Part shown: positions 1-32,000 of the stretch, one piece after another
Numbering within the stretch: position 1 is the first letter of the stretch
How the letters are laid out: every line of letters begins with the position of its first letter
Assembly (NCBI RefSeq): GCF_000008645.1
Contig: NC_000916.1
Location: 870,001-902,000 of the forward strand
DNA length: 32,000 nucleotides
Direction of reading: 5' to 3'
Source: Methanothermobacter thermautotrophicus str. Delta H
Lineage (GTDB): Archaea > Methanobacteriota > Methanobacteria > Methanobacteriales > Methanothermobacteraceae
Made by a program: the position numbers and the translations under genes
Notes under the pieces: generated by a model
Database searches by the model: none
Told to the model about the DNA's origin: nothing
What the model saw: only the letters and a program-made list of their open reading frames with translations

Positions 1-1345
1 TGCTGGCCCACCATTCCTGGACACTGTCAATGTAGAGTGAGTAGCTCTGGAGCCAGTCAATGGAAGGGAAGTGACGCTTGTCTGCCAGTGATGCGTCCAG
101 GGCCCAGAACACCTTACATATCCTTAGGGTGTTCTGTGTGACGGGCTCTGAGAGGTCCCCACCTGGTGGTGAAACCGCACCCACAACTGATACTGAGGCT
201 ATCTTATCCTCTGATCCAATGGTTGTGACCCTTCCTGCACGCTCATAGAACTGTGCGAGCCTTGATGCGAGGTATGCAGGGTATCCCTCTTCACCTGGCA
301 TCTCCTCCAGCCTTCCTGAGATCTCCCTCATTGCCTCGGCCCACCTTGAGGTTGAGTCTGCCATGAGGGCGACGTCGTAGCCCATGTCCCTGAAGTACTC
401 TGCTATGGTTATACCTGTGTACACACAGGCTTCCCTTGCAGCCACAGGCATGTTTGAAGTGTTTGCTATGAGCACGGTCCTGTCCATGAGGGGGTTACCT
501 GTCTTGGGGTCCTCGAGTTCAGGGAACTCCTTGAGGACCTCGGTCATCTCGTTACCCCTCTCACCGCATCCAACATAGACGATTATGTCTGCGTCAGCCC
601 ACTTTGCGAGCTGCTGCTGGGTAACCGTTTTACCTGAACCGAAGGGTCCCGGTATGGCTGCTGTACCTCCCTTGGCGACTGAGAAGAATGTGTCCTGCGC
701 CCTCTGACCTGTTACGAGGGGGACGTCAGGGTCGAGTTTCTTCTTGTAGGGTCGGCCCTTCCTGACAGGCCACTTCTGGAGCATCTGGATCTTTTCTGTT
801 CCGCTCTCGGTTTCAACCTCAGCTATATCATCAAGGACGGTGTATTCGCCCTGGGGGGCTATCATTGTGAGTTTACCTTCAACGTTTGGTGGGATCATTA
901 TCCTGTGGGTTATTGAGGATGTCTCCTCAACCTCACCGATTATGTCCCCTCCCTTAACCATCTGGCCCTCCCGGGCTGTGGGCTTGAAGGTCCATTTCTT
1001 ATCCTTTGGGAGGGATGGTACGTCCACTCCCCTCTCTATGTAGTCTCCGGTGAGTGCCTTGATGTTCTCGAGGGGTCTCTGGATACCGTCGAAGATTGAA
1101 CCCAGTATTCCAGGTCCCAGTTCCACTGATAGTGGACCGCCTGTTCTTTCAACGGTCTCTCCAGGCTTTATGCCTGCGGTTTCCTCGTAGACCTGGATTG
1201 TTGCTGTGTCACCCTCAAGTTCAATGATCTCTCCTATGAGCTTGTCTTCACCCACCTTAACCATTTCATACATCTGGGATCCTCTCATCCCCTCGGCGAT
1301 GATAACAGGACCCGCTATTTTTATAATCCTTCCTTCCTGTGTCAT
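1..1345 (-). CDS. atpA: A1AO (archaeal/V-type) ATP synthase catalytic subunit A, first ~448 codons; 3' end lies beyond the window start
   Basis: Absent from the ORF track because it is open at the window edge. My minus-strand translation from the ATG at 1345 reads [46 protein letters not shown]...[39 protein letters not shown]...[26 protein letters not shown], with no stop down to position 1. It carries Walker A and GERGNE motifs typical of A/V-type A subunits. The start overlaps the atpF stop (ATGA). Confidence 0.93.
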
Positions 1346-1662
1346 TTTACCATCTCAACCCCAATAACTCTTTTAATAAGGTCCCTCAGTGGATCTGTTT
1401 CACGTTCTGAGGGGCCTGTCTTGTCTGGTATCTCTATTATCATTGGCAATGCGCTTGAACTTGTGGTTTCCTCTATAAATTCCCTCAGTTCATCACCAAT
1501 CTTTTCTGTGACGATTATTATGGAGAAGCCATCACGTATAAGGTTCCTTATGGTTTCCTCTGCCTCGTCAGGTGTTTCAACCACGTAGCCTTCCCTGACG
1601 CCTCCGAGTCTGAACCCTGTTACAGTGTCCCTGTCACCAACCACTGCAATATTTGAACTCAT
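1342..1662 (-). CDS. atpF: A1AO ATP synthase subunit F
   Basis: 106-aa ORF ([21 protein letters not shown]...) of the size and sequence type of V/A-type subunit F. It sits between subunits C and A in the conserved H-I-K-E-C-F-A order, with 4-nt overlaps to both neighbours. Confidence 0.85.
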
Positions 1663-2816
1663 GCTAACATCTCCTTAACCATTGCTTCAGGGAAGCCTGG
1701 CTCCCTCTTGCTCCTTGCTATGACCTTGAGGTTCTTCACCTCAACCTCCTTCCTGCTGAGGAATCCGATCATTGGCCCGACACCGAAGGGCTTCTTGAGT
1801 GCGAAGTTCCTTGCCATCCTGTTGAGGTTGTCCTCAAGGACGCGTTCGAATACAGCCACTGAACCCGTTGATGTGTACTCTGAGAGGGCCTCTGATAGCA
1901 TCTGACCGTAGTCTGTACCCTCAAGGCCGCTTACAACTCCACTGACATCCTCTGATTCCATGAGGTCCTTGAGCTTCCATTCCCTGATCTGGTAACCGTG
2001 GGGTACTATGTATGGGCTTATGTCATCATAGCTGAGACCGTCTGCCTTTGCACGGAGTATTATTTTAAGGTTGGATATGTCGACCATGGTCCCAAAGTAT
2101 GTGTGGAGTATCTTTGTGTTGTCGTCTGATGGACTTCCAACTGTCCTTATGAGTCCCTCCAGGAACTTCCTGTCAAGGGCTGCCTCTATTGGGAGGAGCA
2201 TCCCTGTCTCCTCGTAGCCGGATAGGGCATCCTCCAGTACGCCGGCGTACTCTGTAGCCTCAAGGCCGGTTACAACCTCCTGAACACTTGAAGCGTCTGC
2301 AAGGCCCTCGATGATCTCATAGACTTCACCTCCCGGGACAAGGAGGTTCACTGTCTCCTCGGCACTCAGGCCAGCAGCCTTTGCTGTTATGAGGCTCTTG
2401 ATGTTCCTCACATCCCATCTCTTCAGGTTTGCCCTGAAGGGGTCCCTTATGGATGCGGGTGCTATCTGGGATACCATCTCATAGGTCTCTGCGAGCTGAC
2501 TCTCAAGGGCCTTCTCAATGGGGAACCTGTCAATGTATTTGGCGTAGTCAGGGAGCCCCCGGAGGTAGTTCTTGAACTCCTCCATGGACTCGGTTTCAAG
2601 AATCTCTGATAACTGTTTCTCGTTTAGGAGGCGTCCTATTCGTGCCCTGACTCTGGCGTTAGGGTATGCAAAGGGGAATAAATCTAATATAGGCCTTATA
2701 GTTGCTATTACCACAATAGCACCTATAATGGCTCCTCCGAGGAGGAGTACGCCTATAAAAGATTCTATTGAAGGGAATCCAAGCGCTGTTACAATTGTTG
2801 TGATGCTGTCAGCCAT
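1659..2816 (-). CDS. atpC: A1AO ATP synthase subunit C
   Basis: 385-aa ORF with the expected size and operon position (between E and F) for the archaeal subunit C (V-type d-like). It is largely helical with an internally repeated architecture (two ...GLEATEYAGVLEDALSGYEETG.../...GLEGTDYGQMLSEALSEYTSTG... halves). Confidence 0.85.
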   Translation of the reverse strand: MADSITTIVTALGFPSIESFIGVLLLGGAIIGAIVVIATIRPILDLFPFAYPNARVRARIGRLLNEKQLSEILETESMEEFKNYLRGLPDYAKYIDRFPIEKALESQLAETYEMVSQIAPASIRDPFRANLKRWDVRNIKSLITAKAAGLSAEETVNLLVPGGEVYEIIEGLADASSVQEVVTGLEATEYAGVLEDALSGYEETGMLLPIEAALDRKFLEGLIRTVGSPSDDNTKILHTYFGTMVDISNLKIILRAKADGLSYDDISPYIVPHGYQIREWKLKDLMESEDVSGVVSGLEGTDYGQMLSEALSEYTSTGSVAVFERVLEDNLNRMARNFALKKPFGVGPMIGFLSRKEVEVKNLKVIARSKREPGFPEAMVKEMLA

Positions 2817-2833
2817 CTGTTATCTCCCCTTTT

Positions 2834-3454
2834 TTATTCGAAAAGAACCCTGGCCACCTCTGAACGTAGAGCCTTCCTGAAACGGGACATCCTGGCCTCT
2901 ATTGTGTTGTTAACCTCTATCAGACCATCCTCTGTCCTTACCACTGCTCCTCCAATGGTTCTGATGCTGTCTCCAACCTTCAGGGTTGTTTTTTTGCCTG
3001 TTTCTGCTTCCACTTCAGCCGCGATTTTATCGAGTCCGAGGTCAAGGGACCTGTCGTCCTCCCTCATGCTGACAACCAGGTCACCGCCGCCTATCTCAAC
3101 GGCGGCCTCCTTTATCATGCCCCTGAGGGCGCTGACGTATTCCTCCTGGGAGGTGGATGCCAGGTTTTTAAGTTCCTCTTCCGCCTTTTTGAAGGCCTCC
3201 TGTATTACCTCTTCCCTTGCCTCCAGTTCTGCACGCCTTGCATTCATCTTGGCCTCTGAGATTATCTGCTGGTACCTCATGTCAGCCTGTTTTCTGGCTG
3301 ACTCGAGTATGCGTTCACTGGCCATCCTGGCCCTTTTTTCACCTTCATCCACTATACCTGCAGCTTCATCTTCAGCTTCCCTGATTATGGCGTCCGCCTT
3401 TGCCTGAGCCTCTGACATTATACTGGAGACAATTTTTTCGGCTCCGGAGCTCAT
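2834..3454 (-). CDS. atpE: A1AO ATP synthase subunit E (peripheral stalk)
   Basis: 206-aa ORF with a charged coiled-coil N-terminal half (AEAQAKADAIIREAEDEA...) and a globular C-terminal part. Position between K and C. Confidence 0.85.
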   Translation of the reverse strand: MSSGAEKIVSSIMSEAQAKADAIIREAEDEAAGIVDEGEKRARMASERILESARKQADMRYQQIISEAKMNARRAELEAREEVIQEAFKKAEEELKNLASTSQEEYVSALRGMIKEAAVEIGGGDLVVSMREDDRSLDLGLDKIAAEVEAETGKKTTLKVGDSIRTIGGAVVRTEDGLIEVNNTIEARMSRFRKALRSEVARVLFE

Positions 3455-3458
3455 CTAA

Positions 3459-3947
3459 TTAGCCTCCTAGTATTCCGCCGAAGACCATGAGAAGTATGGC
3501 GATCAGGAAACCATAGATGGCCTGTGTCTCTGAGAGGGCTGAGAATATAATACCCCTCGCGAACATGTCAGGGTCCTCGACAACTGCACCGACTGATGAT
3601 GCTGATGTTATACCCTGACCCATACCTGAACCGAGACCTGCGAATCCTATGGCTGCACCTGCACCCACGGCAACAAGTCCTGCTGTAACATCCAGTCCCT
3701 TTCCTCCTCCAAGGAGTCCTGAGAACACCAGGAGAAGTATGGCGATCAGGAAACCATAGATGGCCTGTGTTTCAGGGAGGGTTGAGAATATAATACCCCT
3801 CGCGAACATGTCGGAGTTCTCTGCGACTGCACCCACACTTTCTGCGGCTGCTATACCCTGACCTAATCCTGATCCAAGACCTGCGAATCCTACTGCAACT
3901 CCAGCACCTATTGCTGCTAAAGCAGTTCCTAATGCTATTTCAACCAT
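3459..3947 (-). CDS. atpK: A1AO ATP synthase proteolipid subunit K, duplicated (two hairpins, four TM helices)
   Basis: 162-aa ORF made of two ~81-aa halves. Each half has a Gly-rich helix (GAG.A.GFAGLGSG.GQGI) and the carboxylate helix (..ETQAIYGFLIAILL). A duplicated K subunit with both ion-binding Glu residues retained is known for Methanothermobacter. Confidence 0.92.
   Translation of the reverse strand: MVEIALGTALAAIGAGVAVGFAGLGSGLGQGIAAAESVGAVAENSDMFARGIIFSTLPETQAIYGFLIAILLLVFSGLLGGGKGLDVTAGLVAVGAGAAIGFAGLGSGMGQGITSASSVGAVVEDPDMFARGIIFSALSETQAIYGFLIAILLMVFGGILGG
3489..3835. repeat. Intragenic tandem duplication of atpK, period 243 bp (81 codons)
   Basis: gagaagtatggcgatcaggaaaccatagatggcctgtgt occurs starting at 3489 and again at 3732. 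gagaatataatacccctcgcgaacatgtc also occurs in both halves. Long near-identical DNA blocks are visible by eye. Confidence 0.9.
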
Positions 3948-3952
3948 TCTAT

Positions 3953-5929
3953 TTACCTCCTTATCTTAGTAAAGTTTCTTTCAGCACGAAATGCATTGAA
4001 TTTGTTTTTTCCGCCCATGTAGAACTGGGCGAAGAATTCAACATAGTGTAGACGAAGTGAGTTTATAAAGGCACCAAGGCTCTGGAAGGCGTTGTTGGCG
4101 ATGTGCCCGAAGACGAAGATTATCGGGGCGAGTACCACTCCGATGACGGGTATCATCTCATAGCTGAGACCCGTGAGGATGTTCACGGTCATGGCTATAC
4201 CACCCGTTGAGAGACAGAGTGCAAGCAGCCTTGCATATGACAGGAGGGTACCGAGGAACCCTGATACATCCATGAGGCCAAAGAGGCCATTGTAATATAG
4301 TAGCATTGCAAATGCCAGGATTATCAGAGGAGCCCCGAAAATCATGCCCCCAACCAGGTAGAGGATTATACCCAGTTCAAGGATCAGCCAGACGATCTGG
4401 GATCCAAGGGCCTCCCTCATGTTCCCGAGCCTTATGTTGTTCCTTGCACCGAGTATCAGACCAAAGTTTATGTGGAGAACACCCACGGTGAGTGCCATTA
4501 TCAGTATGTTCTGGGGGTTCACAAAGGCGTCTATTGCCGGTATAACCGTTGGCAGGGTTATGTTGAAGAACCGTGGGAAGAAGTCCCCTATGAACCCGTT
4601 GGTGACCATCCCGAGGATGAATGCCCACACACCACAGGACATCATGATGATACCGAAGTTCCTCATGAAGTTGTTGACCTTACCCAGGCCCCTGTAGAGT
4701 ATGAAGCCTATCAGGGCGTCGATTATACCGTAACCTGCATCTGTCAGGCAGAACCCGAAGAAGAACGGGAACACAAAGGCCATGAAAATTGTGGGGTCGA
4801 TCTCGTTGTACTTCAGGGGAGAGTACATCTCCACGAAGGTCTCGTAGGGCTTTGCAAACCTCGGGTTGTCCAGGAGCACCGGTACCTCCTCAGGATCCGG
4901 GTCCTCCAGGTCCGTCAACGCAGTGCCCTCAGATGACTCCTCAACCACGGCGATGACCCTGTCAGCTTCCTTGAGGGGGACCCATGCCTCCAGCATCACC
5001 GTCTTCCTGGTTTCGCCGAAGAGTGAGAATACCTCATTCCTCTCCTTCTCTATTTCAAGCTGTTCCCTGAGGACCAGGAGTTCGTCCTCCCATTCAGCGT
5101 TTATATCCCTTAATTTTGAGATGATCTCCTTCCTTTCCCTGCTGATCTCCTCAAGGCGTGTCTTTGAGGAGGATATGATCTCTGATGGTCTACCCTGGAG
5201 TTCGCTGATCTCAAATCTCTCGAATTCCATCCTTCTGAGGACTGAGGCTATGCTGTCTGCATGTTTCTTCAGTGTTACAATGATCAGGATCCTTTCAGCC
5301 TTGTTCTCTCCCTCTCTGTCTGATATGACCAGTTCATCTGTGATATCTGCGAGTTTATCCCTGAGTTCAGGGAGGTTCTCGGCTGTTATCCTTCCTGCGA
5401 TTCCTGTTATGTACTCTGAATCCTGGAGATCAGAAAAATCAATATCAAAATCCTTCAGTTTCTCTGCAACAGAGAGGCTTGATTCAACAGCGGACCTTTC
5501 TGAATCAAGCTCATTCAATTTTTCCTCCATAACCCTGGTCTCTGACTCGACCCTCCCCAGGGTCTCCTCAGCCCTTTCGATGAGGGATTCTGTGTCCAGT
5601 TCCTCAACCTCCCGCTTCTCGAATATCGGGGGGTTTATGAACTCCCTTATGGTATCCCTGAGACCCTTCTCCTCGGCTGCGACTGAGCCAAGGAAGTCCA
5701 GGATACCGCTGGTTTTCATGAGGAGAGATGACACCCTTCCTGTGTATGGTGTTGCCCTTGATGGTTTCAGTATCTGGCGCCACTCTGCATCCTGCTGGAT
5801 GCGCTCTGAGATATCATCGATCTGGGTTACACCCTCCTCATGCAAGGAACGAACCACCGAATCCGAGTACTGATCCAGGGTTATGATCTTAAGTTTTCGC
5901 ATCCTTGCCGGTAGAAACATGTCACTCAC
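3953..5929 (-). CDS. atpI: A1AO ATP synthase subunit I (a-subunit-like stator/proton channel)
   Basis: 658-aa ORF with a soluble coiled-coil N-terminal half and a polytopic membrane C-terminal half that includes the conserved ...LSYARLLAL... arginine helix. Position between H and K. Confidence 0.9.
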   Translation of the reverse strand: MSDMFLPARMRKLKIITLDQYSDSVVRSLHEEGVTQIDDISERIQQDAEWRQILKPSRATPYTGRVSSLLMKTSGILDFLGSVAAEEKGLRDTIREFINPPIFEKREVEELDTESLIERAEETLGRVESETRVMEEKLNELDSERSAVESSLSVAEKLKDFDIDFSDLQDSEYITGIAGRITAENLPELRDKLADITDELVISDREGENKAERILIIVTLKKHADSIASVLRRMEFERFEISELQGRPSEIISSSKTRLEEISRERKEIISKLRDINAEWEDELLVLREQLEIEKERNEVFSLFGETRKTVMLEAWVPLKEADRVIAVVEESSEGTALTDLEDPDPEEVPVLLDNPRFAKPYETFVEMYSPLKYNEIDPTIFMAFVFPFFFGFCLTDAGYGIIDALIGFILYRGLGKVNNFMRNFGIIMMSCGVWAFILGMVTNGFIGDFFPRFFNITLPTVIPAIDAFVNPQNILIMALTVGVLHINFGLILGARNNIRLGNMREALGSQIVWLILELGIILYLVGGMIFGAPLIILAFAMLLYYNGLFGLMDVSGFLGTLLSYARLLALCLSTGGIAMTVNILTGLSYEMIPVIGVVLAPIIFVFGHIANNAFQSLGAFINSLRLHYVEFFAQFYMGGKNKFNAFRAERNFTKIRR

Positions 5930-5930
5930 A

Positions 5931-6245
5931 CTACAAGATACTTTTCACAATAATACTGGCAGCCTCCGGGACCTTCCCCATTGCCGCTGATTTCATTGTC
6001 TCCACTTCACGCTTTGCCTTCCCTGAGATTTCAATGGCTTCCTTCCTGGCTCTTTCCTCTGCCTCGGCTATGATCTCATCGCCCTTCTCACTGGCCTCTC
6101 GCTCTGCCTTCTCAAGGAGCTCTGCGGATCTGTTCCTGGCGTCGTCGAGTAACTGGGATGATTTTTCTCTGGCCTCCTGTATTAACCTGTCAGCATCATT
6201 CTCAGCCTTCTTTATGGTAGTGATAGCTTCAGATATCGTTGTCAT
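5931..6245 (-). CDS. atpH: A1AO ATP synthase subunit H (coiled-coil stalk subunit)
   Basis: Small, highly charged helical ORF, first in the operon. The track starts at GTG 6254, but the ATG at 6245 is preceded by GGGTGAT 4 nt upstream, so I prefer 6245. Confidence 0.75.
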   Translation of the reverse strand: MTTISEAITTIKKAENDADRLIQEAREKSSQLLDDARNRSAELLEKAEREASEKGDEIIAEAEERARKEAIEISGKAKREVETMKSAAMGKVPEAASIIVKSIL

Positions 6246-6282
6246 ATGAATCACCCTATTAATGCAAAGGTCTATTTCGCGG

Positions 6283-6291
6283 TATATTTAT
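6283..6291 (-). promoter_or_regulatory. Candidate TATA box of the ATP synthase operon
   Basis: On the minus strand, ATAAATATA lies ~40 nt upstream of the atpH ATG inside an AT-rich 210-bp intergenic region. The spacing is compatible with an archaeal TATA at about -26 and a short leader containing the GGGTGAT Shine-Dalgarno. This is a sequence-pattern call only. Confidence 0.35.
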
Positions 6292-6466
6292 CTTTTACTA
6301 TTTTATTCAAAAGTTTATGATATTCAACTAATCCCATTCAGTTAACCAAGCCTTTTGAATCCCTCCTGATGTTAATTGAGTCATTTTATGAAATTTAATT
6401 TGAATTAAGACAATATTTAAGTCTTTAAGGGTGATCGGCAATCATATGGATGTTGATGGGTGAATT

Positions 6467-7309
6467 CTACTCTGGCATGGGCTCCAGGTCGGCTCCAGCT
6501 GAGAGGTCCCTCTCCTCCTCGCCGTCGTACTGTATTTCTTCGATTTCGAAGAATTTTCTGAAGGCTGGTTCCCGGACCTTTTCCTCGTAGACGTGGGATA
6601 TGAGTCCTGGGAGGCGTCCTATCATGAATACTCCTGCTCCGGTCCTCCAGTCGAATCCCATGTCTGATAGTATGCCGGCGTTGGCCCCGTCAACGTTCAT
6701 CCGGACTCCCTTGCGTTCCAGGAGTATCTCCTGGACCTCCAGTGCAAGGCTGGTGTGGGGTCCCACGCAGCCGTAATCCTCTGCAAGTTCCAGTAACCTG
6801 ACGGCCCGGGGGTCGGCGTTGTGGTAGCGGTGCCCGAACCCGGGGATCCTCCTGTTGGCCTGGAGGTGATCATCAACCAGCCTCAGGGCAGCATCAGGGA
6901 TCTCATCCTCAGACTCGCAGGATGATACAGTCTCCTGGAAGAGCTTCATGGAACGCTCAATGGCACCCGCATGATTCTTACCAAAGGCAAGCAGACCCCC
7001 GGCAATACAGGCATGAACCGGAGAACCCGCCGAGGCAATCATACGGGCAGCCTGAGTACTCGGCGGAGTAACACCATGATCACAGAAGGACACCAGGACA
7101 GCCTCAAGCATACGCGCAACATTCTGAGGGGGAAGCTCACCCCTGATCAGAAGATAAACCATCTCAGAAAAGGAAACACCACCAATAAGATCCTCCTGAG
7201 AATAACCCCTCGTAACAATACGGTTAGGCTCAACACGCGTAATGGAAGTCCTCCACCTGGGGGAACCCGCCCTGAATACCTGCTCAAGTGATTCCTTTCC
7301 TATAGCCAT
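6467..7309 (-). CDS. Short citrate synthase-family protein (citryl-CoA lyase-like)
   Basis: At 280 aa it is much shorter than a true citrate synthase. It keeps the catalytic-domain signatures ...FGKNHAGA..., ...IPGFGHRYHNADPRA... (the GHR.Y..DPR motif) and ...GRLPGLISHVYEE. Its size and motifs resemble citryl-CoA lyase or the ATP-citrate-lyase C-terminal domain. Confidence 0.7.
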   Translation of the reverse strand: MAIGKESLEQVFRAGSPRWRTSITRVEPNRIVTRGYSQEDLIGGVSFSEMVYLLIRGELPPQNVARMLEAVLVSFCDHGVTPPSTQAARMIASAGSPVHACIAGGLLAFGKNHAGAIERSMKLFQETVSSCESEDEIPDAALRLVDDHLQANRRIPGFGHRYHNADPRAVRLLELAEDYGCVGPHTSLALEVQEILLERKGVRMNVDGANAGILSDMGFDWRTGAGVFMIGRLPGLISHVYEEKVREPAFRKFFEIEEIQYDGEEERDLSAGADLEPMPE

Positions 7310-7318
7310 TCATTCACC

Positions 7319-8194
7319 TCAGAGATCTATTGTTGCCCTTCTGGGTTCCACACAGCATGCAAGCCTCATTGAGACTATCCTCACGCCGCTGGCCCTCTGG
7401 GGTCCCACCTTAATCATGGCCCCCAGGGCTGTCGTGGATCCCCCAAGACCAAGGGGCCCTGTCCCGGTACTGTTAAGGGATTCTGTGATGTGCTCCTCAA
7501 TCCAGGACTGTTCATCAAGATTTCCTGTTGCCATGGCCCTGAGCATAAGGCCAGTGGCCTCAAAATGAGTTCTCCCGATACCTATAGCCGGTATGCATGG
7601 TGTGCACCCCAGCATCGGGACCTCTGTTTTCATCCATGTTATAACTTCCTCAAATACTTTTCTATAACTGTGCCTGTGGAAGATCCTCCTTGTCCTCGCC
7701 CTTATCTCGGGACCCCCTCCAAGCATGAGGACATGGATCCTGACCCCCTCACCGGGCGCCGAATCCACCGTGAAGGGTGCCGGTGGGAGTTTCGCCGGGT
7801 CACTGTACAGTCCCCTGCTCTGCTCTATCCTCTCCACCTCATCACCCCTTACAGCCATTGGGCGTCCCGGGAGTTCCCTGAGGCCCTCCTCAACACCCCT
7901 CTTCAGATGGTTGAAGAATCCTGCAGGGAGGCTGGCGTCCTCCCCCACCTCCACTATCAGGTGGGGTATCCCTGTATCATCGCAGAGTGGTCTTCTCTCC
8001 CTTTCTGCTATGCGGGCGTTTTCAATTAGAAGTTCAAGTATCCATGCGGATCTCTCATCCTCCTCCACCTCAAGGGCCCTCTCGTAGGCCCTGAGGACGT
8101 CGGGGGAGTAGGTTGTGGATGCCTGGATGATGGCATCCCTGACTCTCCCGGCGAGATCCAAGCTATCCTCCCCCCACGGGTACAGCGAGGTCAC
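7319..8194 (-). CDS. Fe-S type hydro-lyase, fumarate hydratase/tartrate dehydratase alpha-domain family (divergent)
   Basis: 291 aa with ...RPLCDDTGIPHL..., ...GCTPCIPAIGIGRT... and ...GPLGLGGSTTAL...ACCVEPR. These correspond to the cluster-binding Cys and the GxGGxTTA motifs of class I fumarase alpha subunits, but the sequence is clearly diverged. The ATG at 8194 overlaps the upstream gene by 32 nt. An in-frame TTG at 8161 would remove the overlap. Confidence 0.7.
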   Translation of the reverse strand: MTSLYPWGEDSLDLAGRVRDAIIQASTTYSPDVLRAYERALEVEEDERSAWILELLIENARIAERERRPLCDDTGIPHLIVEVGEDASLPAGFFNHLKRGVEEGLRELPGRPMAVRGDEVERIEQSRGLYSDPAKLPPAPFTVDSAPGEGVRIHVLMLGGGPEIRARTRRIFHRHSYRKVFEEVITWMKTEVPMLGCTPCIPAIGIGRTHFEATGLMLRAMATGNLDEQSWIEEHITESLNSTGTGPLGLGGSTTALGAMIKVGPQRASGVRIVSMRLACCVEPRRATIDL

Positions 8195-9062
8195 CGCCCT
8201 CAGATAGGACGGCCTCAGGATAGTAGCGCTCTATCATGTCCCTCACAAGGACAACCTGCCTTATCCTCTCACGCGCCTGGGCCTCGGTGGTTTCCCAGCC
8301 ATGGTGCCCGGCCACGGAGCCCCCGGTCTTGAGGTAGACAGGTGCTGCGTACCTTATGATATCCGGGACCTCGTAGTGCCTTATGAATCCGCCTGAGGAC
8401 TTGGGGTTCTCTGTGTGAACATCAATTGAAATGTCGATGGCCTCCCTGAGTGATGCCAGCATTGGTATCTGGAGGTCCCTCACAGGGTTCAGGGAGTCTG
8501 CACCGATATCCTGGAGCAGGTGTGCTGAGGCAGGATTCCCGTGACCGCAGTGGGCTGAGACCTTAAGGTGGAGGTCAGCTGGAAGTTCACCGTCCCCGCG
8601 CATCCTTCCAAGAACCCAGAGGAGGCCCTCATCATAGACCACTATACCCCTGACACCGAGTTCGGCTGCCCTCTTAACGTCCTCAACTGCGTAGACAAGG
8701 TTATCATATCCCCTGAGCCTGTAGCCTATCCTTGCACCCTCGGGGGTCCTTGCGGAGGCACTGGTATCATAGGTGGCCCGTGGCCCTACGCTGAGGAAGA
8801 GTTCAATGTCTGCGTCCCGGGCCATCCCTGCCATTTCCTCAATCTCGGTGTCTGTGAGGAGCATTATGCCACGGGTCTGTGTCACCCTGTGGACCCTGAC
8901 ATCCTGCTGCTCCATTGCATCTATGAGGGCTGCCATGGCACCGGGCCTCTGTATGCCCGGAACCTCAAATCTGTACTGGCCTCCATCACTGAATCTCTTC
9001 TCTGATTCGCCCCTGGGGGCCCCTATTCCAATCTTATTAAGGTATCTGCGGGTTTCTTCCAA
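8163..9062 (-). CDS. Conserved hypothetical protein (299 aa), function unknown
   Basis: Long ORF in the same orientation as its neighbours. TTG start at 9062 is preceded by GGAGGTGA 5 nt upstream. Alternating hydrophobic-strand and helix pattern (..VRGIVVYDEG.., ..ADSLNPV.., ..SIDVHTEN..). I do not recognise the family. Confidence 0.6.
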   Translation of the reverse strand: MEETRRYLNKIGIGAPRGESEKRFSDGGQYRFEVPGIQRPGAMAALIDAMEQQDVRVHRVTQTRGIMLLTDTEIEEMAGMARDADIELFLSVGPRATYDTSASARTPEGARIGYRLRGYDNLVYAVEDVKRAAELGVRGIVVYDEGLLWVLGRMRGDGELPADLHLKVSAHCGHGNPASAHLLQDIGADSLNPVRDLQIPMLASLREAIDISIDVHTENPKSSGGFIRHYEVPDIIRYAAPVYLKTGGSVAGHHGWETTEAQARERIRQVVLVRDMIERYYPEAVLSEGGDLAVPVGGG

Positions 9063-9165
9063 TTTTTCACCTCCAGTTTAACTTTACGCTTGCGGGATTT
9101 CCGGTCGATCAGTTCCAGCATCACCGGGCAGATCCCACCATCACATCACAATTCCACGCAACGGA

Positions 9166-10470
9166 TCACCTGCCAGACAGCTCCAGCATCACCTCAGCAA
9201 CAGGTTCCTGATCCGCCTCTTTTATAACCTCAAGCCTCTCTGTTTCATATCCAGGGTTCAGTTCCCTGAACTTCTCAACAATGTCATCCCAGGTGTAGGG
9301 TTCCTCGGGTTCACCCCGGGGGAGCTCCCTGTAGGCTGTAAGGACATCACCGTTTCTGAGCCTCACCGTCACCCTTGAAGGTCTCATGTTCCGGAGCTCC
9401 TCCATAGCAGGGTCCACCTCAATCCTTATCCGGGAGGCCATCTCTGGGGAAAATCCACCCTCAAGGTCTTCAACCCTCAGCTCTCCCCCCTCAAGCAGTA
9501 TGCCCAGTGAGACCGGGAGGCTCTGCCGCACAGCCTCCACGGTAGCCGGGGAGTAACTGTCATGCTCTGCTGCGATCCTGTAGGTTGAGACTATGACCTC
9601 CTCTATCTCCGATGCCCTGAAATCATTCTCCCTGATTATCTCGGCTGCAGCATCCAGGGTGGAGTGGAGGTGCCTGCAGACAGGGTACCTCTTGAGGTAA
9701 ACGTTCCTTATATGGAAAGCTCCGACTTCGGGTGATTCACCCCCGTAGCCATCTGAACGGCACATTGCACGCAGGAATCCCTCATCTCCCTCGATCACTG
9801 ATTCTGCGCCTGTGAATCCCTGGGAAGCGAGCCTGGCGGATATCAGGCCAGACTGGGCTGCCCTGCCCGCGTGGAGGTGCTTTGCCATCGTCCCGGCATG
9901 GTCAGATTCCAGGAGCCCTGCTGCCTGGGTGCCTGCAATCCCCAGGGCATTGACGACGGCATCCACATCGGAACAGATGATCCTTGAGGCTGCCGCTGCA
10001 GCTCCGAATGTTCCGCAGGTCCCTGTCGTATGGAATCCAAGCTCCCTGTGTCCTGGATTGGCGAGGATGCCCATGAAGATTGCTGCCTCGTATCCGGCGA
10101 CCATGGCTGTTATGAAGTCCCTGAAGGTGGCCCCGGTTGCCTCGGCAGCTGCAAGGGCTGCCGGGATCACACATGAACCAGGGTGCATCTGGGCCCCCCG
10201 GTGTCCATCGTCAAGGTCAAGGTTATGGGCGAATATGCCATTGAGGAGGGCTGCCCTTTCGGTGTCGCCCCTGCCATGGCCGATGATGGTGGCCCCGCCT
10301 GAGCCCTTACCCATGGCCCCCAGTGCCATCAGCCCGCTCATCTCAGAGGAGCCCCTCAGTGCAACTCCAAGGAAGTCCAGGAAGCATAGTCTGGCCATTT
10401 CAGTGGCATCTGGGGGTATGTCACTGTATGAGAGTGATGATACAAACTCCGCAAGTCTTCTGGTCATCAT
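9166..10470 (-). CDS. MmgE/PrpD family protein (2-methylcitrate dehydratase-like fold)
   Basis: N-terminal ...LAEFVSSLSYSDIPPDATEMARLCFLDFLGVALRGS... and ...NLDLDDGH..., ...HPGSCVIPAALAAAE... are hallmark PrpD-family segments. The track ORF starts at 10524, but homologues start near MMTRRLAEF, so I place the start at 10470. That also removes the overlap with tiaS. Confidence 0.85.
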   Translation of the reverse strand: MMTRRLAEFVSSLSYSDIPPDATEMARLCFLDFLGVALRGSSEMSGLMALGAMGKGSGGATIIGHGRGDTERAALLNGIFAHNLDLDDGHRGAQMHPGSCVIPAALAAAEATGATFRDFITAMVAGYEAAIFMGILANPGHRELGFHTTGTCGTFGAAAAASRIICSDVDAVVNALGIAGTQAAGLLESDHAGTMAKHLHAGRAAQSGLISARLASQGFTGAESVIEGDEGFLRAMCRSDGYGGESPEVGAFHIRNVYLKRYPVCRHLHSTLDAAAEIIRENDFRASEIEEVIVSTYRIAAEHDSYSPATVEAVRQSLPVSLGILLEGGELRVEDLEGGFSPEMASRIRIEVDPAMEELRNMRPSRVTVRLRNGDVLTAYRELPRGEPEEPYTWDDIVEKFRELNPGYETERLEVIKEADQEPVAEVMLELSGR

Positions 10471-10508
10471 TGATCCTACTATGTTGCCTTTAAATATAAC
10501 AGTGATTG

Positions 10509-11843
10509 TTATAAATCTTCCCATTTTTTATTAAGGGGGTCTGATTGCCGGGTGCTGCTGCTCTCAGTGGCTTCGGAGGGCGGGGAGCTGATTCCCATCC
10601 TCACGAGCTGCTTTGAGAGGTGCCTTCTGGCACAGGTTGGCACCTCATAGTATCCCTCACCAACTGACCTTTCAAGGGCCCTCCTGACCTTCCTGGAGCT
10701 TCTAAGCCTCCTTCCACAGGATGGGCACTTGAAACCCTTGTTCCTCCCGGCAGACTTCATGCGCTTACCGCAGGTGCAGATGGGGTTTTCCTCAACGTAG
10801 AGCTCTGCAAGCCTTTCGAGGTGGATCTTCTCGATGTTCATGGTCCCCTGGGCACCAATACCCCCGTAGACCGTGAGCACATCTCCGGGTATGAGTTCAA
10901 GGATGATCTTCCTGAAGTCCTTTGTGGGCTCGTAGGCTCCACATTCAATCTGGCCGGAGTCATCACCGAGGGTGAAGAACACATGGCCCCCCTCGATCAC
11001 CCTCGGACCGTCGATAACCTCACCCCGCACCCTGTAGCATCCGAAGGTCTCCATGTCTGCGATCCTCCCGGCGTCCTGTATGTGCTGGTCGGTGTGCTGG
11101 TTGGTCTCAAAGATGCAGTACCTTTCAACCTCCTCGTCAACACGGACCATCTCCATCGCCCTCAGGAGGACCTCCGGGGACTCTCCCCGTATACCGTAGA
11201 GTATGGGGCAGGGTGTGTGGGGTTCTATTGCAATGTAGTCTCCATCGATGTTATCAAAGGTTTCAGAACCGGTTTCATCATCCATCCTTGCAACCGACTC
11301 AGGGTCGATACGCCTGGGCTTACCATAGTTCTCAGGGACCCTGTAGGTCAGGAGTTCATAGGTGGAGTCATCCAGGGGGCATCCAATGGCTGCAAGGGCG
11401 CCTATGATACCCCTCCCCTTCTTGAAACCGTGAACCTCTGCACCGACCCTCTCTGCGAGCCTCCGGGCGTCCTCTATCCTGAGTATCCTCCTTATGGCTG
11501 ACAGGGCGAATTCCCTCATCTCCTCTGTGATCTCGCCGGTGTAGAATACAACGCCCGGGTTGGTCCTCTCACTATCAAGCTCGGCGAGTTCCTCCACCCC
11601 TTCAAGGACAATCCCCTTTACGGTGTTAAGGTCCTCCCTGGACTCTGCCAGCACAGTGAAGGTGACCGCACCGTTGCCACGGGTCTTGTGGGGTGCGAAG
11701 GGGTTGAGCCTTATCAGCCGGGGATGGTCCTCAAGGGAGAAACCGCAACTTTTAAGTTCCTGGATTATGACACATGATATATAGGTGGTGCACATCCCTT
11801 CAGGGGAATCTGTATCATCTATACCAACATGAAGCCTGTACAT
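10509..11843 (-). CDS. tiaS: tRNA(Ile2) 2-agmatinylcytidine synthetase TiaS
   Basis: MYRLHVGIDDTDSPEGMCTTY... is the characteristic TiaS N-terminus. It also has a C-terminal Zn-ribbon (CTCGKRMKSAGRNKGFKCPSCG). The ATG at 11843 has AGGTGA 6 nt upstream. The track's 11891 start adds 16 unlikely residues. Confidence 0.85.
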   Translation of the reverse strand: MYRLHVGIDDTDSPEGMCTTYISCVIIQELKSCGFSLEDHPRLIRLNPFAPHKTRGNGAVTFTVLAESREDLNTVKGIVLEGVEELAELDSERTNPGVVFYTGEITEEMREFALSAIRRILRIEDARRLAERVGAEVHGFKKGRGIIGALAAIGCPLDDSTYELLTYRVPENYGKPRRIDPESVARMDDETGSETFDNIDGDYIAIEPHTPCPILYGIRGESPEVLLRAMEMVRVDEEVERYCIFETNQHTDQHIQDAGRIADMETFGCYRVRGEVIDGPRVIEGGHVFFTLGDDSGQIECGAYEPTKDFRKIILELIPGDVLTVYGGIGAQGTMNIEKIHLERLAELYVEENPICTCGKRMKSAGRNKGFKCPSCGRRLRSSRKVRRALERSVGEGYYEVPTCARRHLSKQLVRMGISSPPSEATESSSTRQSDPLNKKWEDL

Positions 11844-11864
11844 TACATTCACCTGGTGATCTAA

Positions 11865-12800
11865 TTGGATAAATCCATTAAAAGGGAGCATGTATTAAGG
11901 GAGATACATGAACTTCTTGCCAGCAATGGGTTTGAGACATCACACATATATGAGCGGAGCTGCTTTGACCTCATGGCAAGAAGGAAACTATTACTTCTCT
12001 TACTTAAGGTCCTTGTAAACATTGATGGTATAAATAGTTTGCAGGCCCATGAGATAAGAACCCTTGCACATACCTTCCTTGCCTCACCAATTATTGTAGG
12101 TGTGAGGTCAAAGACCGAACCCCTTAAGGAGGATGTTGTCTATGAGAGGCACGGTATCCCGGCAGTGGCCCCTGAGACCTTCAGGAACATGGTGGCTGAT
12201 GGTGAGTACCCTGAGATAATCGCTGACCGGGGCGGCTACTATGTCCATATAGACGGTAAAACCCTCAGGGAGGTCCGTGAGGAGTACAACCTCTCACTTA
12301 AGGACCTGGCTGACCTCGCCCATGTCTCCAGGAAGACCATCTACAAGTATGAGAATGGACTTGCAAGGGCCTCGGCCGAGACAGCCATGATCCTGGAGGA
12401 GATACTTAACATCAGGATAACCCTCTCCATTGACATATTCAGTGTACCCGATAGGGATGAAATTGAGATAAAACCATCAGGTAGACTTGCTGATATCGGT
12501 TTTGGCATGATAGAAACCCACAAAACCCCCTTTGATGCCGTGGCAAAGGAGATCAAGTTTGATAATACGGTGATAACCAACCTTGAGAAGGAGAGGGATT
12601 CAAGGACCCTGCGGAGGATGGCTGTCCCGCTCAAGGATCTTTCCCTTGTAAGTGGCTCCGAGTCAGTGTTCATAATCGATAATCCAAGGATAAATGAAAA
12701 CATTGAGGGAATCCCCGTCATCAAGAGCTGGGAAATCGGTGAAATGGAGAGCAGCAGGGAGTTCCTCAAGGTCATAGCCGAGAGGAAAACCTGCAGTTAG
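11865..12800 (+). CDS. Putative HTH-type (XRE/Cro-like) transcriptional regulator, archaeal ~310-aa family
   Basis: Central ...LREVREEYNLSLKDLADLAHVSRKTIYKYENGLARASAETAMILEEIL... is a classic XRE helix-turn-helix. The N-terminal ...ERSCFDLMARR...LLLKVLVNID... matches the conserved archaeal family I recall from Methanocaldococcus. TTG start at 11865; there is no in-frame ATG nearby. Confidence 0.8.
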   Translation: MDKSIKREHVLREIHELLASNGFETSHIYERSCFDLMARRKLLLLLLKVLVNIDGINSLQAHEIRTLAHTFLASPIIVGVRSKTEPLKEDVVYERHGIPAVAPETFRNMVADGEYPEIIADRGGYYVHIDGKTLREVREEYNLSLKDLADLAHVSRKTIYKYENGLARASAETAMILEEILNIRITLSIDIFSVPDRDEIEIKPSGRLADIGFGMIETHKTPFDAVAKEIKFDNTVITNLEKERDSRTLRRMAVPLKDLSLVSGSESVFIIDNPRINENIEGIPVIKSWEIGEMESSREFLKVIAERKTCS

Positions 12801-12991
12801 TGTATGAGGGTATCCCCTCTGTTCTTAGGTGAACACGGCACAAGCTGCGCGGGAGGACATCTATTTTTTCAATCCCATCCCTCTGACCGGGCATGCTGTG
12901 AAAGACCTCTTAATATCAGTCATCTGGGCTTTCAATAGAACACCCCCTTCAATCTCTCTCAAAGGGCAACCACAAAAGAGGATTGGAAGGG

Positions 12992-13456
12992 TCAGTAATA
13001 GTCCCAGACAGTAACCTCCCAGTCCTCAATCTCATAGGCGTATACAGATATGCAGTAGTATCCCGGGCCCCCTGAAACCTCTATCATTTTCTTCTTCCTT
13101 GTCGGTGACTCTGTTGGACCCCATTCAGCGGTGGCCGATGCCAGGGTCTGGCCATCCCTGAGGACATCCACTGTCACCGTGTTCACATCGTAATTGATTA
13201 TCGGTGCAGCCGACATCACCACCTTGAACTTGTTTCCCCTGATATCAACGCACCTGTAATCAGATCCAGAGCCTGTGAAGCTCATAACCCTGTGCCAGGA
13301 TGGACCCTGAGGGCTTCCGGTCACCCCCTCGTCACCCTCAATGGTGACATCATAGTGGTCTGCAGTGGACCTTTTCAGGAAAACACCGGAGAGGAACCCC
13401 AGAGATCCTATGAGAACAAAACATACCACGATAAGTACCTTTGTTGTATTATCCAA
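12992..13456 (-). CDS. Hypothetical membrane-anchored protein (single N-terminal TM helix)
   Basis: 154-aa ORF. TTG start at 13456 is preceded by GGGAGGTG 6 nt upstream. N-terminal hydrophobic helix KVLIVVCFVLIGSLGFLSGVFL is followed by a beta-rich soluble domain. No recognisable family. Confidence 0.55.
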   Translation of the reverse strand: MDNTTKVLIVVCFVLIGSLGFLSGVFLKRSTADHYDVTIEGDEGVTGSPQGPSWHRVMSFTGSGSDYRCVDIRGNKFKVVMSAAPIINYDVNTVTVDVLRDGQTLASATAEWGPTESPTRKKKMIEVSGGPGYYCISVYAYEIEDWEVTVWDYY

Positions 13457-13634
13457 GATTTACACCTCCCGAGATTCATATGGAAAAAACTTGTGATGTA
13501 GCAACCTGAAAGCTGTGGACGGATTAAATCAGCTCCCGGTGCCCGGCAGTTTCCGGAACCTGACCTCTTACTGCAGAGACAAACTGTTTCATCACCTCCA
13601 GTGCAGCTCTAACTCCAGAATAAGGGAGAATCCA

Positions 13635-14375
13635 TCACCTCCCGAAGAGTTCGCTGAATGTCTCCCTTGCCTCGGATACCGATGCAACACCAACGGCAAC
13701 CATGTCCACATAGTCAAGGCCCCCTATGAATTCAAATGCCTCCGCTGGCGGTATTATCCCCGCTGCAAGGACCTTCTCTGCGACAACCGTTTTCCCGAGT
13801 TCACTGAGGAGCCTTCCGAGTTCCTTCCGCGCATCCTCAAGGAAAACAGAAAAATCTGTCATGTAGCCAAGTCTGTTGACGGGGATCATGTAGAGTTCGA
13901 AGTTATCAACACCCTCCTCAATCAGCCTGAGGGTTGTCTCCCGTGGCATGGTTGTTGCAAGGCCCCTGAGCATCCCCTCAATACCATCCAGAATCTCAGC
14001 AACCTCAGAGGCTTCAAGAAGATCTGTGTAGTGTTCATCAAGGAGCACCGCAGCGGACCCAAGGTCTGAGAGGGTCTGGAGGTCCTCCTCAAGGTGTTCA
14101 TGCCTCAGGGTACCCATGAGGGTGAGTTCACAGCCGGCATCCCTCGCCATCTCAAGGGCCTCAAGGACCTGCTTCTCTGGTATGACCTGGAAACCCCTCA
14201 CACCAAGATCATATGATTCAACAATCACCTCCGCGATGGCCCCTGGCCGGTTTTTGAGGTCCATCTCATAGAGCCTTGACCTGTGCCCGAAGTAGGTCGC
14301 TGCTGTGAAGGGTGCGCTCCCCAGGAATGCTGCCGGCAGTTCCACGCCATTAACGGTGACTGATCCACTGAACAT
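13635..14375 (-). CDS. Conserved hypothetical protein (~246 aa)
   Basis: Long ORF. The ATG at 14375 (MFSGSVTVNGV...) is preceded by GAGGGAGGA. The track's upstream extension to 14462 (MVGSAGTGVQCASHAGARC...) looks non-coding. I do not recognise the family. Confidence 0.6.
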   Translation of the reverse strand: MFSGSVTVNGVELPAAFLGSAPFTAATYFGHRSRLYEMDLKNRPGAIAEVIVESYDLGVRGFQVIPEKQVLEALEMARDAGCELTLMGTLRHEHLEEDLQTLSDLGSAAVLLDEHYTDLLEASEVAEILDGIEGMLRGLATTMPRETTLRLIEEGVDNFELYMIPVNRLGYMTDFSVFLEDARKELGRLLSELGKTVVAEKVLAAGIIPPAEAFEFIGGLDYVDMVAVGVASVSEARETFSELFGR

Positions 14376-14539
14376 GATAATCCATCCTCCCTCTGATGGG
14401 ATATTGCAGCGGGCACCTGCATGGGATGCACACTGAACCCCGGTACCGGCTGATCCCACCAATAATTATAATATACACTACCTCTATAGATTCTTCTATC
14501 ATTCTATAAAATCTTCATTGTGATAAGTGTGGTGAAATT

Positions 14540-16117
14540 ATGTCCAGGATGAAAGTGCTTATTGCTGATTCCATCAATGAAAAGGGAATATCAGAACTCG
14601 AAGAGGTGGCTGAGGTTGTGGTCAACACCACCATAACCCCTGAGGAGCTCCTTGATGCCATAAAGGACTTTGATGCCATCGTTGTAAGGAGCAGGACAAA
14701 GGTTACGCGTGAGGTCATAGAGGCGGCGCCCCGCCTCAAGATAATAGCAAGGGCCGGTGTGGGTGTTGACAACGTTGATGTTAAGGCTGCCACCGACCGG
14801 GGTATAATGGTGATAAACGCCCCTGAGTCCACATCCATAACGGTTGCAGAACACTCAATCGGTCTCATGCTCGCACTTGCAAGGAAGATTGCAATCGCAG
14901 ACAGGTCCGTGAAGGAGGGTAAATGGGAGAAGAACCGGTTCATGGGTATCGAGCTCAACGGCAAGACCCTGGGTATAATCGGTATGGGTCGCATAGGCTC
15001 ACAGGTCGTTGTGAGGACAAAGGCCTTCGGCATGGACATAATGGTCTACGACCCCTACATAAGCAAGGAGGCTGCCGAGGAGATGGGTGTGACCGTCACA
15101 GACCTTGAAACCCTCCTGAGGGAATCAGATATAGTGACCATACACGTCCCCCTCACACCCGAGACAAGGCACCTCATCTCAGAGGATGAATTCAAATTGA
15201 TGAAGGACACGGCCTTCATAGTGAACTGTGCCCGTGGCGGTATAATCGATGAGGACGCCCTCTACAGGGCCCTTAAGGATGGTGAAATAGCCGGCGCAGC
15301 CCTTGACGTCTTTGAGGAGGAGCCTCCTGAGGGCAGCCCGCTCCTTGAACTTGAAAATGTGGTCCTGACACCACACATAGGAGCCTCCACCTCTGAGGCC
15401 CAGAGGGACGCCGCCATCATAGTTGCAAATGAGATAAAAACGGTTTTCCAGGGCGGTGCACCGAGGAACGTCCTCAACATGCCGGTGATGGACTCAGAGA
15501 CCTACAAGTCCCTCAAACCATACATTGAACTGGCAGAGAAGATGGGGGCCATCATCGCACAGGCACTCCCGGGTAACATAGAGAAACTTGATGTCACATA
15601 CTGCGGTGAACTGGCAGAGATGCAGTTCGACATCCTCACAAGGACCATGCTCCAGGCCATACTCAACCCCATCCTCACAGAACCAGTTAACCTCATAAAT
15701 GCGCCCTCAATTGCAAAGAAGAGGGGTATAATGGTTACAGAGGCCCGCCGGTCTGAGTCAGATGGTTACAGGTCAATCATAATCGCCACTGCAGAATCAG
15801 ACAGGGGCGGGTTCAGTGTGGAGGCAACACACATCAAGGAGCCTACCATAATCGGGATCAACGGTTACAGGGTCGATGTGAAACCTGAGGGTACCATGAT
15901 AATAGCACGCTACAGGGACCTCCCGGGTACCATCGGCGCCATAGGAACAAAGCTCGGCCAGCACGGTATAAACATTGCAACCATGCAGGTCGGCAGGAAG
16001 GAGATCGGCGGTGAGGCTGTGATGGTCCTCAAGGTCGATCAGAGTGTCCCGGCAGAGGTCATCGAGGAGGTTAAGAAGCTGGACAACGTGGATGATGCGG
16101 TTGCAATAGAGATCTAA
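14540..16117 (+). CDS. serA: D-3-phosphoglycerate dehydrogenase with C-terminal ACT domain
   Basis: 525 aa. NAD-binding [12 protein letters not shown], catalytic ...[10 protein letters not shown]... and ...[13 protein letters not shown]..., and a long C-terminal substrate-binding/ACT region ending ...[30 protein letters not shown] Shine-Dalgarno sits 5 nt upstream of the ATG. Confidence 0.95.
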
Positions 16118-16147
16118 CCCCAGTATCCCTGAGATCCAGCCATTACC

Positions 16148-16154
16148 TTTTTTT
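16148..16154 (+). terminator. Oligo-T tract downstream of serA (candidate archaeal intrinsic terminator)
   Basis: A T7 run lies ~30 nt after the serA stop codon. A further T-rich stretch follows at 16199-16202. Confidence 0.35.
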
Positions 16155-16243
16155 CTTATAAAACGTTTATTCCTCAGAAGATTCCATTTCATGTTTCCTT
16201 TTCTTATAAAACCCTTATCCGCCTAATCTAATTTCATGTTTCC
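16151..16243. repeat. Imperfect tandem duplication, ~48-nt unit x2
   Basis: ttttcttataaaac...atttcatgtttcc occurs at 16151-16198 and again at 16199-16243. The ends are identical and the middles diverged. Confidence 0.8.
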
Positions 16244-16300
16244 CCTGAGACGGACACACATGTGGCTCCCGGGCTCTGCACCATCCAATCCAGTTTATTA

Positions 16301-16388
16301 TTCAGCTACAGACATCAGGGAACAACCTCAAAATCAACAATTCAGCTACAGACATCCAGCCAATCAGGGAACAACCTCAAAATCCACG
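16301..16388. repeat. Imperfect tandem duplication covering the 3' end of the JAMM gene
   Basis: ttcagctacagacatc + agggaacaacctcaaaatc occurs at 16301-16335 and again at 16341-16384. The second copy carries a 9-nt insertion (cagccaatc). The second copy encodes the last 7 codons plus stop of the minus-strand gene. Confidence 0.85.
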
Positions 16389-16789
16389 GGATCCCCGTTC
16401 CTTGTGTATGCCGCCACGGTCTCCATGGTGTAGGGGTGGGCTATTATAAGATGGAACAGCCCATTCTTTGAAAAGAAGTGGAGATCTGCAGCTGATGGGA
16501 GGTTCACAGGCCCTGGGTGGGAGTGAACCGACCCGACTGCACCGGTAAAGGGTGGAAGCATGAGCACATCCATGACAGCCCCCTCATCTGATGTCTCTGA
16601 TGGTAGAAATATCAGACCGGTCACATGGAGCACCTCACCCTCCTGCCTTCCCTCAAGTAGGGCTGCGAATTCATGGGGATGGGACCTTCTGGCTATCTCA
16701 AGGACCTCATCCATGACCTCAGAGTCAACAACAACACGCCTGACCGGTTTAAAACCGGCTAAAGCAAATATCTTCTCAACTAAACCCAT
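16364..16789 (-). CDS. JAMM/MPN+ family metalloprotease (JAB1/MPN/Mov34 domain)
   Basis: Contains the Glu ...HPHEFAALLEG... and the signature GSVHSHPGPVNLPSAADL (HxHx7Sx2D). It is of stand-alone archaeal JAMM size. The ATG at 16789 is preferred over the GTG at 16798 given in the track. Confidence 0.85.
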   Translation of the reverse strand: MGLVEKIFALAGFKPVRRVVVDSEVMDEVLEIARRSHPHEFAALLEGRQEGEVLHVTGLIFLPSETSDEGAVMDVLMLPPFTGAVGSVHSHPGPVNLPSAADLHFFSKNGLFHLIIAHPYTMETVAAYTRNGDPVDFEVVP

Positions 16790-16854
16790 AGGATACACTC
16801 AGATACTCTTATTACGTAATCTCCGGCTAAACCCCGGATGATACACTCAGATAT
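16775..16854. repeat. Imperfect direct repeat (~33 nt, period ~47) covering the 5' end of the JAMM gene
   Basis: ctcaactaaacccataggatacactcagatac (16775-16806) versus ctccggctaaaccccggatgatacactcagatat (16821-16854). The first copy contains the JAMM start codon and first codons. Confidence 0.7.
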
Positions 16855-16866
16855 TATTTTTACCTG

Positions 16867-17607
16867 CTATCTCATGAGACCCTCAAAGAATTCATCCGTG
16901 AAGAGGGGGAGTTCAAGGTCAACCTTCACCCTCATCCTCACAGCAGATACCTCCTCATCCCTGATGGGGTTGTATCCCCTCACCCTGTGGGGTACGCGGT
17001 AGACCCCCACGCCCCTCCTCTGCCAGGCAGGGACACGCGATATGTTCACCCCCCTCTCAAAGAGAAGGTCGTGGAGGGAATCCGACTTCAATCCCCTGAG
17101 CCTCTCAGCAGCCCTTCTGGCCCCAACCTCCCGCCGGAGGGTCCAGTAGGCGTAGCTGTTGAGGCAGTTCCTCCAGGACTCATCCTGCCTTGACCTGAAG
17201 TACTCCGGGACAATGTCTGAGGAGATGGGTATCACCCGGCAGTCAAATGAAACCGGCTTAACCGGTGAAAAACCTGCCTCCAGTGCACCCCTGGTGAAGG
17301 AGGATGATGCGAACCCGGAGAATACAGAGTCAAGCTTCTCAACCCTCCCGGCAAATGGTACAGAGTCAAGTAGCACGTTTATCTCATCAGAGAATGTGTA
17401 TATGAGGGAGGGGCTGAATTCCTCCATGAGGTCCAGGCATGTCCTGATCATGAGGTCCCTGAAGGCCTCATCATAGGGCCTATCAAAGTCAAGGGACTCT
17501 GTGAGCCTGTGGAATCCCCTGCCATCAAGTCTCAGGATCATCCTGGATGATGGTGGTGCCCTGAGCTTTGAGTAGACCTCGTGTTCGCGCATAGAATGAC
17601 CAGCCAT
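16867..17607 (-). CDS. tRNA(His) guanylyltransferase Thg1-like protein (archaeal TLP)
   Basis: ...MILRLDGRGFHRLT...FSDEINVLLD... are the Thg1-family palm-domain motifs, and the size of 246 aa fits. The ATG overlaps the nadX stop (TGATG). Confidence 0.85.
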   Translation of the reverse strand: MAGHSMREHEVYSKLRAPPSSRMILRLDGRGFHRLTESLDFDRPYDEAFRDLMIRTCLDLMEEFSPSLIYTFSDEINVLLDSVPFAGRVEKLDSVFSGFASSSFTRGALEAGFSPVKPVSFDCRVIPISSDIVPEYFRSRQDESWRNCLNSYAYWTLRREVGARRAAERLRGLKSDSLHDLLFERGVNISRVPAWQRRGVGVYRVPHRVRGYNPIRDEEVSAVRMRVKVDLELPLFTDEFFEGLMR

Positions 17608-18380
17608 CAGGTTCCAATGTGTATGTTTTCACTGAGTGACTTGAGGAGTTTTATTGCTGAGTATGCCGCCATAACACTGGTCTTGGGGTTAACAGAGCAG
17701 CGGACATTCTCGGTTATTGTCTTGAACTCGCCAAAGTCCCCCCTGACCGTCACCTCATGGACGTTGCGGTCAACCGCGGGGTCGGCTATTATCTCAACAT
17801 CAACATCACGGTCACAGGCGAGGCTGAGGGCCGCGGCAACGTTAATGTTAAGCGGGAACTTCTTAACAGCCTCGGATGCCCTGCCCCTGTAGAGGACCTT
17901 CTTCTCATCCATGCTTATGCCAAGTGACCGGGGGGGTTTTCTTGTGATGAGCTTAACAGATTCAATGTTCCCCATGGACGCTGCCTTGAGACCATCCAGG
18001 CCCACTATGGCTCCTGAGGGAACATGAATGGTGGCGTCATTCAGGGATGCAAGTTCAACCAGCATCTCCCTGAGTTCCGGGTCCATGAGGGCTCCGACAC
18101 TCATGACAACAACGTCCTTCCCTGCCTCAAGTATCTCAGGAACCAGGTCCCTCACCGCCTCCGGTGAAGCGGCCTCAACCACGAGGTCCACCTCAGGGAG
18201 CATGTCGGCAACATCAAGCACCGCCCTCCCATCCACCATTGAGGCAAGGTTCTCTGCCCTCTCAAGGTCCCGGTCATAGAAGAAACCAAGTTTAACCGGT
18301 ACCCTGCCATCCCTCACAAAACCTGTGATGAGGTTGGCTATTGCACCGCAGCCAACTATACCCACCATCATCAGTATCAC
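17607..18380 (-). CDS. nadX: L-aspartate dehydrogenase
   Basis: Rossmann N-terminus [10 protein letters not shown], plus the C-terminal ...[45 protein letters not shown]... segment typical of the NadX (TM1643-type) family. 257 aa. Confidence 0.85.
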
Positions 18381-18392
18381 GCAAAAATAGGA

Positions 18393-18722
18393 TCAGGATT
18401 CAACAGGGCTCACTTTCTTCTCCACCGAGACATCGGGTGATATTATCAGTATATCCCCAACTGCCTGTACCCTGTCATAGTTTATGTCTATTATGCCCTC
18501 CTCCTGTATGGGCCTTATCTCATCGGATTCAGGCACTATCCTTATGCTTGTCTTGAGGACGTCCTTTATACCCACGTTCTTCTTGTCATGCCGCATTGGC
18601 CTCACCTTGAGGGTTGAGACACGTCCCTTCTTGATGTTGAGGACAACATCCTGGACCCTTCCAACGTATTTACCCCTTGATGTGTATATTTCAAGTCCAT
18701 ATAGACTGGATAATTCAACCAT
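18393..18722 (-). CDS. PRC-barrel domain protein
   Basis: MVELSSLYGLEIYTSRGKYVGRVQDVVLNIKKGRVSTLKV is a typical archaeal PRC-barrel N-terminus. The ATG at 18722 is preceded by GGTGGTGG. The track's GTG at 18758 is less likely. Confidence 0.7.
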   Translation of the reverse strand: MVELSSLYGLEIYTSRGKYVGRVQDVVLNIKKGRVSTLKVRPMRHDKKNVGIKDVLKTSIRIVPESDEIRPIQEEGIIDINYDRVQAVGDILIISPDVSVEKKVSPVES

Positions 18723-18878
18723 TTTTCCACCACCAGACAGTTTAACAGGGAGCTCCACTGCATAAACCTGCTATTGGTTAATATTATTGTTTATAGCTTA
18801 AATACTTATAGGGAAATAATAGATCAGTGCGGCGGCAGAAAAGAGGCCGTTTCTTCATGATTGTGGATGGTGATTGGA

Positions 18879-19601
18879 ATGTGGGATACCAGTAAGGATT
18901 ACAGACTCATGGTTGCAGTTAAGGCAGTTGACCTCTTCAGGAGGACCCTTGAATCAGGGGGCTTCAGGGGGCAGTGGAAGAAGAAGCCCGCCCTTCAGGC
19001 TGCCGGTGAAATTGAGAGGATACTTCAGGGCCTCACATACTGTTACATGGAACCAGAAGATCTTGCCTCAAGCCCCGAGGTCATGGAGATCAAGGGAAAG
19101 GTTGAGGAGATAGTTGAGGCCCTTGGTGGTGAGGACTGGAGCCGGAGGTTCCTTGAGGAGGCCCCGCGTGAGGAGAGGGAGAAGGTTGAGGAGAACATTG
19201 CAAGGGTGCGGTTCTTCCTGAACACCCTTGGAAACCTTGACAGGAGGCTCATGCTCGGAAAGATATCTGACCCTGTGATCGGAGTTGATATAATTACAGG
19301 TGAGGTCATGAGCGTGGGGAACCATCCCGTGGCAGATAAGCTGCATGTGTGCAACGTGAATGCTGGTGGGAGGTCAATAAAGGTCGTCACCAATGACCTC
19401 GATGTCCGTGAGAATGACCATGTGGCTGTGGCACTCCTCCCCCCACAGAATTTCATGGGCGTGACCAGTGAGGGAATGTTCCTTGGTGTTGAAGGTGTCC
19501 TGAGGGATGTGGATGGTGAACCCGGTGAAATGCCCAGGGGGATACCCCTCGAGGCCCTCAACGAAACCCGGAACCTTGTTGAGGAGTTCCTGAAGAGTTA
19601 A
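18879..19601 (+). CDS. tRNA-binding domain protein (Trbp111/CsaA/EMAP-like OB fold at C-terminus)
   Basis: C-terminal ...IITGEVMSVGNHPVADKLHVCNVNAGGRSIKVVTNDLDVRENDHVAVALLPPQNFMGVTSEGMFLG matches the tRNA-binding OB domain found appended to MetRS/PheRS beta. GGTGAT lies 4 nt upstream of the ATG at 18879. The track ORF begins at TTG 18861. Confidence 0.72.
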   Translation: MWDTSKDYRLMVAVKAVDLFRRTLESGGFRGQWKKKPALQAAGEIERILQGLTYCYMEPEDLASSPEVMEIKGKVEEIVEALGGEDWSRRFLEEAPREEREKVEENIARVRFFLNTLGNLDRRLMLGKISDPVIGVDIITGEVMSVGNHPVADKLHVCNVNAGGRSIKVVTNDLDVRENDHVAVALLPPQNFMGVTSEGMFLGVEGVLRDVDGEPGEMPRGIPLEALNETRNLVEEFLKS

Positions 19602-20512
19602 CCCCTCCATGGCTCCCTTATGATCGCCCTGCAGACCCTGCTGCAGCTACCACAGTCACGTGGAATACTGCAACCCGCTGCCTTCAATCTGTCCTCAAGT
19701 CTCAGCTCAGAGGCCGGGTAGTAGCCAGAATAGTCAACCCTCTCAAGACCCTCTGCCCTGCATTCCTCAACGAGTCTCTCCATCAGCTCTCTGCCGGGCC
19801 CCCTGTGGTAGTAGAGCATGAAGTTTGGTCTGAAGCCTATGAGGCGGTAGGGTATCTCCGGGTCGATGGAGGCTATGAAGGCGGCTATTTCACGGATCTC
19901 ATGGTCATTGATCCCGGGGATCACCACTGTCCTGAAAACCCTTATCTTATCAGGGAACCTACCTGCAAGGTGGGCTGCGTTTCTGAGTACAGGTTCTGCA
20001 GGTGCACCTGTGAGGTTCCTGTGAAGCTCATCTGAAAGGGCCTTTATCTCAAAGCTGAAGAGTGATGTTAACCCTATGAGCCTCCTTAGGGTTCCAGGGG
20101 TTGAGAACCCGTTTGTTGCGAGGATAACACTGACATCGATTTCTTCCCTTACTCGCCTTACCAGCTCCTCAATGTAGGGTGTGTGTATGGATGGTTCTCC
20201 CCCTGTGAAGCTGATATTTGAGATTCGCTCATGTGATTTAATTGCAGTGATGGCCTCATCTGCAAGTTCCTCTGCTTCAACGTGTCCCCTGTAGATCCAG
20301 CCAGAGTGGGGGTACTGGGATATGCGGTAGGCGTTACAGTAGGCGCACCGGAATGGGCAGCACAGGAATGTGACGGAATAACTTCTCAGGGTTTCTGAGA
20401 TGGATGTGTATGCTATTTCTGTTTCTGATGCACCGCACACGCCCCTTTCCCCATCACTCCGATTTGCACCGCACCTCCACTCACAGAGCATGCATCTCCC
20501 TGATTCATCCAT
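19598..20512 (-). CDS. Radical SAM protein, pyruvate formate-lyase activase-like
   Basis: CPFRCAYCN (CxxxCxxC radical SAM cluster motif), an N-terminal CMLCEWRCGANRSDGERGVCG motif, GGEPS glycine-rich SAM motif, and C-terminal extra Cys residues (GCSIPRDCGSCSRVC). Confidence 0.85.
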   Translation of the reverse strand: MDESGRCMLCEWRCGANRSDGERGVCGASETEIAYTSISETLRSYSVTFLCCPFRCAYCNAYRISQYPHSGWIYRGHVEAEELADEAITAIKSHERISNISFTGGEPSIHTPYIEELVRRVREEIDVSVILATNGFSTPGTLRRLIGLTSLFSFEIKALSDELHRNLTGAPAEPVLRNAAHLAGRFPDKIRVFRTVVIPGINDHEIREIAAFIASIDPEIPYRLIGFRPNFMLYYHRGPGRELMERLVEECRAEGLERVDYSGYYPASELRLEDRLKAAGCSIPRDCGSCSRVCRAIIREPWRG

Positions 20513-20671
20513 GGTAACAGTTTATGGGATGTGATTAATACATTTTTCTGAAAAGTAGGGGAGTTTTTATGCAGGTGATGAAAAGGTGAAGGTACTGTGA
20601 TATTGACGAATATCTCCAGAGAATAAAGATATGATGATGGCATTCCAAAAAAAATTAAAATTGGAATGGAT

Positions 20672-21856
20672 TTATGCTATCTGCCAGTAGGTGGATGTCT
20701 TCTTAACGTACCTGTAGGTCCAGTAGTATCTCCACTTGTATCTCCATTTACCGTAGTACCTGTACCATTTCTTGTACCATTTCTTCACCTTCACCTTAAC
20801 GTAGTAGGTGAGGGTCACTGGCTTCATGATTGTGTAACTTGCTGATGATACCGCTGATGATGCGCCGTTAACAACTGCAATGAATTTCAGTGCTGTTGAT
20901 TTGCTCAGAACCAGTGGCGCTGTGTATTTTGTGCTGTTGACTGTTGGTGTGGAGCCATTGGTTGTGTAGTATATTGTTGAGTTTGCAGGGCCTGTGAGTG
21001 TCACGGTAACATTTTTGAGGTATATTCCTGATGCCGGGCTTGCAGATGGTGCTGCTGGAGTTGATGTGACCGCTGCTGGTGTGAGGTCGCCCACGGTAAC
21101 ACTGTGGAGTCCTGCTGGCAGTTCGTATGTGAATGTGACTTCCCTGGTTTCTCCTGTGGCGAGGGTCACTGTCTTGGTGTCCTTCACCTCACCGTTGACC
21201 TTAAGCTCAGCTGTGTAGTCCCCTGCAACACCTGTGTTTGTGACATTGACTGTCACGTTCACGGTGAGGGGTGCGCTGCCGCTCAGGGGGTTAACTGTGA
21301 GGTTTGCCAGTGAGAAGTGTGGCTGCAGGTCCACTGTGAGGTTGGTGGAGTTCAGTACTGTTTCATTTTCAATTCCGCCGGTTGAATTCAGCTGGAATGC
21401 CACTGAACTTGCCCTTACCCTGAAGACCTTACCATTTGCATTTTCAACGACGAAGAGCCACCTGTAACTATTTCCATCTTCCATGAAGAGCTTTGCTGCT
21501 CCCTGGGGTACCGGTGCCCCTGTGAAGGAGCTGAGCCAGACCTCCTGGACACCTTCAGGTACCGTGTAATCTGCTGAGGGTCCGCTGAGGTCACCGGTGT
21601 AGTACCACTTTATGGTTGCATCTGTGATGTTACCCTCAAGGAGTTCAAGCTTTGCATCGACCGCAACTGTGGGATCAACGTCCTGGAGGTCATCACTGTA
21701 GTTAACATCGACAATTATCTGTGCGGGGTCCGAGGCGTTCTGCTGCATTGTCAGGTTAACAGCATTGGATGGTATATCTGCTGCTGATGCACCTGAGATA
21801 CCTGCAGCGAATGCAAGCAGGACCAGTAATGGTAGCACAATATGTTTGTCTTTCAA
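20672..21856 (-). CDS. Secreted/cell-surface protein with signal peptide, CARDB-like and Fn3-associated-like beta domains and a W/Y/K/R-rich C-terminal tail
   Basis: TTG start is preceded by GGAGGTGA 4 nt upstream. Signal peptide is MKDKHIVLPLLVLLAFAAGISGASA. I count about 15 N-x-S/T sequons. The segment LTVNPLSGSAPLTVNVTVNVTNTGVAGDYTAELKVNGE...TREVTFTY resembles CARDB adhesion domains. The tail is VKVKVKKWYKKWYRYYGKWRYKWRYYWTYRYVKK. Confidence 0.75.
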   Translation of the reverse strand: MKDKHIVLPLLVLLAFAAGISGASAADIPSNAVNLTMQQNASDPAQIIVDVNYSDDLQDVDPTVAVDAKLELLEGNITDATIKWYYTGDLSGPSADYTVPEGVQEVWLSSFTGAPVPQGAAKLFMEDGNSYRWLFVVENANGKVFRVRASSVAFQLNSTGGIENETVLNSTNLTVDLQPHFSLANLTVNPLSGSAPLTVNVTVNVTNTGVAGDYTAELKVNGEVKDTKTVTLATGETREVTFTYELPAGLHSVTVGDLTPAAVTSTPAAPSASPASGIYLKNVTVTLTGPANSTIYYTTNGSTPTVNSTKYTAPLVLSKSTALKFIAVVNGASSAVSSASYTIMKPVTLTYYVKVKVKKWYKKWYRYYGKWRYKWRYYWTYRYVKKTSTYWQIA

Positions 21857-22350
21857 GTTTTCACCTCCACATTATCATCAGATATTAGATAGATATATTT
21901 AATATAAAAATTTTTTTGTTTAACTGGAATCATAAGACTTAAGTTCTGTTATTAATTTAAATCTTGAGAATTTACATATAATTCAAGTCAAGTACATTAA
22001 AAATTGGTATGAACCATATTTACCTAGAAATAGCAGATTATGGCCCCCCCCAGATCCAGTCTCAGGTATTGTCATGAATCAGATCACTTCAAACATGACT
22101 GACAATTTTTTATTAAAAAAATAATTACATATACTTTTTTATTAAAAATTGTAGCTGCCTGAGAACCCTTTATAAAAATTTTGAACCCCCATTATGATCT
22201 GAATCACTCATATAGATCATATTAATCCAGAAAAACGCCAAAATATCCATTCAGATTACCCTTATTAAAATAGGGAACAATTCAGGGGATTATTCAGTTC
22301 TCAATCAAAGTTCTGAAAAATTAAGGAGAGGGTGCATTCAGCGGACCGGA
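21857..22350. other. ~0.5 kb AT-rich non-coding region upstream of the surface-protein gene
   Basis: No ORF of 60 aa or more on any frame. It is visibly much more AT-rich than the flanking DNA and has multiple TATA-like strings. It also contains a duplicated ttttttattaaaaa (22105 and 22135) and an isolated C8 run at 22044-22051. Confidence 0.7.
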
Positions 22351-23762
22351 TCAGTTTTCATTTAGGACTATCAGCTTTGTGCGTGTCATGTCCCTTATGG
22401 CGTACTTGACACCCTCCTTACCCATTCCACTGCACCTGAATCCCCGAAGGGCATGTGGTCCACCCTGAATGTGGACTGCTTGTTTACAAGCACTGTGCCT
22501 GCCTCAATTTCCCTGGCCATCCTGAGGGCCGTCCTTATGTTCTCTGTGAAGACCCCTGCCTGAAGTGCATAGCAGGTCCCGTTGGCAATTCTTATGGCCT
22601 CATCAGCACCATTAAACCTTATTATTGGGGAGACCGGGCCAAAGGTTTCCCTTTCAATAACCTCCATGCCGGGCACCACATGGTCAAGCACCGTGGGTTC
22701 AACAAAGTTACCCCTCCTTGAACCGCCACAGAGGAGTTCAGCACCATCCTCAACCGCCGCCCCGATTACCCTCTCAACCTCAATGGCGGCATCCTCATTT
22801 ATCAAGGGCCCAACATCTGTTCTTACATCCATTGGGTCCCCGGCCCTTAAACTCCCTGTTATGTTCACGAGTTTATCTGCGAATTCATCGGCCACGTCCT
22901 CATGGACTATCATCCTCTTAACGGCTATGCAGACCTGTCCAGAGTAGAGGTAGGATCCCCTCACAGCAGCCTCCACTGCAGAGTCGATGTCCGCGTCATC
23001 CATGACAATGAGGGGGTCGTTGCCTCCCAGTTCAAGGGTGATCTTCTTCATGGAGGCCCTGGCAGATATGTACCTCCCGACCTCAACACTTCCAGTGAAG
23101 GTTATCTTATCAACGAGGGGGCTGTCAATGATAACATCCCCCACCTCTGAGCCCCTCCCGGTTACAGCGTTAACAGCGCCGGCCGGGAAGTGCTCACTGA
23201 GGATCCATGCCAGCTTCAGTGCAGATAGTGGGGCCTCGAGGGATGGCTTAAGGATCGTGGTGTTACCGGCTGCAAGGGCCGGGCCAACCTTGTGTATTGC
23301 AAGGTTGAGGGGATAGTTGAAGGGGGTTATTGCCGCAACAACCCCGAGGGGGATTCTGACTGTGAAGCCAGTGAGACCCTTCCCGCCTATACCCGCGTCC
23401 ATGGGGATTGATTCACCGTAGAGCCTTCCTGCCTCCTCTGCAGAAAGCCTTGCAGTTTCAACTGACCTCTTCACCTCGTCACGTGAGAACCTTATTGGTT
23501 TTCCTGACTCAAGGGTTATCAGCCTTGCAAATTCATCCAGTTCTGTCTTCAGTTCGTCTGCAACGTCATAGAGTTTCTCAGATATCTTCCTGGCTGATAG
23601 GTCCGCCATTGCATCCCTGGCCCGGTGGGCCGCCCTTATGGCCCTCTCAACATCACTTCGACCTGCAAGTGGGACCCTATCCACCTCATCCCCGTTGAAG
23701 GGGTTCCTGACGGTGAAGATTTTCTCTCCACTCACCCCCTCGCCATCAATAATCATCTCCAT
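22351..23762 (-). CDS. NAD(P)+ aldehyde dehydrogenase (lactaldehyde dehydrogenase/GapN-like); frame-interrupted near the 3' end in this sequence
   Basis: ALDH signatures are ...LELGGNDP... (catalytic Glu) and ...[11 protein letters not shown]... (catalytic Cys). The continuous ORF is 22395..23762. The canonical C-terminus [33 protein letters not shown] is read in the adjacent frame and ends at 22351 (see findings). Confidence 0.88.
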
Positions 23763-23857
23763 CTGGAAACACCCCGTAAAGGATCAGCCCACAGAGACGT
23801 AGCCCTGCTCTGGATTATAGATTCAAAATTATAAATCAATCAAAGCCGGTATGTGCC

Positions 23858-24049
23858 CTAGAACTTGTTCTTAAGGCCCTTTATCGAGTTTGTAACATTC
23901 TGAACATCTGAGTTCATGGCTGTTTGAGATCCCCTGACATAGTTGCGGTACCATACAACCGCCACCGTTACGATGACTATTATACCCCCGAATACAAGTA
24001 TGAGTTCAGCGGATCCCTGACCTGATTCATCGGCAATTAAACCATGCAA
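23858..24049 (-). CDS. Class III signal peptide protein (archaeal type IV pilin-like)
   Basis: 63 aa. ...SGQGSAELILVFGGIIVIVTVAVVWY matches the G-Q-x-S/A-x-E + hydrophobic helix pattern of archaeal prepilin-type (class III) signal peptides. It lies 13 nt downstream of the TadC-like gene. Confidence 0.7.
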   Translation of the reverse strand: MHGLIADESGQGSAELILVFGGIIVIVTVAVVWYRNYVRGSQTAMNSDVQNVTNSIKGLKNKF

Positions 24050-24062
24050 AGCCTTAACCTCC

Positions 24063-25004
24063 CTATGGTGCCATGCTACTTACAAGTGTCATTCCGAAAC
24101 TTCCTATCACATAGAATATTGCATATGCCATTATGGAGAGCGGAACAGCGAATTTAACACCCTTCCTTGCACTCCCGTACATTATGATGCCTATCAGGAG
24201 CCCTGCTATTATGGAGTGAATTATTATGTAGCCTGAAGCAGCGATCTTTGCAGCCCCAAGGATGGGGTTTGGTTTTCCCACTGACTCCATGAAACCTGAG
24301 TAGACCATTATCATCCCCAGGGCGAAGGGTGCTGCGATTATGGCCGCGACAACAAGGAACATGACTGACATCATGACGTTGGCCTTCCTCTCCCTCTTAA
24401 GTGCAAGTACCGCCCTCAGGTCCTCTGCAACGGTTTCAATGACATCTGAAAGGCTTCCACCGGCTCTTCTACCCTCAAGTATCATCCGGAATGTCCTGTC
24501 AAGGTTTTTTGACTTCAGGCGCTCGCTCATTGATAGTATGGCTTCATCGAATGTTCTGCCGATCTTTATCTCAATAACAGCCCTCTTCAGTTCATCATAG
24601 AGGGGTCCCTCCCCCTGTCGGGATACATCCTCAAGGGCTGATTCAAGGCCCACACCCGCCCTCAGGAGAGAGGCTATCTGCCTCAGGAAGTCGGGTGTTG
24701 ACTGTTCAATGGCATCAACGCGCCTCTCCATCATTATGAAGATGTACGCCCCCAGCATGATTGATGGCAGGGAGAATCCTACCAGTACTGCGAGGATAAC
24801 ACTTAAACCAAGAAGGGCTGCAACAACGGATGCGAGAACTGCAAATATGGCCCCTCCAAGGAATGCAAGGGTTACTATCTCTGATGCCTTTACATACAGC
24901 CCGGTCCTTATGAGGGTCTCCTGCAGCCTGAGGAGCAGCCTATCAGGTATTATGTTCTCAAGGGCATCGCTCATTGGTTTCAGTGCGCTTGGTACTACGG
25001 CCAT
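24063..25004 (-). CDS. Type II secretion system F-domain membrane protein (TadC/FlaJ-like pilus assembly platform)
   Basis: 313 aa, polytopic. The cytoplasmic segment [23 protein letters not shown]...[31 protein letters not shown]...[26 protein letters not shown] is the typical T2SS-F/TadC domain. Confidence 0.8.
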
Positions 25005-25078
25005 CTCAACACCACATTCCAGTGTAACATCATGCTCTGTTACTAACTATCTGGCGCCTATTATTTATAATTACCACA

Positions 25079-26089
25079 TCAACTCAGTGCATCAGGCAGC
25101 CGGTTCATAACACCATCACCCACCACGACCATGTCCTCAACCCGCACACCGAACTCGCCCGGGATGTAGATCCCTGGTTCAACTGTCAGGACCATCCCTT
25201 TCCTCAGGACGGTTTCATCACCTGCTGCCAGGGATGGCTTTTCATGGACATCCAGGCCCACTCCATGACCTGTTGAGTGTATGAAGTTATCAGCATAGCC
25301 ATATTCCCCTATAACTCCTCTGACAGCACTGTCAACATCACATGCCCTTGCACCAGGTTTGAGGGCCTTCACCCCCGCCCTTTTAGCTTCAAGGACAATT
25401 TCAAGTACCTCATGCTCCCCTTCACCCTCAACGATTGTCCTTGTGGTGTCAGAGTGGTAGCCCTCCCTGACAGCCCCCCAGTCAATCAGTACCGGTGACT
25501 CGATGGTGTTTGCTGTTGGCACTGCATGGGGGATGCTTGACCTCTCCGATGATGCCACTATGGTGTCAAAGGAGACCCCCTCAGAACCGGCCAGGCGCAT
25601 GGTGTAGTCAAGTCTGGCGGCTATCTCAATTTCAGTCCCATTAAATTCAAGTTTTTTGAATGAGTTCTCTGCTATCCTCAGGGCCTCCTCCATCCTTTTA
25701 AGTTCCTCCCTGTCCTTGACCATCCTGATATCTGATACAGGATCCATGACCCTGAAGTCCCCACCGATGCCGAGCCTCTCAAGGAGGCCCACGGGGGTGG
25801 CCGGTTCAACAAGCACGCCTGAGAGGTCGAATGATTCCCTCACATCCCTTATTCTCTTGAAGGTCCTCACATCAACCCGGGATTTCGCCATGGCGGATTC
25901 TCTATCCATCTCACTCACAAGGAGTACCGGTTCATCCTCAAGGATCAGGAATGAGGTGGCTGTTGGCATGAAGCCTGAGAGGTAGTATATGTTCTTCCTT
26001 GCAGTTATAAGGGCCCTTTCGCCCTCCTCATGAATATTCTCAAGGGCACATTCGATTCTATTCAACCTATCACCTTTCCATACATCCAT
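25079..26089 (-). CDS. M24 family Xaa-Pro dipeptidase/aminopeptidase
   Basis: 336 aa. Metal-ligand motifs of the pita-bread fold are ...VLIDWGA...YHSDTTRT..., ...HSTGHGVGLDVHE..., ...TVEPGIY..., ...VRVEDMV. Confidence 0.85.
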   Translation of the reverse strand: MDVWKGDRLNRIECALENIHEEGERALITARKNIYYLSGFMPTATSFLILEDEPVLLVSEMDRESAMAKSRVDVRTFKRIRDVRESFDLSGVLVEPATPVGLLERLGIGGDFRVMDPVSDIRMVKDREELKRMEEALRIAENSFKKLEFNGTEIEIAARLDYTMRLAGSEGVSFDTIVASSERSSIPHAVPTANTIESPVLIDWGAVREGYHSDTTRTIVEGEGEHEVLEIVLEAKRAGVKALKPGARACDVDSAVRGVIGEYGYADNFIHSTGHGVGLDVHEKPSLAAGDETVLRKGMVLTVEPGIYIPGEFGVRVEDMVVVGDGVMNRLPDALS

Positions 26090-26110
26090 TCATCACCAGA
26101 GGACAGAGAG

Positions 26111-26602
26111 TTAAATATCCTCTCCCTCATTCAGAAACTTAAGTATCCTCTCCCTCATTATGCCTTCAAGTTCATCCATAACAAGCTCCGGGACCTTACC
26201 TTCAAGTGGGACAGGTATGTGGCCGAACTCTCTGTCCCTGAAGGTTTCGCCTCCGAACCTGACCGGCCTGCTGTACCTTGGATGGAAGTGCCAGTGCACC
26301 TCAGGGTCCGGATCCTCTGATCTGAAGGCCGAGTTCTTGAAGCAGCTCCAGTTGAAGAGGTCCGGGTTGAAAAGTTCCCTCACGGCAGACTCAAGGCACC
26401 TTAGAATCCATGCAAAATCAGCCCACTCCCCATCCATGAGCTCTGAGAGGTCCCTGCACTTCCTTCTGAGGGCCACGACGCATGTCCCGAGGTATCGCTG
26501 GCTCGGTGCAAGGTAGATTATCCAGTGCCGTGTTCTGGCAAGTTCGCGTCCATAGTACCCATCCAGGCCACAGTATTCACAGGAAGCCACAGGAATCACC
26601 AC
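26111..26602 (-). CDS. HIT (histidine triad) family protein
   Basis: 163 aa with the histidine triad ...EVHWHFHPRY (HxHxHxx). GTG start at 26602 as in the track. Confidence 0.72.
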   Translation of the reverse strand: MVIPVASCEYCGLDGYYGRELARTRHWIIYLAPSQRYLGTCVVALRRKCRDLSELMDGEWADFAWILRCLESAVRELFNPDLFNWSCFKNSAFRSEDPDPEVHWHFHPRYSRPVRFGGETFRDREFGHIPVPLEGKVPELVMDELEGIMRERILKFLNEGEDI

Positions 26603-26637
26603 ACCATTTAATAAGGTTTAATTAAGAGTATACCTCC

Positions 26638-26646
26638 TTATATATA
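26638..26646. promoter_or_regulatory. Palindromic TATA element (TTATATATA) between the divergent HIT and Fe-ADH genes
   Basis: This is the best TATA-like string in the 26603-26706 spacer. It lies ~36-40 nt from the HIT GTG start on one side and ~20-25 nt from the first ATG of the 43-bp repeats on the other. Pattern-based only. Confidence 0.4.
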
Positions 26647-26663
26647 GAACATGGGGTGCCATG

Positions 26664-26765
26664 ATGAAATCTGTACTGAACCAGGCACTGAAGAACATAA
26701 CATCCCATGAAATCTGTACTGAACCAGGCACTGAAGAACATAACATCCCATGAAATCTGTACTGA
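26664..26765. repeat. 43-bp perfect tandem repeat, 2 full copies plus a 16-nt third start
   Basis: atgaaatctgtactgaaccaggcactgaagaacataacatccc occurs at 26664-26706 and 26707-26749. A third copy, atgaaatctgtactga, runs from 26750 and then diverges. Confidence 0.95.
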
Positions 26766-27923
26766 TCCAGATCAGGGACTGGTGGTGAAGTTGGGGGAAC
26801 TTAGAAAATTCGTTACAAGTGAATTCGTATTTGGTGACAGGGCAAGATTCCTTGCTGGCAGATACGCCCTGAACCTCGGAGCCGACAGGTCCTCCTTGTG
26901 ACCGACAGGGGGTTAATGAAGACTGGATTCGTTGAGGATGTCAGCTCCTCCCTTGAGGAGGAGGGCCTCGAATATGTCATCTTTGATGATGTGACGCCCA
27001 ACCCCCGTGACCATGAGGTCATGGAGGGTGCTGAGGTCTTCGATGCCGAGGAATGCAACATGATAGTTGCCCTGGGTGGTGGAAGCCCCATTGACTGTGC
27101 AAAGGCCATGGGTGCTGTTGTATCCAACAGGATGCACGTACTTGACTTTGAGGGTGTTGATATGATCCCGACCCCCTCGGTTCCCATAATATGCATCCCC
27201 ACAACTGCAGGGACAGGAGCGGACGTCTCCCAGTTTGCAATCATCCTCGACACCCGGAGGATGGTGAAGATAGCCATCATAAGCAAGGCCATGATACCCG
27301 ACGCATCACTCATAGACCCTGAGACCACCGTCACCATGGACCGGGAACTGACAGCTTCAACAGGTATGGATGCCCTTGCCCATTCCATCGAAGCCTATGT
27401 ATCCAATGCAAGCTTCCATCTGACTGACCTCAACGCCCTGGACGCCATCAGAATCATAAGCAGGTGCCTCCCATCTGCCGTTGATGAACCCGAGAACATG
27501 GAGTACCGTGAGGGTATGATGCTTGCAAGCCTCGAGGCTGGCCTTGCATTCTCAAATGCCAGTCTGGGACTTGTCCATGCAATGGCCCACAGCCTTGGAG
27601 GCAAACTTGACATGGCCCACGGTGAGGCCAATGCACTGCTACTTGAACACGTGATAGAATTCAACTACCCTGGAGCCACTGAACGGTACCATGAAATCGC
27701 ACGGGCAATGGGCCTCAGGGGCTCGGGGCCCGCCGAGCTCATTGATTACATCCGGGAATTCAGGTCCAGCATAGGGATCGACATGACCCTGGAGGATCTC
27801 GGCGTCGGGGAGGACGACATACCTGAACTTGCAGAGGCCTCAATGAAGGACCCCTGCATTGTAACAAACCCTGTACGGCCCTCAATTGAAGATGTTGAGG
27901 CCATATTCAGGAGGGCCCTCTGA
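26707..27923 (+). CDS. Iron-containing (group III) alcohol dehydrogenase; frame-interrupted near the 5' end in this sequence, true start uncertain
   Basis: ORF 26898..27923 carries ...ALGGGSPIDCAKAMG..., ...IPTTAGTGADVSQF... and ...HAMAHSLGG...HGEANA..., which are Fe-ADH signatures. The family N-terminus (...FVTSEFVFGDRARFLAGRYALNLGADR) lies in ORF 26707..26901 in the adjacent frame. Possible starts are ATG 26707, GTG 26782/26785 and TTG 26791. Confidence 0.85.
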
Positions 27924-27935
27924 GGTGCTGGTGAA

Positions 27936-29033
27936 ATGTCTGATAGAGACTGGGAAACCCTCCGGGAAAAGATAATCGGATTCGGTGAGAAATCCGTAAG
28001 GAAGAGCTACTACCCGAGACTTCAGGAGTCAATGGCCGAACTTGAAAGGTTCAGAAAACTCCTTGACTGCGCAGATGACGCCATATTCCTGGTTAAAATC
28101 CCTGGTGGTGAACTCGTGGATGCCAACCGTTCAGCCTGTGTAATGCTAGGATACTCCACCAGGGACATCCCGGGACACATGGTATACGATCTCCTGCCAG
28201 GGGAACTCCACAATGTATTCCGTGGAATACTGGAGGGTGATGAAGACAGGGTGACCATGGATGGCCGTTTACTTAAGAGGGACGGCGATGAGGTGCCCGT
28301 TGAGATAAAGGTAAACATCCTTGATTTTAAGGGTGATAGATACGCTGTGCTCGTTGCCAGGGATATAAGCGAGAGGCTGAGGATGGAGTCAGAGCTGATG
28401 AAATCCCTCAGGGAGAATGAGGTCCTTCTGAGTGAGATACACCACAGGGTCAAGAACAACCTCCAGATAATATCAAGCCTTCTGAGCCTCCAGAGCCATG
28501 GTATCGATGACCCATCATGCAGGTCTCTTCTTTCAGAGAGCCAGGACAGGATAAGGTCAATGGCACTCATACATGAACAGCTCTACCGCTCAGGGGACTT
28601 CAGCTCCATAGAATTCTCATCATATGCCTCAAGGCTCCTCAAGAACCTCAAAAGATCATACGCCCCCGGGAAGAATATCGAGCTATCACTGGACACCGAA
28701 AACCTGAAACTCAGCCTTGAGACATCAATACCCCTTGGCCTCATGCTCAGCGAGCTTGTGACCAATGCCCTCAAACATGCCTTTAAGGGAAGAGATAGTG
28801 GTAATATAATTGTTAAATTTAAAAAGGATGGTGATTACTGTGTCCTTGAGGTCAGGGATGATGGTGTGGGTTTCAATGAGGAGAAGATCAGGAACAGCAC
28901 CTCACTGGGCTTTAGACTTGTTGAAATACTCACAGAACAGCTGGACGGATCACTGACATACTCCGGAGAGAACGGAGGACTTTTCAGAATAAGGTTCAGA
29001 GAACCCCTCTACAAGGACAGACTGACCAATTAA
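27936..29033 (+). CDS. Sensor histidine kinase: PAS domain + HisKA_2-type dimerisation/phosphoacceptor + HATPase
   Basis: PAS-like region ...LLDCADDAIFLVKIPGGELVDANRSACVMLGYS...RDGDEVPVEIKVNIL.... H-box is EIHHRVKNNLQIISSLLSLQ. ATPase N/G boxes are ...ELVTNALKHAF... and ...VRDDGVGF.... No TM helix, so it is predicted cytoplasmic. It starts 12 nt after the ADH stop, with GGTGA upstream. Confidence 0.85.
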   Translation: MSDRDWETLREKIIGFGEKSVRKSYYPRLQESMAELERFRKLLDCADDAIFLVKIPGGELVDANRSACVMLGYSTRDIPGHMVYDLLPGELHNVFRGILEGDEDRVTMDGRLLKRDGDEVPVEIKVNILDFKGDRYAVLVARDISERLRMESELMKSLRENEVLLSEIHHRVKNNLQIISSLLSLQSHGIDDPSCRSLLSESQDRIRSMALIHEQLYRSGDFSSIEFSSYASRLLKNLKRSYAPGKNIELSLDTENLKLSLETSIPLGLMLSELVTNALKHAFKGRDSGNIIVKFKKDGDYCVLEVRDDGVGFNEEKIRNSTSLGFRLVEILTEQLDGSLTYSGENGGLFRIRFREPLYKDRLTN

Positions 29034-29045
29034 ATACAATTAACA

Positions 29046-29050
29046 TTTTT
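29046..29050 (+). terminator. Oligo-T tract in a short AT palindrome after the histidine kinase gene
   Basis: aacatttttaatgtt (6-nt inverted arms around T-rich centre) lies ~10 nt after the stop codon. This is weak, pattern-based evidence. Confidence 0.3.
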
Positions 29051-29190
29051 AATGTTCTGAGAGGATTATACACCTTATACCGTCTCAAGCTTTATTAAAG
29101 GCTTGAAGGGTTAAATAAAGGTTTTTGTATCTCTGCAGGTGGTGAAGGGTCATTTCATGGCCCCATCAAAGCCCATGGAAAGCATTATAA

Positions 29191-29790
29191 ATGGTGCCCT
29201 ATGTTAATATGAATATGGTTAGATTCAACAGGGAAGAGGTCAGGGACATTCTCGTGTCCATGGTTGTAATTGCAGGCGTATTCGCCTATGTTTTCTCAGG
29301 AAAGAACATTCAGACTGCACTGGTTCTTCTTCCAGCAACCCTGATCACGGTTGGCCTTGGATTTGTCCTCCATGAGATAGCCCATAAACTGATGGCCATA
29401 AGGTACGGTTTCTGGGCAGAATACAGGCTATGGCTTGAGGGCCTTCTGCTTGCACTGGTAACGGCCTACTTCGGATTTGTCTTTGCAGCCCCGGGTGCGG
29501 TCTACATCCATGGCAACTACATTGAGAGAGATGTGAACGGTAAGATATCCCTTGCAGGACCCCTAACAAATATAATCCTTGCAATCATGTTCCTCATGGT
29601 ATCCACGGTACTCCCATCACCCATCAACCAGGTGGCGTTCCTTGGATACGCTGTCAACAGCTTCCTCGCCCTCTTCAACCTCATACCCCTCGCGGTGCTT
29701 GATGGGGCCAAGGTTTTCAGGTGGAACCCCCTGATCTGGCTCCTTGCAGCCGCAGCTGCATTTGGGCTGACATTCAACAGCATGCTCTGA
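29191..29790 (+). CDS. M50 family (site-2 protease-like) membrane zinc metalloprotease
   Basis: HEIAH (HExxH) sits within a TM helix, followed by the downstream [10 protein letters not shown] (NxxPxxxLDG) motif. Multiple TM helices. The start is ambiguous among ATGs at 29191, 29209 and 29215. Confidence 0.8.
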
Positions 29791-29799
29791 GTGGTTAAG

Positions 29800-30983
29800 A
29801 TGTTCCGGGATATTCCTGTCAGGTACATTGGATGCACCCACAGGCCGTGAGGCCCTCTGAGACCCTGAAGGCCTTCGGGGACAAACTCTCCATGATAGGT
29901 GTTACAAGGATCACCGAGATAACACACCTTGACCGCATCGGCATACCCGTATTCTCCGCCATAAGACCAACAGCAGAGGATGGAGCTGTGAGCATATACG
30001 CCGGTAAGGGCGCCACCAGAACCCAGGCAAGGGCCTCGGCCATGATGGAGGCCTTTGAGAGGTATTCAGCAGAAAGAAAGCCCGAAGATGAAACATTCAC
30101 AGCTCACCCAGAGGACTGTGACGGCCTTGACCCTGAGTCACTGATACTTCCAGGGTCCACTGATCTGAAATCTGAACTGGAGTGGATTAATGCAGAGAAC
30201 CTCACCGGTGATGAGGAGGTCCCGGTACCTGCAAATGCTGTTTTTCATCCATACAACCCTCCGGAAGGCTGCATGAGTCTGTTCCGATCAAACACCAATG
30301 GACTTGCATCAGGGAATGCAAGGGAGGAGGCCATATTCCATGGGCTGATGGAGGTGATTGAAAGGGATGCCTGGAGCCTCTTCGAGGCTAGGAGGGGTCC
30401 CAAAGTGGAGGTTGACTGCTCAGGGACGGATAATGATATAATATCAGGACTCCTTGAGAAGTTCCATGCCGCTGGTGTGGAGGTGACCCTGGTTGACCTT
30501 ACAGCAGACACCGGGGTTGCGACGGTGGCTGCGGTTGCAGATGACACCGTCCTGAGGGATCCGGCCCTCCTCACCATGGGCGTCGGGACCCACCTTGACC
30601 CTGAAATTGCGGTTATAAGGGCCCTCACAGAGGTCGCCCAGAGCAGGGCCACCCAGATACATGGAACCCGTGAGGACACCGTCAGGGCCGAGTTCATGAG
30701 ACGTGCCGGGTATGAGCGTATGAAGAGACTCAACAGGCACTGGTTCAGTGAACCGGAGGACACGATTACCCTGGATGAGATGGAGGACCTCTCAACAAGG
30801 TCATTCAGGGGAGACCTTGAGATAACCCTCAGGAAACTGCGTGAATCCGGTCTAGAGGATGTTTTCTATGTTGACCTCACCCGTGATGTGGGGGTCCCTG
30901 TCGTCAGGGTCATAGTTCCGGGCCTTGAGGTCTTCTCTGTTGACCCGGAACGTGTGGGGCGTCGCATCAGGTCCTCCATCTGA
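29800..30983 (+). CDS. ycaO: YcaO-domain protein (methanogen TfuA-associated YcaO, peptide backbone thioamidation); frame-interrupted after codon ~15 in this sequence
   Basis: ORF 29832..30983 contains ...[24 protein letters not shown]... and the YcaO ATP-binding signature ...[25 protein letters not shown].... The expected N-terminus [15 protein letters not shown] is encoded from ATG 29800 in the adjacent frame (see findings). Confidence 0.87.
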
Positions 30984-31101
30984 GGATTCTGTAAAGATCC
31001 GATTCTGTCAAGTGTTTCCAGATGCAGGAGCTCCTCCTTCTGATATCCGGACCAATTTATCATCTAAAAGATTAATTATCAGCGCCAAGATACCAACCAG
31101 T

Positions 31102-31751
31102 ATGCATGGTAAGAAAATAATCATCTTCACGGGACCATCCCTATCACACACTGAAGCCTCCAGTATCCTTGAAGCTGAGTACAGGCCACCGGTGAGAAGG
31201 GGTGACATTCAGGAGGCCATGAAGGAGAACCCGGACATAATAGGCATAATAGACGGTGTTTTCCACCAGAGCCCTGCTGTTGGTCACAGGGAGATCATTG
31301 ATGCCATCAGGAGGGGTGTGAAGGTGGTTGGAGGGGCCAGCATGGGGCCCTGAGGGCCTCAGAGCTCAGTGAACTTGGAATGGTGGGTGTTGGCCGCATC
31401 TTCAGATCATACCTTGATGGTGAAATCGAATCGGATGATGACGTTGCAGTGGCCTTCAACCCTGACACCCTTGAGCCCCTCTCTGACTCCCTTGTCAGCA
31501 TAGAATTCAACCTTAAAAGAGCCCTCATGAGGGGTGTGATAAGAGAGGATGATTTCAGGGAGCTTATGAATACCGCGAAGAACCTCTTCTACCCCCTCCG
31601 AAATTACAGGAGGATCCTCCATGAAAGCGGGATCCCTGATGATACCAAAGAATCCCTGCGTTCCTTCCTTGAATCAGAGGGGAGGGACCTTAAAAGGGAG
31701 GATGCGCTGGAGGTCATCCGTCATATAAAGAAACTTGCATCTACAGGATAG
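31102..31751 (+). CDS. tfuA: TfuA-like protein (YcaO partner); split into two ORFs by a frame interruption in this sequence
   Basis: MHGKKIIIFTGPSLSHTEA...PPVRRGDI...IIGIIDGVFHQSPAVGHREIIDAIRRGVKVVGGASMG (frame 1, to 31353) continues as ALRASELSELGMVGVGRIFRSYLDGEIESDDDVAVAF... (frame 0, ORF 31380..31751). Together they give a complete TfuA domain. Confidence 0.85.
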
Positions 31752-31904
31752 GTTCCAGAAAGTAAGGGATAGAACTACACATAACAGAACCCAAATACGC
31801 AGAGATGAGACTGAACCAAACTAATAACAGAACCATGGACTGCTGCATTCAGACTACAGCGAAATGATGAACCTCACAGGACCTAGAATTATGGATGTGT
31901 TATC

Positions 31905-32000
31905 ATGGATCTTGAATCAAAGGTTGAAAGGGTTAAGACGGCCCTCAGGGGTGAGAGGATCGCCGTTGGATTCTCGGGTGGTGCTGACAGCACAGCCCTT
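31905..32000 (+). CDS. PP-loop ATP pyrophosphatase superfamily protein, first 32 codons (continues beyond window end)
   Basis: My translation from ATG 31905 is MDLESKVERVKTALRGERIAVGFSGGADSTAL. SGGxDS is the PP-loop motif (adenine nucleotide alpha-hydrolase, LarE/ThiI/TtuA-like). The ORF is open to the window end. Confidence 0.6.
   Translation, partial: MDLESKVERVKTALRGERIAVGFSGGADSTAL

What the first reader, a model, noticed from the sequence alone, without database searches (positions are those of the whole stretch)
6467..10470. Co-directional cluster of four organic-acid-type enzymes with no obvious assigned pathway
In order on the minus strand the cluster holds:
- an MmgE/PrpD-family protein;
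- an unrecognised 299-aa protein with a strong Shine-Dalgarno;
- a clearly divergent Fe-S hydro-lyase alpha-domain protein, with CDDTG instead of the usual CQDTG and no adjacent beta subunit;
- a truncated citrate-synthase-fold protein of citryl-CoA-lyase size.

The gaps are short (103 nt; a 32-nt overlap or 1-nt gap depending on the start; 9 nt), which suggests one operon, possibly continuing from tiaS. All four families act on C4-C7 hydroxy-, di- or tricarboxylic acids or their CoA esters. The combination does not match the known incomplete reductive TCA branch of Methanothermobacter or the methylcitrate cycle. It may be an uncharacterised (de)hydratase/lyase pathway, for example for a cofactor side chain or a citramalate-, tartrate- or itaconate-like acid.
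Basis: partly seen in the sequence, partly recalled or inferred. Interest (0 to 1): 0.6.

Follow-up and report, generated by a model that had tools for sequence, protein, structure and literature searches.

The report
Candidate methanofuran tail biosynthesis genes
Four neighbouring enzyme genes, plus a fifth that sits beside a methanofuran gene elsewhere on the chromosome, form an unstudied acid-building pathway. It is kept by nearly all Methanobacteria and lost only in the genus that does not reduce CO2, which makes these genes testable candidates for the still-unassigned synthesis of the tetracarboxylic-acid tail of the cofactor methanofuran.

Summary
The four genes encode an MmgE/PrpD protein, a U32-like TIM barrel without the Fe-S cysteines, a divergent (CDDTG) Fe-S hydro-lyase alpha subunit, and a full-length citryl-CoA-lyase-family protein. 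Their order is kept across Methanobacteriales. All four were missing from all 12 Methanosphaera genomes searched; the barrel gene was found in the other 27 genera.

The 'missing' beta subunit exists. A second fumB paralogue has the same presence pattern. It lies downstream of mfnA (methanofuran synthesis) in 14 of 18 genomes, and beside 2-oxoglutarate-synthase genes in the other 4.

Gut-bacterial glycan loci carry the same core with a different C-C lyase and exactly one 2-oxoacid-tailoring module (35/35). The core therefore probably makes a 2-oxo-polycarboxylate.

Best reading (about 40%): synthesis of the 1,3,4,6-hexanetetracarboxylate tail of methanofuran-a/c, whose enzymes are unidentified. 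Against it: Methanosphaera keeps the core mfn genes, the cluster has no reductase or ligase, and no activity is shown.

The scan noted this cluster and the bacterial cassette before on other DNA. The beta-subunit and methanofuran links were not in the notes I retrieved.

The parts
9166..10470 (-). MmgE/PrpD-family (de)hydratase/isomerase, 434 aa. Nearest solved relatives are IDS epimerase and IRG1/cis-aconitate decarboxylase, not E. coli-type PrpD.
   Evidence: absent from 12/12 Methanosphaera
8163..9062 (-). U32-like TIM-barrel enzyme, 299 aa, with one Cys and many conserved Arg/Lys/Asp/Glu (E33, R59, R95, D144, K167, S169, D196, D214, R228, K245). Inferred to be a C-C-forming (pyruvate/PEP-adding) enzyme.
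   Evidence: 138/151 Methanobacteria genomes, 0/12 Methanosphaera; 58-63% identical to the bacterial cassette protein
7319..8161 (-). FumA'-type Fe-S hydro-lyase alpha subunit (CDDTG, GCTPC, CCxEP cysteines), about 280 aa. Its partner FumB' lies outside the window at G000 C1 about 1,027,480-1,027,998 (minus strand), directly behind mfnA.
6467..7309 (-). Citryl-CoA-lyase-family (citrate-synthase fold) aldol enzyme, 280 aa, with His/His/Asp motifs DHG, GFGH and NVD intact. A second copy, 99.9% identical over 747 bp, lies at C1 1,580,109-1,580,855.
10488..10498 (-). TATA-like AT element about 25 nt before the prpD start; possibly the module's own leaderless promoter (inference only)
   Evidence: similar AAAA-TTTAT elements upstream of prpD in other genera

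Best explanation
The cluster plus the distant fumB' is a five-gene anabolic module that builds a branched polycarboxylic acid. In Methanobacteria its most likely end product is 1,3,4,6-hexanetetracarboxylate (HTCA), the terminal residue of methanofuran-a/-c and a free solute in Methanothermobacter. Shown here: the enzyme families, the fold, the intact catalytic motifs, co-inheritance and gene neighbourhood. Inferred, one plausible order: (1) the CCL-like enzyme condenses acetyl-CoA with 2-oxoglutarate to a homocitrate-type tertiary alcohol; (2) the PrpD-like enzyme and the FumA'B' Fe-S hydro-lyase dehydrate, isomerise and rehydrate the aconitate-type intermediates; (3) the Arg-rich U32-like barrel adds a pyruvate/PEP C3 unit, giving a C10 2-oxo-tetracarboxylate; (4) unlinked reductase(s) and a ligase give hydroxy-HTCA or HTCA and attach it to the glutamate chain. 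I put the odds at about 0.9 that the five genes are one pathway, and about 0.4 that its product is HTCA.
For: The order is conserved in all Methanobacteriales loci examined, including Methanothermus. All five genes are jointly missing from 12/12 Methanosphaera genomes, including two complete genomes. Methanosphaera is the genus that cannot reduce CO2 to the formyl level (PMC10658910). The citrate-synthase family is absent from M. jannaschii, and the PrpD family from both M. jannaschii and M. acetivorans (controls); their lineages make other methanofuran types (own knowledge). The methanofuran idea was noted before fumB' was found. fumB' then proved to lie co-directionally behind mfnA in 14/18 genomes: 12 directly, with a 4-nt overlap in Methanothermus. 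In the other 4 it lies beside the 2-oxoglutarate synthase/succinyl-CoA ligase genes. FumA' and FumB' each group with the bacterial-cassette paralogues, apart from the canonical fumarase, at 100/100 support. Bacterial cassettes keep the core (PrpD 32, FumA' 33, FumB' 32, C-C lyase 34 of 35 loci) plus exactly one 2-oxoacid-using module: ThDP decarboxylase+AKR 27, D-hydroxyacid DH 6, Ldh_2 2. MFR-a ends in a tetracarboxylic acid (PMC6926001). The enzymes for the MFR terminal moieties are unidentified (PMC8141765). 1,3,4,6-tetracarboxyhexane is also a major solute in the Marburg strain (PMC1224877). Recalled, not read here: labelling gave 2-oxoglutarate + 2 acetate + CO2, and MFR-c carries hydroxy-HTCA.
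Against: Methanosphaera keeps mfnA, mfnB, an mfnD-position ATP-grasp gene, mfnF and ftr, so the loss does not track the MFR core. The genus has lost many other functions, and the loss is one evolutionary event, as the mfnA adjacency probably is. MfnA also serves beta-alanine synthesis (own knowledge). The cluster has no reductase or ligase. The closest homologues are in bacterial glycan loci where no methanofuran role is expected; 47-61% identity suggests similar substrates, and I know no HTCA on bacterial glycans. No substrate was tested, and the primary HTCA papers could not be read.
Confidence: 0.4

Rival explanations
1. The module makes another, still unknown small (hydroxy/oxo)-polycarboxylate that feeds a different Methanobacteria-specific product linked to CO2-reducing growth, or acts as a metabolite-repair or salvage shunt for tricarboxylate analogues (aconitate, itaconate, mesaconate or methylcitrate type).
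For: The enzyme families are all generic hydroxy-acid enzymes. The PrpD is nearest IDS epimerase and IRG1. Distant barrel homologues occur in uptake/catabolic loci (TctCBA+PrpD+DHDPS; TRAP+malic enzyme+FumAB). Methanobrevibacter places DUF3100 membrane genes upstream and a nitroreductase downstream.
Against: The module is kept in autotrophs, and no DUF3100 homologue was found in G000. The nearest homologues (about 60%) are in biosynthetic loci with ATP-grasp ligases. This reading does not explain the mfnA linkage.
Confidence: 0.3
2. As in the bacterial cassettes, the acid decorates a surface glycan or glycoprotein of Methanobacteria.
For: The same barrel, FumA' and FumB' clades sit in gut-bacterial polysaccharide loci with DegT, Bac_transf and ATP-grasp genes.
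Against: In Methanobacteria the genes are fixed between tiaS and the ATPase operon with no glycan genes nearby, and are kept in 27/28 genera, unlike variable surface loci. Methanosphaera has pseudomurein (PMC10658910 table) yet lacks the module.
Confidence: 0.13
3. The module makes a heteroatom-substituted pyruvate (phosphono- or sulfo-type) and extends it, as in phosphonomethylmalate pathways, with the barrel acting like PEP mutase or ComA.
For: The bacterial ThDP enzyme passes the phosphonopyruvate decarboxylase cut-off (414 vs 312 bits). Its alternatives are lactate-type dehydrogenases.
Against: The barrel's top fold matches are U32 and CutC proteins, and neither PepM nor ComA is among the 50 rows listed. 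The ATP-grasp ligase co-occurs with decarboxylase+reductase, which implies a remaining carboxylate. No such compound is known to me from Methanobacteria.
Confidence: 0.06
4. The module supplies Leu/Ile precursors (citramalate route), and its loss explains the Leu/Ile requirement of M. stadtmanae.
For: M. stadtmanae needs Leu and Ile (PMC10658910).
Against: Both G000 and Methanosphaera encode two LeuC-type large subunits, so the canonical route exists separately.
Confidence: 0.05
5. The barrel is a TrhP/RlhA-like RNA hydroxylase working with tiaS, and the other genes are unrelated neighbours held by general synteny.
For: U32-like fold; adjacent to tiaS; Methanobacteriales synteny is generally conserved.
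Against: The barrel has a single Cys and no conserved Cys set. Canonical U32 genes are separate. All five genes are co-lost while tiaS stays. The same core is co-located in bacteria without tiaS.
Confidence: 0.03

Closest known systems
2-methylcitrate cycle (PrpC, PrpD, aconitase, PrpB)
   Same: Citrate-synthase-fold aldol enzyme + MmgE/PrpD dehydratase + Fe-S hydratase + TIM-barrel C-C enzyme: the same overall logic.
   Different: CCL-size enzyme instead of PrpC; PrpD and PrpC equivalogs fail their cut-offs; a fumarase-type alpha/beta hydro-lyase instead of aconitase; a U32-like barrel instead of the ICL-family PrpB; probably anabolic.
Citryl-CoA lyase of Hydrogenobacter (PDB 6hxp; NF004866/NF004869)
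   Same: Same family above cut-off, full length, His/His/Asp motifs intact.
   Different: No citryl-CoA synthetase in the locus; linked to PrpD, FumA' and the barrel; substrate untested.
Two-subunit class I fumarase / L-tartrate dehydratase (M. jannaschii 7xky; TtdAB)
   Same: Alpha and beta folds; three Fe-S cysteines in equivalent places.
   Different: CDDTG for CQDTG, and PT[ST]SNK for PTTSxRM; about 27-30% identity to the genome's own canonical subunits; separate clade shared with bacterial glycan cassettes; below the equivalog cut-offs.
Peptidase U32 family (Mk0906, TrhP, RlhA, UbiU/V)
   Same: TIM barrel; best Foldseek hit 5d88; weak PF01136 hit.
   Different: Below the Pfam cut-off; no conserved Fe-S cysteines; different conserved Arg/Lys set.
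Methanofuran biosynthesis MfnA-F
   Same: fumB' lies behind mfnA; the tail enzymes are the known gap (PMC8141765).
   Different: None of the five genes is an Mfn family member; the link rests on neighbourhood and phyletic pattern.
Uncharacterised organic-acid cassette of bacterial glycan loci (earlier scan notes; tested here)
   Same: Orthologous barrel (58-63%), FumA' (about 50%), FumB' (about 47%), PrpD-like gene.
   Different: The C-C enzyme is PF15617 or HMGL-like instead of CCL; the cassette adds a 2-oxoacid-tailoring enzyme and often an ATP-grasp ligase; glycan context.

Membership tests
Citryl-CoA lyase (PRK06224) | Score above the curated cut-off over full length | tested here: met
   NF004866 517.7 vs 245; NF004869 267.8 vs 212; 6hxp E 1e-64
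Citryl-CoA lyase (PRK06224) | Catalytic His/His/Asp motifs | tested here: met
   GxGH in all 34 homologues; DHG in 32 and N[VI]DG in 33 by strict regex
Citryl-CoA lyase (PRK06224) | Cleaves citryl-CoA | not testable with these tools
   Needs an assay
Canonical two-subunit fumarase | CQDTG alpha and PTTSxRM beta motifs; equivalog cut-off; clade | tested here: not met
   CDDTG in 79/79; PT[ST]SNK; NF004885 117 vs 276; separated at 100/100
Fe-S hydro-lyase TtdA/FumA subfamily | TIGR00722 above cut-off; Fe-S cysteines; a beta partner exists | tested here: met
   119.8 vs 100.65; C71, C197, C280/281; fumB'
2-methylcitrate cycle | PrpD and PrpC equivalogs, aconitase and PrpB in the locus | tested here: not met
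   PrpD models 18-28 bits vs cut-offs 458-950; PrpC/CS models below cut-off; no aconitase or PrpB in the locus
MmgE/PrpD superfamily | N- and C-terminal Pfam domains above cut-off | tested here: met
   240 and 94 bits vs 32
Peptidase U32 / Fe-S hydroxylases | Pfam gathering score | tested here: not met
   17 vs 22.4 bits
Peptidase U32 / Fe-S hydroxylases | Conserved four-Cys Fe-S site | tested here: not met
   One Cys in the protein; no Cys column conserved at 80% in 56 homologues
Peptidase U32 / Fe-S hydroxylases | U32-type TIM-barrel fold | tested here: met
   Foldseek rank 1 is 5d88; VIA Z 15.5, rmsd 2.7, 185 aligned, tied with CutC
Methanofuran-a/c tail pathway | Present only where MFR-a/c is made | tested here: inconclusive
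   Present in 27/28 genera of Methanobacteria; key families absent from M. jannaschii and M. acetivorans; FumA' not found in 151 genomes of a Bathyarchaeia-centred phylum sample; Methanosphaera MFR chemistry not verified; Methanopyrus and Methanomicrobiales not searched
Methanofuran-a/c tail pathway | Enzymes make HTCA; knockout removes it | not testable with these tools
   Needs genetics and LC-MS

The most novel reading that the evidence does not exclude
The five genes are the missing pathway for the hexanetetracarboxylate tail of methanofuran. The Cys-free U32-like barrel is a new class of C-C-forming (pyruvate/PEP-adding) enzyme, which gut bacteria reuse to make an unknown acyl group for their surface glycans.
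Probability: 0.3. Interest if true: 0.85.

Novelty: new variant of a known kind. Interest (0 to 1): 0.64.

Why it matters
The enzymes that add the terminal residue of methanofuran-a/c are unidentified (PMC8141765; see also PMC3087415). This finding names five concrete, co-inherited candidates in a model methanogen and gives a sharp test. Methanobacteria include the dominant rumen and gut methanogens, so a pathway specific to them is of practical interest. Whatever the product, the work defines an unstudied Fe-S hydro-lyase pair and a widespread TIM-barrel family mislabelled 'peptidase'. It also corrects the annotation of these genes as citrate synthase and fumarase in metabolic models.

Tried and rejected
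Literature searches for this gene set found nothing; the library lacks most subscription papers, so this is weak evidence of novelty. White 1988, Wang 2015, Fricke 2006, Ciulla 1994 and a guessed id for Gorkovenko 1994 were not held; statements from them are marked as recalled.

The prediction that Methanosphaera would also lack the mfn core genes failed. An apparent FumA'-CCL fusion appears in one MAG only (L072). A second apparent case (G094) resolved into two genes, so I did not use it. A PDB sequence search gave no hit for the barrel. The fold searches show only a generic TIM barrel with near-tied Z scores, so no function follows from them. Two metagenome queries gave nothing: a scan with P0166 and an alignment too diverse to search.

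RNA runs hold the cluster but only as contigs, which cannot show co-transcription. The sigma-70 scan was at chance level and does not apply to archaea. I did not run complex prediction, because an alpha/beta pair would pass by likeness to 7xky. I did not pull a whole Methanosphaera genome region by region, because the tool lays only G000. Rejected: chance synteny, canonical fumarase, methylcitrate cycle, tRNA hydroxylase and Leu/Ile route (see rivals).


Full report
Setting. The window is G000 C1:870,001-902,000 of a complete 1,751,377-bp genome. Homologues at 91% identity are from Methanothermobacter, and the size matches M. thermautotrophicus deltaH (own knowledge). The cluster lies between tiaS (10509-11891) and the A-type ATPase genes.

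Observation. The four minus-strand ORFs, their gaps and their Shine-Dalgarno sites are as described. Gene 1 is MmgE/PrpD, nearest to IDS epimerase and IRG1 among solved structures and far below the PrpD equivalog cut-offs. Gene 2 has only a sub-threshold U32 hit. Its model (pLDDT 87.8) is a TIM barrel whose best Foldseek match is the U32 protein Mk0906. It has one Cys, and across 56 diverse homologues it conserves acidic and basic residues (E33, R59, R95, D144, K167, S169, D196, D214, R228, K245) but no Cys. Gene 3 is a TtdA/FumA-type alpha subunit with CDDTG, about 27-29% identical to canonical FumA proteins. Gene 4 is a full-length citryl-CoA-lyase-family protein with His/His/Asp motifs intact.

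The cluster is one unit. In 80 Methanobacteriales loci the order prpD-barrel-fumA'-ccl is kept wherever the contig reaches, and also in Methanothermus. The barrel gene was found in 138 of 151 genomes and 27 of 28 genera. The empty genus (0/12) is Methanosphaera. In a 39-genome subset the same 12 genomes lack the second FumA, any citrate-synthase-family gene and any PrpD-family gene, while keeping tiaS and the canonical fumarase. One fragmented MAG of another genus (G130) lacks the barrel and PrpD hits but has the other three genes. This pattern reflects one loss event, not twelve.

The missing beta subunit. All 33 non-Methanosphaera genomes searched have a second Fumerase_C gene; all 12 Methanosphaera have one. 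The extra copy (fumB') has PT[ST]SNK instead of PTTSxRM and groups apart from canonical FumB at 100/100 support, as FumA' does from FumA. In G000 it lies 21 nt behind mfnA, in the run ppsA-mfnA-fumB'. It follows mfnA in 14 of 18 genomes, 12 of them directly, with a 4-nt overlap in Methanothermus. In the other four it lies next to the 2-oxoglutarate synthase and succinyl-CoA ligase genes. Methanosphaera keeps ppsA-mfnA without it. The G000 copy looks frameshifted, but relatives and four runs from two studies carry two extra bases that restore the frame, so this is a reference error. I had written down the methanofuran idea before finding this adjacency.

Outside methanogens. Earlier scan notes pointed to bacterial glycan cassettes, and I tested that. 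The closest non-methanogen barrels found are 58-63% identical and sit in gut-bacterial polysaccharide loci. Of 35 loci with at least 4 kb on both sides, 32 have PrpD, 33 FumA', 32 FumB' and 34 a PF15617 C-C lyase; a Ruminococcus locus uses an HMGL-like gene instead. None has CCL. All 35 have exactly one of three modules: ThDP decarboxylase+AKR (27), D-2-hydroxyacid dehydrogenase (6) or Ldh_2 (2); 21 have an ATP-grasp ligase. Three unrelated folds thus fill the aldol-enzyme slot, and three mutually exclusive enzymes that all act on 2-oxoacids follow the core. I infer that the core yields a 2-oxoacid. The ThDP enzyme scores as phosphonopyruvate decarboxylase, which suggests a 3-substituted pyruvate. 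More distant barrels occur without FumA' in catabolic-looking loci with aldehyde oxidoreductases, acid dehydratases or tricarboxylate transporters, which fits a reversible aldolase-like role. FumA' was not found in 151 genomes of the phylum around a Bathyarchaeia genome.

Mechanism. Shown: the families, motifs, co-inheritance and neighbourhoods. Inferred: the CCL-like enzyme joins acetyl-CoA and a 2-oxoacid; the PrpD-like enzyme and FumA'B' handle dehydration, isomerisation and hydration; the barrel adds a pyruvate/PEP unit. With 2-oxoglutarate as starter this gives a C10 oxo-tetracarboxylate with the HTCA skeleton. That matches the precursor pattern I recall (2-oxoglutarate + 2 acetate + CO2) and the hydroxylated tail of MFR-c; neither could be checked here. 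From papers read: MFR-a ends in a tetracarboxylic acid (PMC6926001); the enzymes for the terminal moieties are unidentified (PMC8141765); 1,3,4,6-tetracarboxyhexane is a methanofuran component and a major solute in the Marburg strain (PMC1224877); and Methanosphaera cannot activate CO2 to the formyl stage (PMC10658910).

Against. Methanosphaera retains mfnA, mfnB, an mfnD-position ATP-grasp gene, mfnF and ftr, so my prediction that the whole cofactor pathway would be gone failed. The reading survives only if that genus makes a tail-less cofactor or none. The reductive and ligating steps have no gene in the cluster. The bacterial orthologues presumably make something else from similar substrates. 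I therefore give about 0.9 for one pathway and 0.4 for HTCA. The rivals are an unknown acid or repair shunt (0.3), surface decoration (0.13), phosphono/sulfo chemistry (0.06), the Leu/Ile route (0.05) and RNA hydroxylase or chance (0.03).

Verdict. This is a real, conserved, uncharacterised five-gene pathway made of known folds with non-canonical members. It works like a methylcitrate or chain-elongation module but is not a member of either. I class it as a new variant of a known kind, interest 0.64, because it makes a stated gap in methanofuran biosynthesis directly testable.

Noticed in passing
window 6515-7261 vs G000 C1:1,580,109-1,580,855 (L001): A second ccl copy beside the pst operon and canonical fumA is 99.9% identical over 747 bp. 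Within-genome copies are also 99.7% identical in G008 and G011 but only about 85% identical between species, which indicates ongoing gene conversion. In other genera the second copy is an older, diverged paralogue.
   Followed up: yes
L214:5595-5999 (G000 C1 about 1,027,600) and L214:7160-7510: The reference sequence has a 2-base omission that truncates fumB'. It also has a run of nine further single-base omissions and about twelve substitutions between ppsA and mfnA that probably hide the true mfnA start and the ppsA end.
   Followed up: partly
L050-L080, between tiaS and prpD and after ccl: Methanobrevibacter loci insert DUF3100 membrane-protein genes (split or fused, sometimes duplicated) upstream and a nitroreductase directly after ccl (31 loci). 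The nitroreductase could be the missing reductase in that lineage.
   Followed up: partly
L072:6836-8599: One Methanobrevibacter MAG has fumA' and ccl in a single 587-aa frame; a single case, possibly an assembly error.
   Followed up: partly
L103, L107, L259: Bathyarchaeia and Verstraetearchaeota carry a recurring barrel-creatininase-cupin-aldehyde:ferredoxin oxidoreductase(-Ldh_2) operon of unknown function.
   Followed up: no
L090:6835-16798: An Enterobacter plasmid has a biosynthetic-looking cluster with a distant barrel homologue, phosphotransferase, dehydrogenase, aminotransferase, iron redox enzyme, M14 peptidase and MFS transporter.
   Followed up: no
L191:6840-7973 and related loci L128-L207: Phosphonopyruvate-decarboxylase-scoring genes occur in 27 of 35 glycan cassettes, and no recurrent PEP-mutase-sized family was seen among the common gene clusters. 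Such genes may be mis-called as phosphonate markers.
   Followed up: partly
L007:7058-8164, L009:7059-7946, L112, L121: Unrelated genes are occasionally inserted inside the cluster (between barrel and fumA', prpD and barrel, or fumA' and ccl) without disturbing the order.
   Followed up: no

Follow-up and report, generated by a model that had tools for sequence, protein, structure and literature searches.

In the 1997 record of the Methanothermobacter thermautotrophicus Delta H genome, four frame breaks lie within about 9 kb. Almost certainly, each reflects one base under-called in a G/C run of the assembly, and the genes are intact in the organism. The window analyzed is a 32,000-nucleotide stretch of this record (NC_000916.1 / AE000666; 1,751,377 bp), and CP064324.1, the PacBio re-sequenced Delta H genome, served as the same-strain reference. 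The first-pass annotation had described four breaks, each repaired by one additional G on the coding strand, and all four are present where it placed them. Insertion of one G per gene (a C on the plus strand for the aldehyde dehydrogenase, or ALDH, gene) creates uninterrupted open reading frames (ORFs) of 470, 405, 394 and 216 amino acids, matching the CP064324 gene calls exactly. Two of the four runs are only GG. The genes and discrepant sites are as follows:

22351 to 23762, minus strand: lactaldehyde dehydrogenase gene (ALDH family; AAB85474), 470 aa once repaired
22442 to 22445, minus strand: error site 1 (ALDH), plus-strand CCCC (coding GGGG), corrected to a true length of five bases
26707 to 27923, plus strand: iron-containing alcohol dehydrogenase (Fe-ADH), ErcA-like, 405 aa once repaired
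26888 to 26889, plus strand: error site 2 (Fe-ADH), GG, corrected to GGG
29800 to 30983, plus strand: ycaO, YcaO-related McrA-glycine thioamidation protein, 394 aa once repaired
29843 to 29844, plus strand: error site 3 (ycaO), GG, corrected to GGG, giving the Ala codon GCC
31024 to 31024, plus strand: error site 5, ycaO-tfuA intergenic spacer, surplus G in the window (GATGCAGG versus GATCAGG)
31102 to 31751, plus strand: tfuA, TfuA-related McrA-glycine thioamidation protein, 216 aa once repaired
31344 to 31347, plus strand: error site 4 (tfuA), GGGG, corrected to GGGGG

Alignment of window positions 17938-32000 with CP064324 revealed no mismatches and five one-base indels, four of which are the predicted extra Gs. 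CP064324 reads CCCCC at the ALDH site, GGG at the Fe-ADH and ycaO sites, and GGGGG at the tfuA site. The same was found among independent loci, namely Logan, ENA or NCBI assemblies covering each site, most of them retrieved via an exact match to one intact protein and so biased at that one site: the extra base was present in 23/23 loci for ALDH, 17/17 for Fe-ADH, 15/15 for ycaO (as GGG) and 16/16 for tfuA (as GGGGG), and the window allele in 0/23, 0/17, 0/15 and 0/16, respectively. Each site was also covered by loci retrieved through another gene, and these carry the long allele too. Three of the 17 Fe-ADH loci read GAG, a sequence of equal length without a homopolymer. The surplus G of the spacer is absent from CP064324 and from all 15 independent loci. 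Some of the assemblies are otherwise indistinguishable from the window. Logan contigs covering the ALDH site from SRR22315772, SRR22315773, SRR22315775 and SRR20247623 (DNA or RNA libraries) are 100% identical to it apart from the extra base, and contigs from SRR22315773 and SRR22315775 differ from positions 28451-32000 by no mismatch and exactly three indels (29843, 31024 and 31344). None of the other Delta H assemblies, or of relatives at 98-99.9% identity, has any short allele. These comparisons directly establish which record the window comes from, precisely where it departs from the re-sequenced genome, and that the short alleles are confined to the old record.

The distribution of alleles also bears on whether the genes could be pseudogenes or phase-variable. 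The genes are intact in every other assembly, including those otherwise identical to the window, which is not the behavior of pseudogenes, and each site has a single run length among the examined assemblies (at the assembly level) rather than the varying length of a contingency locus. The preference of the first-pass annotation for systematic sequence error over four pseudogenes is thus borne out by CP064324 and by all independent assemblies covering the sites. The truncated ORFs correspond exactly to AAB85474.1, AAB85481.1, AAB85484.1 (MTH_987) and AAB85486.1 and were seen on the 1997 record only. The complete 470-aa and 216-aa proteins, by contrast, are encoded on dozens of NCBI, JGI, ENA and Logan contigs, and so is full-length Fe-ADH, at 377-406 aa according to the start chosen. 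Predicted peptides spanning the repaired junctions include VDHMPFGGFR, YALNLGADRVLLVTDR and GVKVVGGASMGALR.

Next, we compared the unrepaired and repaired proteins with family models. In the ALDH gene the frame changes at the CCCC run 22442-22445, where the translated text ...HMPFG continues in the next frame, and the unrepaired ORF (22395-23762) ends prematurely after this change. Repair raises the NCBIfam NF040648 score from 616.1 to 670.1 bits, across the equivalog cut-off of 650, and extends coverage of the Pfam Aldedh profile (length 461) from 7-436 to 7-460. For Fe-ADH, the 1997 record retains a 341-aa remnant (AAB85481, 26898-27923); the break falls between ...NLGADR and VLLVTDRG..., and its repair increases the NF041833 score from 533.8 to 589.4 bits (equivalog cut-off 550) and Pfam Fe-ADH profile coverage from 29-168 to 3-168. 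In tfuA the break, between ...GGASMG and ALRASEL..., leaves a 5' fragment that ends at 31353 and a 123-aa ORF at 31380-31751 (AAB85486). The two fragments score 125.3 and 136.8 bits on NF033432, and the repaired protein 302.4 bits (profile 1-210/211), with an equivalog cut-off of 235.2. The expectation that repaired proteins would fit their families better therefore holds for ALDH, the ErcA-like protein and TfuA, all of which move from below to above their NCBIfam cut-offs, and holds only marginally for YcaO.

The YcaO result follows from the position of the break. The 1997 annotation MTH_987 (AAB85484) is a 383-aa ORF at 29832-30983 that starts at an internal ATG, and the frame changes at codon 15, between ...GCTHR and AVRPSETL.... 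Because of this location the score on TIGR03266 changes by just 2.8 bits, from 595.0 (profile 3-376) to 597.8 (profile 1-376/376), with both values above the equivalog cut-off of 365. Pfam did not discriminate between repaired and unrepaired YcaO, as the break lies upstream of the domain. The ycaO repair is thus based on DNA comparison and N-terminal conservation. As the unrepaired ORF retains 374 of the 376 equivalog profile positions, this break was never a convincing knockout.

Conservation of the reading frames extends to other species. Among Methanobacteriaceae loci at 47-86% identity, single tblastn HSPs run across the break in 40/40 cases for ALDH, 16/18 for Fe-ADH and 9/9 for TfuA. For YcaO, one HSP crosses residue 15 in 63/65 other-species loci, likewise within this identity range. 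The genome-contig scan with this protein returned a single Methanothermobacter MAG, at 83% identity, besides more distant Methanobacteriaceae, and neither the M. thermautotrophicus genome nor the named Methanothermobacter species; it served to assess conservation, and the provenance of the record came from exact protein matches. TfuA and YcaO are together required for the thioglycine of methyl-coenzyme M reductase. The repaired genes of the window are full-length, equivalog-level members (TIGR03266 and NF033432) of this thioglycine-forming pair of methanogens, in agreement with the earlier expectation of intact ycaO and tfuA, and they lie side by side, an arrangement shared with related Methanothermobacter contigs. 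The short ycaO N-terminus and the apparent tfuA split are artefacts; the corrected genes show no difference from the known pair.

We then considered how unusual this region is within the old record. An absence of comparable breaks at 1-22 kb had been noted, and it is confirmed by CP064324: the only discrepancies there are five substitutions and one compensated indel pair (+A at 4918, -G at 4924), which scrambles three atpI codons and leaves no lasting frame break. Such discrepancies are of the sort that an error-prone assembly yields. The whole window contains 12 discrepant bases and, apart from the local indels, these are substitutions to T. Five indels were observed in the 9.4-kb stretch versus 1.33 expected from the genome-wide rate (Poisson P = 0.012), and about two equally dense 9.4-kb windows would be expected genome-wide by chance at the published indel rate. 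The five indels are a mild local excess and nothing special. The uniform direction proposed earlier applies to the four coding sites and fails for the fifth indel; given the surplus G at 31024, the errors are not all deletions. Likewise, the G-run regularity stands as an observation (coding-strand G at 4/4 sites) and is not significant (P about 0.11), because G-runs make up 58% and C-runs 42% of the coding-strand G/C runs here. We consequently rejected a coding-strand G bias as a biological signal and attribute it to chance.

The involvement of local structure was examined by folding 41-nt DNA segments surrounding the corrected sites, each strand in turn, against 200 shuffles. The ycaO site forms the 5' arm of a 6-bp GC hairpin (AGGGCC-GTGA-GGCCCT), whose minus-strand fold has a z of -2.98 and was matched by 1/200 shuffles. 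A modest 5-bp GC stem, weaker than that of ycaO, is found at the tfuA site, and no significant local hairpin was detected at the ALDH and Fe-ADH sites in these folds of either strand. With notable structure at ycaO only and a modest stem at tfuA, hairpin compression was rejected as a uniform cause. Gel-based dideoxy sequencing is subject to band compression and under-calling at G/C-rich self-complementary motifs. Three of the sites resemble such motifs in having G runs followed by C-rich complements (ycaO GGGCC...GGCCC, tfuA GGGGGCCC...GGGCC and ALDH CCCCCGAAGGG). The pattern departs from pure compression in that the ALDH and Fe-ADH sites lack significant structure and the five local errors include an insertion. 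These two features, together with the substitutions to T, indicate that the error process was not compression alone. A further point against compression is that two of the runs comprise just GG. At some of the sites, compression by secondary structure where a G-run meets a C-run may have played a part.

A genome-wide context is provided by published comparisons. Casini et al. (2023; PMC10579436) compared NC_000916.1 with the PacBio Delta H genome and counted 448 single-nucleotide differences together with 247 indel bases; 91 old genes lacked a new counterpart and 92 new genes lacked an old one. The four sites here are instances of the indels counted in that work, whose main text does not list these sites or genes individually. 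In a related comparison (PMC3087415), about 15% of genes unshared between M. marburgensis and Delta H (the M. marburgensis value) were traced to gene splits by single-base frame shifts. A full-text literature search with five presumed MTH locus tags of the region, of which MTH_987 alone is confirmed, returned no match. The four under-calls are part of several hundred discrepancies of this kind spread over the genome. On this reading, the DNA of the organism carries GGGGG, GGG, GGG and GGGGG at the four sites, and it encodes intact lactaldehyde dehydrogenase, ErcA-like Fe-ADH, YcaO and TfuA, with no frameshifting, slippage or gene loss involved.

The cause of the short runs is most plausibly base-calling or assembly error, and a true mutation in the 1997 DNA preparation is less likely. 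Had the deletions been real in the 1997 Delta H culture or clone library and missing from the stock re-sequenced around 2020, four independent inactivating deletions within 9 kb would be needed beside the 247 indel bases genome-wide, which, if real, would mean that a type strain stayed viable despite frameshifts numbering in the hundreds. Three considerations speak for real deletions: loss of a single base from a G-run is a kind of mutation that does occur, the five indels show mild clustering, and the window alleles were judged from the 1997 record itself rather than from original reads. Against them stand the confinement of the short alleles to that record among all assemblies of the strain and its close relatives, and the presence of an intergenic insertion and a compensated indel pair, which are typical of miscalls and unlike mutations filtered by selection. 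We regard real deletions as very improbable. They would portray the 1997 stock as heterogeneous or hypermutating and prone to G-run deletions, with tfuA, lactaldehyde dehydrogenase and the ErcA-like protein naturally lost and methanogenic growth kept, a picture we hold to be highly unlikely. The opposite possibility, that the old record is right and the long-read assembly and the others carry homopolymer insertions, draws on the fact that long-read platforms make homopolymer errors and that CP064324 derives from PacBio reads. It is contradicted by the numerous independently assembled Logan and ENA contigs agreeing with CP064324, by the long alleles restoring full-length conserved proteins that pass equivalog cut-offs, and by distant species keeping the frame in different nucleotide contexts, and its probability is negligible. 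The homopolymer errors of PacBio long reads are, more generally, offset here by concordance with other independent assemblies and other species.

Expression from truly short runs by programmed ribosomal frameshifting or transcriptional slippage at the G-runs, which the first-pass annotation had raised in case the breaks were real, is equally negligible. In its favor, every site is a G-run, and at each the conserved protein resumes at once in the following frame. Yet the extra G is already encoded in this strain's own DNA and in that of every relative, so recoding is not needed. A GG run, as at two of the sites, is far too short to cause slippage, the four sites (GGGG, GG, GG and GGGG) share no conserved slippery motif or heptamer, and length is preserved in the relatives whose Fe-ADH site reads GAG rather than GGG. 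The likeness to genes with programmed frameshifting or slippage (prfB, +1; dnaX, -1; transposases of IS elements) is superficial, consisting of two overlapping frames, one protein and a homopolymer at the junction. In those systems relatives have the break in their DNA as well, at a slippery motif with stimulatory elements, whereas here it is absent from all other DNA examined, orthologues read through in one frame, and neither a slippery heptamer nor a long homopolymer is present.

With under-calling in the 1997 assembly as the preferred explanation, the four breaks reveal no new biology, and their significance concerns data quality. The 1997 record and the UniProt and GenBank proteins derived from it (O27059, O27065, O27068 and O27070) still circulate and misrepresent these genes as truncated or split. 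A scan of the 1997 genome for clustered frame breaks would mostly rediscover the approximately 250 indel bases already reported in the published comparison. CP064324 is the preferable reference wherever genes of this model methanogen are to be judged lost, pseudogenized or recoded.

Six-frame translation of the region revealed four genes whose conserved proteins switch frame past a short coding-strand G-run: ALDH (lactaldehyde dehydrogenase), Fe-ADH (ErcA-like), and ycaO and tfuA, the McrA-glycine thioamidation pair. The first-pass annotation had described four breaks, each mended by one added G with the protein continuing in the next frame. Translation and the repaired ORFs showed this description to be accurate, as insertion of a single G (for ALDH, a C on the plus strand) produced unbroken ORFs of 470 (ALDH), 405 (Fe-ADH), 394 (ycaO) and 216 aa (tfuA).

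Frame breaks (window positions) and the truncated ORF of the 1997 record that matches each by exact sequence
CCCC, 22442-22445: ALDH, minus-strand gene; reads ...FRVDHMPFG, then loses the conserved sequence and stops, while the conserved protein carries on in the adjacent frame; AAB85474.1, 455 aa, UniRef O27059
GG, 26888-26889: Fe-ADH; reads ...RYALNLGADR, then stop; the next frame picks up as VLLVTDRGLMKTGF; AAB85481.1, 341 aa, O27065
GG, 29843-29844: ycaO; stop near the gene start, after which the protein picks up again; AAB85484.1 (MTH_987), 383 aa, O27068
GGGG, 31344-31347: tfuA; reads ...GVKVVGGASMG, then stop; picks up as ALRASELSELGMVGVG; AAB85486.1, 123 aa, O27070

All four truncated proteins are labelled M. 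thermautotrophicus str. Delta H, and exact look-up placed each on a single contig of 1,751,377 bp, which identifies the window as the 1997 Delta H record. Full-length forms in the same 90% clusters were found on tens of contigs (NCBI, JGI/IMG, ENA and Logan), with members of 470 aa for ALDH, 216 aa for TfuA and, depending on the called start, 377-406 aa for Fe-ADH. The 383-aa ycaO ORF is taken as the gene in both the 1997 annotation and RefSeq.

We compared the window with CP064324.1 (GCA_027554905.1; 1,751,429 bp), the PacBio re-sequenced Delta H genome, located via a histidine kinase (27936-29033) and an MmgE/PrpD protein (9166-10524) that are both present there. Its calls for the four genes are intact, at 470, 405, 394 and 216 aa. 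Alignment of window positions 17938-32000 gave no mismatches and five one-base indels. In four of these, CP064324.1 has an extra C or G at exactly the run predicted. At the fifth, position 31024 in the ycaO-tfuA spacer, it is the window that carries one G too many; this base, of the insertion type and missed from the first-pass list, adjoins the palindrome GGAGCTCC.

Over window positions 1-20524, the two records differ by five substitutions (3782, 3818, 3841, 7988 and 14989) and one compensated indel pair. The window carries T at all five substituted positions and CP064324 carries C or G, which suggests a second systematic type of miscall in the 1997 record. Three of the five, at 3782, 3818 and 3841, sit in one 60-bp stretch of the ATPase proteolipid (c/K subunit) gene and cause residue changes (E36G, N44D and T56A); those at 7988 and 14989 are synonymous. 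In the A-type ATPase subunit I gene, the window has one A too many at 4918 and, six bases later, lacks a G at 4924; across this compensated pair it reads ...EGTALTD... against ...EGHCVTD... in CP064324; three residues are scrambled with no lasting break. The earlier statement that no comparable breaks were found among the genes of the first 22 kb that could be judged was borne out against CP064324, as no frame break there is lasting, although other discrepancies exist there.

Look-ups with intact ALDH, TfuA and Fe-ADH gave 30 further loci from Logan single-run assemblies, ENA metagenome assemblies and one NCBI MAG, and every locus was scored around each discrepant site. Such a comparison with independent data had been proposed at first pass, and it returned the CP064324 allele in all loci at all sites: the extra base was present in 23/23 independent loci at the ALDH site, 17/17 at Fe-ADH, 15/15 at ycaO and 16/16 at tfuA, and all 15 covering the intergenic position 31024 were without the window's G. 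At three of the Fe-ADH loci the sequence is GAG, not GGG, so the extra position is independent of the homopolymer. Retrieval via an intact protein biases only that protein's own site, and every site was also covered by loci found through another gene. Contigs from SRR22315772, SRR22315773, SRR22315775 and SRR20247623 (genomic or RNA libraries) equal the window over 3.0-4.4 kb, the ALDH indel excepted; those of SRR22315773 and SRR22315775 match 28451-32000 with no mismatches and three indels only, at ycaO, 31024 and tfuA.

Three further features were seen around these genes. At the 5' end of the Fe-ADH gene, a 43-bp unit, ATGAAATCTGTACTGAACCAGGCACTGAAGAACATAACATCCC, is repeated in 2.5 tandem copies (26664-26770; 98% match). 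Two full copies are present in both Delta H assemblies and one in eleven related strains, whose aligned parts are about 97-98.5% identical. The upstream ATG of the 405-aa call arises from the duplication; RefSeq and the relatives have the 377-aa form. A 28-bp tandem repeat (26104-26159; 2.0 copies, 89% match) straddles the 3' end of the ORF at 26111-26602 (minus strand) and the spacer that precedes an M24 peptidase gene. Past the 3' boundary of the window, a 281-aa CBS-domain gene that lies downstream of the QueC-like gene adjoining tfuA is intact in CP064324 and the SRR22315773 contig. It is called as two ORFs (132 and 137 aa) in Logan SRR29056415, SRR29056416, SRR29056417 and SRR29056418 (loci L082, at 4963-5808, L085, L087 and L088), a split that may reflect a genuine mutation in this near-identical lineage.

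With the repaired YcaO as query, a scan of genome contigs found 66 loci in other Methanobacteriaceae. By tblastn, a single HSP spanning the break by 8 residues on either side was found in 40/40 ALDH, 16/18 Fe-ADH, 63/65 YcaO and 9/9 TfuA loci, at 47-86% identity. The expectation from the first-pass annotation that repaired proteins fit family models better held for ALDH, Fe-ADH and TfuA, with ycaO as the exception. The ycaO break lies at codon 15, 5' of the Pfam domain, and could not have passed for a convincing knockout.

Family-model scores in bits, ORF as it stands and repaired
ALDH, Pfam Aldedh: 501.8 (profile 7-436); repaired 532.2 (profile 7-460 of 461)
ALDH, NF040648 (cut-off 650): 616.1; repaired 670.1
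Fe-ADH, Pfam Fe-ADH: 152.1 (profile 29-168); repaired 171.2 (profile 3-168)
Fe-ADH, NF041833, ErcA (cut-off 550): 533.8; repaired 589.4
TfuA, Pfam TfuA: two fragments, 42.3 and 67.2; repaired 148.0
TfuA, NF033432 (cut-off 235.2): two fragments, 125.3 and 136.8; repaired 302.4
YcaO, TIGR03266: 595.0; repaired 597.8

CP064324, the independent assemblies and the other species support base-calling or assembly error over pseudogenes. It is very improbable that the short runs were real mutations in the 1997 culture, a reading under which a viable type strain would have to carry hundreds of frameshifts across its genome, with no other assembly sharing any of them. Recoding, whether by ribosomal frameshifting or by transcriptional slippage, is contradicted on three counts: the same strain's genomic DNA already has the extra base, two of the four runs are just GG and the orthologues stay in a single frame. 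Placing the errors in the new assembly instead is contradicted by the many independent assemblies and species that agree with CP064324.

As to how errors in the old record arose, a G-run with nearby complementary C-rich sequence is the classical context of band compression. At the tfuA (GGGGGCCCTGAGGGCC), ALDH (CCCCCGAAGGG) and ycaO (AGGGCC-GTGA-GGCCCT) sites, the G-run is closely trailed by complementary C-rich sequence. Folding gave a strong hairpin at the ycaO site only, with -9.5 kcal/mol and z = -2.98 on the minus strand. The tfuA site formed a 5-bp GC stem; the ALDH and Fe-ADH sites folded no better than shuffles. Judged by sequence context, compression is a plausible contributor to the under-called G-runs. 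Miscalls of other kinds also occurred, as shown by the window's T substitutions and its inserted G at 31024.

G-runs make up 58% of the G/C runs (length at least 2) on coding strands in the window, and coding-strand G in four of four cases has a P of about 0.11; the coding strand is irrelevant to a sequencing process anyway, because one of the four genes lies on the opposite strand. Five indels in 9.4 kb compare with 1.33 expected at the published rate of 247 indel bases per 1.75 Mb (P = 0.012), and about two 9.4-kb windows with such an excess are expected by chance. Over the whole 32-kb window, the 7 indel bases do not stand out against the 4.5 expected. Locally, the cluster is mildly in excess, which would be consistent with thin coverage of this part of the old shotgun assembly.

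In a search of main article texts by locus tag, no paper dealing with these four genes was found. The general cause of the discrepancies is already published. A de novo assembly of Delta H, built from PacBio reads with Canu and polished with Arrow, was published by Casini et al. 2023 (PMC10579436). They reported that it differs from NC_000916.1 at 448 single nucleotides and by 247 indel bases, with 91 old genes lacking a new counterpart and 92 new genes lacking an old one. Kaster et al. 2011 (PMC3087415), comparing M. marburgensis with Delta H, described genes split by single-base frame shifts, which explain about 15% of non-shared genes (value given for M. marburgensis). Cumulatively, our results strongly support the frame breaks in ALDH, Fe-ADH, ycaO and tfuA as a property of the old database record, not of the organism.

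Follow-up and report, generated by a model that had tools for sequence, protein, structure and literature searches.

Does the YcaO-TfuA locus of Methanothermobacter thermautotrophicus Delta H hold any biology beyond that of the known thioamidation pair? The question is raised by frame breaks in both genes, a motif-bearing spacer between them, and linkage to an M50 protease and a PP-loop ATPase. The locus lies at one end of the window, a stretch of 32,000 nucleotides from the 1997 Delta H genome record, which was compared with resequenced Delta H (CP064324), the Delta H reference genome in use (PMC10579436). Four genes are concerned:

29215..29790, + strand: small putative membrane protein of the site-2-protease (peptidase M50) family, from PF02163, motifs and the RefSeq name
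29800..30983, + strand: ycaO, McrA-glycine thioamidation ATPase (methanogenesis marker 1), from PF02624, TIGR03266, alignment to CP064324 and the MJ1094 match
31102..31751, + strand: tfuA, TfuA-related McrA-glycine thioamidation protein, from NF033432, alignment to CP064324 and the PDB 6xp8 match
31905..32000, + strand: 5' end (32 codons) of the gene for a LarE-family PP-loop ATPase with SGGADS; the gene continues beyond the window

The initial annotation had assigned the pair to McrA thioglycine formation and proposed profile searches with YcaO and TfuA HMMs and the methanogenesis marker 1 TIGRFAM; these were run and confirmed the family placement of both proteins, which pass NCBI equivalog models. 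The ycaO gene starts with ATG at 29800 and ends with a stop codon at 30981-30983, and its corrected product has 394 aa. This intact product (P0002) scored 597.8 bits against TIGR03266 (equivalog cutoff 365), and the 383-aa ORF of the window (29832-30980) scored 595 bits. PF02624 matched at 321.9 bits over profile positions 1-325 of 325, that is, a complete YcaO ATP/Mg-binding domain. The tfuA gene runs from ATG 31102 to a stop at 31749-31751, and intact TfuA (P0256, 216 aa) reached 302.4 bits against NF033432 (equivalog cutoff 235.2). Full-length matches were also obtained to proteins of solved structure, namely the thioamide-forming YcaOs of M. jannaschii (MJ1094, 6pe3/6peu; E 1e-84 for 6pe3) and M. 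kandleri (6ci7/6cib; E 1e-46 for 6ci7) and TfuA 6xp8 (E 7e-59). There is no tfuA in the genomes of M. jannaschii and M. kandleri (PMC5589413), whereas Delta H possesses it. Judged by these family assignments, the locus is the known, annotated YcaO-TfuA pair for McrA-glycine thioamidation. Both genes are already functionally named in RefSeq.

The pair can be compared with ycaO-tfuA of Methanosarcina acetivorans, which we take to be MA0165/MA0164. Deletion of ycaO and/or tfuA in that organism abolishes the Gly465 thioamide (PMC5589413), thioamidation has been reconstituted in vitro in an ATP- and sulfide-dependent manner (Mahanta et al., 2018, as summarised in PMC7581889), and TfuA is described as hydrolysing a ThiS homologue in its thiocarboxylated form (PMC13063428, citing Liu et al., 2021). 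The two loci are alike in their protein families at equivalog level, in the same-strand order with ycaO upstream and in their methanogen host (PMC5589413); the MCR of M. acetivorans carries thioglycine, and by analogy that of Delta H, likewise a methanogen, would do so. Their neighbours differ, being M50 and LarE genes in Delta H and thiF, sufS, moaD/E and moeB in the published case (PMC5589413). Following what is established for orthologues, the 394-aa YcaO would use ATP to O-phosphorylate one McrA glycine backbone amide, the 216-aa TfuA would hydrolyse a thiocarboxylated ThiS-like carrier and supply a sulfide equivalent, and this equivalent would displace the phosphate to give the thioamide. 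We infer from these orthologues that the Delta H pair carries out ATP-dependent McrA glycine thioamidation. The YcaO domain is also common to RiPP clusters of the TOMM/azoline and thioamitide types, a TfuA partner occurs in thioviridamide clusters, and an M50-type protease beside YcaO recalls RiPP leader peptidases. However, the TOMM/azoline RiPP YcaO model TIGR03604 (SagD) gave only 167.9 bits, under its cutoff of 219.25, a precursor peptide gene is absent here, and the orthologues act on an enzyme subunit of 60 kDa, for which leader removal is unnecessary.

Both genes are indeed interrupted in the window as written, which the initial annotation had listed as unexplained biology. In ycaO, one G is missing from the GG run at 29843-29844 and the first 15 codons are split off, while in tfuA one G is missing from the GGGG run at 31344-31347, leaving ORFs of 83 and 123 aa that scored 127.6 and 136.8 bits against NF033432 (profile positions 1-78 and 90-210), each under 235.2. 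Alignment of window positions 19802-32000 to CP064324 revealed 0 substitutions and five one-base indels (22441, 26887, 29842, 31024 and 31343), four of which are G/C-run undercounts in the window that truncate genes for an aldehyde dehydrogenase and an Fe-ADH as well as ycaO and tfuA. In CP064324 and three run assemblies, the runs read GGG (ycaO) and GGGGG (tfuA), and the spacer has no extra G. These three independent SRA-run assemblies have the same sequence and show the corrected state at all three sites covered. Strain EMTCatA1 has the corrected state at the ycaO, tfuA and spacer sites, the corrected state was also found in two JGI metagenomes, and all four affected genes are in frame in relative L001. 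The ycaO reading frame is uninterrupted in CP064324, which encodes the intact 394-aa form, in the three run assemblies and in other strains. Neither the two frameshifts nor G31024 occurred in resequenced Delta H or in any other strain or assembly examined.

That both genes are split as written could mean that they were pseudogenes, or subject to programmed frameshifting, in the Delta H culture that was sequenced. This is highly improbable, given that four unrelated genes within 9 kb share the same -1 G/C-run type of error, that the resequenced genome shows zero substitutions, that the genes are intact in independent assemblies and strains, and that all MCRs examined were reported to contain thioglycine (PMC5589413). 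The frame breaks in ycaO and tfuA, like the two found in nearby genes, are errors of a single base each in the 1997 record. This assignment compares assemblies, and a true laboratory-lineage difference of the 1997 culture may be regarded as a formal possibility.

The region between the two genes was divided into the following features:

30984..31101, + strand: ycaO-tfuA intergenic spacer, 118 nt as written and 117 nt when corrected, G31024 being spurious
30985..31012, + strand: direct repeat with a 16-nt period, GATTCTGTAAAG / GATTCTGTCAAG, at chance level
31027..31034, no strand assigned: palindrome GGAGCTCC, at chance level and without conservation
31061..31097, + strand: conserved block CATCTAAAAGATTAATTATCAGCGCCAAGATACCAAC, 37 nt next to tfuA, putative tfuA promoter

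The spacer, repeat and palindrome are present where they had first been described, but the spacer is 117 nt rather than 118 nt long because G31024 is spurious, and the significance attached to the motifs was not upheld. The repeat consists of the octamer GATTCTGT at 30985-30992 and 31001-31008, with an 11/12 match when extended over GATTCTGTNAAG. Such a repeat at 16-nt spacing, the AGGAGCTCCT palindrome and an 8-bp hairpin (AUCAGGAG/CUUCUGAU) that can be drawn in the corrected sequence might be taken for a regulatory element in the distal spacer, whether an operator bound by a regulator that is dimeric or binds in tandem, an RNA with secondary structure, or a terminator between ycaO and tfuA. 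However, the motifs are no more frequent than expected by chance: exact direct repeats of at least 8 nt were found in 17% of the window's 118-nt tiles (7% within 30 nt) and in 7% of spacer shuffles, and perfect palindromes of at least 8 nt in 33% of the tiles and 38% of the shuffles. The spacer RNA folded no better than shuffled sequences (z -0.12), and the hairpin is not followed by a T-run. Rfam gave 0 hits over the whole window at gathering thresholds, and a permissive search of 30900-32000 returned a meaningless lncRNA as its sole match (E 0.57). Furthermore, in the 98%-identical strain EMTCatA1, G31007A mutates the second repeat copy and G31028A destroys the palindrome, and in the 92%-identical L078 the repeat region and the palindrome are missing altogether. 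The distal 77 nt of the spacer diverge by 6.5% between Delta H and EMTCatA1, close to a synonymous-like rate (5.6% at ycaO third-codon positions). Taken together, these data make a regulatory role for the distal spacer very unlikely. No function is detectable for the distal repeat and palindrome; the repeat is possibly the leftover of a small tandem duplication, and the spacer as a whole appears to be intergenic DNA that evolves quickly and is specific to its lineage.

After correction, the TGA of ycaO and the ATG of tfuA share a reading frame that holds 39 sense codons and zero stops between the two, and EMTCatA1 is likewise in frame and stop-free, so that read-through of the stop codon would yield a YcaO-TfuA fusion. 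A stop-free, in-frame spacer of this size is nevertheless expected by chance at about 5% ((61/64)^39 x 1/3), the spacers of L078, L079 and L001 contain stops and have lengths that are not multiples of 3, and the linker codons differ non-synonymously between Delta H and EMTCatA1. We therefore rejected the open spacer as a sign of read-through for want of conservation, and the chance that such a fusion is made is close to nil.

The sole part of the spacer conserved across Delta H, EMTCatA1 and L078 is 31061-31097. Within it, AAAG followed by TTAATTAT (31072-31079) resembles a BRE/TATA element and lies at -30 to -23 relative to the ATG of tfuA. Because no recognisable Shine-Dalgarno sequence precedes this ATG, a leaderless or very short-leader tfuA mRNA would be needed. 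In many Methanobacterium, tfuA resides at its own locus and is therefore necessarily transcribed independently there. No usable map of Methanothermobacter transcription starts turned up in a literature search. Conservation and geometry make it most likely that a BRE/TATA promoter belonging to tfuA itself lies in the 37 nt next to this gene, and we infer on the same grounds that the locus comprises two transcription units. Nayak et al. described the ycaO stop as overlapping the tfuA start (PMC5589413), whereas in Delta H there is a 117-nt gap and probably a separate tfuA promoter.

The genes on either side had been described as tightly linked to the pair, and this is correct for only one of them. 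There are 9 nt between the end of the M50 gene (29790) and ycaO, and the M50 gene encodes 191 aa from its RefSeq start (199 aa in the mechanical ORF from 29191). Its product scored 39.5 bits against PF02163 (gathering threshold 27.2), contains HEIAH (HExxH) and a second, 10-residue motif of the NxxPxxxxDG type, and is named 'site-2 protease family protein' in RefSeq. On the other side, the PP-loop gene is separated from tfuA by 153 nt:

31752..31904, + strand: tfuA-larE intergenic region, 153 nt, poorly conserved

This region shows many indels and substitutions relative to L071 and poor conservation even in the 98%-identical strain; relatives have a tfuA-larE gap of between -11 and 180 nt. The PP-loop motif SGGADS (SGGxDS) is encoded at 31974-31991, and the gene is named LarE in RefSeq. 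The full-length Delta H homologue (P0270, 350 aa) scored 191.8 bits against TIGR00268 (equivalog cutoff 150), and its best PDB match was 8cnz, with a conserved CxxC and third Cys (RCFVCK and TTCLATR aligned). Thus SGGADS, TIGR00268 membership and the CXXC-C triad, which is defined as the [4Fe-4S] LarE motif in PMC9283937, are common to this protein and [4Fe-4S] LarE (T. maritima, PMC9283937; 8cnz family). Those proteins have 259-286 aa and the homologues here 343-357 aa, with about 95 aa more at the C-terminus in the form of a TBP-like domain not found in canonical LarE. They are also linked to tfuA and not to larA, larB or larC, none of which was found in the 10 kb downstream.

Gene order was compared across relatives. 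M50 lies directly upstream of ycaO in all 64 of 64 Methanobacteriaceae species loci, whereas tfuA lies directly downstream of ycaO in only 7 of 56. Adjacency of ycaO and tfuA is thus the exception in this family, against the generalisation of overlapping genes by Nayak et al. (PMC5589413); a separate, TfuA-anchored scan found ycaO directly upstream of tfuA in 51 of 58 metagenome loci, mostly abutting or overlapping. Within Methanothermobacter, the ycaO-tfuA gap varies between -44 and 214 nt. When ycaO and tfuA lie apart, tfuA still adjoins a LarE-type PP-loop gene, upstream of it and co-directional (L074, L076, L082-84 and L087). The M50-ycaO and tfuA-larE units are joined in Methanothermobacter and apart in most Methanobacterium species, and the order M50-YcaO-TfuA-PP-loop is kept within Methanobacteriales and absent from other methanogen-like loci. 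M50-ycaO-tfuA-larE is an ancestral gene order of Methanobacteriales, in which M50-ycaO and tfuA-larE each behave as a unit. The extended four-gene module suggested at the outset thus stands as a conserved, Methanobacteriales-specific gene order and is not supported as a function. Weak 'LarE' matches outside Methanobacteriales, located 4-5 kb downstream from tfuA, were rejected as GMP synthase subunit B, except in locus L134, which has a genuine LarE and NcsA.

On a functional reading, the M50 protein and the LarE-type protein would be accessory factors peculiar to this order and dedicated to making thioglycine, and the four genes would be one functional module; for example, a [4Fe-4S] LarE-like insertase might feed TfuA/YcaO while the M50 protease works with YcaO. 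The invariable M50-ycaO adjacency despite varying flanking genes speaks for it, as do the persistent co-directional pairing of tfuA and larE away from ycaO, their overlap or 2-14 nt spacing in L001, L080 and L097, the SGGxDS and CXXC-C sulfur-insertase motifs, and the additional C-terminal domain. However, the whole block from M50 to an amidohydrolase is kept across the order, so the adjacency can be explained by simple inherited gene order. One Methanobrevibacter lineage (L054 and L115) retains tfuA with the genes that follow but has no LarE gene there, and outside Methanobacteriales no M50 was found in any locus that extended far enough upstream of ycaO. LarE directly follows tfuA in 13 loci, all of them Methanobacteriales-like in GC content and gene order. 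LarE already has an established role, namely in the synthesis of the nickel-pincer cofactor. According to the summary in PMC7581889, moreover, YcaO/TfuA orthologues were active in vitro without M50 or LarE. Literature searches on a LarE-TfuA link and on MTH986-990 found nothing usable. A single functional module of this kind is therefore doubtful. With equally low probability, the two-unit organisation of Methanobacteriales may reflect a tfuA-linked LarE that serves as a dedicated sulfur mobiliser for TfuA/YcaO, replacing or supplementing the ThiS-thiocarboxylate route, with M50 perhaps acting together with YcaO.

The locus is very probably ordinary thioglycine machinery, with intact genes, frame breaks that are record errors, a fast-evolving spacer and an ancestral gene order of two units. 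It is a cautionary case in that the "frame-interrupted system" of a model organism was reduced to single-base errors at five positions of a GenBank record from 1997, and the short motifs between ycaO and tfuA proved to be background. The core pair itself adds nothing to the biology, and the one modest lead comes from comparative gene order: in Methanobacteriaceae, tfuA stays linked to the gene for a LarE-type sulfur insertase, M50-ycaO is universal and ycaO-tfuA adjacency is exceptional. Methanothermobacter is now genetically tractable, and the tfuA-larE pairing offers a cheap hypothesis for testing there.

The M50, ycaO, tfuA and PP-loop genes follow one another on the + strand, and re-reading of the sequence confirmed the coordinates at which the initial annotation had placed the features of the locus, which are as follows.

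Features of the locus as written in the window
29215 (RefSeq start) to 29790, + strand: M50-type gene, with a Peptidase_M50 profile match, an HEIAH motif and a second 10-residue motif
29800 (ATG) to 29845-29847 (stop), + strand: ycaO 5' piece, an ORF of 15 codons
29832-30983, + strand: main ycaO ORF of 383 aa, in a different frame from the 5' piece and carrying the YcaO domain
ycaO stop to the ATG at 31102: ycaO-tfuA gap, 118 nt
31102 (ATG) to 31351-31353 (stop), + strand: tfuA 5' piece, an ORF of 83 codons
31380-31751, + strand: tfuA 3' piece, an ORF of 123 aa continuing the same protein in the other frame
31905 to beyond the window end, + strand: PP-loop gene, with the motif SGGADS at 31974-31991

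The proposal that ycaO and tfuA form the McrA-thioamidation pair was borne out by profile searches with PF02624, TIGR03266 and NF033432. The ycaO ORF in the window scored 321.9 bits against PF02624 (YcaO) and 595 bits against TIGR03266 ("YcaO-related McrA-glycine thioamidation protein", cutoff 365), and the two tfuA pieces cover positions 1-78 and 90-210 of NF033432. With 597.8 bits for intact YcaO and 302.4 bits for intact TfuA (cutoff 235.2), both equivalog models were passed. Intact YcaO matches MJ1094 (6pe3) end to end (E 1e-84) and also M. kandleri YcaO (6ci7), and intact TfuA gives an end-to-end match to 6xp8 (E 7e-59). The ycaO-tfuA system was correctly recognized, but it is already known and annotated: RefSeq names the four products as a site-2 protease family protein, YcaO-related and TfuA-related McrA-glycine thioamidation proteins, and LarE. 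By analogy with orthologues (PMC5589413; PMC7581889; PMC13063428, citing Liu et al. 2021), YcaO of Delta H would use ATP to phosphorylate the backbone amide oxygen of the target glycine in McrA, a sulfide equivalent would displace the phosphate to give thioglycine, and TfuA would deliver that sulfide by hydrolyzing a thiocarboxylated ThiS-type carrier.

Both genes are indeed frame-interrupted as written, but the breaks are errors of the 1997 record and not biology; ycaO and tfuA are intact in the organism. Over its whole length, the 383-aa ORF matches "conserved protein [M. thermautotrophicus str. Delta H]" of the 1,751,377-bp record at 100% identity, while the resequenced Delta H genome CP064324 (1,751,429 bp), which serves as the Delta H reference in recent work (PMC10579436), encodes a 394-aa YcaO that is otherwise identical. 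Alignment of window positions 19802-32000 (12.2 kb) with CP064324 gave no substitutions and exactly five one-base indels.

One-base indels in the window relative to CP064324
22441: C missing (CCCC should be CCCCC), aldehyde dehydrogenase
26887: G missing (GG should be GGG), Fe-alcohol dehydrogenase
29842: G missing (GG should be GGG), ycaO
31024: extra G in the window, ycaO-tfuA spacer, no gene
31343: G missing (GGGG should be GGGGG), tfuA

Three independent sequencing-run assemblies carry the corrected sequence at the three sites that they cover, as does the 98%-identical strain EMTCatA1 at the spacer site and in both genes. The genes are likewise intact on two JGI metagenome contigs, and an 82%-identical Methanothermobacter MAG has all four genes in frame. 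Pseudogenization or programmed frameshifting, either of which would make the interruptions real, is contradicted by the four -1 errors in G/C runs without any substitution; because these inactivating errors fall in four unrelated genes within 9 kb, we attribute them to base-calling compression. The error at 22441 truncates the aldehyde dehydrogenase (minus strand, 22395-23762 as written), and that at 26887 costs the Fe-alcohol dehydrogenase (405 aa in CP064324, true start near 26707) its N-terminal region of about 64 residues. The latter is ErcA-like: its truncated ORF scores 533.8 bits against NF041833 ("alcohol dehydrogenase-like regulatory protein"). A PAS/HisKA_2 histidine kinase gene comes next (26707-29033 for the two). 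A 43-nt x 2.5 tandem repeat (26664-26770, 98% matches) runs across the true start of the Fe-alcohol dehydrogenase gene, so that its opening codons also occur upstream, and positions 26104-26159 hold a 28-nt x 2 repeat.

The spacer between ycaO and tfuA had been singled out for an octamer direct repeat of 16-nt period (30985 and 31001) and an 8-nt palindrome (31027-31034). The gap is real and both motifs are present, but its true length is 117 nt once the spurious G31024 is taken out, and the motifs are neither above background nor conserved. Exact direct repeats of at least 8 nt occur in 94 of 541 118-nt window tiles (within 30 nt in 40 of 541) and in 7% of spacer shuffles, and perfect palindromes of at least 8 nt in 178 of 541 tiles and 38% of shuffles. 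The RNA fold of the spacer was no better than that of shuffles (-19.8 vs -19.4 kcal/mol, z -0.12), and an Rfam search of the whole window at gathering thresholds returned nothing. EMTCatA1 has one substitution each in the second octamer copy and the palindrome, and L078, a relative at 92% identity, has other sequence in place of the entire distal part of the spacer. EMTCatA1 diverges from Delta H by 6.5% over the distal 77 nt, the same as at ycaO third-codon positions (5.6%), and at one base in the proximal 40 nt. Across the window, GGAGCTCC occurs at 9321, 9393, 14644, 18749 and 31027, five copies against 0.91 expected, a number reached in 1 of 100 shuffles. In the corrected Delta H locus (L067 11183-11305; window 30981-31104), 39 sense codons with no stop connect the ycaO TGA in frame to the tfuA ATG. 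EMTCatA1 shares this arrangement, more distant Methanothermobacter do not, and it is probably due to chance.

Gap lengths within the genus are -44 nt (an overlap, in the homologous locus L080), 73-88, 117, 199 and 214 nt, and in a Methanothermobacter MAG (L001 11191-11371) the spacer consists of a 60-nt x 3.0 tandem repeat (96% matches) that includes copies of the tfuA 5' end. This repeat and the wide range of gaps suggest that Methanothermobacter spacers expand by local duplication; alternatively, the repeat is an assembly artefact of the MAG. Under local duplication, the 16-nt-period repeat of Delta H may be a small relic of such an event.

The sole conserved piece of the spacer is 31061-31097, CATCTAAAAGATTAATTATCAGCGCCAAGATACCAAC. 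AAAG plus a TTAATTAT element lies at -30 to -23 relative to the tfuA ATG, with no Shine-Dalgarno sequence between the element and the ATG. Ahead of the RefSeq M50 start (29215) the layout is very similar, with AAAGC and ATTATAAA at -31 to -24. In archaeal promoters, BRE/TATA sits about 25 nt before the start site. Because the position of the element fits this geometry, we infer that tfuA has its own putative promoter and a leaderless or near-leaderless mRNA; no transcript map for checking the tfuA start was found in the literature.

The PP-loop protein of Delta H (350 aa; L067 12107-13159) scored 191.8 bits against TIGR00268 (LarE, cutoff 150). Its best solved relative is 8cnz, and the alignment keeps a CxxC pair and a third cysteine; together these form the CXXC-C motif, which in T. 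maritima LarE is the binding site of a [4Fe-4S] cluster (PMC9283937). Unlike canonical LarE, the tfuA-linked homologues, all of 343-357 aa, join the LarE core (SGGADS, CXXC-C) to about 95 extra C-terminal residues, which in Delta H have weak TBP-fold similarity (Pfam TBP, E 0.011).

We compared gene neighbourhoods at 66 Methanobacteriaceae loci, one representative genome per species, counting only loci with room. In 64/64 loci, ycaO is immediately preceded by the M50 gene on the same strand (gap 0-244 nt, median 58), although the ErcA-like/histidine kinase pair farther upstream is kept in many, not all, of these genomes and is often absent. The proposed M50-YcaO-TfuA-PP-loop linkage held to this extent and as an order kept within Methanobacteriales, but tfuA directly follows ycaO in only 7/56 loci. 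Two Methanobacterium genomes, one of them Methanobacterium sp. ACI-7, have tfuA at a separate locus with unrelated genes upstream. The LarE-type gene still comes immediately after it in the same orientation (gaps 82 and 180 nt), followed by the opposite-strand genes of Methanothermobacter (a hypothetical, then CBS, Usp and amidohydrolase), while ycaO is followed in these species by a molybdopterin-oxidoreductase-domain gene. Among Methanobacterium loci in which tfuA is not next to ycaO, L047 (11142-12074) and at least 10 more have such a PF00174 gene overlapping or abutting the ycaO stop. In one Methanobrevibacter lineage (L054, L115), the LarE gene has been lost from its place after tfuA, and everything around it is kept.

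Scanning metagenomes with a TfuA alignment extended the comparison to more distant lineages (43-57% identity, GC up to 64%). There, 51 of 58 loci have ycaO abutting or overlapping tfuA, the arrangement described by Nayak et al. (PMC5589413), from which Delta H differs by its 117-nt gap. An M50 relative lies near ycaO in only 6 metagenome loci (tblastn or profile HMM) and a LarE relative directly after tfuA in only 13, all low-GC with Methanobacteriales-like gene order; compact human-gut loci (L097, L098, L100) read M50-ycaO-tfuA-larE with a tfuA-larE gap of 2 nt. Outside Methanobacteriales, L134 (6680-10192) has a genuine LarE (254 bits) and an NcsA-like tRNA thiolase on the opposite strand, 1.5-5 kb downstream of ycaO-tfuA. 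From the species and metagenome counts, the four-gene order is therefore ancestral to Methanobacteriales and absent elsewhere, with M50-ycaO and tfuA-larE behaving as its two units. Conservation extends to the whole block, opposite-strand genes included, so adjacency alone does not show a part for M50 or LarE in thioamidation; that the tfuA-linked LarE homologue, perhaps with the M50 protein, is an order-specific accessory factor is an unlikely, if conceivable, candidate role. Two of the three details regarded as unexplained are artefact or chance, and the third, the M50-ycaO-tfuA-larE linkage, is a lineage-specific conserved gene order.
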